DNA from: Chiloscyllium plagiosum
Lineage: Eukaryota
Direction: 5' to 3'
DNA length: 64,000 nucleotides
Assembly: GCF_004010195.1 (NCBI RefSeq)
Contig: NC_057730.1
Location: 34,378,923 to 34,442,922, forward strand
Shown: positions 1-64,000 of the stretch, in pieces
Layout: each line of letters starts with the position of its first letter
How positions within the stretch are numbered: the stretch's first letter is position 1
Notes under the pieces: model-generated
Told to the model about the DNA's origin: nothing
Databases searched by the model: none
What the model saw: only the letters and a program-made list of their open reading frames with translations
Translations under genes and position numbers: made by a program

Positions 1-57
1 TAGAGCCTGTGTCATATTCTCTCTCAGCTTCTCAAAGCTGGACCTACAAACTAACTA

Positions 58-676
58 GGACTGCAGATGTGCGAGATCAGAATTGAAAAGTGTGGTGCTG
101 GAAAAGCACAACAGGTCAGGCAGCATCCGAGGAACACAAGAATCACCATTTCGGGCAGTAGCCCTTCATCAGGAATGTGGGAGGGGAGAAGGGAGCTGAG
201 AGATAAATCAGAAGGTGGGAGTGGGATGGGGGTAGGTAGCTGGGAAGGTATTAGGTAGATGCAAGTGGCGGGGGTGATAGTGATAGGTCAGAGGGGAGGG
301 TGGAGCGGATAAGAAATTCAACCACACAGCATCAATGTCGACTTCACAAGTTTCTTTACCTCCCCTCCCCCACCTCATCCCAGACCCAAACCTCCTACTC
401 AGCACTGCCCTCTTGATCTATCCTATCTGTCCATCTTCCTTTCCATCTATCCGCTCTGACCTATCACTATCACCCCCCACCTGCATATACTCATCGCCTT
501 TCTAGCTACATTACCCCTCTTCCCCACCCTCTTATTTATTTTCCAGCCCCTCCCACCTCTCTCCCCCCACCCCCACATTCCTGATGAGGGGGTTATGCAT
601 GAAATGTCGATTGTTCTGCTCTTTAGATGCTTCCTGACCCGCTGTGCTTTTCAAGCACCTCACTTTTTGACCCAAG
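58..676. mobile_element. Penelope-like element remnant with inverted (fold-back) arms
   Basis: The left arm (gtgctggaaaagcacaacaggtcaggcagcatc...gcccttcatcagg) is the reverse complement of the right arm (cctgatgagg...gctgtgcttttcaagcacc). A direct repeat aactaacta flanks it at 49-57 and 677-685 (candidate TSD). Confidence 0.75.
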
Positions 677-1327
677 AACTAACTACAAATGGTGGAAGCT
701 TTCTCTCCCTACTCACTTCTAAGCTTTTCCAACTCCAAATGTAATACTCTTAAAAATCTTAAAAAATCACAAATAAACAAGAGTATCTCTCTGAAATGTC
801 CCAGATGGAGATCTCATCTAATTAACTTCACTTTCCAAAACATGCCCTTTGATCTGAAAAGGATGGTCACGTTAAGAATTTCCCTATATTTGCCATTTGC
901 TTTCCAACCTTCCTTTGATTTGGGAAATGATATGAATAATTTAAACCTCTTAAAAAGAGGTTTATCATATTGTCTCCACCATACTTAGAAAGGGGTGTCT
1001 CACTGTTCAATGTTTTCCCACTTCCCTTACTCAATAAATACAGGACACCCTTTAAATTGAAATTACTTTAAGTATGTTTACCATCCTTCCAAACGAGGTG
1101 CTTCTATTACCTCATCTTTAAAAATTTCAATGCACAAATGCAAAATTACATTTGTACAACATATGAATCATGGAATTAGACATTTTCACAACAATAGCCC
1201 AGCCCTCCTCCAGTAACATTCGCTCCTAGTTTCTAGAACATTGTCAAAAGCTATTTCACAACCTTTAACTGGTTACAATCCCAATCTTGTATTGATCTAT
1301 TCCTTGAATCTTCTTATCTAATAACAG

Positions 1328-1655
1328 GGAGGGGATGGCCTAGTGCTATTATTGCTAGACTATTAATCCAGAAACTCAGCTAATGCTTGGGGACCATGGC
1401 AGATGGTAGAATTTGAATTCAATAAAGATTCTGGAATTAAGAGTTTAATGATGACCATAAAATCATTGTCAATTGTTGGAAAAATTCACCCGGTTTACTA
1501 ATACTTTTTAGGGAAGGAAATCTGTCATCCTTACTTGGTCTGACCCACAGCAATGTGATTGGCTCTTGGGGAACTGTCCCTTGGGCAATTGGGGATGGGC
1601 TATAAATGCTGGCCCAGCCCTTGACGCCCATATTCAGTGAGTGAATTTTAAAAAA
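1328..1655 (+). mobile_element. tRNA-derived SINE with a LINE-type 3' tail
   Basis: A-box-like head (ggatggcctagtg). The tail gggctataaatgctggcccagcc...gaatttaaaaaa resembles the LINE 3' end at about 5745-5810. Confidence 0.6.
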
Positions 1656-3259
1656 CCTTCACCACTGTGAAGCAATTGAAGAATTTCAGTATATTAAGAG
1701 GTATCACAAGTAAAGGTTGTGCAAGAAATTTCTATATAACACCTCACAGGGAAGCTATCAAACAAAATTTGATACTAATTCACACAAGGTGACATAAGGA
1801 AATGTGATCAAAATCTTGATTTTAAGGAGTACCTTAATGGAGAAGAAAGCAGACAGATTTAAGGAGGAAATTCCTACTGGATCCTAGCAAGTGAAGACAC
1901 CATATCAACAGTAGGATAAAAAAGGACGTGGGAAATGCCCAACAAGCTAGAATTACAGGAATATAGATATCTACAAGGGTTTTGGATGGAGGAGAAATAG
2001 TAAGGAATGAGGCTGTTGACAGATTTGAAAGTAAGGATATGAATTAATTCAAAGCATTGACAGACAGAAACTAATGTAGGTCAGCTCATAAATGAATTTT
2101 AATTCTTGATCAGAACCACAAAGCAACCGGTGGCAACAGATGATGGAAGCCTGCTAGTGAGATACCACCCTCCAAGAAAAGCCATCTGTTAAAATTGACT
2201 GTAGTAACTCAAGTGAGACAGATAGCAAAAATAAAATCATTGCTATTAGCAATACAAAGTAGGCACCTGTCTCAGTAAGAATAAACTATCTTTGAAGGAA
2301 GGGAACACAAACCAAAATGGTGTTTCTCCCCAATGATGGTTGCTGACCTGTTGAGTACACCAGCATTTTGTTTTTCTATTTACAATAAATGCTTTTAAGT
2401 AGAACAGTAATTTATTGTCATTTGTATTTTTTACAACAATGTGAAAAGTATGCAAGTCGCCATATTCCAGCGCCATTTTAATAACAAATTATATGTATTT
2501 TTTTAAAAAAGAAAAAATTAAGACAAAGTCCATCTTAGTTCAATTCATAGCTCCAGGGCTCCTAAGATCAAGGAAACTGAATACTAAAGCTGCCGTAAGG
2601 AATCCAGACCACTGCCAAAGCCGCTCCAAGGAATCTCAGGTCAGGCTGGACCCACCATGCCACAAAAGATGCTGCAGGAGCCGCCATAAGGAATCCTGGA
2701 CCCATCACGGAAGCTGCCTCCAAAGCAGCCCACCATGTCGTAGGGTCTAATAGGATGCAACTGCTATGGCCATGAGGAATGATCAGATCCACACCACATT
2801 CTGTGCTGCAGCAGCCTCTTGAAACCTCCTTCCTCCCCAAAACTGCCAAAAGAATGTATGTTGAATTTTTATGTTAGAAAATAATAATAACAAAAAGGGA
2901 TGCAGCAGGTCTAGTGATCAGAAGCAAATGGGGTCAGGAACCTGAACATTTCCTACATCTTTGGGACTTATTTGTGCTCTGGGTTGCCTTATAAGTCTTA
3001 GCCCAATATTCTTCAAATAACTTTGTGCAATTTTTTTAATGAAATGGAAGAGGGGTCAGTGATTTAATGCCTTATTCCAAAGACAGCATCTATGGCAATG
3101 TTTCATTTCCTCAGAATAGCATGAAAATGTCAACAGAGGTAATGCAGTAAGTCTTTAGAGCGTTACTTAAACTCACAACATTCCAATTTAGGGGTCAGGT
3201 CCTACCATCGAGTCAAGTTTTATATATTTCTGACAATGGTCAGGTAACAATGAAAACCA

Positions 3260-3790
3260 AAGAAAGGACATGCACTTCCATTAGCACCTTTCACGGAGTT
3301 AAGTCTTCCCAAATACTGTACAACCAATAAAGTACTTTTGAAATTTTTACAATGTTGCAATGTGAGAAATACAGAATTCAATTTTGCACACAAGATCCTG
3401 CAAATGTGATAAATGCCATGAGTTAAGGATGTTGGTTGGCCAGAACACCAGACAGAACTCCTCTGCTCTTTTAAAAAGTCAGAGTCATACAGTCATAGTC
3501 ATACAGCATGGAAACAGACCCTTCGGGTCCAACTAGTCCATGCTGACCATGTTCCCAAATTAAACCGTCCCACTTGCCTGCTTTTGGTCCATATCCCTCC
3601 AAATCTTTCTGTCTGAAAGTGAAGGCTAGAGGTCAGATTTACTTTGAATTTAAAGCATGGCATCTCTGACAGCACATAATCCCCACCGTATTCCACTGGA
3701 ATATCAGGCTGGAATGAGCCAAATCTCTAGATTTGGATTTGTCCATCAGACGCAGAAGCAACAGTGCTCCCACTAAGCCTCAGCAGACAC
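3260..3790 (-). mobile_element. Old DeuSINE-like (SacSINE1-type) copy interrupted by a CR1 3'-tail fragment (about 3478-3610)
   Basis: Deu-domain-like segment ggcatctctgacagcaca...ttccactgg. The nested gtcatacagcatggaaacagacccttcgg matches the CR1 tails seen elsewhere in the window. Confidence 0.45.
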
Positions 3791-4191
3791 TTAAAGCATA
3801 ACTTAGTGTACTTAGTCTGTAGCTTTCAGACCACACATAAACTAGCACATCCAGAGTACAGACAGTAATTATTTATCTGTAAATCCAGCATCCCTGCCTT
3901 AAGGTCAGAAAAAAACTTTTTTTGGAAAAATTTAATTTTTTTAGCCAGAATGATATATATATTATATATATTCATGTCCCCAGCCACTAAACTGCTCTAG
4001 AGAAGATAGCTGATACACGCAGACAGGTTTAAACTATAAAGATAAATGTTACTCTGGCGAAGTGTCTCTTCAAAGCCATAAAGTTGAATTACTGTTAAGT
4101 CAACAGTTAATTGACTCAATCACTGTTAGGCTACAAGCCAGATGCCATAATTAAATGTTCATCCTACTTTCTAGTAATAAACACTATTTGA

Positions 4192-4348
4192 AGTCAAACG
4201 GTGTGGCACTGGAAAAGCACATTCCTGATGAAGGGCTTATGCCTCAAACATCGATTCTCTGGCTCCTCAGATGGCGTCTGACCTGCTGTGCTTTTCCAAT
4301 ACCACACTTTTTGACTCTGATCTCTAGCATCGGCAGTCCTCACTTTCT
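4192..4348 (+). mobile_element. Short PLE-derived insertion with a degenerate hammerhead motif
   Basis: cctgatgaagggcttatgcct...acctgctgtgcttttcca...cagtcctcactttc, preceded by a short inverted copy gtgtggcactggaaaagcac. Confidence 0.7.
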
Positions 4349-4794
4349 ATTATTTGAAGTCAGTCACCTCCTGAGGAAATAAGGAATTTCAAATTAGTGA
4401 TCAGCTCATCGCCATACTGTAAAAAACTGACATTTCCTGATACTTTCTTTGCATGCAGGGATTCAAGCCAAAGTAAGGTTTTTGGGTAAGAGGGCTGGGA
4501 CAACTTGGTCACAGTATCCATTGTGAAACTTTGGAATTTTCTTCTTCAAAAGACAGCAGAAGCAGAGTCTTTGAATTCCATTTTTTTTAAGACAGAGTTC
4601 AATACATTCTCAATAAGCATAGGGTAGATAGAAATGAGTCATTAGGTCAGTCATTACCTTATTGAATAGCAAAGCAGAGTTGAGAACCAGGGGCCTACAC
4701 CTCCTTCTAATGCATATGTATAAAGTGCATTTCCATTCCCATTTTAAAATCATACATTTTTATTGATCTTGATATATTATGGCTGGAAGGAACA

Positions 4795-5305
4795 TTTTTG
4801 CCAAAGTTTTTCATCTTGAACAGATCTGAGCAATTCACAAGAATTATCAGCATAAAGGAAAAACAATGTTTATATTATTTAAGGGGAGGCTCCTTATTAG
4901 TTGGCAAGTGGACTCCTTATTGGTAGAGGCATTGCTATGGATAACGTGCCAATTAATTGCGACACATTTGTATCTACTAGAAGCTGCATATATTAATGAA
5001 CAGGCCCTGATCTTTGGAAAGATAACATGTGCACTCTGTACTTATTTCAACACAACAATATAGGCGACAGCCATTCTCTGCTTCATTTTTCAGAGCAAAG
5101 TCAATCTGTCTGAGCTAAAATTTTAAAAAAATTTGACTGACTGCCCGCCATTATTAGTTAGCACATTTTTCATGGCAATGTCCCGAGTAATCAGAGTACA
5201 GTAGGCAACCATTCAGAAATTTCCTCTGATGCATTTTCCCTTGACTTTGGTTATTCTTGTGAATTATCCTAATCCATGCAAGATGAAAAGCTTCAACAAA
5301 TTGCA
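4795..5305. repeat. Old, diverged inverted-repeat (fold-back) element
   Basis: 4797-4870 (tttttcatcttgaac...caattcacaagaat) is the reverse complement of 5250-5300 (attcttgtgaatt...caagatgaaaagc). The inner arms 4900-4945 and 5168-5212 also pair imperfectly. Confidence 0.55.
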
Positions 5306-6084
5306 TCATTTACAGAAATTCCTAAACTCTGTACTACCAAGCGGCTATTCATATATTATTTTTAATTGATTTGCAGTGAATGAGATTAATATTAAAACAT
5401 TGGACATCTGGAAAGTTTAAGCAGCAGAAGATTGAAAACTAAGGTTCTCTAGCTCCACTGCTGGGAGTAGATTACAATTACAGAATGACAAGTATAAGCA
5501 GCTTTCATTAAGACACACTTGCCTTTATAGTGAGATTTTCACATCACTGGATGTTCAAAGCACTTTACAGCCAGAGAATTACTTTACGAAATGTAGTAAC
5601 TGCTGTAATGTACCAGCTGATTTGCAGTCAGCAAACTCCCATAAAAAGAAAAGTAATAATGACCAGATAATGCTTTTTTTGCAATATTGATCAAATATTC
5701 ACTAGGATGTCAGGGATCTCAGTTCTTCTTCATAAAAAGCTTCTTTTTAATTCGTTCTTGGGAAGTGGCCACTGCTGGCTGGACTAGTATTTGCACATCC
5801 CTATCCAGCCTTTAGATGGTGGCAAGATACCTTCTTGAATAGCAACAGCCGATTTGGTGTAGGCATACCCACAATGCTTTTAGAAAAGGAGTTCCCAGAT
5901 TTGACCTAACGACATTGAAGGTACAGCAATAGGAAGATGTGTGGCTTACAGGGAAACTTGCAGGCAATGTTCCCAAATATCTGCTGCCCTTGCCCTTCGT
6001 AATAGTGACAGTCATACGTTTGGAAGATACATTCTTAGGGGACTTGGTGAATTTATGCAATGCATCTTGTAAATTGTATCAAGA

Positions 6085-6352
6085 ATCCCTACAGTATGGA
6101 AGCAGGCCATTCATCCAGAGTCTACACTCGACCCTCTGAAGAGCATATCCCATGGCTAATCCACCTAGCCTGCACTTCCCAGGACACTGGGCAATTTTAG
6201 CATGGCCAAACCACCTAACCTACACATCTTTGGACTGTGGAAGGAAACCAACATAGACAGGGGGAGAATGTGCAAACTCCACACGGACAGTCACTCAAGG
6301 GTGGAATCAAACCCAGGTCCCTTACACTGAGACAGCAGTGCTAACCACTGAG
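6085..6352 (-). mobile_element. HE1-type tRNA/V-SINE
   Basis: Reverse complement of the head ctcagtggttagcactgctg, the B-box gtttgattcc and the V-domain-like tgtgtggagtttgcacattctcccc. Confidence 0.8.
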
Positions 6353-7640
6353 CTGGTGTTTTATTTTGGAAATTTGCAATATCCTCTCCTCCTGGTCCAT
6401 GCAACCACATCACTCCCTGTTACATCGCACCCCTCAAAGTGATCAGAAGTCCTTCAATTTGATAGTGATGTCTAATCAGGGGTGAGCAACTGCCCTGGGT
6501 CTTCATGTGACTGTCCTGATTTTTGAACACATAGGGCAGGTTGTCTCATGAGATAATGGAATCTGGATGACAGGATTTGCTTCCTTTCCTTGTCTGCTGC
6601 CACTTTGCATCAATAAGACATGGGGTGCAAAAGGCCAATGCAATCTGATGGACAAGTCATCAATAGGCAGCAAGCTCTTGCCAGATTTTCAAAACATTGC
6701 GCCTTACAAAAATGGCATCCACACTTGTGCCCTCGATAACAATGATGGACGGTCCAGAGGCCTGTCCCTGGACAAAAGCCTGTGGCTGTCGTCCCATTTG
6801 GTGCAAATGGGGGCCCAGGTGTTTCTTCTTGAAACTTGCACAAGACACTTACAAACTCTCCCCTTCCACCTGCTGATCCATTTCATTTTCACCATTTGCA
6901 GAGCCAAAAAAAATTCCTTTGTCCATAGCTATCGCTCACTTGGCACATGTGCACTGCTGCTACTGAGTGTTGGGGGTGGAGAAATTGAATGTTTATGGAT
7001 GTGGTGCCAATCAAGCAGGCTGCTCTGTCCCGGATGGTATCAAGTTTTGAGCACTGTTGGATTGGAGCAGCACTCATCCAGGGAAGTTTTGAATTGAATT
7101 AAATTAGCTTTATTGTCACATGTACTCACAAATACAAAGAAAAATTTACAAATCATCACTTATGGTGACTTGTATCAGAGAGTACTCCATCACACTGCTG
7201 ACTTTTACATTGCAGATGGTGGACAGACTTTGGGGATTCAGGTGGTTAGTTACTTGCTGCCTCATTTTGAACCTTTGAGTGCTCTTGTTGCCATGGTATT
7301 TATATGGCTAGTCCAGTTCAGCTTCTGATCAATGTAACTCCCAGGATGCCAATAATGGAGGATTCAGTTTTGGTAATACCATTCAATGTGACCGGGTGAT
7401 GGTAAGATTCTCTATTAATGGAGATGACCATTGCATGGCACATTTGTGGCATGAATGTTATTTGCTATTTGTCAGCCCAAACCTGGATATTGTTCAGGTC
7501 TTGCTGCATTTGTACATGATTGTTCCAGTATGAGGAGCCACAAATGTTGCTGAGCATTCAACAATCATCATCGAACTTCCCAACTTCTGACTTTACGATG
7601 GAGGGAAGGTCATTGCTGAAGCAGCTGAAGGCAGTTGCAC

Positions 7641-7760
7641 CTAGGGCTCTTGTGGCACAGGGGTAGTGTCTTAACTCTGAACCAGGAGGCCCAGGTTCAA
7701 ATCCCACCTGCTCCAGATGCGGATAATAACATCGCTGAACAGATTGATTCGAAAATATCC
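7641..7760 (+). mobile_element. Short tRNA-derived SINE; a second copy lies on the minus strand at about 8138-8246
   Basis: A-box-like gtggcacaggggtag and B-box ggttcaaatccc. The related inverted copy reads ...ttgaacccaggcc...cactagagccct. Confidence 0.6.
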
Positions 7761-8539
7761 ACCCTGTGGAACTCCTGCAATGCAGTCCAGGAGTTGAGAC
7801 AACTGACCTCCAATAACTGCAACCATCTTCCTTTGTGTCAGGTACGATTCCAGAGTATTTTCTTCGCAATTCCCATGTACTCAAGTTTTGCTGGGGCACC
7901 TGCTGCTACACTGTCAAATACAGCCTTGATGTGAAGGGCAGTGACTCTCACCTTCCCTCTGGATTTCAGCTCCTTGGTTTGAATCAAGGCTATAATAAAG
8001 TAATGAACTGAGTGGCCCGAGTGAAACCAAAACTAAACATCTGTGAGCAAGTTATTGCTCTACCAGTGCTTCATAGCACTACTGATGATCCCTTCACTGA
8101 TGGGAGTAGTAAATGGCCAGGTTGGTTTTGCCAATACTTTCTTATCAATCTGTACAGAGATGTTATTACACACTGAAGGCAGGACTTGAACCCAGGCCTC
8201 CAGAGCTAGCAGTTGGGACACGATCACCATGCCACTAGAGCCCTCCAGGTTGTATTGTCCTATATTTTTTAAGTGCAAGACTCACCTAGGCAATTTTCCA
8301 CATTGTTGGATAGATGCCAGTGTTGTAGTTGTACTGGTGCAACTGAAACATACATTTCAATACTGTATTAATTGTGTTAATGGGCACTTTTGCATTCATC
8401 CAAACAGGAAGATAAAGCCATGGTGTAACATTTCACCCAAAATATAGTAAGTCTAAAAGTGCAATGTTCCCTATTATACATACAGGTATTAGCATTTATA
8501 ATTTAAAAACTGACATGACAGGGAAAGTTACTTTATAGG

Positions 8540-8744
8540 AGAAAGTGAGGTCTGCAGATGCTGGAGATCAGAGATGGAAATGTGTTGCTGGAAAAGCACA
8601 GCAGATCAGGCAGCATCTAGGGAACAGGAGAATCGACGTTTCGGGCATTAGCCCTTCTTCAGGAAAGGGCTCCCGAAACGTCGATTCTCCTGTTCCCTAG
8701 ATGCTGCCTGACCTGCTGCGCTTTTCCAGCAACACATTTCCATC
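8540..8744. mobile_element. Young fold-back PLE-derived element with a 16-bp TSD and an intact hammerhead core on the minus strand (8633-8663)
   Basis: TSD aaagttactttatagg at 8524-8539 and 8745-8760. The arms are near-perfectly complementary. The minus strand reads cCTGAAGAagggctaatgcccGAAACGTCga. Confidence 0.85.
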
Positions 8745-9506
8745 AAAGTTACTTTATAGGCAGGAATACCACACAGATGCAATATCCATTAAACATGCAT
8801 TATAGCTATTCCTTCCCACGTCCAAATAGTGAATCTGTAACCATTGAGAGTGCAGATCTGACCTGAGAAGTTTCTGCCTTTAAGTTATGTTTTCATTGAC
8901 AACTGCCATCATCCAAGTCTGACTGGTTGTGGCCAATATGATTGTATTCAGTCTCAAACACTCAATAAACATGATAAGTGGTATAGAGTAGTGATGGGAG
9001 GGGAACAGATATGGACAAAGTGTGATGTGTTGAAATGTACAAATAATAACATGCTCCTCAAGGTACGAATGTGAAGTACTGCAACTGGAATTTCAATTGT
9101 AAATTAAAAAGCCAATGGACCCCCATTTCACGATTTGTCACCTGAATTTATCATATCAGTGGGGTATAGACAGGGGATAAGTGAGAAGACGAGAAGGTGC
9201 AATGGAGGTGGGACATAGTTTGCGAGAGAGGAAAGTTGGGCATAAAAAGTACAAGGAGTCCACGCTTTCTCCCACAAGGAGTAGGTGGTTAGAAGGTCGA
9301 CATGGGGGCTTGATGGAGATGCTCGGAGACTGTTACTGAGAGTCGCCGGGTAACAGGATGTAGAGACTCCCTCTTTAACAGACCGCCCTTTAACCTCCAG
9401 CCCTGCCAGACTGACCCTAGACTTCACTAAGGCCTAACGCCTCAGATGTTCCACTGAAGCCAAGATCAGGGCCTGTCCTGGAGCCTGAGCCAGGGTGTCA
9501 CGTTAC

Positions 9507-9570
9507 CTTCCTCCCCAACGCCACTCGGGGACACCACAGACTGCCTCTCTGCCGTATTCTCGGAATTCAT
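9507..9570 (-). CDS. E4F1: Probable first coding exon of E4F1 (MNSENTAERQSVVSPSGVGEE + phase 1); downstream exons not found in the window
   Basis: ATG at 9570 lies in a CpG-rich patch, and the donor is GAAG|GTAACG. The exon ends ...EE-G| like the recalled E4F1 exon 1 (..EE|DEDD). It is head-to-head with PGP as at human 16p13.3. The identity rests mainly on synteny. Confidence 0.55.
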
Positions 9571-9599
9571 CAGGACTTCCTCTCCCTTGTCGCAAGGAC

Positions 9600-9705
9600 C
9601 ACAAAATGGCGGTTTACGACCTGCCGCCAAAGGTGGAGCCAGCGGTGGAGCGGACACGCGTCACTGCGGCTGCGCAGACTGAGGCACGCTGGGAAATGTA
9701 GTTCA
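9600..9705 (-). promoter_or_regulatory. Housekeeping-type promoter: ZNF143/THAP11 site, NRF1-like site and YY1 site
   Basis: Minus-strand ACTACATTTCCCAGCGTGCC at about 9683-9702, TGCGCA at 9671-9676, AAAATGGCGG at 9603-9612. Confidence 0.75.
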
Positions 9706-9734
9706 CTCATTCATTGTGGAACAGAGTACAATTA

Positions 9735-9948
9735 TACAACACCAGGTTATAGCGAGCGACCTGATGAAGGAGTAGCGCTCCGAAAGCTAGTCATAGAGAT
9801 GTACAGCATGGAAACAGCCCCTTCGGTCCAACCCGTCCATGCCGACCAGATATCCCAACCTTCCAAATAAATCTGTTGGACTATAACCTGGTGATGTGTG
9901 ATTTTTAACTTTGTCCACCCCAGTCCAACACCAGCATCTCCTCATCAT
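9735..9948 (+). mobile_element. Second PLE-derived short family with a hammerhead core (9758-9792) and a nested CR1 tail
   Basis: gacCTGATGAaggagtagcgctccGAAAGCTAgtc. TSD agtacaatta at 9725-9734 and 9949-9958. Related copies at about 17280-17395 and 33523-33725. Confidence 0.75.
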
Positions 9949-10938
9949 AGTACAATTACCAATCTCAGTTTCATTTAAAATTATAAGTGAAGGGGGATGG
10001 AGTCTTGTAGGTTGATCTCTAATATTTGTTTTGTAATCAAATTAATCACATTAATTGAAAATCTCAGTTATCGATGAGATCCGATTATATAATTGATTGT
10101 TCAGTGTTTTTTCCTGCCCAGCGAAACTTGACCAAATCCCACTACTGCAGTGGAGTGTACTGAAAATGCACGGTTGGTCGACGCTGGTGTTATAAACAAT
10201 TTCCCTGGGATTAATACCCGCATCTTGGAGACTAACTCCATGGGGATAAAATGAGGGACACCACCGGAGGACTAGGTGGGTGTCTGCTGCCAAGATTGAT
10301 GGGAAGGTGTTCAGGTGAGGGTGGTACAGTATCGGCAAGATGTGATCACAGCGGTGAGTGGAACAAACAACGCTCGAAAAACTGGGGAGGTGGTGGACAG
10401 GTTCAGGGAAGAGTCCAGCTTAGATTACCCTGCGCAAGCCCTCCCCAGCTCAATTAGCTGAGACGAGGGTACATAGAAAACACAGAATGGAGTTCGAGGT
10501 TCAGGCGTATCTCAGTAAGATCTGGCAGAATCTAAGAAGAAAGTTAACATTTCGAGTTCGGTATGATTTCTTCAAAACCTAGAGAAAACAACTTGACAAA
10601 TCGTACAGTTGTTCAGCAAAGATGTTTCTCTCCAGTATCTTACTCAATTTGAATATAATAGCTACAGCCTTTGGTCTTTGTATTATTTATTACAGACAGT
10701 TGCTCTTAGTAGCTATGAAACTATCACCCATTGTGGTAAAAAAGAATCTGGGAAAGGTAGGCTGGCCTATATTCATTGGAGCTCCGAAGAATGAGAAGTA
10801 TTGAAACGTTCTGAAGGGGCTCCACAGCAAAGTTGCTGCAAGGATTATGTCCCTTGTAACAGAATCCAGATGGGAGTGAGGCGGTTTAAAAATAAGGATA
10901 AAATCAACGTGATGTAGAAACTCAGCAGGTTTGGCAAC

Positions 10939-11819
10939 GCCTGAACTGCTGTGCTCTCCAGCACCACTAATCCAGAAACTGGTTTCCAGTATCTGCAGTC
11001 ATTGTTTTTACCTAGTTGATTTTAACCCTACTGCGAATCCTTTTGCAAGGATGCCTGCCTTGAAGAAGTTTTCCTCCTCTCTCTACAAGAATCTCAGGGA
11101 GTCCCTCTCCCAAGTCCCAGGTCATTTCTTCTGCCCTGAAGCTCTTCAACCATGTCCTGAAACAAACTCTCTACCACAGCCACATTTGCTTTCTCCGTAA
11201 CCAATTCATCCCACACGGACTCTGGACCACCTTTAAACCAGCATAGTTTGGAGCTGAACAGGACAAACAGTACAGACTACAGATTCAAAAACACCAGCAA
11301 TGGTTCTCCCAACATTTCAACTCTCCCTCTCACTCTGCCGAGGACATGGAGGTCCTGGGCCTCCTTCACCGCCGCTCCCTTTCCACCAGATGCCTGGAGG
11401 AAGAACGCCTCATCTTCCACCTCGGAACACTTCAACCCCAGGGCATCAATGTGGACTTCAACAGTTTCCTCATTTCCCCTTCCCCCACCTCATCCTAGTT
11501 CCAAACTTCCAGCTCAGCACTGTCCCATGACTTGTCCTACCTGCCTATCTTCTTTTCCACCTATCCACTCCACCCTCCTCCTTGACCTATCACCTTCATC
11601 ACCTCCCCCACTCAACTATTGTACTCTATGCTACTTTCTTCCCCCCACCCACCAGCTTATCTCTCCACCCTTCAGACTCTCTGCCTTTATTCCTGATGAA
11701 GGGCTTTTGCCCGAAACGTCGATTTGAAGCTCCTCGGATGCTGCCTGAACTGCTGTACTCTTCCAGCACCACTAATTCAGAATCTGGTTTCCAGCATCTG
11801 CAGTCATTGTTTTTACCTA
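10939..11819 (+). mobile_element. Internally deleted Penelope-like retroelement (partial pLTR, ORF start, GIY-YIG C-terminus, 3' pLTR with hammerhead)
   Basis: 10939-11012 is a direct repeat of about 11743-11819. 11313-11470 translates as HFNSPSHSAEDMEVLGLLHRRSLSTRCLEEERLIFHLGTLQPQGINVDFNSF, typical of the PLE endonuclease C-terminus. The hammerhead core is at 11693-11720. Confidence 0.85.
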
Positions 11820-11958
11820 ACATCTATGGAGACAAAGTTAACGTTGAATCTGATATGATTCTTTTAGGTTTCCCCAGCACTTTGTTTTTATTTCAGATCC
11901 CCAGTATACACAGTCATTTTGCTTTTATTTGCACGTAGCTTGTATATGGAGTAAGGTA

Positions 11959-12779
11959 GCTGAAAATGTGTTGCTGGAAAAGCGCAGCAGGTCAGGCAGC
12001 ATCCAGGGAACAAGAGAATCGACGTATCAGGCATAAGCCCATCCTATGGAGTAAGGTAAACAAGCAGTAGGCTGGAAGAACACAGCAAACCAGGCAGCAT
12101 CAGGAGGTGGAGGAGCGTCCTACTCATCCATCTTGGATTCCAGTAACTGCAGTTATTTTTAAGTAGTGAGACGATTACTCCAATAATGGGTGGGACATAT
12201 GTGAATTGACGAGGTAAAAACAATGACTGCAGATGCTGGAAACCAGATTCTGGATTAGTGGTGCTGGAAGAGCACAGCAGTTCAGGCAGCATCCAAGGAG
12301 CTTCAAATCGACGTTTCGGGCAAAAGCCCTTCATCAGGAATAAATGGATGATGACCAGTGTGTAGGGATCTTGAGTGTGGTGCTGGAAAAGCACAGCAGG
12401 TCAGGCGGCATCAGAGGAGCAGGAAAATTGATGTTTCGGGCAAAAACCCTTCATCAGGAATGAGGCTGGTTTCCAATCCCAGTTCCAACCTTCCAGCTCA
12501 GCACCATCCTCATGACCTGTCTTACCTATCCATCTTCCTTCCCACCTATCCACCCTCCTGTCTAACCTATCACCTTTACCCCCACCTCCATCCACCTATT
12601 GCACTCTCAGCTACCTTCACCCCAGCCCCATCCCGCTCCAATATTTCTCTCCACCACCCCCGGGGCTCCTTGATGAAGGGCTTTTGCCCGAAACGTCGAT
12701 TCTCCAGCTCCTCGGATGCTGCTTGACCTGCTGTGCTTCTCCAGCAACACACCCTCAACTCTAGCCTGCAGTCCTCACT
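11959..12779. mobile_element. Cluster of at least three further PLE-derived insertions (11959-12044, 12212-12343, 12372-12779)
   Basis: A 14-bp TSD tatggagtaaggta at 11945-11958 and 12045-12058. 12212-12343 is a near-identical inverted copy of 11686-11818. 12372-12779 is itself a fold-back. Confidence 0.8.
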
Positions 12780-13136
12780 GTGGGCGGGTTGGGGGTCGTG
12801 CTCTTTCTATGAGGGGGCGGGGTACAATGGATGAGGGGCGGGGTCCTGGCGGGCGGTACCTGTCGGTTGCGGTGGTAAGAGGGGACTGTCAATTTGGGGC
12901 GTGACCTCGGCAACTGCGGGCGGGCCCAGAGTGGTGGGGGCGTGACCATAGTGTCCGGGGCGGGGCTCGTGTCTGGAGCAGCCTCTGACCGTTTGGGGCC
13001 TGTCAGTCTAGGGGCGGGGCTCGTCGTGTCTGGCGCGGGCTCTGACCGTTTTAGGGGCGGGGCTCGTCGCCACTGGGGGCGGGGTGTGACTGGTTACTTC
13101 GCCGGTTCCGGAGCAGGCGGCCTCCCCACCTTGGTC
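12780..13136 (+). promoter_or_regulatory. PGP CpG-island promoter and 5'UTR with six GGGGCGGGG Sp/KLF boxes
   Basis: GC boxes start at about 12814, 12835, 12957, 13011, 13054 and 13076, plus two GGGGCGTGAC. CpG-rich sequence continues through exon 1. Confidence 0.8.
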
Positions 13137-13737
13137 ATGTCTGCCGGTTGTGTTCACTTGTCCGGGGCTCTCTGCTCAGAGGTCCTGGCGTCGGTCGATA
13201 CCTTGTTGTTTGATTGCGATGGGGTGCTGTGGACAGGGGACAGCCCGATCCCCGGGGCCGTGCAGTTAATTAACCGGCTGCAGGAGCGGGGGAAGCGGGT
13301 CTTCTTCCTGACCAACAACAGCAGCAAGAGCAGGCAGATGTACGGGGAGAAGCTGCACGGCCTGGGCTTCCAGGCTCGCCCTGAACAGGTCTTCGGCACC
13401 GCGCCCTGCGCCGCACTCTATTTACGGCAGGAGGCCAAGCTCCGAGGCTCCGTCTACCTGATCGGCGGCGCAGCCCTCCGCGGGGAGCTGGCGGCACAAG
13501 GCATCGTCTGCTCGGGCTCTGGACCCGGTCCGGAGCTCACCCCTGGACCCGGGCCCACGCAGGCTTGGGCGGCCGAACCCCTTGATCCGTCTGTGGGCGC
13601 CGTGCTGATCGGCTTCGACGAGCACTTCACTTACATGAAGCTGTGCCGGGCCGCCCGCTACCTGCGGGATCCCTCCTGTATCTTCCTGGCCACGAATACC
13701 GACACCCTGCTCCCAACGGAGGGAGGTGGGATCCCGG
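13137..13737 (+). CDS. PGP: Phosphoglycolate/glycerol-3-phosphate phosphatase, exon 1
   Basis: HAD motif I FDCDGVLW and motif II LTNNSSKSR; ...IPG|GTAAGA donor (phase 1); synteny with BRICD5 and MLST8. Confidence 0.95.
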
Positions 13738-14292
13738 GTAAGAACTGACAAGAGGAACAGAAGCACTTGCAGAAACCGGGCTTGGAGAGCATGCCTCCAG
13801 TGAAGGATTGTGCAAGGCGACTGGATTTCAGGAAGTGAACAAGTCAAAAGCTGTTGTTGTACCGTATTACTCTGTGGTGTTTTGGAGATTAACTTTCAGC
13901 GGAGTCTATAATTTATTGGGTTTAATTCTCAGTCTGAAAACACCGACAAATTAGTTCGGAAAATTGCATGTTAGAGTCAGTTAGCTGGTGAAAATTGCGT
14001 TATTGAATCAATTGAGCACACTGAAATAAGATTAATCGGCCTCGCCAGTTTCAAGGCCATATCGATGCTTATATTATGAAATTTAAAATATGGCGATAAT
14101 GTTATTTCACGGTTCCAACAGCACTCCATCAGTACTGTCAGCTGAAATCCAACTGCGACATGGCCCGTATTTGCTTGATGTTTGGCTGAGAATTGCTCCA
14201 GTTAGTTTTCTGTCAGTGAACACTTGCTTGTTCGCTATGTTTATTGTCCTGAAGTTTCTACATTAGTAGAGTTTGGGACTATGGATTAATGT

Positions 14293-14421
14293 CTTCGAGA
14301 GAAAGTGAGGGCTGCAGATGCTGGAGATCAGAGCTGAAAATGTTGCTGGAAAAGCGCAGCAGGTCAGGCAGCATCCAAGGAACAGGAGAATCGATGTTTC
14401 GGGCATAAGTCCTTCTTCAGG
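14293..14421 (-). mobile_element. Short PLE-derived insertion in the PGP intron
   Basis: 17-bp TSD ggactat(g/a)gattaatgt at 14276-14292 and 14420-14436. The minus strand begins cctgaagaaggacttatgcccgaaacatcga. Confidence 0.8.
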
Positions 14422-14801
14422 ACTATAGATTAATGTACTGTGAAATTAACGAGCAGAACCGGTTCTGCTGGTTTTTCAAGTCTACTCTAAACTCATGGCT
14501 CTACCAATTATTAGACATTTGTTATCCCCAACCCTGCTGCCACTTAGTTTCTTGAAAGTAGCAAAAAAACTCAGGACTAATAGAAGCATAATTTGGGAAA
14601 TTCCTCTCTGATCCCTTCACGTAATCAATTAGTTTTTCTATGACAATGTGACTTCCTATTTCAACTGATTAATTGTCTCAATAGCTTTGTATTAATACTC
14701 TAATATCAGCTCCTATATTTCCAGTGTTATCCCCTTAATCATGTATCCCACTAAGTCCATAGTTATGATAGCTTGATACTAATCCTGTTCTCTCTCCACA
14801 G

Positions 14802-15124
14802 GCACAGGCTGCTTGGTGAAGGCAGTTGAAGCAGCGTCAAATCGCACGGCTCATGTCATCGGCAAGCCCAATGCTTTCATGTTCGATTGTATGGTGAAAG
14901 AGCATGGCATTGATCCAAGCAGGACAGTAATGGTGGGAGACCGGCTGGACACTGACATCCTTATGGGGTCCAATTGTGGCCTCCGCACCATCCTAACTCT
15001 GACTGGCGTTTCCACCCTAGAAGAGGCAATGGCCAATCAGAAAAGTGACTCCCCTGATGACCACAAGCTGGTTCCCAGCTATTATGTGGGCAGTGTAGCT
15101 GACCTGCTTCCATCACTTGATTGA
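14802..15124 (+). CDS. PGP: PGP exon 2 ([10 protein letters not shown]...GKP...VGDRLDTDI...LPSLD*)
   Basis: Acceptor tctctctccacag|; HAD motifs III and IV; 601+323=924 nt, giving 307 aa plus stop. Confidence 0.95.
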
Positions 15125-15451
15125 TAAAATCCTGCTGATTTTATGCATGGGTTTTAATATATTATCATCTGTACTGTACAATCACTATTATGAATACCTC
15201 AGTGCAATGATGAGTGTTAAATGTTTTTGTATAAAGTTTATTTTAAATAGCAGTCTGCAATAATCATGTTGTTTCTTCTAAATAAGGCTGAAACAAAAGA
15301 TGTATTTCAGTGGCAAGCCAGATGCACTTGTCTGTAATATGGCACATTGGGGTGGTAGGGTGCATCTTGTCTGTACATAATACTACCTTTTCTAGGATGC
15401 AACTTTGGGTGTTATGTATCTGACAGGATGTTTTTGGATGCATTTAATCAA

Positions 15452-15457
15452 AATAAA
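15452..15457 (+). terminator. Candidate PGP polyadenylation signal
   Basis: AATAAA about 330 nt after the stop codon, followed by GT-rich sequence. Confidence 0.5.
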
Positions 15458-15810
15458 GTGTTACTGCTGTTCTGTTGTGATGCTGTAGTACTGTTACTTT
15501 CAGGGATTGATTATATTTTAAATGAAACATTGGATTTTAGAAGTGACAAAATTGACCATGGATGTCTATCATGATGTGCTAATGTTACATTATCAATGAC
15601 ACATTGTTATTGTTGTCCACAGCCATAGACTGTTGCCTGTATTAAATACTGTCAACCTTGAATAATATGTTTTAAGAAAACAAAGTAGCTCTATTAATTT
15701 CAGCTTAAATGGTGTGAGTGCGTGCATGACTTAATCTTTGATTTGGATTGATATCTGATTTGATGTTGAAAGTTCAATATTATTAAATGGAATTCTATTA
15801 TCTTAGTCTT

Positions 15811-16620
15811 TGGATGAATTTTTGATCTATTTCTGGGTTACAGAAGAACATGCATAGGACCAGCTATAGATCATTCAGCTCCTTGAATCCAGTGCATTTT
15901 GTAATTGAGATTATGGCTAATCTTCTACTTGAACACCATGTTCTTGCTCTATTCCCATATTCATTGATTTTTTTTTAAATGGAGAATCTTATCAATCTCA
16001 GTTTGAATATACTCCCTGACTAAACCACTGGGCTGCAGTATTCCAAGAATTCACCACCCTGTGAGTGAAGAAATTTTTTCTCCGTTCTAAATGGTCTGCC
16101 CCTTACTTTGAGACCACATCTCCTAGTTTTTGACTCCACAGCCAAGAGAAATCTCCCTACATCTAACATCTATGTACACTGTCAAGCCTTTTAAAAATGT
16201 TGTGTTTGAATGTGATCCCATTTCTTTCTTATAGATGCTAGCAATTATAGCCTCGCTCTATTTCATCTTTCCTTAAAAGACAATCTCTCCATTCATAGAG
16301 TCATAGAGATATACAGCAGTGAAACAGACCTTTCGGTCCATCCCGTCCAGGCCGGGTGCTGGCAGGTGGGACTAGATTGGGTTGGGATGTCTGGTCGGCA
16401 TGGATGAGTTGGACTGAAGGGTCTGTTTCCGTGCTATACATCTCTATGACTTGTCTGCTTCATTGCTTGCTCTACCTGTAACTTATGACTCATGAACTAA
16501 GACACCTAAGTCCCTTTGAAATCTCAATTACAAAATGCACTGGATTCAAGGAGCTGAATGATCTATAGCTGGTCCTATGCATGTTCTTCTGTAACCCAGA
16601 ATAGATCAAAAATTCATCCA
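15811..16620. repeat. Local inverted duplication, about 102 bp (15811-15912 vs 16520-16620)
   Basis: Arms are reverse complements apart from a single 1-nt indel. Confidence 0.9.
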
Positions 16621-17734
16621 TTTAAGAAATATGCTGAATTTCAGTTTTTCCTACAAATGGGATAAGTTCATGTCTTTCTACATTGTAATCTACCAAATGT
16701 TTGCACAAACACTTATCCTTGCCAAATCTTGAACTGTCCTTGCATCCTCCTCACAGCTCACACTCGTACCATACTGAAAATAAGAAGTGCTACAGATCAC
16801 AGTGGGTCAGGCAACGTCCATGCAGAGAGAGAAAGCAAGCTAATGATTTGAGTCAGAAGCATCTGGATGTTACCTGACCTGCTGTGATCTCCAACCTTTT
16901 CTGTACAGATTCCAGCATCTGCAGTAACTTGCTCTCACACTCATAACTAGTTGTGTATTATGTGCAAATTTGGAAAAACCATATTTAATCCCCACGTCCA
17001 AATAACTGATATAGATTAGGAATTACCCAAGCATACATCTGTTTTTACTTCAAATGTCCAGAATCTGCAGTATTCTGTTTTTACTCGGCTTATAGAGGGC
17101 ATGCTGAGGGTCTTGCCATTTCTTGATTCCTGTGGCCATCCATGATTTGTCCAGTTGCAAGTGACTAAAGAATGCTGCAGCTATTGCTCCTCTTGAGTTG
17201 CTGCTCCAGTCACTATGCTGTTGAGGTGTAGGATGCTGCATCCTTTCCTAAGTGGTCCAGTCAATGTCCATATTGGAAGGCAAAGTTAAAAAGCACACGA
17301 ACCAGGTTATAGTCCAACAGGTTGGATTATAATTTGGTGTTGTGTGATCTTTAACTTTGTCTAGCCCAGTCCAACATTGGCACCTCCACATACATGATGA
17401 GACCATGGCATTGTACAATGTCTCTGGTGATAAGGAAATTTGTTCCTATTGGTATGCAAAGGACTTCAATGATTCGACACCCGGTACAGCATAAGCCTCT
17501 GCATTTGGTTTGCTGGTTTTCCCCCTTTTACAGTGCTGATATGACAAATTCAGTCAATGGTTTTGCTGTCACTTTCTCCAGCTTGCTGATTTGCAGACAC
17601 TGCATATACCCATGTGTTGTTGAGAAAGAACCGCTGCATCCTTAAAATAGTTTTATTTGCTGTAAGTCCATCAAATGGCTTCTCACTAAATCTAACTTGC
17701 AAGCCATCCCTGGAAAAGTTGTAAGGGGTAGGAT

Positions 17735-20222
17735 CTCGATGTCACGGAGGACCTCAAGGAGGTGAAGGGCCAGCAAGCCTCACTCATTGCCTCGGAGGCC
17801 TCCAAGATAATCTTCCGATCCAGGGTCCGCTCAGTGGAGCAGGACGAGACGTGTTCACGTTTCTTCTTCTAGAAGGTGCACAAAGAGAGCTCCGTGCTCA
17901 GCAGCCTGAAGGAAGAAGATGGCTCGATAACGTCATCTCAGGCTGACGTCACGAGGATCAGCAAGTCCTTCTATGCCAGTCTGTATGACGCGAAGCCAAC
18001 CGACAGCGTGGCCTCCCAGTCATTCCTGTCTTCTATCACAGAAGTCTTAGACGACCGAACACAGGAGAGGCTGGACCGGCCGAGCTGACCAAGGCCCTCG
18101 AGACCTTCGAAAAAAATAAAACTCCTAGAAGCTTACCGGTCGAGCTGTATTCCGCTCTGTGGGACTTGATTGGCCAGGACCTGCTGGAGGTGTATGTCAG
18201 TATGCTTCGGGCAGGTACCATGAGNNNNNNNNNNNNNNNNNNNNNNNNNNNNNNNNNNNNNNNNNNNNNNNNNNNNNNNNNNNNNNNNNNNNNNNNNNNN
18301 NNNNNNNNNNNNNNNNNNNNNNNNNNNNNNNNNNNNNNNNNNNNNNNNNNNNNNNNNNNNNNNNNNNNNNNNNNNNNNNNNNNNNNNNNNNNNNNNNNNN
18401 NNNNNNNNNNNNNNNNNNNNNNNNNNNNNNNNNNNNNNNNTTTGGGGAGGGAATCTGCAATTGGATCAGACTGCTCTACACCAACATTGTCAGTGCAGTC
18501 TCAATCAATGGGTGGGAATCAGATAGCTTCCCAGTCAGATCTGGAGTCAGGCAGGGCTGCCCTCTCTCTCCTGCCTTGTTTGTGTGCTGCATAGAGCCAT
18601 TTGCCAAGTCCATCAGGAAGGATGCGAGCCTGAGAGGGGTGACTATTCCTGGCAGTGGGGGCCTGCAGATTAAGGCCTCCCTGTACATGGATGATGTCGC
18701 CATTTTCTGCTTGGATCCACTGTCCATGCACAGACTCATGTGACCAGTTTGAATGGGCCTCGGGGGCCAAGATAAACTGAGGCAAGAGCGAGGCCATGCT
18801 CTTCAGGAACTGGGCCGACCAATCCTCGACCCCCATCACTGTCAGGACCGACCACCTGAAGGTGCTGGGTATTTGGTTTGGGGGGGCTGGGCGTGCACCA
18901 AGTCTTGAGAGGAGCATATCAGCAAAGTGAGGCAGAAACTGGGCAGATGGAAGCTACGGTTGCTCTCCATCGCGGGGAAAAATCTGGTCATCAGGTGTGA
19001 GGCACTGTCACTGCTGTTAAACGTGGCACAGGTCTGCCCTATTCCCAGAACCTGTGCTGCTGCAGTCACCTGGGCCATTTTCCAATTTATATGGAGATCA
19101 AAGATGGACGGGTCTAAAGGGACTCGATGTATAAAGATCTGGGCAATGGGGGAAAAATACACCCAATGCCACCCTCACCCTGATGGCCACCTTTGTGTGT
19201 GGCTGCATCAAGCTGTGCGTGGACCCTCGGTACGCAAACACCAAGTGTCACTACGCATTGAGGTTCTACCTGTCCCCGGTGTTGCGAAGGATGGGCCTGG
19301 CTTCGCTGCAGCGGAACGCTCCAAGTAGTTGGACCGTTCCGTATCACCTGTCCTTCGTGGAGAAGTTTATGAAGAAAAACACCTTTGACCACAAGTCTAT
19401 CAGGAAGTGGTCAGCACGTAATGTCCTTGGGACCCTTCGGGAAAAGGAGAGGGCGGATCCTATCGAGCGGTTCCCTGAGCAGGCTGTCAAAGTCATTTGG
19501 CAGAATGCCTCATCGCCAGAACTTTCCAACAAGCACCAAGACATGGCTTGGCTGGTGGTGAGAAGGGCTCCGCCTGTGAGATCCTTTATGCACGCCCGGA
19601 CTCTCTGCCGCACCATACGCTGCCCTCGAAGCGACTGCGGGGGAGACGTGACTGTCACACACCTCCTTCTGGAATGTGCCTATGCAGAAGAAGTCTGGAG
19701 AGGAATGCAGTGGTGTTTGTCGAGGTTCGTCCCGAGCAGCGCCATGACGTGGGACTCCATGCTCTACAGTCTGTTCCCTGGGACGCACACCGAGACGAAC
19801 ATCAACTGTGCCTGGAGGATCATCAACTCAGTGAAGGACGCTCTCTGGGAGGTCCGAAACCTGTTGATCTTCCAGCTGAAGGAGCTGACCCCGACTGAAT
19901 GTTGCAGACTGACACATTCCAAGGTCCAGGACTATGTATTGAGGGACGTGCTGAAGTCTGGTGCAGCTGCCGCTAAGGCGCGCTGGGGAAAGACCACCGT
20001 GTAATGTCTGTCTGCCTAAGCACAGGGGGCTGACACAGTAAGGGGGCTCCGCTGACCCTCCAGCTAAATATGTGGATAGTAATCGTACAGACCTGTATAT
20101 ATGAATGATTACTCTGTCTCTGTATGCAAAGAAATGGAATGTTTACGTATGTATGGCATGACCAATTGTACAGATCATCAAAATATTTTACAAATAAAGT
20201 ATATTTTTGAAATTAAAAAAAA
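17735..20222 (+). mobile_element. 5'-truncated, disrupted Tx1-type (L1 clade) LINE ORF2 with poly(A) end
   Basis: RT motifs GVRQGCPLSP and LYMDD; C-terminal Cys/His region (CPRSDC...HLLLEC); stops and frameshifts; AATAAA plus an A-run at about 20193-20222. Confidence 0.9.
18225..18440. other. Assembly gap (216 N) inside the Tx1 RT domain
   Basis: Run of N. Confidence 1.
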
Positions 20223-22396
20223 TCTCAAACCAATGTCATTTTCTGCAATTTCCCCACTTCAGTTGCCTGAATCATGCCTCCAGTGGCCCATGAAATTTCA
20301 GTTCATCATGTTTCTCATTTGCTTCCTCTTTTTCACTCTCTATGCTTGGTGTTATTCTCTATTTCACCCTTTGGGACACATGTTCTCCAGTTGCTATCAT
20401 GCCCCATTCTAATAAGTCTGCAGATTGCTGAAGCAAACATCTTTTTGTCACAGTTATTCAATTTCCTCTCGACTGACCTGCCCAGTCCAAAGGTACCAAT
20501 ACCATAGTGGGTAGCCGTTGCCAAGTACTGGACGTCCTCCATTGTCTATTGCATGCTTCTGGTCAGTGAACAGAAATATAATAGCAACAAAGCCAAGTAT
20601 ATCACCCACTGGTGCCTTCAGCACACCCTATGCAAGGAATTTGAATCTGCATGACACTTCACTTTCTGGCCCAACATTTTGAGGCCAGTTACATTAGTCA
20701 CACCAATAACAGACAACATCAGCAACAATTTACATTTAATAATATTTTTACTAGTAGGAAAAAACAGTACAAATGCACCTCATAGAATTACAATCACACA
20801 AAAGTGAATGTTGAGGTACAAAAGGAGTGATTACCATTGGTTTGGTCAGAGGTTGATTTTAAGGAGGACATTAACAAAGGATAACCACAAGATTTAAGAA
20901 GGGAATTCTAGAGCAGAGACATTTGTAGTAGAAGGTTAAAGGATCATTGCAGGGTCAAGAACACAGAGTTCCAGCATTCTGGGAATGGGGCAGGGGATTG
21001 GAGGGGATGAATTGTGAGGCTCATGCAGAAATATGAAGGATAAGGATAGAAACAACAGAGTTTTAAACAACATTAAGTGAATGGAAGGCACAGAATTGGG
21101 AAGTCAACTAGAAGAGCATTAGAATGCTTACAACTTTAAAACAAAGGCATGGAGAAAGCCAGGATGCTAATTTGGTTTTAGATCTACGCAGTCATAGAAA
21201 AATAACTTGTATCTTTCACTATCATTAGGAATTCTCAAGGTGCTTTATAGCCAATGGAGTATTTTTGAAGGGTAGCCACCATTGTAATGTAGGAATAAAC
21301 ATCCAGTGCCTTTCACATAAACTGGGTTCTTTTCCTTTCTGTGTATTTTGTCTTAATCATAATGTTTAACATACATATCATTTCTTAATTTTTCTCTAGG
21401 AATTAGACCTGTGTTTTAAAAATGGAGTCTATGATTTTCTCTGTGAAAATCGCACTACCGAAGTTAATTAGAAAAAGAATGCACAAGAAAAATAAGCTTC
21501 AAGGTGAGTAAGATAAAAGAACACATTTCTGGAAGAAGTGAAACAGATTTTACTGAAACAGATAATAGAATTGCAAAAAGATATAAAAGGACCCAAGAAG
21601 GGTTTAGGGAGCAACAGATGTTAAACACAAGGCTAAACATTCCTACAGTATCATCAGACAAACCAACCAGAAAATAAGAATTCTGACATGTGAAATTGAA
21701 TATGAGGAAATTAGTTATCAGAATTTATATGACATTGAACTGACCTTTACACAAATTGTGTCTTGGCTCTCACTTGCAACTTCTTTCTGTTTCTCTGTTA
21801 CATGATATCAATCTTCTCCTCGATTTCTTTCCACATTCTGTTACTGCTATTTGTTGTATTCCTACTGCTTTGCAAATTGTTAGCCTTTTCAGTTTTGTTT
21901 CTATTCCTCCTCTCCTGGAGACACATATTGCAATACTGTTCAGATACAGAAACTCAAGGAAGCATAATAAAGGTTCTCTTAGATATACCTGCACATGTTC
22001 CAACCCCTTTCAGATACACCAAACATTCTCTCCCTTCGATTTAAACTCCTTTTACATCTGAACTTATTCTAACTGCTATCAGTGACTGTGTCATTGTCCA
22101 CCTGAACAGACCTGAACACCCCTCACATTCTTGAACATGCTCTTGTAGCTCAGAGACTCTCTGGCACCTACTGCTCTCTGGCTCCTGTCGTGATACTGGC
22201 ATTCTTCAGTGCTCTCCTTATTGTTGCTCCATCAGACCTGGCATCAGGTTGCAGTCCTTGGCTCAAACAAGCTGAGGCTCGGGAAAGGGAAGGGAATTCA
22301 GCCACAGAGGTTTCGGCTCCATCACAAAGTGTCGATGTCCACTGCAGCAGCAGGAGCCAGAAAGGAGAGGGCAATTGCAGGCAGCATTCTCAAAGT

Positions 22397-22447
22397 ATGG
22401 AGAGAAGCAGCAGAATTGTGAATACTCTGAAAGGTGTATTCCCATTT
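22397..22447 (+). CDS. BRICD5: BRICHOS domain-containing protein 5, exon 1 (MERSSRIVNTLKGVFPF)
   Basis: ATG plus 51 nt to a GTAAGT donor. Phase 0 is compatible with exon 2. The sequence itself is poorly conserved. Confidence 0.7.
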
Positions 22448-22973
22448 GTAAGTATTAAGTATCAGTGACATTCTAAGATATGCTGTTGCTTTAAATTGGT
22501 TGTAGAAGGGGGGTGGCGGTGGGGCACAGGAAGGAGAGATTTTCTTCAAGTACAACATGCAATACGTGACAAGCAACATCATAGGTTGGCTGAACTGAAG
22601 AGAAACTCCAGTGAGTAGTTTCTTTCATAGCTGCCAGTTTTATTATTTCAGAACCCTTGGACTTTAATATCAAGGTTTAGATTGAATGTTCAATCACAAG
22701 GGACTGTAGCAAGTTTTGCAGAAGCTGATACTCTACAATGGGCTGGGTCCTCATTCACTTTCGAATTTTAATTCTGACTGAGACTCGAGTTTGTCCAGCA
22801 TCAAAAGAAGAATTCCTTTCTGAATAGGTCAGAGACCTCAGAGAAACTCCATTTCCTTTCCATTCATGCAATTCAGAAAATAATTCTACCTGATTCAATT
22901 GAACGTGAGTGCAAGTTGTGCCAATCTGCAGATCCAACATTCAAGCTCTTCCCTCTTTACATTGTTCCCTCAG

Positions 22974-23114
22974 CAAATACAAGCAGATTCCATAGGAACT
23001 CAAGCCAGGATGAGACTGCGCATCTTATCGGGAGCTTTAGTCTTGCTGGTTGTGGCTGCAGTTATTGGGGTCTCAGCTGTGGGCATCCTGAGTCTGAGAG
23101 GAAGCAACCAACAG
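22974..23114 (+). CDS. BRICD5: BRICD5 exon 2 (type II transmembrane segment)
   Basis: ttgttccctcag| ... ILSGALVLLVVAAVIGVSAVGIL ... CAG|GTAAGC. Confidence 0.85.
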
Positions 23115-23979
23115 GTAAGCTAAACGCTCATCCTCACTCACTGCCTGACCCCAAATCTCAGGTCAATAAGCAAGTTTGAAAAGTGGAAAGAAGTTTGAGA
23201 CCAAATGGGAATTGGCCAGTTTGGAGGTAAATTTCAGATACTGAAGTTCAGGATTTTTGCAACAAACTGGGAATTTTGGAAAGAGCATAAGACTGAACAA
23301 CCCAAAACTTTAAAATGTGTACTTACAAGCAGCCAGAACACATCTCAAATTCTGACCTATCTGCTGTGTATTTTGGAATCTGTGGTTTTATCTCCAGCCT
23401 AGTCTTTTCACTCTGACATAACATTTCATAAACCAAGGTCACCTGATCCCAGCAAAAATAAAAATGCATTTCCATTTTAGTTAATGGTTAAAGTTGATTC
23501 AAGTCATACAGGAGACAACACTAAGAGGACTTATAGATATTGCTTTTAACTGTAATTCTTTTAGATTATACTTTTGTTTTTTCTAACATTTGTGGGCCGT
23601 TTCATGTATTTCTAGCATTAGCTCTGCTAAATAAAGATGTTGTTAATATTTCAAGGTGTTTAAATTGAATTCAAAATGTCAAAGTTTGATGGATTCCCTG
23701 GGTTGGTCCCAGTCTCTGAATTATGAGTGCAGCAAAGAAAGAACTTTCTTTGATAAAAAGCTATTACAATCCAAAATACCCTACATCCAATAAAATATCC
23801 AACGTTGGAAATTCTACTGCAAATTTGCCAGTAGCAAGCTCTCATAAACAACAATGAAGTTAATGTCCAGGTAGTCTGTTTTTAATTATCCTGGTGAAGA
23901 CTGGACCACCAGGAAAATTCTACCATTTGAATTACTGTGGTGCAGTGTTTTACGTTGACCCAAGAGAACAGATGAGGTT

Positions 23980-24475
23980 GTAGAGTCGTAAACTTATACA
24001 GCATGGAAACAGACCCTTCGGTCCAGCTCGTCTGCGCCGACCAGATAGCCTAACATGACATAGTCCCATTTGCCAGCACTTGGCCCTTATCCCTCTGATC
24101 TCTTTTTATTCATGTACACATCCAGATGCCTTTTAAATGTTGTAATTGTATATGCCTCCACCACCTCCTCTGGTAATTTAGTCTGTACACGCACCACCTG
24201 CTGCGTGAAGAAGTTGCCCTTCAAGTCCCTTTTAAATCTTTCTCCACGTTAAACCTATGCCCTCTAGTTTGGATCCCCCTACCTTAGGAATAGACCTTGG
24301 CTACTCATCCTACCATGCCCCTCGTGATTTTATAAATCTCTGTAAGGTCGCTCTTCAGTCTCCAACACTCCATGGAAAAAACCGTCAGCCTGTTTATCCT
24401 ATCCCTATCACTCCAACCTTTCAATCCTGGCAAAGTCCTTGTAAATCTTTCCTGAACTCTTTCAAATTTAACAAT
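23980..24475 (-). mobile_element. CR1/HER1 LINE 3' fragment
   Basis: Tail gcatggaaacagacccttcggtcc plus the reversed ORF2 C-terminus. Confidence 0.75.
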
Positions 24476-24967
24476 CTTTTGTTTAGTATGTGTCCAGTGC
24501 TGGTTTTTTGCTTTAAAATCCCATTCAAATTTGCAGCTCCAACAGTGCAGTATTCACCTGACAGTGAACTGGAATGTTAGCCAACATTTAACAATGAAAT
24601 CTCTACAATGAGGCTTAGACACACAGCCTACTCCGTGACAGGCAAGTGTTCTAGCCAATGTACCACAACTGGCACCTTGGTTTTATAGGTAAGCCAATCA
24701 GCTGGATTCGTCATGCTTAGTATTCACCTACAATTGTCCTGTTCATGTGGCAAACACATAGTAATGTAAACATTCATGTACAGTACATACACTCGGATAA
24801 ACTGTTTCTTCCTGTGTACATTTGCATTATCCAAGTCAACCTCTCTTCCTCTGTCCAATAAAATTTCTATGTTGTCATGTCTGCTGAAATTCAGTGAAAC
24901 CAAGAGGAGATCGTAGTCACTACAGGTTGTCGCTGGTTTTAATATACACATTTCTGCCTCTCCTTAG

Positions 24968-25105
24968 GTTGTTCAGATTACATTTCATGATGTGCAGGGT
25001 GCTATGGTCAGTCAGTCAGCGGTTGTAAACAAGGAAGAGGATCTGGTAACGTTCCATATAATGGACAGGAACCACACAGCAGTAGTGCTGTTTGACAGTA
25101 AGAAT
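24968..25105 (+). CDS. BRICD5: BRICD5 exon 3 (VVQITFHD...NHTAVVLFDSKN)
   Basis: ctctccttag| acceptor and |GTAAGT donor; the BRICHOS-start motif VLFD. Confidence 0.9.
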
Positions 25106-25910
25106 GTAAGTAAGGGGCTGGTATGGCTCCAGTATGTTTTCTAAATTAATTATGAGTTGCTGCTGAGGTCTCTCTCAGCCAAATCTCAGGTTGCATTTGT
25201 AGTGGCTTCATCTCAATACAATTGCATTTATTATGTGTTTATGGATTATGTTTCACTTAACCTGCTTTTCATTTAAATTCTTGTAATCTCATCAGCATAT
25301 CCTTCCCTTGTTTCCATCATGTACTTAGCTAGTTGCCCCTTGTATTATATGCTTCACTACTATTTCAATCCAACCACTCCATGTGGCATATTGACCACTC
25401 TCCAGATAAAGAAGTTTCATCTGAACACATTATTGGATTTTTTTTATTAGTGACTGTTACATAATTACTGACCCCCTTTGGGATGGAAAACTTGGAAACC
25501 TGTGGGTTTCCTCCATTCTGTGGCATTTTAGTCCCACAGACTGCTACTTTTCTCAGTAAGATTTCACCTGTCCCCTCGTGGAGAGCTTCTTAGGGCAAAC
25601 AACCGCTGGATTACATGTGGGGAGGGGGAGAGCTTGGGAGGTACTCCTGCTCCATCCAGCTTCCATATACTTAACATCTCCCCCAATATTGTCCCTACCT
25701 CAGCAAACCGTCCCTCATCAAAGTAGATTGTCTCCCCATCCTTTATCTTATATCTGTTAAACCTGAAAATTGTTAGGTTTAAGATTTTAAAAATGTTACT
25801 ATCTCCCCAAGCCGATCCCATTAACATTTGGGTCCTAAAACATATCCCACAACTTCATAATTTTGTAACTTCTGATACATCATGAGACAACTGCAAATAT
25901 TACAAAACAA

Positions 25911-26554
25911 TTGCACATTAACTAGTGCAATAGTTCTGCATCACATATGAGAGGTCAAACTCACCAGCAAAAATCAAGGTTTGGATATTCTGTTGCTGCT
26001 CAGAGGTGCAGCAGCAACCCAATTGGTAAGTTATAGATCTTATTACTTAAAGTCAAATTTCCATATTAATTTGCTCATTTGAGACTTCAACCATATTGAA
26101 GTAACATGAGTAAGTCTAGTGCTGTAACTCAGGAAATTTTACATAATACCTATTAAAGCAGGACACCAACTTTATGGGCACACTGTAGCTGTTCCTTGCT
26201 GGTTCAAGTTAGAGTTCAAGTCAACATGGTATCTGGTTTCTCTCCAATGCCCCCGTTGGCCAGCAGGATAACTTCGAACTTCTTGCATGCCTCGGTGACT
26301 GAAAGTTGTTGAGTGTTAACTCTTTCCAAACCACAATCCACAGCATGGTTAATTTCATCATTGCATAAATATGGTTGAAGTCTCAAATGAGCAAATTAAT
26401 ATGGAAATTTGACTTTAAGTAATAAGATCTATAACTTACCAATTGGGTTGCTGCTGCACCTCTGAGCAGCAACAGAATATCCAAACCTTGATTTTTGCTG
26501 GTGAGTTTGACCTCTCATATGTGATGCAGAACTATTGCACTAGTTAATGTGCAA
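25911..26554. repeat. 187-bp inverted duplication (25911-26097 vs 26368-26554)
   Basis: Arms appear to be exact reverse complements, with a 270-bp spacer. Confidence 0.92.
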
Positions 26555-26740
26555 CCTGGGAAGGCAATAGGTGGATGCAGGTGGGGAATAATTGTGATAG
26601 GTCGATGGGGAGGATGGAGCAGATAGGTGGGAAGGAAGATGGACAGGCAGGACAGGTCAAGAGGGCAGTGCTGAGTTGGAGGGTTGGATCTGGGATGAGG
26701 TGGGGGAGGGAAGATTTGGAAACTGGTGAAGTCAATGTTG
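26555..26740 (-). mobile_element. PLE 3' region fragment
   Basis: Homologous to 240-300 and to the reverse of 330-500 and 11450-11600. Confidence 0.7.
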
Positions 26741-27236
26741 TCTCACTTTCTCCTGGTTCCTTATGTTGTCAATTATCCATGGGTCCAGTGTCTTTATTAA
26801 GATTATCATCATCATTTTATGACATTTTACTAAGAGGATAATTTTAAATGTTCTGTACCTCTTTGTTAAAGAAAAAGGGAGGTTTATGCAGTCAGAATCT
26901 AAAGATTAATATTCTCAAGCTCATTTCTCAATTCTTACTTAGGAGTATGGAAAAGTTCCCATTAAATCACTGATCATTTACCTTTCCTGAGAGCTCTCTG
27001 CTTTGTGATTTTACTTTGAAGTAAAACCAATACAGACAATCAGAAAGTAGTAATATAAAGATACAGGTTTTTACAGTCTTGAGATGGGAATAAGCTCGAC
27101 AGAGGTCTCAGCATTGCAGATGTAACTCTAAAACATTAATGGTCTTTACTCTGTTCATAATCCCATAGCGCTTTTTTTTGTCAAATGAAGCTAAGCAAAA
27201 TCACATGATATTACAGTACCAAGATCTGCATTGGCT

Positions 27237-28780
27237 ATAGAACATAGAACAGTATAGCATAGTACAGGCCCTTCGGCCCTCAATGTCGCACCAACCTTTT
27301 ATCCTACTCTAAAGATCAAAGTAACCTACATACTCTTCATTTTACCATCTTCCATGTGCCTATCCAAGAGTCGCTTAAATATCCCTAACGTATCTGACTC
27401 TACTCCCACTGTTGGTAGTGCATTCCACGCACCCACCACTCTCTGTGTAAAGAACTGACATCTCCCCTAAACTTTCTTCTAATCACCTTAAAATTATGCC
27501 CCCTTGTGATAGCCATTTCTGCCACGGGAAAACGTATCTGATTATTCATTCTATCTCTGCCTCTCGTCATCTTGTACACCTCTATTAAGTCACCTCGCAT
27601 CCTTCTTTGCTCCAATGAGAAAAGCCCTAGCTGCCTCAACCTTTCTTCATAAGACATGCTCTCTGTACAGGCAGCATGCTGCTAAATCTCCTCTGCACCC
27701 TCTCTAAAGCTTCCACATTCTTCCTAGAATGAGGCAACCAGAACTGAACACAAGTGTGGTCTAACCAGGGCTCTATACGGCTGCAGCATAACCTCGTGGC
27801 TTTTAAATTCAATCCCCCTGCTAATGAAAGCCAATATACCATGCATCTTCTTAACAACCCTATCAATTTGGCTGGCAACTTTGAGGGATCTATGGACATG
27901 GACCCCAAGATTTCTCTGTTCCTTCACACTGCCAAGAATCTTGCCTTTAACCCTGTAATCTGCATTCAAATTCAACATTCTAAAATGAATCAAGTTGAAC
28001 TCCATCTGCCACCTGTCAACCCATTTTTGCATCCTATGAATGTCCCTTTGCAACCTACATCAGTCCTCCACACTATCCACCACTCCACCAACCTTTGTGT
28101 CATCGGCAAACTTCCTAACCCATCTTTCCACTTCCTCATCCAAATTATTTATAAAAGTCACCAAGATCGCTGCGGAACACCACTGGCCACCAAGCTCCAG
28201 GCTGAATACTTTCCATCAACTACCATTCTCCGTCTTCTATGGGCCAGCCAATTCTATATCCAGACAGCCAAATTTCCCTGTATCCCATGCCTCTTTACCA
28301 TGGGGAACCTTATCAAATGCCTTGCTAAAATTCATGTACACCATATCCACTGCTTTACTTGATCAATGTGTTTGTCACATCCTCAAAAAATTCAGTAAGG
28401 CTTGTGAGGCATGACCTGCCCCTCACAAAGCTAACCTGACTATGGTTTTCCAAGTAATCATAAATCCTGTCTCTCAGAATCCTCTCCAATAATTTGCCAA
28501 CTACAGATGTAAGATTGACGGGTTTGTAATTCCCAGGATTATTCCTATTTCCTTTCTTGAACAAGGGAATAACATTTGCCACCCTCCAATCATTTGGCAC
28601 AACTCCAGTGGACAGTGAGGATGCAAAGATCATCACCAAAGGCACAGCAATCATTTCCCATAGTAACCTTGGGTATATCCCGTCATGCTTAGGGGACTTA
28701 TCTATCCTTACATTTTTCAAAGTTTTCAGCATATCCGCCTTCCTAACATCATCCTGTTCGAGCATGTCAGTCTGTTTCAC
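27237..28780 (-). mobile_element. CR1/HER1 LINE, RT region to 3' end, frameshifted
   Basis: WRVANVIPLFKKG..NYKPVNLTSVVGK, GRSCLT, WQMEFN and ERVQRRF fragments; (ctatgtt)n tail. Confidence 0.9.
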
Positions 28781-28993
28781 ACCTGTAACACTTAAGCAGA
28801 ATAATAGATAAATGAACGAATATACTTTGATTGTAACTAAACCAAATCAATCATGAAATGTTAGTTTCCCTACCAAACCTACACATAGATTGAGCCTAAA
28901 GAAATACATGATACTCTTTCTTTAACTGCACAGTGCTGAAATAAATTATTAGGCTTCTGACATAGACTAACTGATTCTTTGCTTCCTTGGCAG

Positions 28994-29101
28994 GGTTTAG
29001 TTTGTTATCAGCCCGGAGGGGGAAACATCTGTCTAGTTCGAAAAATGTTGGCTGCTGACCAAAAGAATATTCACACTGTCATCACTGCCCAGAAGCATAA
29101 G
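28994..29101 (+). CDS. BRICD5: BRICD5 exon 4 (GLVCYQPGGGNICLVRKM...QKHK)
   Basis: ttccttggcag| acceptor and AAG|GTATAA donor; BRICHOS CY-P----C motif. Confidence 0.9.
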
Positions 29102-29107
29102 GTATAA

Positions 29108-29402
29108 CGCGGTATGGAGACTCAACAGTTGACACCAAGGTCTCAGCTTCAATTCCATCTTTGGGCGACTGTCTGTGTGGAGTTTACACATTCTCCCAGT
29201 GTTTGTGTGGGTGTCCTCCAGGTGCTCCAATTTCCTCCCGCTGTCCAAAGATGTGCAGGCTAAGTGGATTAGCATTGGTAAACGAGTGGTTATGAGGATA
29301 GGAGGGGGGGGGGGGGGTAGGTCTGGGAGGGATGCTGTTCAGAAGTTTGGTGTAAACTCGACGGGCCAAATGGCCTGCTTCCACACTGTAGGGATTCTAT
29401 GA
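29108..29402 (+). mobile_element. Degenerate HE1-type SINE abutting the exon 4 donor
   Basis: gggcgactgtctgtgtggagtttacacattctccc...gtccaaagatgtgcagg...ttccacactgtagggattctatg. Confidence 0.75.
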
Positions 29403-29588
29403 AAGCAATATTTACATCTCCCAAAACATAGCCCAAATCAGAACATAGCTTCGTGGAGCAACAGAAACAACATGTTCCAAATAGTTCTCAGATGTGTCCA
29501 TGTGCTGTGATAATAACACTGTCTGGACAAAAAGAGCAAATAAATTGTTTAGCTTTGATCAGCTGAGGATTATCAACCTTAGAGGTAT

Positions 29589-31720
29589 AGTCATAGAGAT
29601 GAACAGCACGGAAACAGACTCTTCAGTCCAACTCATCCATGCTGACCAGATAGCCTAAATTAATCTAGTCCCATCTGCCAGCACTTGGCCCATATCTCTC
29701 ATACAACTCATTTCATACAAGCACCACCTTTTGCATGAAAAATTTGCCCTTTAGGTCCCTTTTAAATCTTTCCCCCTCACCCTAAACTTAAGCCCTCTTA
29801 TTCTGGACTCCCCTAACCCAGGGAAAAGACCTTGTCTATTTACCCTATCCATGTCCCTCATGATTTTATAAACCTTTATAAGGTCACCCCTTAATTTTGC
29901 AGAACAGTTGGGAAAAAAAAAACGATGAAACAGCAAAGATACTGAGCATACTTTTCCATAGCTGACTGAGAAACAGGAATTGTGACAAAATTGTGAGCAG
30001 CAAATATGACAAAAGGGAAATAACTAAAAAAGACATAGTCCATCAACAAAAACTGACAAAGATGGTCAATGGTTGACTAAAAAAATTAACAATGGTACCA
30101 AATGGAAAGAAAAGAGTGGTGCAATGCTGCAATCTAAATGGTATGACAGAATAAAAGGAAAAAATTTAGAACTCGGCAAAGGATGACAAATGAAATAGAG
30201 AGATAAATTAGAATAAGATTAAACTAGCAAGAAATATTAGAACAGACAGTAGGAGTTTCCAAAAGTGTACAAAAAGGAGGAGAGTAGGTAAAGTTCGTAA
30301 ATGAGACTTGAAAATTAATAACAGCCAATAAGGAAATGGCAGAGATTTTGAGCAACTGTTGTTTATATCTGTTTTCATAACTGAAGGCAATAAAAGCATC
30401 AACCTATAATAGAAAATCAAGGAGTAAAAGGGAGGGAGGAATCTAAAACAATCTCTGTCACAAAGAGATGAAGTATTAGTAAAACTGCAAGTCTGAAGGC
30501 TGACATGTCCCCAATCCTGATCGCCTTCATCCTAACATCTTAAAGAAATGGTTATTGTAGTAGTGAATGCATTGGTTATAATCTTCCAAAATTTCCTTAA
30601 TCTGGAACGGCTCCAGTAGATTGCAAATGGAAAACTGCAAATGCAGCACTCCTCTGCAGGAAAGAAGTGATACAAAAAGCAGTTACCCTAACATCTCCTA
30701 TTGGGAAAAATGCTGGAATTCTTGATTATGTAAGAAGCAGCAGGAATTTAGATAACCAAGCAGGATCATCAGGGTTTTATGAAGGGGAAATCATATTTGA
30801 GAAATTTATTGAAATCTTTGAAGCTATTACACAGGTTTATAAAGAGAAACAAGCACATGTAGTTTCTTTGGGATTCCAAAAAGCATTCAATAACATATCA
30901 CATAAAAGAAAATACAGAAGCTAAGAACTCATGGTGATGTGGGTAATATGTTAGCATGGATAGTTTATTGGTTAACTGATTGCAAAGAATCAGGATAAAT
31001 GCGTGATTTTCAGATTGATAAAATATTGACATAACTTGTATGGTGTCACAGGTATTAGGGAATAAGCCTCAACCATCCACAATCAATGTGAAGGTGTATT
31101 TTAGGCAAATTTGCTGATGATTTAAAGATAGATAGGAAAGCAAGTCGTCAGGAGCACATGAAGAGTGTACAAATGGTGAGAGAAGTGAGTGGGTAAAATT
31201 GACAGACGAAAAATATTGTGGGAAAACGAGAGGTGGTCAACTTTGAAAGCAAACAAAATGGCAGAATATTACTTAAATGAAGAGTCTCTACATCTGAGTC
31301 GCTCATATCTAAATCATAAAGTTAGCATGCAGGTACAGCAAGTGATTAGGAAGACAAATTGAATGTGGCCTTTCTTGCAAAAGACTGAAATATAAAAACA
31401 GAGACATTTCACCAACTTGTACAGGGAACTGGTGAGAACACACCTTGAATACTGTGTGCAGTTTTGGTCTCCTTATTTAGGGGAATATATACTTGACTTT
31501 GAGTTGGTTTGCTTGGTTGATCACTGCTATGAGTAAATGCTGAAGTTGAACCTTTACTCATTGGAATTTGGAAGAATAAGAAATGATCTTAATTAAACAT
31601 ATTAAGATTCTGAGAGGTCTTAACAGGGTACTGAGAAAATGTTTTTCCTTTTGGGTTTGTCCACAACAAATGACAGCTTCAGAATTGTTGCAGAATAGGC
31701 TCAAGAATTGAAAGGCCAAC
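29589..31720. mobile_element. CR1 fragments: 3' piece on the minus strand (29589-29895) and an old, decayed RT copy on the plus strand (about 30200-31720)
   Basis: RGDLIKVYKIM on the minus strand; FQKAF, aaatttgctgatga (KFADD) and gaatactgtgtgcagttttggtctcc (EYCVQFWSP) on the plus strand. Confidence 0.75.
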
Positions 31721-33132
31721 TCTTACTTTTATTTCATGTGCTGTGAAAATCAGATTCTGAAGTTATTAAAAGTGTATGATTGACAATTTATCCTTACAGG
31801 GGATTTTAAAAAAATTATTAGTCGGAAGCAGGAACACTGATCCATAGCCTTCCGGTTTTCTTTAATGTCAGCGATACGTACTGTATTTAATTTGGGGTCG
31901 CTGGCAAGAAGCCCAAGTAACTCAATACAAGTCAATAATATCTTTGAAATCCATCTGTAGTTTGAAGTGAAACCATAAATGAGGACTGAGCAGGCTCACA
32001 GGAGTTTCTACTTAGACATCTGCAACATACAGAATTTACATGGACAGCGCAGTTGCAGAATGTGCACAAGTGCTAAAAGACACTTCTTATAAGAAATAGG
32101 ACAATGAATACTTAAGAAATATATTAATATTCTTATAGACCTGGACATCAAATTCATTAAAAGTTGAAAATTGTTGCCCATTAAAACAGATCATTGCAGC
32201 CATTAAGCAGAATTTGCCCTGAGTATTTCTGGTGGTGGGCTAAGGCCCAGAATGAAATGCATCCCTTCATGAGTGGCCTTGGATTTAACACAAAACCTGC
32301 TTTGTTCCACTCTTTCTGTAAAAGTTGTAGGACTAATGTGGAATGCTGCGCTGAAACATCATCTCAGTTCACATCTCCAAGTTGATTCTAGTCATGCTTT
32401 TACACAGACTTCCCATCATCGAGGAAAATTAGGTTCCAATAAAGTGCAGATTACTCACTTGTATCTGGAGGAGTCATTAAATATTCTCCTATCCTCTTCT
32501 GTCAGTACTGACCATTTCTGGAATACAGTTCCACAGGTTCCAGTAAACTTGCCTAAGCAACTATTTTTCATTAGTGACCCCAGACTGAGCTGGTGAATTA
32601 TGATGAGGAGTCACAGCATGCGTGATCAGAGCATTGCCTGATTTCCACTCCAGCAGATGACCATGTACATTCATTTTCTTCCTGTCTAATTTAAAGTCAC
32701 TAAAGCCATTGTGCACAACCGTTCTCCATCTGAGTAGAGTTAATTTAGCACCAATAAGGAATCAAACCTTCTATAGTTCTGCTTAAAGCATTTCACTTAC
32801 TATGAAGTGTTTGTTAGTTACTCATGAGTTTTGTAAAATTATATGCTCACATGTTCAGAGTTTGCAATCATTCATCCTGTGTAAATTGCATTTCTTCTGC
32901 AGTTCATTTCCTTTAAAAAATAATTTCTTTTATTTCTCTCTTTCTTTGTTGGGAATTCCTTTCTCCAATGATCTTATACATTCCATCTCAGTCTGTTGAA
33001 TGGTCAAATGGAGAACATGGTTTATGTTCAAGACGTCTGGCTTGCACTAGTGAAAGAGGTGGTCAGCGCAGGCAAGATCAAAGAGTGAAATTAAGATTGT
33101 GAAATTTTATACATCTTAAATTATGTACTATT

Positions 33133-33368
33133 TGCAGCACAGTATTTTCAGTCATACACACACACACACATGTACAGGACTACACACTCATCATCTTTCA
33201 GTCATGCACAGGTCATTCAGAAACCACAAATTGATTAGTCTGCAGCACAGTATTTTCAGTCATACACACGTGTGTATACACACACACACACACACACATG
33301 TACAGGACTACACACTCATCATCTTTCAGTCATGCACAGGTCATTCAGAAACCACAAATTGATTAGTC
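33133..33368 (+). repeat. Tandem duplication of a 108-128 bp unit containing a (CA)n tract
   Basis: tgcagcacagtattttcagtcatacac...aaattgattagtc occurs twice; the copies differ only in the CA tract. Confidence 0.9.
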
Positions 33369-33875
33369 ATAGAGCTGTACAGCACGGAAACAGATCCTTT
33401 AGTCCAACACGTCCATGCTGACCTTGTATCCTAAATTAATCTAGTCCCATTTGTCAGTATTTAGCCCATATCCCTCTAAACCCTGCCTATTTATTTACCC
33501 ATTCAGTTGCCTTACAAATATTATGATTTGGAGGAGCCAGTATTGGCTGGGTTGGACAAAATTAAAAATCACACAACACCAGGTTATAATCCAACGGGTT
33601 TATTTGGAAGCACTAGCTTTCGCAGTGCTGTTTCTTCCCAAGGTGATGAACACGCAGGGCTGCAAAAGCTAGTGCCTCCAAATAAACCTGTTGGACTATA
33701 ACCTGGTGTTGTGATTTTTAACTTGTAAATGTTGTAATTGAACCTGCCTCCATGACTTGCTCTGGCAGCTTATTCCATACACACTCCACCCTCTGTGTGA
33801 GAAAGTTGCCCCTTAGATCCCTTTTAAATCTTCCCCCCATCACCTTAAACCGATGCCCTCTAGTTTTGGATTCCC
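33365..33875 (-). mobile_element. CR1 3' fragment with a nested fold-back PLE-derived element (about 33523-33725)
   Basis: CR1 tail and GHRFKV..RFKRDLRGNFLTQRV. The nested arms acaacaccaggttata...ttatttggaagcactagcttt and aaagctagtgcctccaaataaa...tataacctggtgttgt are complementary. Confidence 0.8.
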
Positions 33876-35239
33876 ATAGAAGATAAAGTCTCACAACTGA
33901 ACAATAAGATAAACTGATGCTCATGGGATAAAAAAACATGGCCAGGAACAGAACATACACAAGCTATACAGTGTACTGGACATATACAGTGAAGAAACTT
34001 TAAAAAGCTAACTGATAAAGGGATGGAACAGTTTGAATGGAAATAGGGAGATGAACCCCATGGTGGGGGGAGGTAGGAATTTGCATACACAAGGATGACT
34101 AATAATCAAACGCACGTATTATTGAACCAAGAGCTAATGTGTCAGTGAGCTTTGGTGTGAGGAATGATAAAGAACAGAAAATGGATAGTGGGAACAAGGA
34201 GGTCATTTTTCAGGTTATCAGGCTGGTATTAGTGGGTATCACAAGGTATTACTCCAGACACAATTCTTTATAATGTCTATCTGAGATGACGGGATCATGT
34301 TTGAAGTTTGCTGATCACACAAAGTTATGTCAGGCAGTAAAATAGGAGGGTGGCAGGGAAAGGCTGGGGAGGGGATTGGACAGGTTCAGTGAGTAAGTAA
34401 GCAGGAAATAGACTTTGCAACATCATATAGAGAAATGGGCAGCTTGTTCCTTCTTTTAGACTTGAAAGTGTTTCAGTTTATTCTTGGATTTTTTAGATGA
34501 TGATCGTAGTCCTAAATCCAGAAGCAGAAGCCTTTCTCTGTAGCCCAGCAGTTTCCATTATTCACTTGAAAACTTCAATAATCTCTGATCATTTCAGGAA
34601 TATAACCCTGGATTTGTGACATTTCACTCCCTCGCCATTGAATCTGTGCTGCCCAACTATCATTCTGGTGAATCTGTGCTGCACTCGAATGGACAGACTC
34701 CCAAGTCCCTACTCTTCCTTGTCTTTCCCTATTTATAAAGTCAATATCAGATCTGTGCTATCAATGAAATGGCTGCCATGAACAAACCTTAAATGGCCGA
34801 CTGACCGACTCCTGCTGAACCTTGGATCATTTATACATTCCTGCACTATAGAAATGTTAATTAGCATTGATGTTGAGAACTCTGTTACAAAGAATGCGTA
34901 CATTTAATTGGATGAAGTTGCAAATTCCAGGATCTGTTTAGAGTCAGTATCCAGAGAAAGTGTCAGCGCTGTCTGTCTAATTTTCCAAATTTCAAACAGG
35001 AAAATATAATTGGAGTATACAAAAGATAACATATCTGGTCAGCCACTGCTGAATTGTAGGTGTTAGGCCTTGTTCAGAACCTGTCACAGAGTTTGAACCT
35101 GGAGTCAGACATGTTTCATCCGAAAAACAGGAATTTATCAAATGCCACACTGTCGGACTTAGGCTTCAAATTGTGTGCTGTCTAAAAATTTTTTTAAATG
35201 TGGATTTGCAATTAAACAAATCTTCTGAACCCTTAGATA

Positions 35240-35635
35240 CATGTGTGTTGTTTGTACATACTTGTGAGGAAATATGTGTGACAGTGAGGGAGTCTGTGTG
35301 ACTGTGAAGTGAGAGTGCATGTGAGGGAGTGATAGTGATTGAGGGGGAGTGAGAGTGACTGTGGGGGGGGGACGAGAATTTGTGGTTGAGGTTATTTGAA
35401 TGTAGATTGTATTTGAGTGCGCAAGAGAGGTATGTGTGAAATTGTGTGATTCTGAGAGATGCTGAATGTGTAATTCTCTACATGTGAGTCTGTGTGAGTG
35501 CGTGTGTACATGTGTATGACTGAAAGTCTGCAAGTGCACTATAGAATGTTTATGTGTGAACATGTGTCTGTGCAAGAGATTTTGAGTTCCAGTGTGTGTG
35601 TGAGTGTAGAGAGAGAGAGACTGAGTTAGTGTCTG
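35240..35635. repeat. Degenerate (TG/GA)-rich low-complexity tract
   Basis: Dense tgtgtg and gagaga motifs. Confidence 0.7.
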
Positions 35636-37594
35636 TGAAAAAGGAATTCCAAAGGGATACTGATATTTTAATGAAAGGGAAAATCTGACCTAGAGATTCA
35701 CAGCAAGACTTCTTCACTTTCCAAACAACATCTCTTGGCAATAACTGGCAATGTATCATTTGTCCTCCTAACTGTTGTCTCTAACATCATGTTAACTTTC
35801 TGATATTTCTGTACAACATCACCCCAACCCCCCCTGGACAAAAATGTTTCACAAATTCTCATCATTTTGAATAGTAACATTCTGTTTTTCTCTTACAGAG
35901 AAAATACATAGAGTTACACAGCACAGAAACAGACTCTGGTCCATGCCAACCATAATCCCAATCTAAACTAGTTCCACCTGCATGCACTTGGCCCATTTCC
36001 CTCTAAACATTTCTTATTCATGTACTTAACCAGATGTTTTTTTAAGTATAATAACTGTACCCATATCCATGGTTAAATAGCTGTAGAATAGAATTGAGAA
36101 TTACCAAGAAAGCCATTAGAAACTATCACCTAACTATCCAAATATTAATCTGTATTTTCTTAAAATCTTTTATACTTCACCTCAGATTTGATAATTCCTA
36201 ATTGTCAGCAAATACTTGTGTATACACTGAGTATCAGTTACTGTTGTTAAAATTCAGTTTAAGATAAACACAACAATCCTGGCAGAGGAAAATAACTGTT
36301 TCCATTGAGATGTAGTAATCAAGTTGCAGTAGCAATAGAAGATTAATGATAAATGACATAAACCAGACTGATAATGAAGTTTAAAAACAGAAAGAACTGT
36401 GGATTCTGTAAATCAGAAACAAAAACAGAAGTTGCTGGAAGGGTCACCAGACCCAAAACATTAACTATGCTTTCTCTTCACAAACCCTGCTGAGCGTTTT
36501 TCAACAACTTTTGTTTTTGTTTCTGATAATGAAGTTTAGCAGGGCAACATTCAGATTTCACTATTCCATGGGATCATTCTTAACTCTGACAATTAAACAT
36601 ATGACTTGGTTCCAGCCTTTTAGTGGTTTAATGGAAGATGGTTGTGGAATGACATTGTTGGATTTTGCTCAACTAGGTTAAGGCTTCAATTTAATATTCT
36701 TTACAAGTCTTTAAAATGTACAATAGTACAAATATATGTTAATTTTACACAACAATGTAATTGTGACCAGAGTGGAATTGCACACATTATACTGAACAAG
36801 GGAACATTGGTGTGGTGTAGTTATAGCCACAAACTCAGAAAGACATATCTTTTCTTTCCCCTCAAAAGGATAATAAATGTTTGGAATAATCACAAGCATG
36901 ATATTAGAGGCAAGAACACAGAAGTTATTTGAGATATAATTGTCTCTCAGTGACCAAGTTAATATAACTGAGGAATGAACTTCAAAGACAGAGTTAACAA
37001 GCAGTAAGAGCTGAACTTAACTGAATTGATAAAAAGGATTTTCTTCAGAGAGTGCTGATGCACAAGAGACAGAGATTTCAATGGGAGCACATGCATCAAC
37101 AGGTTGAACTTCAATATTAGATTTATACTGCTGAAACAATTGAAATTTATGAAAATATTCCACACCATTTCCATGTAGAGAGTGAAGGCTCACATTGACA
37201 ATGAATAGTGCAGTTCTGACAATGCAATTCAGGGTCAAAGAAAACAGAGAGCTAGATGGGACAATTGGGTGGGAGTTGGTTGCATTGAAAAAATGGTAAG
37301 GTGAGGTTGCGAAGAGATTTTACAATGAATATACGCAGAGGAAGGAACCATTTGAGGTTTGTGAAGTTAAGGCCGATAGGGTTACAGTATTTAAATAACA
37401 ACAATTTATATAAACGTATGAATTTAATGAAAAGACAATTGACCTTTGGTGCAATGAAAAGGTGCATTACAGAACAAACTATGACAATAAGCCACTTAAG
37501 GTGATATTAAGTCAGAAACTTCAGAAGTGAAATAGATTTTCATGAGTGACTTAAAGAAGGAAATTGAGGAAGAGTGTTGGAGCAAAATTCTGTC

Positions 37595-38245
37595 ATGCTG
37601 GAAATGTGACGTAAACTCAGAAAATGCTGGTAAACTCAGCAGGTGCGGTAGCAACTGTGAAGATTGAAACTGAGCTAACAGAGTTCAATATGACTGGTCC
37701 TCACAACTGAAAAGATTTAGACATGATTGGGAAAGGAAGAGGGTAAGGAATTGGTTAGAGAGCCGGCAAGATAACTACAAATGGAACAAAAGGCAAAGGG
37801 AGTAGAAGTAGTTGTAATGAAGATTTGGGGCTAAGTGTTAGTAGCAGAAGGAAGCAAACTCTATCAGAAAGAAAAATCACGAAAACAGGGCACAGACTAG
37901 CACTAACATAAAGAAACAAAGTAGAGGCCAGAGTTCACGGTCTGAAGTTTAGTTGAATGTTGAATCCAGAGAGTCGTAGAGTTCCTAAATGGGAGATGGA
38001 TTGTTGTTCCTCAAGCTTGTGCTGGGCTTCACTGAAACACTGCAGCAGGACGACAGAGATGTGAGTATGAGAACAAAGTGGTGAACTAAAGTGGCAAGCA
38101 AAGTGGTCACCCAGTTTGTATTTTGTCTCCCCAGTGTAGAGAAGACTGCATTGTGAATAGCAAATACAGCGTTCTAAACTGAAAGAAGCAAAAGTAATGT
38201 CCTTTCTTCTGGATGGAGGGTTTAGGGTCATGGACAGTGAACAAT
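37595..38245 (-). mobile_element. Old Penelope-like element 3' end (GIY-YIG remnant)
   Basis: ORF 37935-38255: CSLLYTGETKYKLGDHF...HFSSP...KLEEQQSISHLGTLRLSGFNI. Confidence 0.75.
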
Positions 38246-38359
38246 GTCTTGACAATAATAGAGGAGGAGAGAAAGGTGGAGAGATAATAGGAAAGAATTC
38301 TATAGCTTAGAGCTTAGGCAGCCAAGGTAAAGATACTAATGGGATACATATAGAAAGGA

Positions 38360-38858
38360 TGCATTGAAACTTGAAAGGGTTCAGAAAAGATCTACGAAGA
38401 TATTGCCAGGGTTGGAGGGTTTAAGCTATGATGAGGGGTTGAATAGGCTGGGGCTATTTTCCTGGAACATTGGAGGCTGAGGGGTGACCTGAAAGACCTG
38501 AGGGGTGACCTGAAAGAGTTATAAAACCACGAGGAGCATAGATAGGGTAAATAGATAAGGTATTTTCCCTGGGATGGGCAAAGTCCAAATCTAGGGGGCA
38601 TAGAATTAGGGTGAGAGGGGAAAGATATAAAAGAGAATTAAGAGGCAACATTTTCATACAGAGGGTAGTGCGCATATGGAATGGAGCTACCAGAGGAAGT
38701 AGTGGAGGCTGTTACGATTACAGTATTTAAAAGGCATCTGGATGAGTACATGAATAGGAAGAGTTAGAGGGATATGGGCCATTTATTTAGGATATCTGGT
38801 CGGCATGGACGAGTTGGACCAAAGGATCTGCTTCCCCGTTGTATATCTCTATGACTAT
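38360..38858 (+). mobile_element. CR1/HER1 3' fragment
   Basis: ERVQKR start; ends atctctatgact; internal 18-bp tandem duplication ctgaggggtgacctgaaa. Confidence 0.8.
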
Positions 38859-39066
38859 AAATGGCCAGTTGAGAGCTGCACAGTTATCTCACGAGGGTTT
38901 TCAGGTGGAGGAGGTTAGAGACAGAAAAAGGGAAGGCAAATGCTGTGGGAGGATTTCAACAATAAGGACAAGTTCAGGATTTACAAAGTATAAGTAACCA
39001 ATTTATAATGTGGAAAACCTGAACAGTTATACAGAGAAAACACTGATTTCCTTTTAACTTAACCAG

Positions 39067-39211
39067 CTGTTGCTGCCAAGAAATGAAACCCAATTCTCCA
39101 GGGAATATCTTGGAATTCTGAGTAGAAAGAAAGTGGACCCACTGACTTTGGGCGATCATATTGACAGGCTCTGCAATCACACCTCTATTTATTGGCTGCA
39201 GAAAAGTAACA
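39067..39211 (+). CDS. BRICD5: BRICD5 exon 5 (LLLPRNETQFSREYLGIL...VDP..LG..I..LC....IYW)
   Basis: BRICHOS C-terminal motif LCNHTSIYW and A|GTAAGT donor. The acceptor position is less certain. Confidence 0.88.
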
Positions 39212-39629
39212 GTAAGTGTTGTATTTTTAAAGGGCTTTAACAATTGCAGTGTTATTTTATAAAACACTAAGTATCAGGGTTGGATTAGCTCCTTTTACTT
39301 ATTTCTGACGAACTCAGAATGTCAGTTGTGTAACTTTCCTTTTGCTCCTTTACATTAAACTCTATTCAATATTGTTCTTGGAGAAGAACATGATGCAGAT
39401 AATCCATTTAAAGACGCTCTAGCTCAACAAGTAACATAATTTTACTTGTAACTTGTTCAAGTGCCACTGAAGGGAGGTGTTTCATAAATTTTACAATACT
39501 GTGTCATGACCTTGTGGTACTGAATCAGCTCTGAAAAGGTGCGGCTATGCTGTATATTCAGTGAATAATTAAAGGTACATTAGTGATCCTAAGAACTGCG
39601 CTCCATTTGGCTGCTGATTTTTCTCATAA

Positions 39630-39746
<117 letters not shown>

Positions 39747-40192
39747 ACATTTCCTGCATTATTTCCTTACATTAACCTTTACGATGAACATAGCTGATTT
39801 GTTTTAAAAACAGTGACTTAATTGCTTTTCCCTTACTCTTACAATTCTGATTTCTTTCTTTCCCAATTCTTATTCAATGCTCCAACTATTAATTAATCAG
39901 CTTCAATGCAAGAATAGATAACAACCTATGTATGCCGGGGGGGTTGTTGTTGAAGGGGAGGAAGTTATTTTTGTTAGCCTGGTTAGTCTGTTGAATACAA
40001 AATGTCACTTCTTCCCTATTTCAGAATTAAACTATTTTGATATTGAAGTAGTAGTGGTTAAAAATCAACAAAATTCAAGATTTTACAATGACATCAGAGA
40101 ACTAGTTTCTTTATATAGTGCTTAATGCCATTGCCTATTTGTTACCCGATGTACCTCATCAATTTATATGTTTTTGAGGTTTCCAGAGAAAC

Positions 40193-40230
40193 AATAAAAC
40201 TGATGAACTCATCATGGATACATCTTTATT
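40193..40230. terminator. Opposed poly(A) signals: AATAAA (+, 40193-40198; BRICD5) and AATAAA (-, 40225-40230; possibly MLST8)
   Basis: aAATAAA-like acAATAAAactgatgaactcatcatggatacatcTTTATT lies between the two convergent stop codons. Confidence 0.5.
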
Positions 40231-41645
40231 GGCATAGTTTATAACATCCAGACATGGGATCACTTCATTGTCAAAGTCTCTAAACTGCACCCATTCACAG
40301 AACAAGGGAAGTGGGAGGGTAGAATAAGGCCACTCATTGCAAACTCAGTACTGATATGGAAGAGGTCCTTAATCTGAACCATACATGCAGAATACCAAAA
40401 ATATATGTGCTCAAAAAAAGTGAGACTGAAAAACGCATGTGCACTTCCTCAATGCTTTTCTTGATCCTGGATCTTTCTAGAGTGTTTTACACCCAAAGGA
40501 CTTTTGGGTATAGCCACTATTTTAGTTTAGAGAAAAAAGCATCAAATTTGCTTTTGTACACAGTGTATATTGCAAAAATGTTAAATCTGTTCCTCCATAG
40601 ATGTAATCTGACTAGTGGAGTATTTCTAACATTCTCTGTTTTTATTTCAGATTTCCAGTGTCTTCAGTAATTTACTTATGTGTATGTGCTGAAACGTTAC
40701 GTGGTTTTAAAACCATACAGTTATTCAGAGACAAAAAAGAAATAAGATTTGCACTTATAGAGTGCCATGTCTCCACAGGCCATTCCAAACATAACAGTTT
40801 AATGATAGGATATTATAGATTCTTTCTCCTCTCTCTCAAAAAAGGAAAGCAGCATCCAGTCAGGTGTAGAAATAATTTTTATTTGTCTATAATTTTAATG
40901 ATCTTACTCAGCATCAGGTTAATGTTTAGGGCATTCAATGATTGCACTGTAAACTCATTGGCCTATATTGTCTCAGTGCACAAAATGTTCAATGATTATG
41001 CTACTGGCACCAGGTATGCCCACTTCCTGCAAATCAAACAGCTTCCATTCAGGCTCCCACAACAAGTAGGAGTAAAAGCAAACCTGTTCATGCTGGAGTT
41101 CTAGAATTTTTGATCAGCTTCTATCAGAACTACTACACAGAAGGAAGTAACAACAGAGAACTTATGCTTTAACATTGCACAAGATATCCTTAATTTGTAC
41201 CTTCAAAAATACTCACACTGTTGTCACCAATAATAGACTTGTACTTACCAATACTTCCAGTATTAGAAAGTTCACAATATACATCTGACTGTCTAGGTTT
41301 GGAAGAATAGTATCTAGAATTGTGCTGCTGGACACTTCTTCACCATTCAGGTAGATACTGTGTGAAGGGTTCACTCATCCGTCGCTAACTTTATTGAAAC
41401 CTTGGTGTCAGAACTGATGCTTCTTGGGCTATTAATAACTGCCTCACAGGTCATGTGATGGTGAGCCTGCCAAAGATGCAACCACAAATGTTCCAGCATT
41501 CAGCAACTTAGACTGATCTCACAGAGACTTCCAATGAAAAACTTCAACTGGGAGTTCATTTAAAAAATAGCTTGGAATGGAAAAGGGAATGGGGCAAAGA
41601 CAGGGATGGAGGTGAGCTGGGAAATAAGCTTTTTTTTGGAAATCT

Positions 41646-41764
41646 TCAGCCCAGAACGCTGTCATTAAAGGCCAGGCACACGACTGCCTTCTGATGGCCA
41701 CTGTACTCTCGTTTAATTTCACCTGTCTCCACACACCACAGGCGCGCAAGGTTATCTGAAGAGG
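41646..41764 (-). CDS. MLST8: mTOR-associated protein LST8, last coding exon
   Basis: [39 protein letters not shown]; acceptor ctcgctcacag|. Confidence 0.98.
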
Positions 41765-41932
41765 CTGTGAGCGAGAAAAATAACATTATTCTTCAGTACG
41801 CATAGAATGCTCATCGGCCATCAATTTAGTCTTCTGGATTAAAACATTATAACATACTCTATAAAGGTCTTGAGCTCACTGCTGGATAAAGTCAGTTACC
41901 TAAATGGATTTATGCAGAAGTGGGTACGGTAG

Positions 41933-43185
41933 ATAGAACATAGAACAATACAGCACAGAACAGGCCTTTCAGTCCTCAATGTTGAGCTGACCTGTGAACT
42001 ATTCTCAGCTTGTCCCCCTACACTATCCCAAAATCATCCATGTGCTGATCCAAGGACTGTTTAAATCTCCCTAATGTGGCTGAGTTAACTACATTGGCAG
42101 GCAGGGCATTCCATGCCCTTACCATTGTCTGAGTAAATAACCTGCCTCTGACATCTGTCTTAAATCTATCACCCCTCAATTTGTAGTTATGCCCCCTCGT
42201 ACAAGCTGACGTCATCATCCTAGGAAAAAGACTTTCACTGTCTACCCTCTGATCATCTTGTATGTCTCTATCAAATCCCCTCTTAGCCTTCATCTTTCCA
42301 ATGAGAATAGACTCAAGTCTCTCAGCCTTTCCTCGTAAGACCTTCCTTTCAGACCAGGCAACATCCTGGTAAATCTCCTCTGCACCTTTTCAAATGCTTC
42401 CACATCCTTCCCAAAATATGGCGACCAGAACTGTATGGTGCGGCCACACCAGCGTTTTGTTCCGTTGCAGCATGATATTGCGGCTCTGGACCTCAATCCC
42501 TCTACGAATGAGACCCAACACACCATACGCCTTCTTAACAGCACTATCCACCTGGGTGGCAACTTTCAGGGATCTATGCACATGGACTCCAAGATCCCTC
42601 TGCACGTCCACACTTCCAACAATCTTTCCATTGACCCAGTACTCTGCCTTCCTGTTATTCTTCCCAAAGTGCATCACCTCACATTTAGCTACATTGAACT
42701 CCATTTGCCACCTCTCAGCCCAATTCTGCAGTTTATCCAAGTCCCCCTGCAACCTATAACTTTCTTCCAAACTGTTGACTACTCCACCAACTTTAGTGTC
42801 ATCTGCAAATTTACTAATCCATCCACCTATGCCTGCGTCTCAGTCATTTATAAAAATGACAAACAGCAGTGGTCCCAAAACAGATCCTTGTGGCACACCC
42901 ACTAGTAACTGGACTCCAGGCTGAATATTTTCCATCAACCACCACTCGCTGCCTTCTTTCAGGAAGCCAATTTCTTATCCAAACTGTTAAATCACCCTGA
43001 TCCCATGCCTCTGCATTTTCTCCAACAGCCTACCATGTGGAACCTTATCAAAGGCTTTACTGAAGTCTATGTATACCACGTCTACTGCCCTACCCTCATC
43101 TACATTCTTGGTCACCTTCTCAAAAAACTCAACGAAGTTTGTAAGACACGACCTGCCCTTGACAAGACCATGTTGACTATCAGAA
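41933..43185 (-). mobile_element. CR1/HER1 LINE RT to 3' end
   Basis: SQHGLVKGRSCLTN, DFSKAFDKVPH, WQMEFNVAKCEVMHFG; ctatgtt tail. Confidence 0.92.
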
Positions 43186-43191
43186 ATCAAA

Positions 43192-43376
43192 TCAGATGCT
43201 GGAGATCAGAGTCAAGATTAGAGTGGTGCTGGAAAAGCACAGCAGGTCAGGCAGCATCTGAGGAGCAGGAAAATTGACAGTCTGGGCAAAACCCGATGAA
43301 GGGCTTTTGCCTGAATCGTCGATTTTCCTGCTTCTCGGATGCTGTCTGACCTGCTGTGCTTTTCCAGCACCACTTT
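43192..43376. mobile_element. Fold-back PLE-derived element at the CR1 5' truncation point
   Basis: agtggtgctggaaaagcacagcaggtcag...ctgacctgctgtgcttttccagcaccact, with a degenerate hammerhead at about 43293-43320. Confidence 0.8.
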
Positions 43377-44161
43377 TACCTAAATGGTTTTGCCAAGTCA
43401 GTGTACTTTTAAAAGATATGATTTGCATTTACACAGCATCTTTCACAATCTCAAACAGGTTTCAATATGTTTTAAAGCCAATCAAGTATTTTGAAGTGTA
43501 ATAATTATTTATCCAAATAAATACAGCAGTCAACTTTTTGACAGGGGTGGTCTCACAAACAGCAATGTCATACATGACTAGTCTATCTATTTCAGCAATG
43601 TTGTTTAAGAGACAAATACTCAGCTGTACTGTGGAAGAACATCCCTGCTAGTTCTCAAAGTTTACTCCAGAATCCTTTGTGCCCAGGTGAGGTCAGCTGG
43701 GGCTTCATCTTAATGTCTCACCTGAAAGTCAACAACTCTAACAGTGTGGTCATCTGTCAGTACTAATCTGGTGCGTCACCTTAGATTATGTGTTCAAGTC
43801 TTGGAGCAGGACTTGACTTTACAACCTTCCAATTCAAGGCTATTGAGCAAAGCTTGGTTTGAAAAACAGAGTATGTTTAGGTCTTTAAGGCACAAATAGA
43901 GTTTTATTTCAAACTCCTCGAAACTGCTCTGCTATCTGACACTTCCACAATACTAATCTGTAAGATCTCATTTTGACATCATAATTAAGAGCAATGAATC
44001 AAGATTTTTTTTAAAGAGGTCCAAATCACAAATGTTTCCATGAAATCAATTTTAAGTTGGAGTGAATCATTCATTTTCACAAACCTGATGATAATACCAG
44101 AACAGTTCTAGGCAGAGCTAAAAATGGAACCATTTCCTTCCTTGTATGGTACTCTTCTTAC

Positions 44162-44325
44162 CTGTGACAATATATTGTGAATCCCCAGAGAATGCACAGT
44201 CCCACATCCAGCCTCGTGATGTCTCTCCTGGATTGTTGCTCTTGATGCTAAGCTCTGTCATCAGCGAAAAATTTGAAGTCCTCCATATTTTACAGGTCTG
44301 GTCAGCTGAGCATGTAGCAAGAAGT
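44162..44325 (-). CDS. MLST8: MLST8 coding exon 7
   Basis: [54 protein letters not shown]; AG/GT boundaries; 164 nt. Confidence 0.98.
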
Positions 44326-44689
44326 CTAACAGGAAATAGTAACTGGACTTGTAATGGGATCATAATATAGTAAACAAGAATACATATTAACAGGATGATT
44401 TCAAGCAGGCTTATTATAAAACACATTATTAACAGTGTGATTAAAGTGGAATCAACTTATAATATGCAACAATAGAGAGTACGAGAGGGTTTGTTCTAAA
44501 ATACTCAAAGCTTTGTTAGCCTGAGCCTTCTCTGTGGCAGCTTATCTGACATAGTCAGGTGGTTTTAATATCAATGATGTATCGCCAGAAAGGACAGCAC
44601 AAGTCATTTGGTTCTGATTAGTTCTTCCTTCAATTGCTTGTGCTTGTCCAGATATCTGAACGCAGGCTGTAAGAAGGTCAGGAGCTGAG

Positions 44690-45080
44690 TGGCACTGGCA
44701 GCACCCAAACTGGGCATCATTGAGCAGGTTACTGCTGAGCAGATACTACTTGACAGCACTGTTGACGATCTCTTCCATCAGTTTACTGATGAACAAAAGG
44801 AGACTGATGGGGCAACAATTGGTTGAACTAGATTTGTCCTGTTTTTTGGGTATAAGGCATACCTGGGAAACTTTCCACATTAGTGGGTAGATATCAATGT
44901 TGGAACTGTACTGGAATAGCTTGACGAGGGGCATGTCAAGTTCTACAGCATAAGTCTTCTGTACTATTCCTGGAATGTTGTCAGGACCTATAACCTTTGT
45001 ATTACCCAGTACCTCCAAATGTTTCTTGATATCAGATGGATTGATGCAAATTGGCTGAGGACAGACATCTCTAATACTGG
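44690..45080 (-). mobile_element. LINE RT fragment (same family as 5745-8345)
   Basis: GPDNIP...WKVSQVCLIPKK...PISLL..ISKLME. Confidence 0.75.
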
Positions 45081-45444
45081 AGAGACCTGTACCTTGCAGG
45101 ACTATGCAGATGGAGAAGCAATATGGAACTGTCTGGATTTCTCCACAGAGAGCCAGTGATGAAGCTGAATGGCTTCCTTAGGTGCCATAAATGAACTCTG
45201 CTAACTTTTCTGATAGTATTGACTAAGGGAGTAAACCACCTCCTCCAAAGAAGGAGGAGTGAACATCAGTGTGACCACAGAGAAGCACCACTGACTTCCC
45301 GATATAAAGTGTGATGGAAGGAAGGAAGCATCAATGTCGTTGAGTACTTGAAGTAGTGAAACAAGGCAAGTACCGGTAACAAATACCGTAGGAGAGTGTC
45401 TACTGATTCAGTACAAAGTTTGGGGCAGAATTATTTCATCATGT

Positions 45445-45737
45445 CAGATGTTGTGAAACTTGAAACGGTTCAGAAAAGATTTACAAGGATGTTGCCAGGG
45501 TTGGAGGATTTGAGCTATAGGAAGAGGCTGAACAGGCTGGGGCTGTTTTCCCTGGAGCTACAATTGCAACATTTAAGAGGCATTTGGATGGGTATATGAA
45601 TGGGAAGGGTTTGGAGGGATATGGGCCGGGTGCTGGCAGGTGGGACTAGATTGGGTTAGGATGTCTGGTCGGCGTGGACAGGTTGGACCGAAGGGTCTGT
45701 TTCCATGCTGTACATCTCTTTGATTCTATGACTCTAT
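45445..45737 (+). mobile_element. Internally deleted CR1 3' fragment
   Basis: DVVKLETVQKRFTRMLPGL, then the tail ...gattctatgactctatg. Confidence 0.8.
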
Positions 45738-45933
45738 GTCCAGTCTTTTACTAGACTTTATATTAAGTAAAATAGAGGGATGAAGAAAATTGCAAACTTT
45801 TCAGACATTTATTACTTGAAACAGTTAATCTGAAGTGTGTTGTTGGCCTATTTGGGTACAACTTACACATGCATCGATTTATTATTCCTACTGCACACTT
45901 TCAAAGAGAGTAGGGTCATTGATGGTCGCCTAT

Positions 45934-46247
45934 GGGCAGCACGGTGGCTCAGTGGTTAACACTGCTGCCTCACATCAGGGACCCAGGTTCGATTCCCACC
46001 TTGGGTAACTGTCTGTGTGAAGTTTGCACATTCTCCCCTTGTCTGCATGGGTTTCCTCCAGGTGCTCCGGTTTCCTCCACAGTCCAAAAAGATGTGCAGG
46101 TCAGGTGAATCGGCCATGTTAAATTGCCCATAGTGTTAGGTGCACTTGGGGTAGGGGATTGGGTCTGGGTGGGTTACTCTTCAGAGGGTCGGTGTGGACC
46201 TGTTGGGCCAAAGGGCCTGTTTCCATAGCGTAATGAATCTAATCTAA
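45934..46247 (+). mobile_element. Near full-length HE1-type tRNA/V-SINE
   Basis: A-box tggctcagtgg, B-box ggttcgattcc, V-domain, CR1-derived tail and (aatct)n end. Confidence 0.88.
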
Positions 46248-46641
46248 ACTATACTTGCTTGCAGATTAATCTAAAAACATACATAAAGCTGCAACAGACC
46301 CAGGGGACCATACGGCTGCGTTCTTATTAGAGAGATACGACTGGTGGTGATTTAATTTGAGGGTCACCGTTCCTCAGGTGAGGAGCAAGGTCAAGAAGGT
46401 GGGACTTTCATGGGGACCTTAGCTGGTATGGGAATTAAACCCATGTTGTTAGCATCATTCTGCATCACAAACCAGCCATCCAGCCAAGTAATGCAGTCAG
46501 TCATGTTTTGGGTCTCAGGAAACAAAGTACTTTGCAGTAGGAATAAGATGAACTATCGTCCCCAATACATTTCAGACCCACTTATGACACTGAGCAGAGT
46601 TTGACAGCAGGTTAGGAAAACACAGAAACAGAAGGACCTAC

Positions 46642-46766
46642 GTGGAATCAGGGCTGAATTTGCAGCGGAGAGCATATCGTTTGTGAGCTGGGATCTTGGT
46701 CTTGGGAATGAGCTGAGTGACATCATCACCAATTCCACCTGTCAGGTTCCACACATAACAATTACC
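46642..46766 (-). CDS. MLST8: MLST8 coding exon 6
   Basis: [42 protein letters not shown]; 125 nt. Confidence 0.98.
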
Positions 46767-47069
46767 CTGGAGATAAAGAAAAAACAGAAATCAATTCATC
46801 TGTTAAGCTTTTATGGATAGTATTGACCTAGGGAGGAAACCAACCTCTCCAAAGAGAATAAGATTAGCAGAAGCACAAGGAGGCCGAACATCAATGTGAC
46901 GAACAAAAAAAAATACTATTGACTTCCACCATAAAGTTTTATAGATAAGGTAGAAGAGCTCAGTGCCACTGTGTACTGAAATTGTAGTGAAACAAGTGTG
47001 AAGCAGGAAAAAACACCAGGTCGACAATTGGTTGCATAACACCCCATCATTCATCTATGATTTTCTAAT

Positions 47070-47402
47070 TTATAGATAAGATGAATAGCAAGGGTCTTTT
47101 CCTAGCATGGGGGCAGTTCAAAACTAGGGGACATATTTTTAAGGTGTGAGGAGCAAAATTTAAAAAGGACTCTAGGGGTAATGGTTGTACACAGAGAGCA
47201 ATTCATACATGGAATGAACTGCCAGAGGAAGTAGTGGATGCAAGTAGAGTTACAATATTTAAGATACATTTTGATAAGTACAGGAATTGGAAAGGTTTGA
47301 AGGGGATTAGTCCTACTTGCCTGCATTTGGCCCAAGTTTGGTTTGGGAACATGGTCAACTGAAGGGTCTGTTCCCATGCTGTATGACTCTTATAACTCTA
47401 TG
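47070..47402 (+). mobile_element. CR1 3' fragment
   Basis: Ends gggtctgttcccatgctgtatgactct. Confidence 0.75.
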
Positions 47403-47456
47403 CCTCAATCTGGTTTTGACACAAATGAAGATATGTTCTACTCATGGTTTACTTAC

Positions 47457-47609
47457 TGAACTATTGATAGCTGCCATGTAACTCGCATCTGGATCGATGT
47501 GTACTGCATTGACTGAAACATCTGGCTCTGGAATCAGCTGCTCGTTGTGGTCAGTTTTCAGATCCCAGATGTGAATGGCACCACTCTGATCACCAACTAT
47601 CAGTTCTGC
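47457..47609 (-). CDS. MLST8: MLST8 coding exon 5
   Basis: [51 protein letters not shown]; 153 nt. Confidence 0.98.
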
Positions 47610-49925
47610 CTGTAAAACAATGGTGGCAACATCCCATGAACATTATCCATATGGTCCAGAGTCCAAAACAGAGTTTTATGTTCTACAATAGGGGTAAGAT
47701 GGTGAGCAAATAAAGACACCAGGAGCTGATGCTATTAACATTCTTGAATAGAACAACTTTTGCTATGACACTCAGACATTCGTAGGAATTAAACATTTCA
47801 CTTATAAGCAATTCAGTGGTTGTTCTCCTTAAAGCAGAGAAATATAATGAGAGGTATTCAAAATTCTGAGGCCATTTTGATAGATTAGATAAGAAAATAC
47901 AGATTTAAACATCTTTGGCAAAAGTATCAGGGAAGATGAGGGGACAGCACATTATGGTGATTTGGAATGCACGTCCATAAAGATGGAGGAAGCAGATTCA
48001 ATAATATTTTTCAAAAAGGAATTAGATTTATATTTCCCCAGGAAAATTTAGCACAGCTTTATGGATGGAGTGGAGCGGGGTGGAGAGCTCTTTCAAAGAG
48101 CTAGCACAGGAGAATGGCTTCCCATTGTAATGAGAGAGTTTATCACTAATCCAATCTCTAAACGAATATTCTACTTATTCTATATCCCATTATATGAAGA
48201 TATAGTTAGTAACTGAAGCATACATCAGCATTGAAATTCAGACCTTCAGTTGCCCTGCTACACCCTAACTATTACTATCCAGCCATCATATGCTTTTTCA
48301 CATTGTTATCTTCTTCAACCTGTTACAAAACCTGAACTTATCTGATTTCTGGCAAAGACTTTATTTCTCAGCAGGCCCTGAAGTCCGAGCACATACTCGG
48401 AAGAGTAATGCGGCAGGATACATTTGCTTTCTGTCTTTCCGTTTTACATTTAAAGGGCTTGACCATCAGGGTGTCAGAAGTGCACCTATAGGATTGCAGA
48501 GGACGCAGAACTGGGCATGAGATATGGACTGGTGCAAATCCATGGCACAAAACCCAGGACAATGATAAAGAGCAAATGAACAGCAACTGGGAGAATGAGA
48601 CCTATCCTGAAAAGTTGTCTTTTAACAGATTCTAAGCAGTTAGGGTTCAGAGAAGTCAAGGGAGCCAGAAGATGCAGTTAAGTGTTGGGGTAAGGCTCAG
48701 GAAAAGTGCAGGAGTCACAGGAGCTTGAAAGAACCCCGAAGGTCACTACCTTGTTTTGAGAAGCTGTGACAGGTGTGATGGAAGCCCATGAGCAGTATTT
48801 GTTCGCAACAGCTGAGAAAGACTGGAGCTCAGAGAAACCCAGGGACAGTGCTCGCTTCCAGAAACTAGCAGCCAGTGAAAAAGTTAAAATTGTATCTTTA
48901 TGTAGGTGCTGGAATGCAGTCTCAAGAATCCAGGGGAGACAATGTCAGAAGAGGAGTTTAAGGTGCCAGGATGTGAACAATCATCGAGGCTGCCCATAAA
49001 GAAATTACTTCAGAGGGAATTCGAGGCTGAGTTTTTGGAAGTGAAGAACTAGAATCCTTTATAAAGAGAGGTACGGTGACATTGACATTTGGGAGGATTT
49101 CAGAGAAGATAGGGATGTCTCTTGAAAAGTTTGTATCTTGACGTGCTCTATGGGGTAATTCAACCATGGTTTGTCTAAAATCCATAATTATCTTTTTATT
49201 TCTGAACGATTTGAGAATATAAATTGCATATTTAAAAATCAAGTGTTCCACCATTCTAGTTTTGTATAGTAAAGTTCATTTCATTTATTCAAAATCATTG
49301 AAACTGGTGGCTTTATTTTCTTCAGAAGTACTTGGAAATCACTTTTCATCTACTTCAAAAAAACCTTATTCTTTTCTAGCCAACTTGTAACATAAATTTG
49401 GTGGTCTTGTCAGAGGTCATAACAATCTCCGTCCTTTTGTTTCATTTGCTCAAATTTAAAGACTGACTTCAATTTAGGTTGTATATATTGGTCATTTTTG
49501 CTGATTTGAAATAGTTATTACTTTCTTCAACACATGTACAATGTCCAGCACTAAAAAAACTTTGCTCTAACATTATAATTATCACCAGGGCATTGAATCA
49601 TATCTAAATTCTTGATTTTCATAAGATAAACTTTCAATGCTTAGGCTGAATTTGTAGGTCAGGAGCTACTGAAACAAAACAGTTTAAGTCAGGCTGGATC
49701 AGACCAACGATCCAATCAGTACCAACAAATTATTAAAGAGACTTTGCAGAGGACAGCAGCGCCACACACTGGCAGGAAATGTTTACTGTGGCAAAATTGA
49801 AAGATAAGATTTCCAGCTTTAACGATTTGCATGTCTCCATTGGAAACAACACAAATTTAGCTTCTCAGGGTGAGGTGACAGGCAAAGCCTGTTTGCAGTT
49901 TTGGGCATGCAATGTTTCCCCTTAC

Positions 49926-50001
49926 CTGATTGGGATGCAGGCAGACACAATTAATAGGAGCATTGACCTGGAAGATTCTCTGACACTGCAGGTTACGTGA
50001 C
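49926..50001 (-). CDS. MLST8: MLST8 coding exon 4
   Basis: [25 protein letters not shown]; 76 nt. Confidence 0.98.
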
Positions 50002-50127
50002 CTGTTGAGGGGGAAAGATTTCAATCCAAGTTTGAGATGAAAAACAACTTGTACTTATCTAGCATCTTTAATATAACTTCCTAAGGCACTGTGAAGCAGC
50101 ATTATAAAACAAAACAAAGTTATTTGC

Positions 50128-50350
50128 ATAGCCCAGAGCATCACAGAAGCCAACCTCCCATCCATGGACTCTATTTACACTTGCCATTGCTATGGAAAGG
50201 GTGCCAACATTATCAAAGACCCCTCCCACCCCGGTCATGCTCCCCTACAACCTCTTCCATTGGGCAGAGGATACAGAAGCTTGAAAACACACACACACAC
50301 ACCCCAACAGGTTCAAGAACAGCTTCTTCCCTCCCATTATTAGGCTGATT
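50128..50350 (+). mobile_element. Rex1/Babar-type LINE 3' fragment
   Basis: Translates to NIIKDPSHPGHAPLQPLPLGRGYRSL...NRFKNSFFP, typical of the C-terminus of this LINE group. Confidence 0.7.
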
Positions 50351-51689
50351 AACTCACTAACTTAAAAGTTTAACTGAAGAGGTAGGTTTTAAAAAGTGGA
50401 CCTTAAAGGAGCAAAGGGAGGCTAAGATGTTTAGAGAGGGACCTCAAACCTTAGGGCTCGGACAACTAAAGGGATATCCATCAATGGTGAGGTGATTTTT
50501 TTTATTTATGCATTCAGAAACATGGTGGTCTTTGGCTAGACCTGTATTTATTGCCTGTCCCTAATTGCCCTTGAACTACACAAGAAGATTAGAATTACAG
50601 AAATGCAGAAACATTGGTATACTGTGGACCTGGAGAAAGTTGCATAAATAAGCAATGCAAAGACTATGAAAGATTGCATGAACTTGAAAAATCATGGTAA
50701 ATAAATCTGAAGATTCATAATAGAAATAAAAATAGATTCAATGGTTTGACTCATGCACACCCTCCACCCCATCAGGATTTCTCTCAGGTAATTGGCTAGG
50801 CTGAGCCACACATCACTAGTGAGCAAGTGCTGGAGACAGGGACAGTAGTGGCAAGGCAAATCTCTGTCAGAGGTGTGGGACACTTTAAGCTCTGAGAGAG
50901 AGGCTAAATGTTGGCTTGGAATAGAGAGTACATGACCAGCATGATTACGTGACCAAGATGGTGCCAGAAAATGGTGACCCTGTACATCTTTTCACTGTAC
51001 TTACACATTTGTATATGTGACAATAAAATCTAATTCTCACTCTAAATGACAGGAGTAGCAAATGAGCAGCAAGTGCCAGTGAAATGGAAAGATTATTGAC
51101 TATAGAAATGCTTCAAACTGGGCTAGGCGAAAGAAGAGACCAGTGGGAACAGCTGACAAGCCAGGTGTCTACATAGCCTTAGCTGCAAAACACCTAACTG
51201 GACATCACTGGTAACTAGGTATGCAGCTGCAGGCAGCCTGGCAAAATCAGACTTCTCTTCCTCTTGGTGCTAATCCTCTTCATCTAAAGATAAGCGTGAT
51301 CATCACATTTGTCTCCTGCAGCTCCAATCCTTTCTGCTCTGCCATGTTTTTCAAAGTATATTAGTTCACTATAATTTGATACATATTGTGCATACTGAAA
51401 GGTGGTTACTATCTGTCCAGGTAACTCAATCACACTTCAACAGCCTAAATGTTTACACAATAACCATCCTTGTTCATGTGGCTTCTGTTATATCTTTCCT
51501 GTACACTAATGCACAATTAGACCCCCTCACAGGCATCATTAGCAATATCTGCAGAGGTTATTCCTTGTCTCAAATGAGCCTTCTGTTAAGTCGTTTTGGA
51601 GTTTGGAAGATCCTTGAGGGACCTAACTGATGCAGAATGAAATGTACCATGGCATGCTTCGTAAATATTTTACACAGATATGCACCCAA

Positions 51690-52870
51690 CCTGATCCATT
51701 CCCTTATTCCTCCACACTTCCCCTGGCTAATGCACCCAACATTACGGGGTAATTTAGCATGGTCAATCCACCTGACCTGCACATCTTTGGATTGTGGAGG
51801 AAACCGGAGCACCCAGAGGAAACTCATGCAGACATGGGGAGAATGTGCAAACTCTACACAGACACTTGCCCGAGCCTGGAATCGAATCAGGGTCCTTGGT
51901 GCTGTGAGGCTGCAATGCTAACCATTGAGCCACCGTGGCACCCCCTTCTTTACTCCTAAATGCTCCTAGTTTCCTTGAAGATGCCTGGGTTGCCTGATGG
52001 GTGCAATCTGACTTTCTAGACTTGTAGGAATCCAGTCACTGCATCTAACACAAGGGCCCTCTCATTACAACTGGCTTTCTAAGTTGCAAAAATGGTTGAA
52101 AGTGGCAGCCTTTGCAAACATGACAGGAGCCTGGAAGATAAACTGTTGTAGTACAAATTGTGAAATTCTTCAATGTTACCAGCTGATGGCTGGAAGAAGT
52201 TGAAGTCAAAGAAATCTGGCACCTTGACCACAACTAGAAGTATATGCCTACATGACTCAGTGGACAGTAAATCTTCCAGAACATTGCAGATGTGTGCAAC
52301 AATCATAATCTTCATATGGATTTGCAACATGCACAGCAAATCCTCTTTTAAACAGGCTGCCTCAACTTCTAGGAGGGCAAGGGCATGGAAAAACCACTAC
52401 AGGGCCGCTTCTAAGTGGTCTACCATTCTGATATCGTTATTCCTTCACTATCACTGCATCAAAAACCAAGGACTCCCTTCCTAATGGCACTGTGGGTTAT
52501 TGACATCAAATTGATTGCAGAGGTACAAGGAGGAGGCACGGTGTCTCAGTGGTTAGCACTGCTGCCTCACAGTGCCAGAGACCCAGGTTCAATTCCTACT
52601 TCGGGCAAATGTCTGTGTGGAGTTTGCACATTCTCCCTGTGGGTTTTCTCCGGGTGCTCTGGTTTCTTCCCACAGTCCAAAGATGTGCAGATTAGGTGAA
52701 TTGGCCATGCTAAATTGCCCGTAGTGTTAGGTAGATTAGTCAGGGTGAATGTAGGGGATTAGGTCTGGGTTGGTTGCTCTTCAGAAGGTCAGTGTGGACT
52801 TGTTGGGCCGAAGGGCCTGTTTCCACACTGTAGAGAACCTAATCGAAAAATCTAGTGAATCTAATCTAAT
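51690..52870. mobile_element. Two HE1-type SINEs in opposite orientation (about 51690-51944 minus; about 52532-52870 plus)
   Basis: Both match the 45934-46247 copy. Confidence 0.85.
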
Positions 52871-54512
52871 CGAGGCAGTTCAGCACCTGCTGGGTAACAA
52901 ATGCTGGCCTTGTCAGTAACACCTGCATCTCATGAAAGAATAAAAGCAAATTCTGCCAAGAAATTCTTGCTTCTAGAGGATAATAGTTACGTTGTGTCCT
53001 GAAAGTTACAGCATACCCCATCAGGGAATTGTGTCCTGTGGACTGGAGCACTGGGGTCATCCTGCCCTGTAAAATGTCAGGTTGCTGAGACAAAGACAGC
53101 TGCCATTTCTGGTGTTGCTCCTCCTGATTATTAACTGGGATATTCTCTATATCTGTATCAGTCAAATTTCACTTGCCATTCAATCAAGTACTCTCTTCTT
53201 ATTCAGCATAAGTGTTGGTTTTCCCCTTAAAATAGTATTCTTACAAATTAACCTGACAAGTGCAAGAAGAAAAGCTTCAACAAAATAAGTTTTTTTTCAG
53301 CAAGTTCGGTACTGCCAAATCTCGAAAAGCAGCCGCTGTTTTGGTTCAATACATAAAAGATTTCCAACTGTTAATTTTCCAGGTTCATCACTCTACATTG
53401 TGCTTCTAACCTTGTGGACCCTGACAAGTTTCACACAACCCAAGAAACCTAGTTAAAGTCAGGAGAAAAGTAAATCTTCAGATAACTGCCTTTCTCTATA
53501 TCTAAATTACAGATTTACCTCAAATTTCACACCAGTTAAATACAGAAGTGGGTAAGTTCATGTCGTCCCTGGAAATTTCTTCTTCTTAAACACCTTCCCA
53601 GAATACATATACACCTGTATCCCCTTACAGGTTAAAATTCAATCCAATGTCACCAAGATCGTGTACTATTTGCCAGGGCATTGTAAGAGATTTAAAATAA
53701 ATAATGAATTCATGAGGATGAAACAGGTCAATCGACTTATGATGTGACTTATGGAAATAGTAGTGTGAGTTATAGCCACAAACCCATATCTTACTGATTG
53801 TAAGAATAAGGCACTCCTTCTGCCTTATCCAAACAGTTTGGACAGGTGATATACTCCACTTTTCTAGACCTGCGGCAGAATTCAAATATTTCAGTATTTA
53901 GAAAAAGCTCCAATCCAGGCCCTTGAAATGATCATTGGTTCTGTGGAACTGTTATGGTCATGATAGGACAGTAAATTCACATGTTTGCTCCTTCACAATC
54001 TACAGACCCAGAAATTAACACTGTCTTAAATTAATAGTTATGGCTTATATTTTAAGTTTAAATCAAGAAACAGATCTCTAAAAGCATATAATCAGGAAAG
54101 AACCCACTCTACTCACTACTGCAGATTCACTGTAGGCCACATTTAAAACAAATTAACTTATCTGATTCTGTGCTGTGAACTTTGCCCAACAGTTCCTCTA
54201 AGATCAGTCGTGAATTTCACTGTTTGTTAATTTTCCCAGATGCATTCCGATGTCTAACGATACATGAATTCAAACAGCAAAAGCAGTAACTGTGCAGGTT
54301 CTCTCTCTCTCTCTTTCCCCCGCAATGACTTCACCATGTGCTTCTTTTGTCTGTTCTTCTCCCTTTTAAAACTGCTGTTGTTTTGACTTTTTTTTCCCAA
54401 AGTTCCAAAACAATGCAACAGCATATAAAACAGTAATTACTCCAGCACCTAAAATATCTCAAAAAAGGAGCAGCTGTTACAGCCAGAAATTTTTCCCATC
54501 CTCCATCTTGGA

Positions 54513-57110
54513 TTCTCCTTCGTGATGGCCACCATACCCAGCTCTGCCCCTTCACTCTCTTGAATTTTTGAGATATCACTCATGTCTTCCACTGCGAAGA
54601 CTGACGTGAAGTAATTATTCAGTTCCTCAGCCATTTCCTTATTCGGCACTACTATCTCTCCAATGTCATTTTCCAGCCCCCAATGTCCACTTTTGTCTCT
54701 CTTTTGCTCTTTTTTCATTGAAAGAAGCTATTACAGTTTTCCTTTATATTCCTGGGATCGCTTACCCTCATATTTAATCTTCTCCCTCCTTTTGTTTTGT
54801 TGCCCTTTGTAAGCTTCCCAATCCTCTAGTTTCCCACTGCCCACATTATATGCTTTCTCTTTGCTTTTATGCTATCCCTGACTTCTCTAGTCAGCCTTGG
54901 TTGTCTCATCCTCCCTGTACCATGCTTTTCTTTTCATCAGGATGAATCTCTGCTGTGTCTCCTAAATTACTCCCAGAAACTCCTGCCATTGATGTCCACT
55001 GTCTTTCCTGCTAGGCTCCTCTCCCAGTCAATCCTACCCAACTCCTCTCTCATGCCTCTATAGTTGCCTTTATTCAGCTGTAATCCCATTACCTCTGATT
55101 CTATTTTCTCCCTCTCAAATTGCAGACTAAATTCGATCATATTATGATCACTGCCTCCTAAGGGTGCCTTCACATAAAGTTCCCTTATCAAATCTGCCTC
55201 ATTGCACAACACTAAATCCAGTATTGTCTGTTCCCTCGTGGGCTGCATCACAAGCTGCTCAATCTTGTAGATATCCCACAAATTCCTTTTTTTGCAATCC
55301 ACTACCAACCTGGTTTTTACAGTCCACCTTTACATTGAAATTCCCCATGATCATTGTAACATTGCCTTTGCTGCACATCTTTTCTATCTCATTGTGTACC
55401 TTATGCCCCAGCTCCTGACTACTGTTTGGAGGCCTGTACATAACTAATTATGTTTTTTTTACCTTTACAGTTCTCAATTCTACCCACACAGAATTCTACA
55501 CAATCTGACCCTACTTCATTTCTTAGTAATAAGGTAATCCCATCCCCTCCGCCCTCCTGCCTATCTTTTCAATAGGATGCATATCCTTGAATATTCAGCT
55601 CCCAATCCTGATCCCCTTGCAACCATGTCTCTATGATGCCCACATATCATAATTGCCTATTCGATCTGCTCATTCCCTCTTCTTATTATCATTCATTTAT
55701 CCAGTGTACTTGAAGTTTGATTGCTAACCCTTTCCAGATATTCTGTCCTACTTGTGCCTGTGCTGAAGATTTTAATCTTACCTCCTCTTTTAATTCAGAC
55801 TTTCTAATTCGCCCTGTAACTGATAGCCCCCACCAAACCCCCACATTTAGGTTATGCAATTTGCCAAGACTCTGGTCCCAGAACAGTTCAGATGAAGACT
55901 GTCCTAACAGAACAAGTCCATTCTTCCCCAGTACTGGTGCCAATTTTCCACGAATTTGAACCATTTACTTAGATTTAGATTACTGACAGTGTGGAAACAG
56001 GCCCTTCAGCCCAACAAGTCCACACCGACCCTCCGAAGAGCAACCCACCCAGACCCATTCCCCTACATTTACCCCTTCACCTGACAGGCAAATTAGCATG
56101 GCCAATTCACCTAACCCACACATCTTTGGACTGTGGGAGGAAACCGGAGTAGCCCCACGCAGACATGGAGAGAATGTGCAAACTCCACACAGACAGTTGT
56201 CGGAGGCGGAAATTGAACCCAGGTCTCTAGTGCTGTGAAGCACCGTGCCGCCCACAATTTCTCCCACACTAATCTTTGAACCATGCATTTACCTGCTTGA
56301 TCTTATTGACCCTGTGCCAATTAGTTCATGGCACAGGTAGTAATCCAGACAATATTACCTTTTTGGTTCTCCTTTTTAATTTAGGTATACGTGCTAATCC
56401 AAGTTCTAAGCGCATCTGCCTTACCTTGCACTAAAATAAATGACTTCTGGGTTAGGTAGAACCTGTACAAGAAGAACAGATTGCACAAACTAAAACTTCA
56501 GACCACCACTCCTGCTGTGTTCAGTAACCTCCTCTTGTCTGTTCTTCCTCTTAGTTTTGCTGGCCTTAATCTCAGACTCTTCTTCAGCATTTTATTTGCT
56601 GATCTACTTCTCTTCCTCTTGTTCCTCTGACACCTTAGTTTAAACACTCCCAAGCGGTACTAGCAAACTTCCCTGGCAGGACATTGGTGCCTCTTCAGTC
56701 TACGTGCGATCTGTACATACTTAATTATGCTATCTCCCTATTCTTAGCCTCACTGGCATGTGGGACAGGAAGTAATCCTGAGATTAGAACCCTAGAGGTA
56801 CTGCTTTTCAACTTCCTAACTAACTCCCTGGACTCCCTTTGAAGGTCCTCATCTCTCTTTCTGCTTATATCATTGGTACCAATATGGAAAACAATCTCTG
56901 CCTGCTCACCCTCTCGTTTCAGAATATCCTGTGTGTGCTCAGAGTCTTCCTTGACCCAGATACCAGGGAGGAAACACACCATCCTGGAGTCTTGCTTGCA
57001 GCCACAGTAAAGCCTATCTGTGCTCCTAATTACAGAGTCTCTAACACTACTGCTTGCCTACACTTCAACCCTCCCTGTTGTACAACAGAGGCAGTTGTGG
57101 TGCCACTGAT
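54513..57110 (-). mobile_element. CR1 5'-half fragments: APE endonuclease (54513-55680) and ORF1 SGNH/esterase-like pieces (about 56280-56390 and 56620-57110), with an HE1 SINE at about 55965-56253
   Basis: YRPPNS, MGNFN, ILDLVL and LGGSDHNMIEF; VCFLPG...HIGTNDI...ISGLLPVP. Confidence 0.85.
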
Positions 57111-58235
57111 TTGGCTGTTGACATCCCAAAGAATCTCAAAACTAAATATTTTGGAAAAGCAGTCACTGCTACATTGGAGATAAATGAGGTTGTGCACTGC
57201 AAGATCCTAGAAATAGCTCCGCGACATTCTGCTTGGTTTGAAGGTGCTGGAAATTGGGGTTGCCTTTAAAACTGTATTCTCTTACTCTTCTTAATCCAAT
57301 ATTTCCTGTGTAGCTTTAGAACACATTTAACTGTGGTATAGTGGTAAATAGCCTTCTATCAGTGTAAACAAAAGATTTATTGGGTTTCATAGTAACTTAT
57401 TAGGAAGCAGTATTTAAAAGAAAATTGTGCTTGGAAGGAACGAAAGCTAACTTTCAAATGTAGTTGAGCAAGGAGTCAAAATCATCCAATGTCATGAGTA
57501 GCTGCCCATGGCTATTAGCCAAAAGGATCCATACAACTGATTGACACCGCGTAAGCTAAGCACCTAGAAGGAGGGTATATTGCAAAGTGCTTAGGAGCAG
57601 TCACCAGTCCTCATCAGGCAGTCCTTGTAGGCACCAATGCTCATCAGGGAGCTGTCTTCTCTAGGTGGAAGATGGTCCAGAAGAGGAGGAAGACCACCTA
57701 GAGAAGAGTTCCCTAACATTTTGGCTAGAAAACAGGATGCTGTATTCACAAATCTGTGCCAATTGCCTGTTTGCCCTCTGGCATTAGTGAACCAACCTGA
57801 TTATTATAGTTGTATACTTGCTTTGACTAATTAGCTAATGTATTATATCTAATCTGCTGCTTCTTAATCATCTCAATAAGCTATCTATTAATTGTTTACA
57901 AATTATCAATTGTCTACATTAGGCTGTGATTACAAATCCCTACAATCAACAAAGGATAAATATTGGACAGAATACTAAAAAGAAATGTATTGTTCATCTT
58001 CAGAATAATGCAGCAGGGTCTTTCCCACCCAAGAGGGCAAACAAGGCATATATTTAATGATGCATTCAAAAGACAGCAACTCCAATGGTACTAAAGGAAG
58101 ACAACATTGTTAACCAAGATTATGTGCTCATGTCTCTGGCGTGGTACTTCAATCCACAACTTTCTGGCTCAAAATCTGAGCATGCTCCTAAATGGACCAC
58201 AGCTGACAATTTGTTATTGGTGTCTTAATAAATAC

Positions 58236-58398
58236 CTCAGGTCCCAGATTCGCGCCATGCAGTCCTCCCCGCCAGTATACATCCAGCGCCCATCTTCGTG
58301 GAATCCCACTGAGGTGATGTTTTTGCTGACTCCATCATAGTTGATGACTGGGTTCGGGTTGTTAGAATTCAAGTCATACATTCGGATATGCTGGTACC
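58236..58398 (-). CDS. MLST8: MLST8 coding exon 3
   Basis: [55 protein letters not shown]; 163 nt. Confidence 0.98.
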
Positions 58399-58925
58399 CT
58401 ACAAGGTGAACCAGAGATGTAGCTTTACCAGACAGCACATGCACTGTGGCACCATCTACATGAGATAACTTGGTTCAAATCATGCTCTATGTCATAAGAC
58501 TGTGCAGCAACATGGTCAAAAATGAAGTTCTTGTTCTTCAAGAAAGTGGGCAACAAGATGCATCAGGTCCGGTGGTGGAATAATGCCACTCATTTTCATC
58601 TTTCAGGAAAATTAAGTACTTTGGGCATAAGTAAATAATTGACAAGCCTTGAACAAGAATAGAGATTGAAAAAGACATTTATCCTTTTCTTCTCTCACCT
58701 CATTAGGAAATAAATCTATGGATGTTAGAATCCCAGATGTTAGGAGTAAATGTCTGCCTTAGTTACTAACGCCATCTCAACTTTACACGAGTTGTTTGTC
58801 AAACAATGTTAGATTTTCATCATTAATAAGGGACGCAATTATCACACATTTCCCAGTATGCAAGGGTAATGACTATGGGGCTGGATAAAACAAAACATGA
58901 AGAATAGATTGCAAATTGTGCTTAC

Positions 58926-58977
58926 CAGCTGCTGCAATCATACTGCGGTCTGGGGTGATTTCCAAGGCATTCACTTG
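58926..58977 (-). CDS. MLST8: MLST8 coding exon 2
   Basis: QVNALEITPDRSMIAAA; 52 nt; G|GTAAGC donor. Confidence 0.97.
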
Positions 58978-58988
58978 CTGGAAACTTT

Positions 58989-58997
58989 GTTAAGGAA
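58989..58997 (-). other. U12-type (minor spliceosome) branch-point sequence TTCCTTAAC
   Basis: The minus strand reads TTCCTTAACaaagtttcCAG|, an exact consensus ending 11 nt before the exon. Confidence 0.75.
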
Positions 58998-59220
58998 GCA
59001 GAATGAATGACACACGAATTTACAGTAATTCACAAACTCAGTTCCTAAGTGGATCCTCAATAAAACACTGAAGATTTCACTGAAGCTTTTCAAGGCATAC
59101 ATGCGCAGCAAGTGAGGCTCAGTCACTCTACACAATAAATGGCCAGAGACATTACTTTCAGCTTCAGACACAGATTAACACTTGCACATTGGTACAGTAT
59201 GTGGACCTGGCCTATAACCA

Positions 59221-60162
59221 CAAGGGGAAGGCATACTTACAGCATTATGAAGCTTAGGCTCATTCTCATGGCAAGGATAAGATAACACGAATGTTCTAAG
59301 TACTTTGAGAAATAATAAGGAAATAGGAAATACAGAATGAGGGGAAAAATGTTGCAATTCAGGAAATAGAGTAAAAACAGCTAGAAATTGACTAGAGGTC
59401 AGTTGAGCTTAGATGGGGACTGTGCAACAAAACCTGCTTCTATTTAAATTTTACTCCATTTAGTTTTTTCTTCCTATATTTGTACGTGCTTAGTTTCACT
59501 TAAAAGCATAATTTATCATAAAGAAGCCTTACATAATATAAACGTTTATTGGACTTTCTGTAACAAGTCCTGAATTCTGTATATTCCTGATATTTCACGA
59601 AGTACAAACATAATGTCTGCTGTCAAGATATGATGCATCAACCACTGCATATCCTTGTATAATAGTATAGGCAAGGTAGGTGCCACAGACTGTGTAACTG
59701 TATTAAATTGCTGTTTTACACATACTGTTTATTCAACGAGGAGATGTTCATTCACATTTCTATCTAAATTTACAATTGGGATCCATTGACCTCTGGAGAT
59801 GTTTGGATTTTTCAGGAATTGTGCATACAGTTGAACAGCATATGAATGAGCAACAGCTGGAAGCAGTTGAGCCAGGAGGTAGGATGTGGATGGGAATTTA
59901 GGAGACATGGTTAGTAAGTTTGCGGATGACACCTAAATTGGTGGTATAATAGATAATGAAGAAGGTTATCTAAGATAACATAGGGATCTTGATCAATTGG
60001 ACCAATGGGCTTAGGAGTGGCAGATGGAGTTTAATTTGGATAAATGCATTTTGGTAAGGCAAATCAAGAGGAAGGGATACTTACAGCATTATGAAGCTTA
60101 GGCTCATTCTCATGGCAAGGATAAGATAACACGAATGTTCTATGTACCTTAAGAAATAATAA
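59221..60162 (+). repeat. 98-bp direct duplication (59221-59318 vs 60065-60162)
   Basis: caag(g/a)ggaagg(c/g)atacttacagcattatgaagc...gaaataataa, with about 5 mismatches. Confidence 0.9.
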
Positions 60163-62780
60163 TTAAGTTATATACTTTGAATGTTGTGTCACAGATAGAC
60201 AGAATGGTTAAGAAGGCATTTAGCACGCTTGAGTTCATTGCTCACACCACTGAGTATAGGAATTGGAATGTCTTGTTGAGGTTGTTCAGAATGTTGGTGA
60301 AGCCACATTTGGAATACTGTATACAGTTCTGGTCACGCTGCTATAGCAAGGACATCATTAAATTGGAGAGTGCTCAGAAAAGATTTACAAGGATGTTGCC
60401 AGGACAGAAAGGTTTGAGTTATAAGGAGAGACTGGAACTTTTTTCAATGGAGTGTAGGAGGTTGCGGGGTGACTTCATAAAGGTTTATAAAATCATAATG
60501 GGCATAGATAAGCTGAATAGCAAATGTCTATTCCCGAGGGTGGGGGACGTTAAAAATAGAGGTCATATTTTCAAGATGAGAGGAGAAAGATTTAAAAGAG
60601 GGTGGTTCTTATGTGGAATGAACTGCCAGAGGAAGTGGTAGATGCAGGTACAGTTAGAACATTTAAAAGACATTTAGACAGGTACATGAATAGGAAAGGC
60701 TCAGAGGGTTATGGGCTAAACAGAAGTGAAGACACTAGTTTAATTTGGAATTCTAGGTCGACATAGATGAGTTGACTGAGCAGTCTGTTTCCGTACTGTA
60801 TGACTCTATGACTCTAGGTGAGGAATGTATCTGCCACAGTGATTGCAGAGAGGACTAACTCACACACTAAGGAGATTGTGAATGGAAGGATGCTTACAAT
60901 CCCTTTAATAAAGATCATTATGTAGATCCACAGTTGCTAGGGACAGGGCACAAAGAGTTCACTCTTACTCAAAACAGGAGGAATTTAAAAAAATATTTAA
61001 TTTAGATGCTTGGTTTTCCAAAACTATTTGGACTACTACAACCCCAAAGATTCCAGAAGAATTCCTATTGATTATACAGGAGCAAACATAACCTTGCTGT
61101 TTAACAAAGGAGAAATTCAGAAAATGGGGAATGATAGGTCAGTTAGCCTAATGTCAGTAATAGATAAAATCATTGAATCTATTATTACAGATGTGGTAAG
61201 AGGGTACTGGGAACATTATGGTATGGTTAAGCAGAGTCAATACAAATTTACTTTTGATAAATCTGATGGCAATTTTTTGAAGATAAAACCAGTAGGATGG
61301 ATAAAGGAGAACTAATGGATAAGAACAGAAGAAATAGGATCGGGAGTAGGCCATCTGGCCCAGTGAGCCTTTTCATGGACTCAGTTCCACTTACCTGCCC
61401 ATTCATCATCACCCGTAATCCTTTACTGTTCAAAAATCCATTTATCTTTGTCTTAAAAACATTCAACCAGGTAGCCTCAAAAGGGAATTCCACAGATTCA
61501 CAAACCTTTGGGTGAAGAAGTTCCTCCTTAGCTCAGTCCTAAATCTGTCCCCCTTAGGCTATGCCCCCTAGTTTGGATCCACCCTTCAGTGGAAACAACC
61601 TTCTTGCTTCTATCTTATCAATTCCCTTCATAATTTTATAGGTTTCCCTCATTCTTCGAAATTCCAATGAGTATACTGGTATATTTGACAAACTGTCATA
61701 CAAAAGCTTATACAACAAAAGCTTAGGACTCATGGGATTGGGAATCATTGCACGGATGAAAACTGGTTGAAAAACAGGAAAGAACAAGCAAGAATAAAAG
61801 TAATTATTAGTCATAGAGATGTACAGCATGGAAGTAGACTCCCTCGGTCCAAATCATCCATGCCGACCAGATAGCCTCACCTAACCTAGTCCCATTTACC
61901 AGCACCCAGCCCAAATCCCTCAAAATCCTTCCTATTCATATACCCATCCAGACGCCTTTTAAATGTTGCAATTGTACTAACCTCCACCACTTCCTCTGGC
62001 AGCTCATTCCATACATGTACCACCCTCTACGTAAAAAAGTTGCCCCTTAGGTCTCTTTCATATCTTTCCCCTCTCACCCTAAACCAAGCCCTCTAGTTTT
62101 GGACTCCCCCACCCCAGACAAAAAGACTTTGTCCATTTATCCTATCCATGCCCCTCATGATTTTATAAACCTCTATAAGGTCATCCCTCAGCCCCTGACG
62201 CTCCAGGGAAAACAGCCCCAGCTTATTCAACCTCTCCCTATAGCTCAAATCGTCCAACCCTGGCAACACCCTTGCAAATCTTTTCTGAACTCTTTCACAT
62301 TTCACAACATCCTTCTGATAGGAAGGAGACCAGAACTGCACACAGTATTCCAAAAGTGGCCTTACCAATGTCCTGTACAGCTGCAACATGACCTCCCATC
62401 CCCTGTACTCAATGCTCTGACCAATAAAGGAAAATAACCAAACGCCTTCTTCACTATCCTAGCTACCTGTGACCCCACTTTCAAGGAGCTATGAACCTGC
62501 ACTCCAAGGTCTCTTCGTTCAGCAACACTCCCTAGGACCTGACTATTAAGTGTATAAGTCCTGCTAAGATTTGCTTTCCAAAATGCAACACCTCACATTA
62601 TCTAAATTGAACTCCATCTGCCATTCCTCAGCCCATTGGCCCAACTGATCAAGATCCTGTTGTAATCTGAGGTAACCTTCTTTGCTGTCTACTACACCTC
62701 CAATTTTGGTGTCATCTGCAAACTTACTAACTATACCTCTTATGCTCATATCCAAATCGTTTATATAAATGCCAAAAAGT
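59890..62780. mobile_element. CR1/HER1 LINE fragments: 59890-60795 (+), about 61000-61800 (mixed) and 61810-62780 (-)
   Basis: SKFADDT, LEYC(I/V)QFWS and RGDFIKVYKI motifs, with ctatgact tails. Confidence 0.88.
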
Positions 62781-63134
62781 AAAAAAGATATGGTCAATGC
62801 CTAGGCCTGAGTTACAAGTTATATTAATAATTTAAAGGTGGGTACTGAGTGTAAAGTATCCTGGTCTGGATATGGTACAAGTTAAGTGGAAAGTTAGCAG
62901 TGAGGAAGACATAAAAAGCCATAGAGGGATGCAGACAGGTTGAATGAGTTAGCAAGAATATGACAGATTGAATACAATGTGGTAAGAAAAGCTTAATTGG
63001 AAAAATGAAAGAAGCAGATTATTTTTGGAAAGGTGAATGTGTAATTTTTTTCTGTCTACAGAGTGATGTGGGTGTCTATGTACATGAACTACAGAAATAA
63101 TCAGGTATAACCACATATAAACTGGCACAGATAC

Positions 63135-63263
63135 AGAGTCCTGATGTTGCACTGTTCTAGTGCAGATACCGCTGTGTGCTTGCCAAAAGCGGACGGTGTG
63201 ATCATAACCAGCGGTGGCCAGAATGACAGGGTCACTGCCCACTGTGCCCGGACTTGTATTCAT
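63135..63263 (-). CDS. MLST8: MLST8 first coding exon (exon spans 63135-63285; the upstream non-coding exon is outside the window)
   Basis: [43 protein letters not shown]; upstream acceptor tttttgttacag|. The eight exons sum to 981 nt, 326 aa. Confidence 0.98.
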
Positions 63264-63419
63264 TGTATCAGCCTTGAACGGTCACCTGTAACAAAAAAAA
63301 GAGTATCAGCTTCACTGCTTATCATTGTTATACCAACATTTGTCAATGTAGTAGTATAGTGGCTACAGGCCTGGATTAGAACCCTGAAGATTGTACCTTC
63401 AAATCAATTTAACCCAAAT

Positions 63420-64000
63420 TAATAAAGATGAAAAAGTTAGAGAGCAAGAAAACTCTAGCTAGATATATAAAATCAGACATTAAGAGTTTCTAAAGATATT
63501 TATGAAATAAAATAGTTAATAAAGTAAACATTGGTCCTTCACTAATAGAATCTGGAGAATTAATAATGGAAAATAAGAAGAAAGCAGATGAATTAAACTG
63601 GTATTTTGCATCAGTATCTACGATACAGGATAGCAGTAACATGCCAGAAATAACTAAATTAGCAAAGGATATGGAAGAACTTAAAAAAATTACAATCACC
63701 AGGGAAATGGTACTAAATAAATTGTCAGAGCTGTGGGATGACAGGTCCCTATCCTGAGACACTTCATCCTCAGATCTGAAAAGAAATGGCTAATTGGATA
63801 GATAGTTTTAGTTTTCCAAAATTCAAGGAAGGCTCCATTTGATTGGAAAATATAAATGCAATTCCTTTACACAAGAAGGGAGACAGAAAGTAGGAAATGA
63901 CAGTTCAGTTGGCTTAACATTTTTCATGGGGAAGACAGTACAAGCTATTATTAAAGACATTATAGCAGGTCATCTCAAAACGTTTAAGGTAATCAGGAAA
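63420..64000 (+). mobile_element. Decayed CR1 ORF2 fragment; another lies at about 62840-63095
   Basis: ADELNWYFASV...ITREMVLNKL, followed by a DWKI.N..P-like region. Confidence 0.75.

Follow-up and report, generated by a model that had tools for sequence, protein, structure and literature searches.

Minimal hammerhead ribozymes (min-HHRs) in the pseudo-LTRs (pLTRs) of metazoan Penelope-like elements (PLEs) were described in 2014 (Cervera and de la Peña, PMC4209133). According to that paper, the genomes of fish, coelacanth, and frog each contain thousands of them, the helix I of the Drosophila virilis min-HHR has 2 bp, and cleavage of the monomers is absent. The role of the hammerhead in endonuclease-bearing PLEs is unsettled (Craig, 2021, bioRxiv 2021.04.23.441226). 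In PAc, the Poseidon element of Anolis carolinensis, the hammerhead needed the PLE protein, and insertion proceeds without cleavage; the open reading frame (ORF) begins at stem II, and reverse transcription begins 111–118 nt into it (Frangieh, 2024, PMC11167929). We analyzed a 64-kb stretch of Chiloscyllium plagiosum DNA (the window), in which a sequence-only reading had described a recurrent hammerhead motif on short mobile units derived from PLEs.

Two Families of Minimal Hammerhead Motifs

We searched all 64 kb with a strict descriptor (CUGANGA, an optional extra base, stem II, GAAA, a palindromic 15.2-16.2, UH, and a 2.1-1.1 pair). It gave exactly four perfect matches, and none in each of 20 dinucleotide shuffles. 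The seven variants of the motif that had been reported were also present in the window sequence.

8635-8662, minus strand: intact family A core (strict descriptor), predicted cut after 8635
9761-9789, plus strand: intact family B core, with GGAG/CUCC as stem II and AGCU as palindrome; cut predicted to follow CUA, at 9789
11693-11720, plus strand: intact family A core (strict descriptor), predicted cut after GUC, at 11720
12310-12337, minus strand: intact family A core (strict descriptor)
145-172, 12430-12457, and about 14392-14420, minus strand: variant cores
581, 4225-4252, 12670-12697, and 43293-43320, plus strand: variant cores

The anatomy of a minimal type I hammerhead, as the sequence-only reading had proposed it, was found in all four perfect copies: CUGANGA, GAAA, and UH stand in type I order, an extra nucleotide lies between A9 and G10.1 together with a G10.1-C11.1 pair (4/4), and the palindromic 15.2-16.2 (ACGU or AGCU) leaves no stable helix III. 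Helix II has 4 bp, and helix I is as short as that reading had cautioned (2 bp in family A, 3 bp in family B at 9761). An intermolecular 4-bp duplex of the palindromes has a calculated energy of −1.7 kcal/mol for ACGU and −2.5 kcal/mol for AGCU. Families A and B differ by four two-sided changes that preserve pairing (10.3-11.3, G-C/A-U; 10.4-11.4, C-G/G-C; 15.2-16.2, C-G/G-C; 2.2-1.2, U-A/A-U), and none of the seven pairs compared is broken; the second family and its covariation-like changes are thus borne out, as a single contrast of two families and not as a covariation statistic. The comparison of core with downstream flank that had also been proposed gave a modest excess of core conservation (5/110 versus 69/548 differences, p = 0.013). 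Across 10 copies, the core and stems show 20 differences, of which 11 lie at CpG positions, as is expected under neutral decay.

An Rfam search returned no hammerhead family among 13 matches at E values up to 10, which is no evidence against a motif that lacks helix III. Exact-pattern scans of metagenome contigs and of viral contigs found 0 loci in each. At the level of sequence, the motifs are confirmed as genuine minimal type I hammerhead sequences with predicted cut sites.

A Deleted PLE and Short pLTR Insertions

The hammerhead at 11693 follows the endonuclease end of a PLE, and the 77 nt downstream of it recur upstream of the start of the ORF.

10938-11819, plus strand: internally deleted PLE, about 880 bp, without reverse transcriptase
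10939-11014, plus strand: its partial upstream pLTR, repeating 11743-11819
11051 (ATG) to stop 11244-11246, plus strand: its ORF start, with a frameshift near 11110; 56/70 identical to protein P0003
near 11307, plus strand: its deletion junction, an in-frame fusion of ORF start to endonuclease end
stop 11496-11498, plus strand: its endonuclease end, 40/63 identical to protein P0004
downstream to 11819, plus strand: a C/T-rich 3′ UTR, then hammerhead 11693-11720, then the pLTR end

Only the two ends of the ORF remain in this element, and its start is 80% identical to P0003, a Chiloscyllium protein. The homologues P0004–P0006 match GIY-YIG and P0005 matches RVT_1, all below Pfam cut-offs; a Pfam scan of the PLE pieces in the window gave no matches, and a search of representative proteins gave no named protein among the 150 of its 228 matches that were listed. 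A Cys-rich linker, deleted in the window copy, precedes the endonuclease in P0004 and P0005, and a Zn-finger linker between reverse transcriptase and endonuclease is a clade criterion (bioRxiv 2021.04.23.441226); these sequences point to a Neptune type for the shark homologues. The deletion junction is covered by no contig joint or piece listed, and the index contained no look-alike of it. As the 64-kb window holds no full-length PLE, the autonomous parent is inferred from the protein homologues. The PLE origin claimed for the motif finds a direct link in the protein remnants that flank it here, and the comparisons place the hammerheads on short pLTR pieces of PLEs that are probably endonuclease-bearing. 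The insertions are as follows (TSD, target-site duplication; C3, core position 3).

8540-8744, minus strand: fold-back pLTR insertion, sense arm 8665-8540 starting 3 nt before C3; perfect 16-bp TSD, 8524-8539 and 8745-8760
8540-8572, minus strand: its 33-nt tail, which ends the sense arm and is on one arm only
8665-8744, opposite arm: its inverted tail-less arm
9735-9945, plus strand: family-B pLTR insertion with a short inverted arm (about 9736-9752) and a tail; 13-bp TSD with 1 mismatch, 9722-9734 and 9946-9958
9792-9859: 68-nt fragment from a different abundant repeat, inserted 2 nt past the family-B cut site
11959-12044, minus strand: 86-bp stub without a tail, whose start lies within the core at +5 from C3; perfect 14-bp TSD, 11945-11958 and 12045-12058
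12059-12160: fold-back piece, without a hammerhead, from a related pLTR family
12209-12344, minus strand: stub with a tail and the intact core 12310-12337, beginning 7 nt before C3; no TSD found
12374-12779: head-to-head pair of a minus and a plus arm; no TSD found
12465-12374, minus strand: its tail-less minus arm, with variant core 12430-12457
12476-12779, plus strand: its plus arm, with a 3′ UTR piece, the C3U variant core 12670-12697, and a partial tail
14293-14422, minus strand: tailed stub in an intron of PGP, antisense to it, starting 2 nt before C3; 17-bp TSD with 1 mismatch, 14276-14292 and 14420-14436
53-671: head-to-head pair with longer pLTR arms (311 to 53 tailed, 317 to 671 tail-less) and variant cores 145-172 (minus) and 581 (plus); 9-bp TSD
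4192-4349, plus strand: stub with a tail, a 30-nt inverted arm, and variant core 4225-4252, beginning 4 nt before C3; 12-bp TSD
33530-33728: decayed family-B fold-back whose centre, in both arms, is the 5′ edge of the core
43193-43377: family-A fold-back centred on the core, with variant core 43293-43320

In the 9761 copy, the 68-nt insert replaces the remainder of the 3′ strand of helix I; the joint of 9791 to 9860 was seen in all four runs and in the loose-end consensus, and 9788-9861 has many further matches in the window. The variant core of the 14293 stub has a stem II mismatch and a broken palindrome.

Units of 90–200 bp flanked by TSDs had been described, and this holds for part of the set: a TSD above chance was found in 6 of the 12 units tested (150-site null) and none was detectable in the other six. 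The units with a TSD contain only two of the four intact motifs, 8662 (minus) and 9761 (plus), and the motif at 11693 belongs to the 880-bp deleted element, so that a short TSD-flanked unit for every intact motif was not found. The 8540 unit is absent from a contig of a related organism, an empty site seen in a single contig of depth 5.8 that is about 5 nt shorter than clean excision predicts. A contig of that organism enters the 9735 unit, up to 9786, and this insertion is therefore likely to be common to both organisms. pLTR pieces cover about 2.0 of the 6.0 kb in 8500-14500. Summed contig depth was 12–35 over most unique bins and 1e5–3.5e6 over repeat bins, one contig set (X1) alone contributing 236,657 contigs; this is a sign of great abundance rather than a copy number, and it agrees with the very high density that had been claimed.

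The insertions lie among host genes.

9507-9620, minus strand: likely first exon of a minus-strand gene, matched by a putative RNA-derived contig that then leaves
13140-13738, plus strand: coding part of exon 1 of PGP (phosphoglycolate/glycerol-3-phosphate phosphatase; Pfam Hydrolase_6; PDB 7po7, E = 9.6e-56)
about 14800-15124, plus strand: coding part of PGP exon 2

The stretch 9500-9750 is CpG rich, and a putative RNA-derived contig stops at 13738, the end of PGP exon 1. Intron 1 of the minus-strand gene would then contain the 8540 unit, the hammerhead being in sense. It is very unlikely that such copies are working ribozymes on host RNA, whether this intronic copy or a dimer of 11693 and 12670 (both plus). 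The four perfect cores and the lower rate of differences in the core would fit such a role, but the core at 8662 is predicted to be wholly buried in the hairpin of its unit (probability 0.0 in context for both stem II and helix I) and is absent from the related organism, 12670 carries C3U, and the cores at 11693, 12337, and 9761 are flanked by two CpG-rich promoter regions that are divergent; the published monomer and PAc results also count against it. Folding gave stem II a probability of 0.95 and helix I about 0.1 for 11693 as a 50-nt monomer, and helix I about 0.1 or less for 12337 (minus). In one polyA single-cell RNA run, covered at about 2 in 100 reads, many molecules began or ended at no position, but this type of library is unable to reveal either a cut or a start. 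The window has five tandem arrays, with periods of 14–21, none over a motif. With one copy enclosed in a long hairpin, another interrupted, and none in tandem, the copies are likely to be inert where they now sit; the helix I probability of about 0.39 at 9761 means that inertness is not established for every copy.

Ends of the Insertions and the Origin of the Stubs

In 9 of the 15 insertions an arm begins no more than 10 nt from the 5′ edge of the core, and the 5′ ends of 12 of the 24 arms fall within −10 to +10 of C3. This clustering has p values of 4e-6 to 7e-4 under geometric truncation nulls, which were devised for this analysis, with family-B ends read by eye. Several arms start inside the core (+5, +6, and +9), and four longer arms extend into the 3′ UTR and ORF. 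None of the 24 arms starts within 5 nt of the cut site, which rules out 5′ ends defined by cleavage and, with the position of the ends at the core edge, agrees with uncut RNA as the template. For this window, the same count and the tandem-array result contradict a spread of the units as non-LTR retrozymes through circular RNA. Descent of retrozymes from pLTRs has been reported, one chondrichthyan included (bioRxiv 2026.07.22.740005), but none of the five arrays is a head-to-tail array with the motif and the cores are minimal, not canonical; we give this reading the least credence of all.

The 3′ ends of the arms are fixed at two places separated by about 33 nt: tailed arms stop at about +115 to +126 from C3 and tail-less arms at +80 to +91, so that the 33-nt tail is optional. 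Loose ends of contigs pile up at 8534-8537, 11963, 12373, and 14299 with heterogeneous flanks (agreement 0.36–0.56), indicating that many other copies have the same 3′ ends. By analogy, these ends correspond to the initiation at two sites that was observed in vitro for PAc. The tailed end lies 115–118 nt past the point where stem II begins, and its agreement with the 111–118 nt of PAc may be chance, because the homologues look like Neptune types and PAc is a Poseidon, and because the ORF begins about 36 nt after the tail end and not at stem II.

The 3′ ends of the short units also occur on longer pieces, which run through the 3′ UTR and the end of the ORF; the short units thus fit 5′-short copies of ordinary PLE RNA. 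The description of the units as non-autonomous PLE derivatives is accordingly upheld for their descent and not for a self-spreading family of their own. We think it probable that the stubs are short copies of the PLE's own RNA, likely inert where now found. The PLE protein would nick AT-rich DNA, as inferred from Anolis PAc (PMC11167929), and reverse transcription would begin at two internal positions of the RNA (about +85 and about +125 from C3 in this case), giving tail-less and tailed ends. Many templates would have begun a few bases before the hammerhead, so that copying from the first pLTR would produce stubs of 90–130 nt headed by the core, and read-through RNA would produce the longer pieces. 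The ribozyme would be under selection in the source elements and cut only as a dimer or with the help of the PLE protein, and the stubs would be copied from uncut RNA.

On this account, the clustering of 5′ ends likely marks the start of the RNA. Alternatively, the enzyme could have stalled ahead of the C-rich 3′ UTR or switched templates where the inversion lies, the stubs then being ordinary 5′-truncated copies of long RNA made as the reverse transcriptase leaves the hammerhead. PLEs typically show strong 5′ truncation and inverted 5′ copies (bioRxiv 2021.04.23.441226), palindromes at inverted junctions have been interpreted as self-priming (PMC3846280), and the starts inside the core also fit. 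However, the enzyme would meet the folded ribozyme first at its 3′ side (about +28), where none of the 24 arms starts, and four arms run well into the 3′ UTR. We regard this mechanical origin as possible but considerably less probable than short copying of RNA that began near the core.

A true non-autonomous, SINE-like family, transcribed from an internal promoter and recopied in trans by the PLE protein, appears unlikely. Its 5′ and 3′ ends would be nearly fixed, as observed; stub 12209-12344 is 97.7% identical to 11686-11818; and summed depth, which is not copy number, is about 7-fold or more higher over pLTR bins than over the ORF-start bin. Drosophila Penelope has an internal promoter (PMC2377424), and in rotifers pLTRs are enough for mobilisation in trans (PMC3846280). 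Against this, the four longer arms carry the same sequences on into the 3′ UTR and ORF, inversion centres vary among units, as expected if each was made anew at insertion, and a stub-only subfamily is not demonstrable within one window. We are equally doubtful of its extended form, in which transcription of the PLE in this shark lineage begins at the hammerhead's 5′ edge and the 90- to 130-nt leader is itself the self-transcribing element recopied in trans. If this were true, the leader would combine the core, a protein-binding stretch, and the start sites of reverse transcription, the stubs would show where the promoter lies and delimit the minimal unit that acts in cis in a vertebrate PLE, and the uncut ribozyme would be a structural cap and not a cutter.

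Comparison with Known Systems

In PMC4209133, the min-HHRs share with those described here the type I core, the extra base between 9 and 10.1, the G10.1-C11.1 pair, the palindromic 15.2-16.2, and the lack of loop III, as well as the occurrence of several covarying families per genome, mostly as scattered single copies from truncated PLEs. Helices II and I have 4 bp and 2–3 bp here, compared with 7–8 and 4–5 bp in Schistosoma. The part of that paper covered here names no cartilaginous fish and no clustering of 5′ ends at the core, and in the literature covered, essentially open papers, we found no paper on shark PLE hammerheads or on such clustering. The motif class, extra base, palindrome, covarying families, and scattered single copies are already in print there, and since PLE minimal hammerheads and solo copies have been published, our data add little as a ribozyme find.

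Endonuclease-bearing PLEs (Arkhipova, 2013, PMC3846280; Craig, 2021) share with this locus 5′ truncation, a partial upstream pLTR, an inverted 5′ copy, a 30- to 40-bp tail confined to one end, TSDs that only some of the copies have, insertion into other PLEs, internal deletions, and solo pLTRs. In contrast to those elements, most insertions here are cut down to 90–200 bp and are very dense. With PAc, the locus shares a similar spacing from stem II, and it would share two internal starts of reverse transcription that define the tail and an uncut RNA template. It differs in the position of the ORF start relative to stem II and the tail, and in clade, as the Cys-rich linker of the shark homologues points to Neptune. 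Non-LTR retrozymes (PMC7229834; bioRxiv 2026.07.22.740005) are likewise non-coding, hammerhead-bearing, and related to pLTRs, but they are head-to-tail tandems that give circular RNA, whereas the copies here are scattered singly or in head-to-head arrangement and have PLE tails and TSDs. Beside these systems the value of the locus is indirect, in that the shark stubs, which form a very large set, preserve the points at which copying begins and ends.

Hammerhead motifs and conservation of their core

A strict minimal-hammerhead descriptor found four perfect motifs in the window and none in 20 shuffles; when one mismatch was allowed, the counts were 6 and 0-1, and when two were allowed, 12 and 0-3. 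The perfect motifs belong to two families:

8635-8662, minus strand: family A
11693-11720, plus strand: family A
12310-12337, minus strand: family A
9761-9789, plus strand: family B

The seven variant motifs listed by the sequence-only reading are all present, and an Rfam search of the window returned no hammerhead. Every feature testable here fits the minimal hammerheads of Penelope-like elements (PLEs), cleavage being predicted only, and we regard this identification as very probable. A viroid study reportedly describes an extra base in a hammerhead.

Families A and B have the core in common, and among seven stem pairs there are four two-sided changes that keep the pair and none that breaks it. 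Such changes are in line with the covariation proposed for these stems, but as a single contrast between motifs chosen for having stems they are suggestive only. In other copies of family B, seen as loose contig ends, the flanks give a 3-bp helix I.

Of 14 aligned arms, 10 include the complete core and were used to count conservation; the other four, which start inside or after it, were left out. Differences from the majority occupied 5/110 cells in the core, 15/150 in the stems, 9/50 in the loop plus N7, and 69/548 in the downstream flank. The excess conservation of core over flank on which the sequence-only reading had staked its proposal was therefore found (p=0.013; with CpG sites removed, 4/100 versus 61/528, p=0.02). 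In the core and stems together, 11 of 20 differences lie at CpG positions. Because differences between subfamilies enter the flank count and two of the copies are almost identical, this conservation suggests that the source elements were under constraint rather than every single copy.

A third hammerhead family is represented by two decayed look-alikes, at about 10545-10580 and about 11840-11875, both on the minus strand. Each has a longer stem II and a GUU triplet followed by AAC, and neither passes the descriptor even with two mismatches allowed; it was into the second, a host remnant, that 10938-11819 inserted.

An internally deleted PLE between two divergent genes

The insertion at 10938-11819 is a PLE that has lost its middle. 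Its parts are:

5' end: partial pseudo-LTR (pLTR) of 76 nt, repeating 11743-11819 at 93.5%
11051: ATG of the ORF, which matches the PLE protein homologue P0003 (56/70 residues; first 20 residues by eye)
near 11307: in-frame junction to the last 63 residues of the PLE endonuclease region (40/63 to homologue P0004)
3' part, in order: C/T-rich 3' UTR, hammerhead, 99 nt to the end

The element is dead, since a frameshift and a stop interrupt it and the reverse transcriptase is missing. Its protein matches are four only, from Chiloscyllium punctatum and Stegostoma tigrinum, which makes a carpet shark the likely source of this vertebrate DNA; homologues P0004-P0006 have weak GIY-YIG matches and P0005 a weak RVT_1 match, all below Pfam cut-offs. 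P0004 runs on through a similar 3' end, finishing LMKG..PKR, as does one window frame over the motif, which makes the same arrangement of ORF end and motif likely in Stegostoma. An older opposite-strand pLTR remnant encloses the element, and its two halves rejoin across it. At the left junction, organism A and an organism-B contig enter the element at an identical position, so the insertion is likely to predate the split between the two, whose contigs are about 3% apart.

At 11696-11825, an ATG contained in the core (CUGAUGA) begins a short reading frame that runs for ~40 codons across the tail. In the upstream copy its stop falls just past the tail and the real ORF starts ~36 nt beyond the tail; the frame could be an upstream ORF.

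The motif region spans the starts of two divergent genes, and further exons lie to the right:

13140-13738, plus strand: coding part of PGP exon 1
9507-9620 (region 9507-9700), minus strand: likely first exon and promoter of a gene head to head with PGP
41700-44460 and 62949-63281, minus strand: WD40 exons, convergent with PGP

A second exon of the minus-strand gene was sought in 1-9500 and none was found. The WD40 exons, from their peptide, presumably resemble MLST8. The two divergent CpG-rich promoter regions are separated by a 3-kb gap (9700-12900), where pLTR pieces from three or more families are nested, some having inserted into others. Elsewhere, 17989-20004 (plus) is a broken LINE-type reverse transcriptase ORF remnant, classed by eye, in which 18225-18440 is a gap of 216 Ns, and a tRNA-like head at 51867-51939 (minus; 23 bits, under the Rfam cut-off) is likely a SINE.

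Ends of the short units

Counting families A and B only, PLE pieces take up 3.5 of the window's 64 kb, and within 8500-14500 about 2.0 of 6.0 kb. When all family-A arms were placed on a common scale with the core reference base C3 at 0, two preferred 3' ends emerged, at about +115 to +126 and +80 to +91; loose ends of other genomic copies, with unrelated flanks, pile up at the same points. The fold-back pLTR insertion at 8540-8744 (minus), which carries the 8662 motif, has an extra 33 nt on its sense arm that is absent from the inverted arm. This corresponds to the PLE tail, which bioRxiv 2021.04.23.441226 and PMC3846280 describe as 30-40 bp at one end only. A PLE 3' UTR piece at 26556-26733 (minus) ends about 60 nt short of the hammerhead and so lacks the usual 3' end.

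The units had been described as flanked by target-site duplications (TSDs). This held for 6 of 12 tested, with TSDs of 9, 12, 16, 13, 14, and 17 bp above a 150-site null; in the other six, the search found none above it. The 8540 unit is present in organism A run X1. In organism B, one contig (X16 record 9, at depth 5.8) runs from 8515 to 8745 with only 3 intervening letters; it thus lacks the whole unit together with one copy of the TSD, and some 5 nt beyond what a clean site would lose. This single contig is direct evidence that the unit inserted recently.

Half of the arms (12/24, in 9/15 insertions) start no further than 10 nt from C3; no arm of the 24 (15 insertions) has its start 5 nt or less from the cut site. 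With this pattern the 5' ends cannot have been set by cleavage; it would fit a transcript that begins just ahead of helix I. A non-LTR retrozyme (cf. PMC7229834) was rejected, as no motif lies in a tandem array and 0/24 arms start at the cut site. Mechanical truncation, which we consider unlikely, would share the rest of our reading and differ only in what sets the 5' ends. The set misses very short or old pieces, and family-B ends were read by eye; against a geometric truncation null devised in this analysis (means 60-250 nt), the insertion count near C3 gives p 7e-4 to 4e-6.

The anatomy, ends, TSDs, and empty site are observed. We infer that templates beginning at the 5' edge of the core would yield the stubs (pLTR pieces of 90-130 nt), read-through templates would yield the longer pieces, and the inverted arm would form during insertion. 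That the stubs are instead a self-propagating SINE-like family seems more doubtful still. Our account of PLE-derived hammerhead stubs as a whole is, we think, probably correct.

Predicted activity and comparison with known elements

In folding predictions, a long hairpin takes up the whole 8662 motif, leaving helix I and stem II at probability 0.0. For the motifs at 11693 and 12337, the probability of stem II is 0.95 (50 nt) and that of helix I no more than about 0.1; the 9761 motif has helix I at about 0.39, and a 68-nt foreign repeat lies 2 nt past its cut site. None of the tandem arrays in the window contains a motif. Lunse et al., taken up in a review (PMC6765202), are said to have studied hammerhead dimer cleavage.

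In the polyA RNA run X21, the joint from 9791 to 9860 is bridged by 244 reads, which therefore contain a family-B site left uncut; 261 reads show an A run past 9886, soon after AATAAA at 9866-9871. The reads over 9761-9886 come from other family-B loci, and their consensus resembles one dominant diverged locus. Some poly(A) sites may be provided by family-B pLTRs, genomic A runs being an alternative source.

Our literature searches turned up no account of these shark families or of the clustering of 5' ends, and supplements may name chondrichthyan motifs. In published work, a Schistosoma minimal hammerhead failed to cleave as a monomer and cleaved weakly as a dimer or trimer (PMC4209133), and 8/9 Xenopus dimer elements failed to cleave (bioRxiv 2026.07.22.740005). 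Drosophila Penelope has an internal promoter whose start lies 46 nt ahead of a 75-nt intron (PMC2377424); the intron ends at helix I (PMC4209133), and the start in that element is therefore not at the core. The PAc hammerhead cuts only with its own protein, and insertion does not need cleavage (PMC11167929). By analogy with PAc, reverse transcription here would start internally at two sites, giving tailed and tail-less ends. The tailed end falls 115-118 nt past the start of stem II, compared with 111-118 nt for the PAc counterpart, although the two differ in clade and ORF position.
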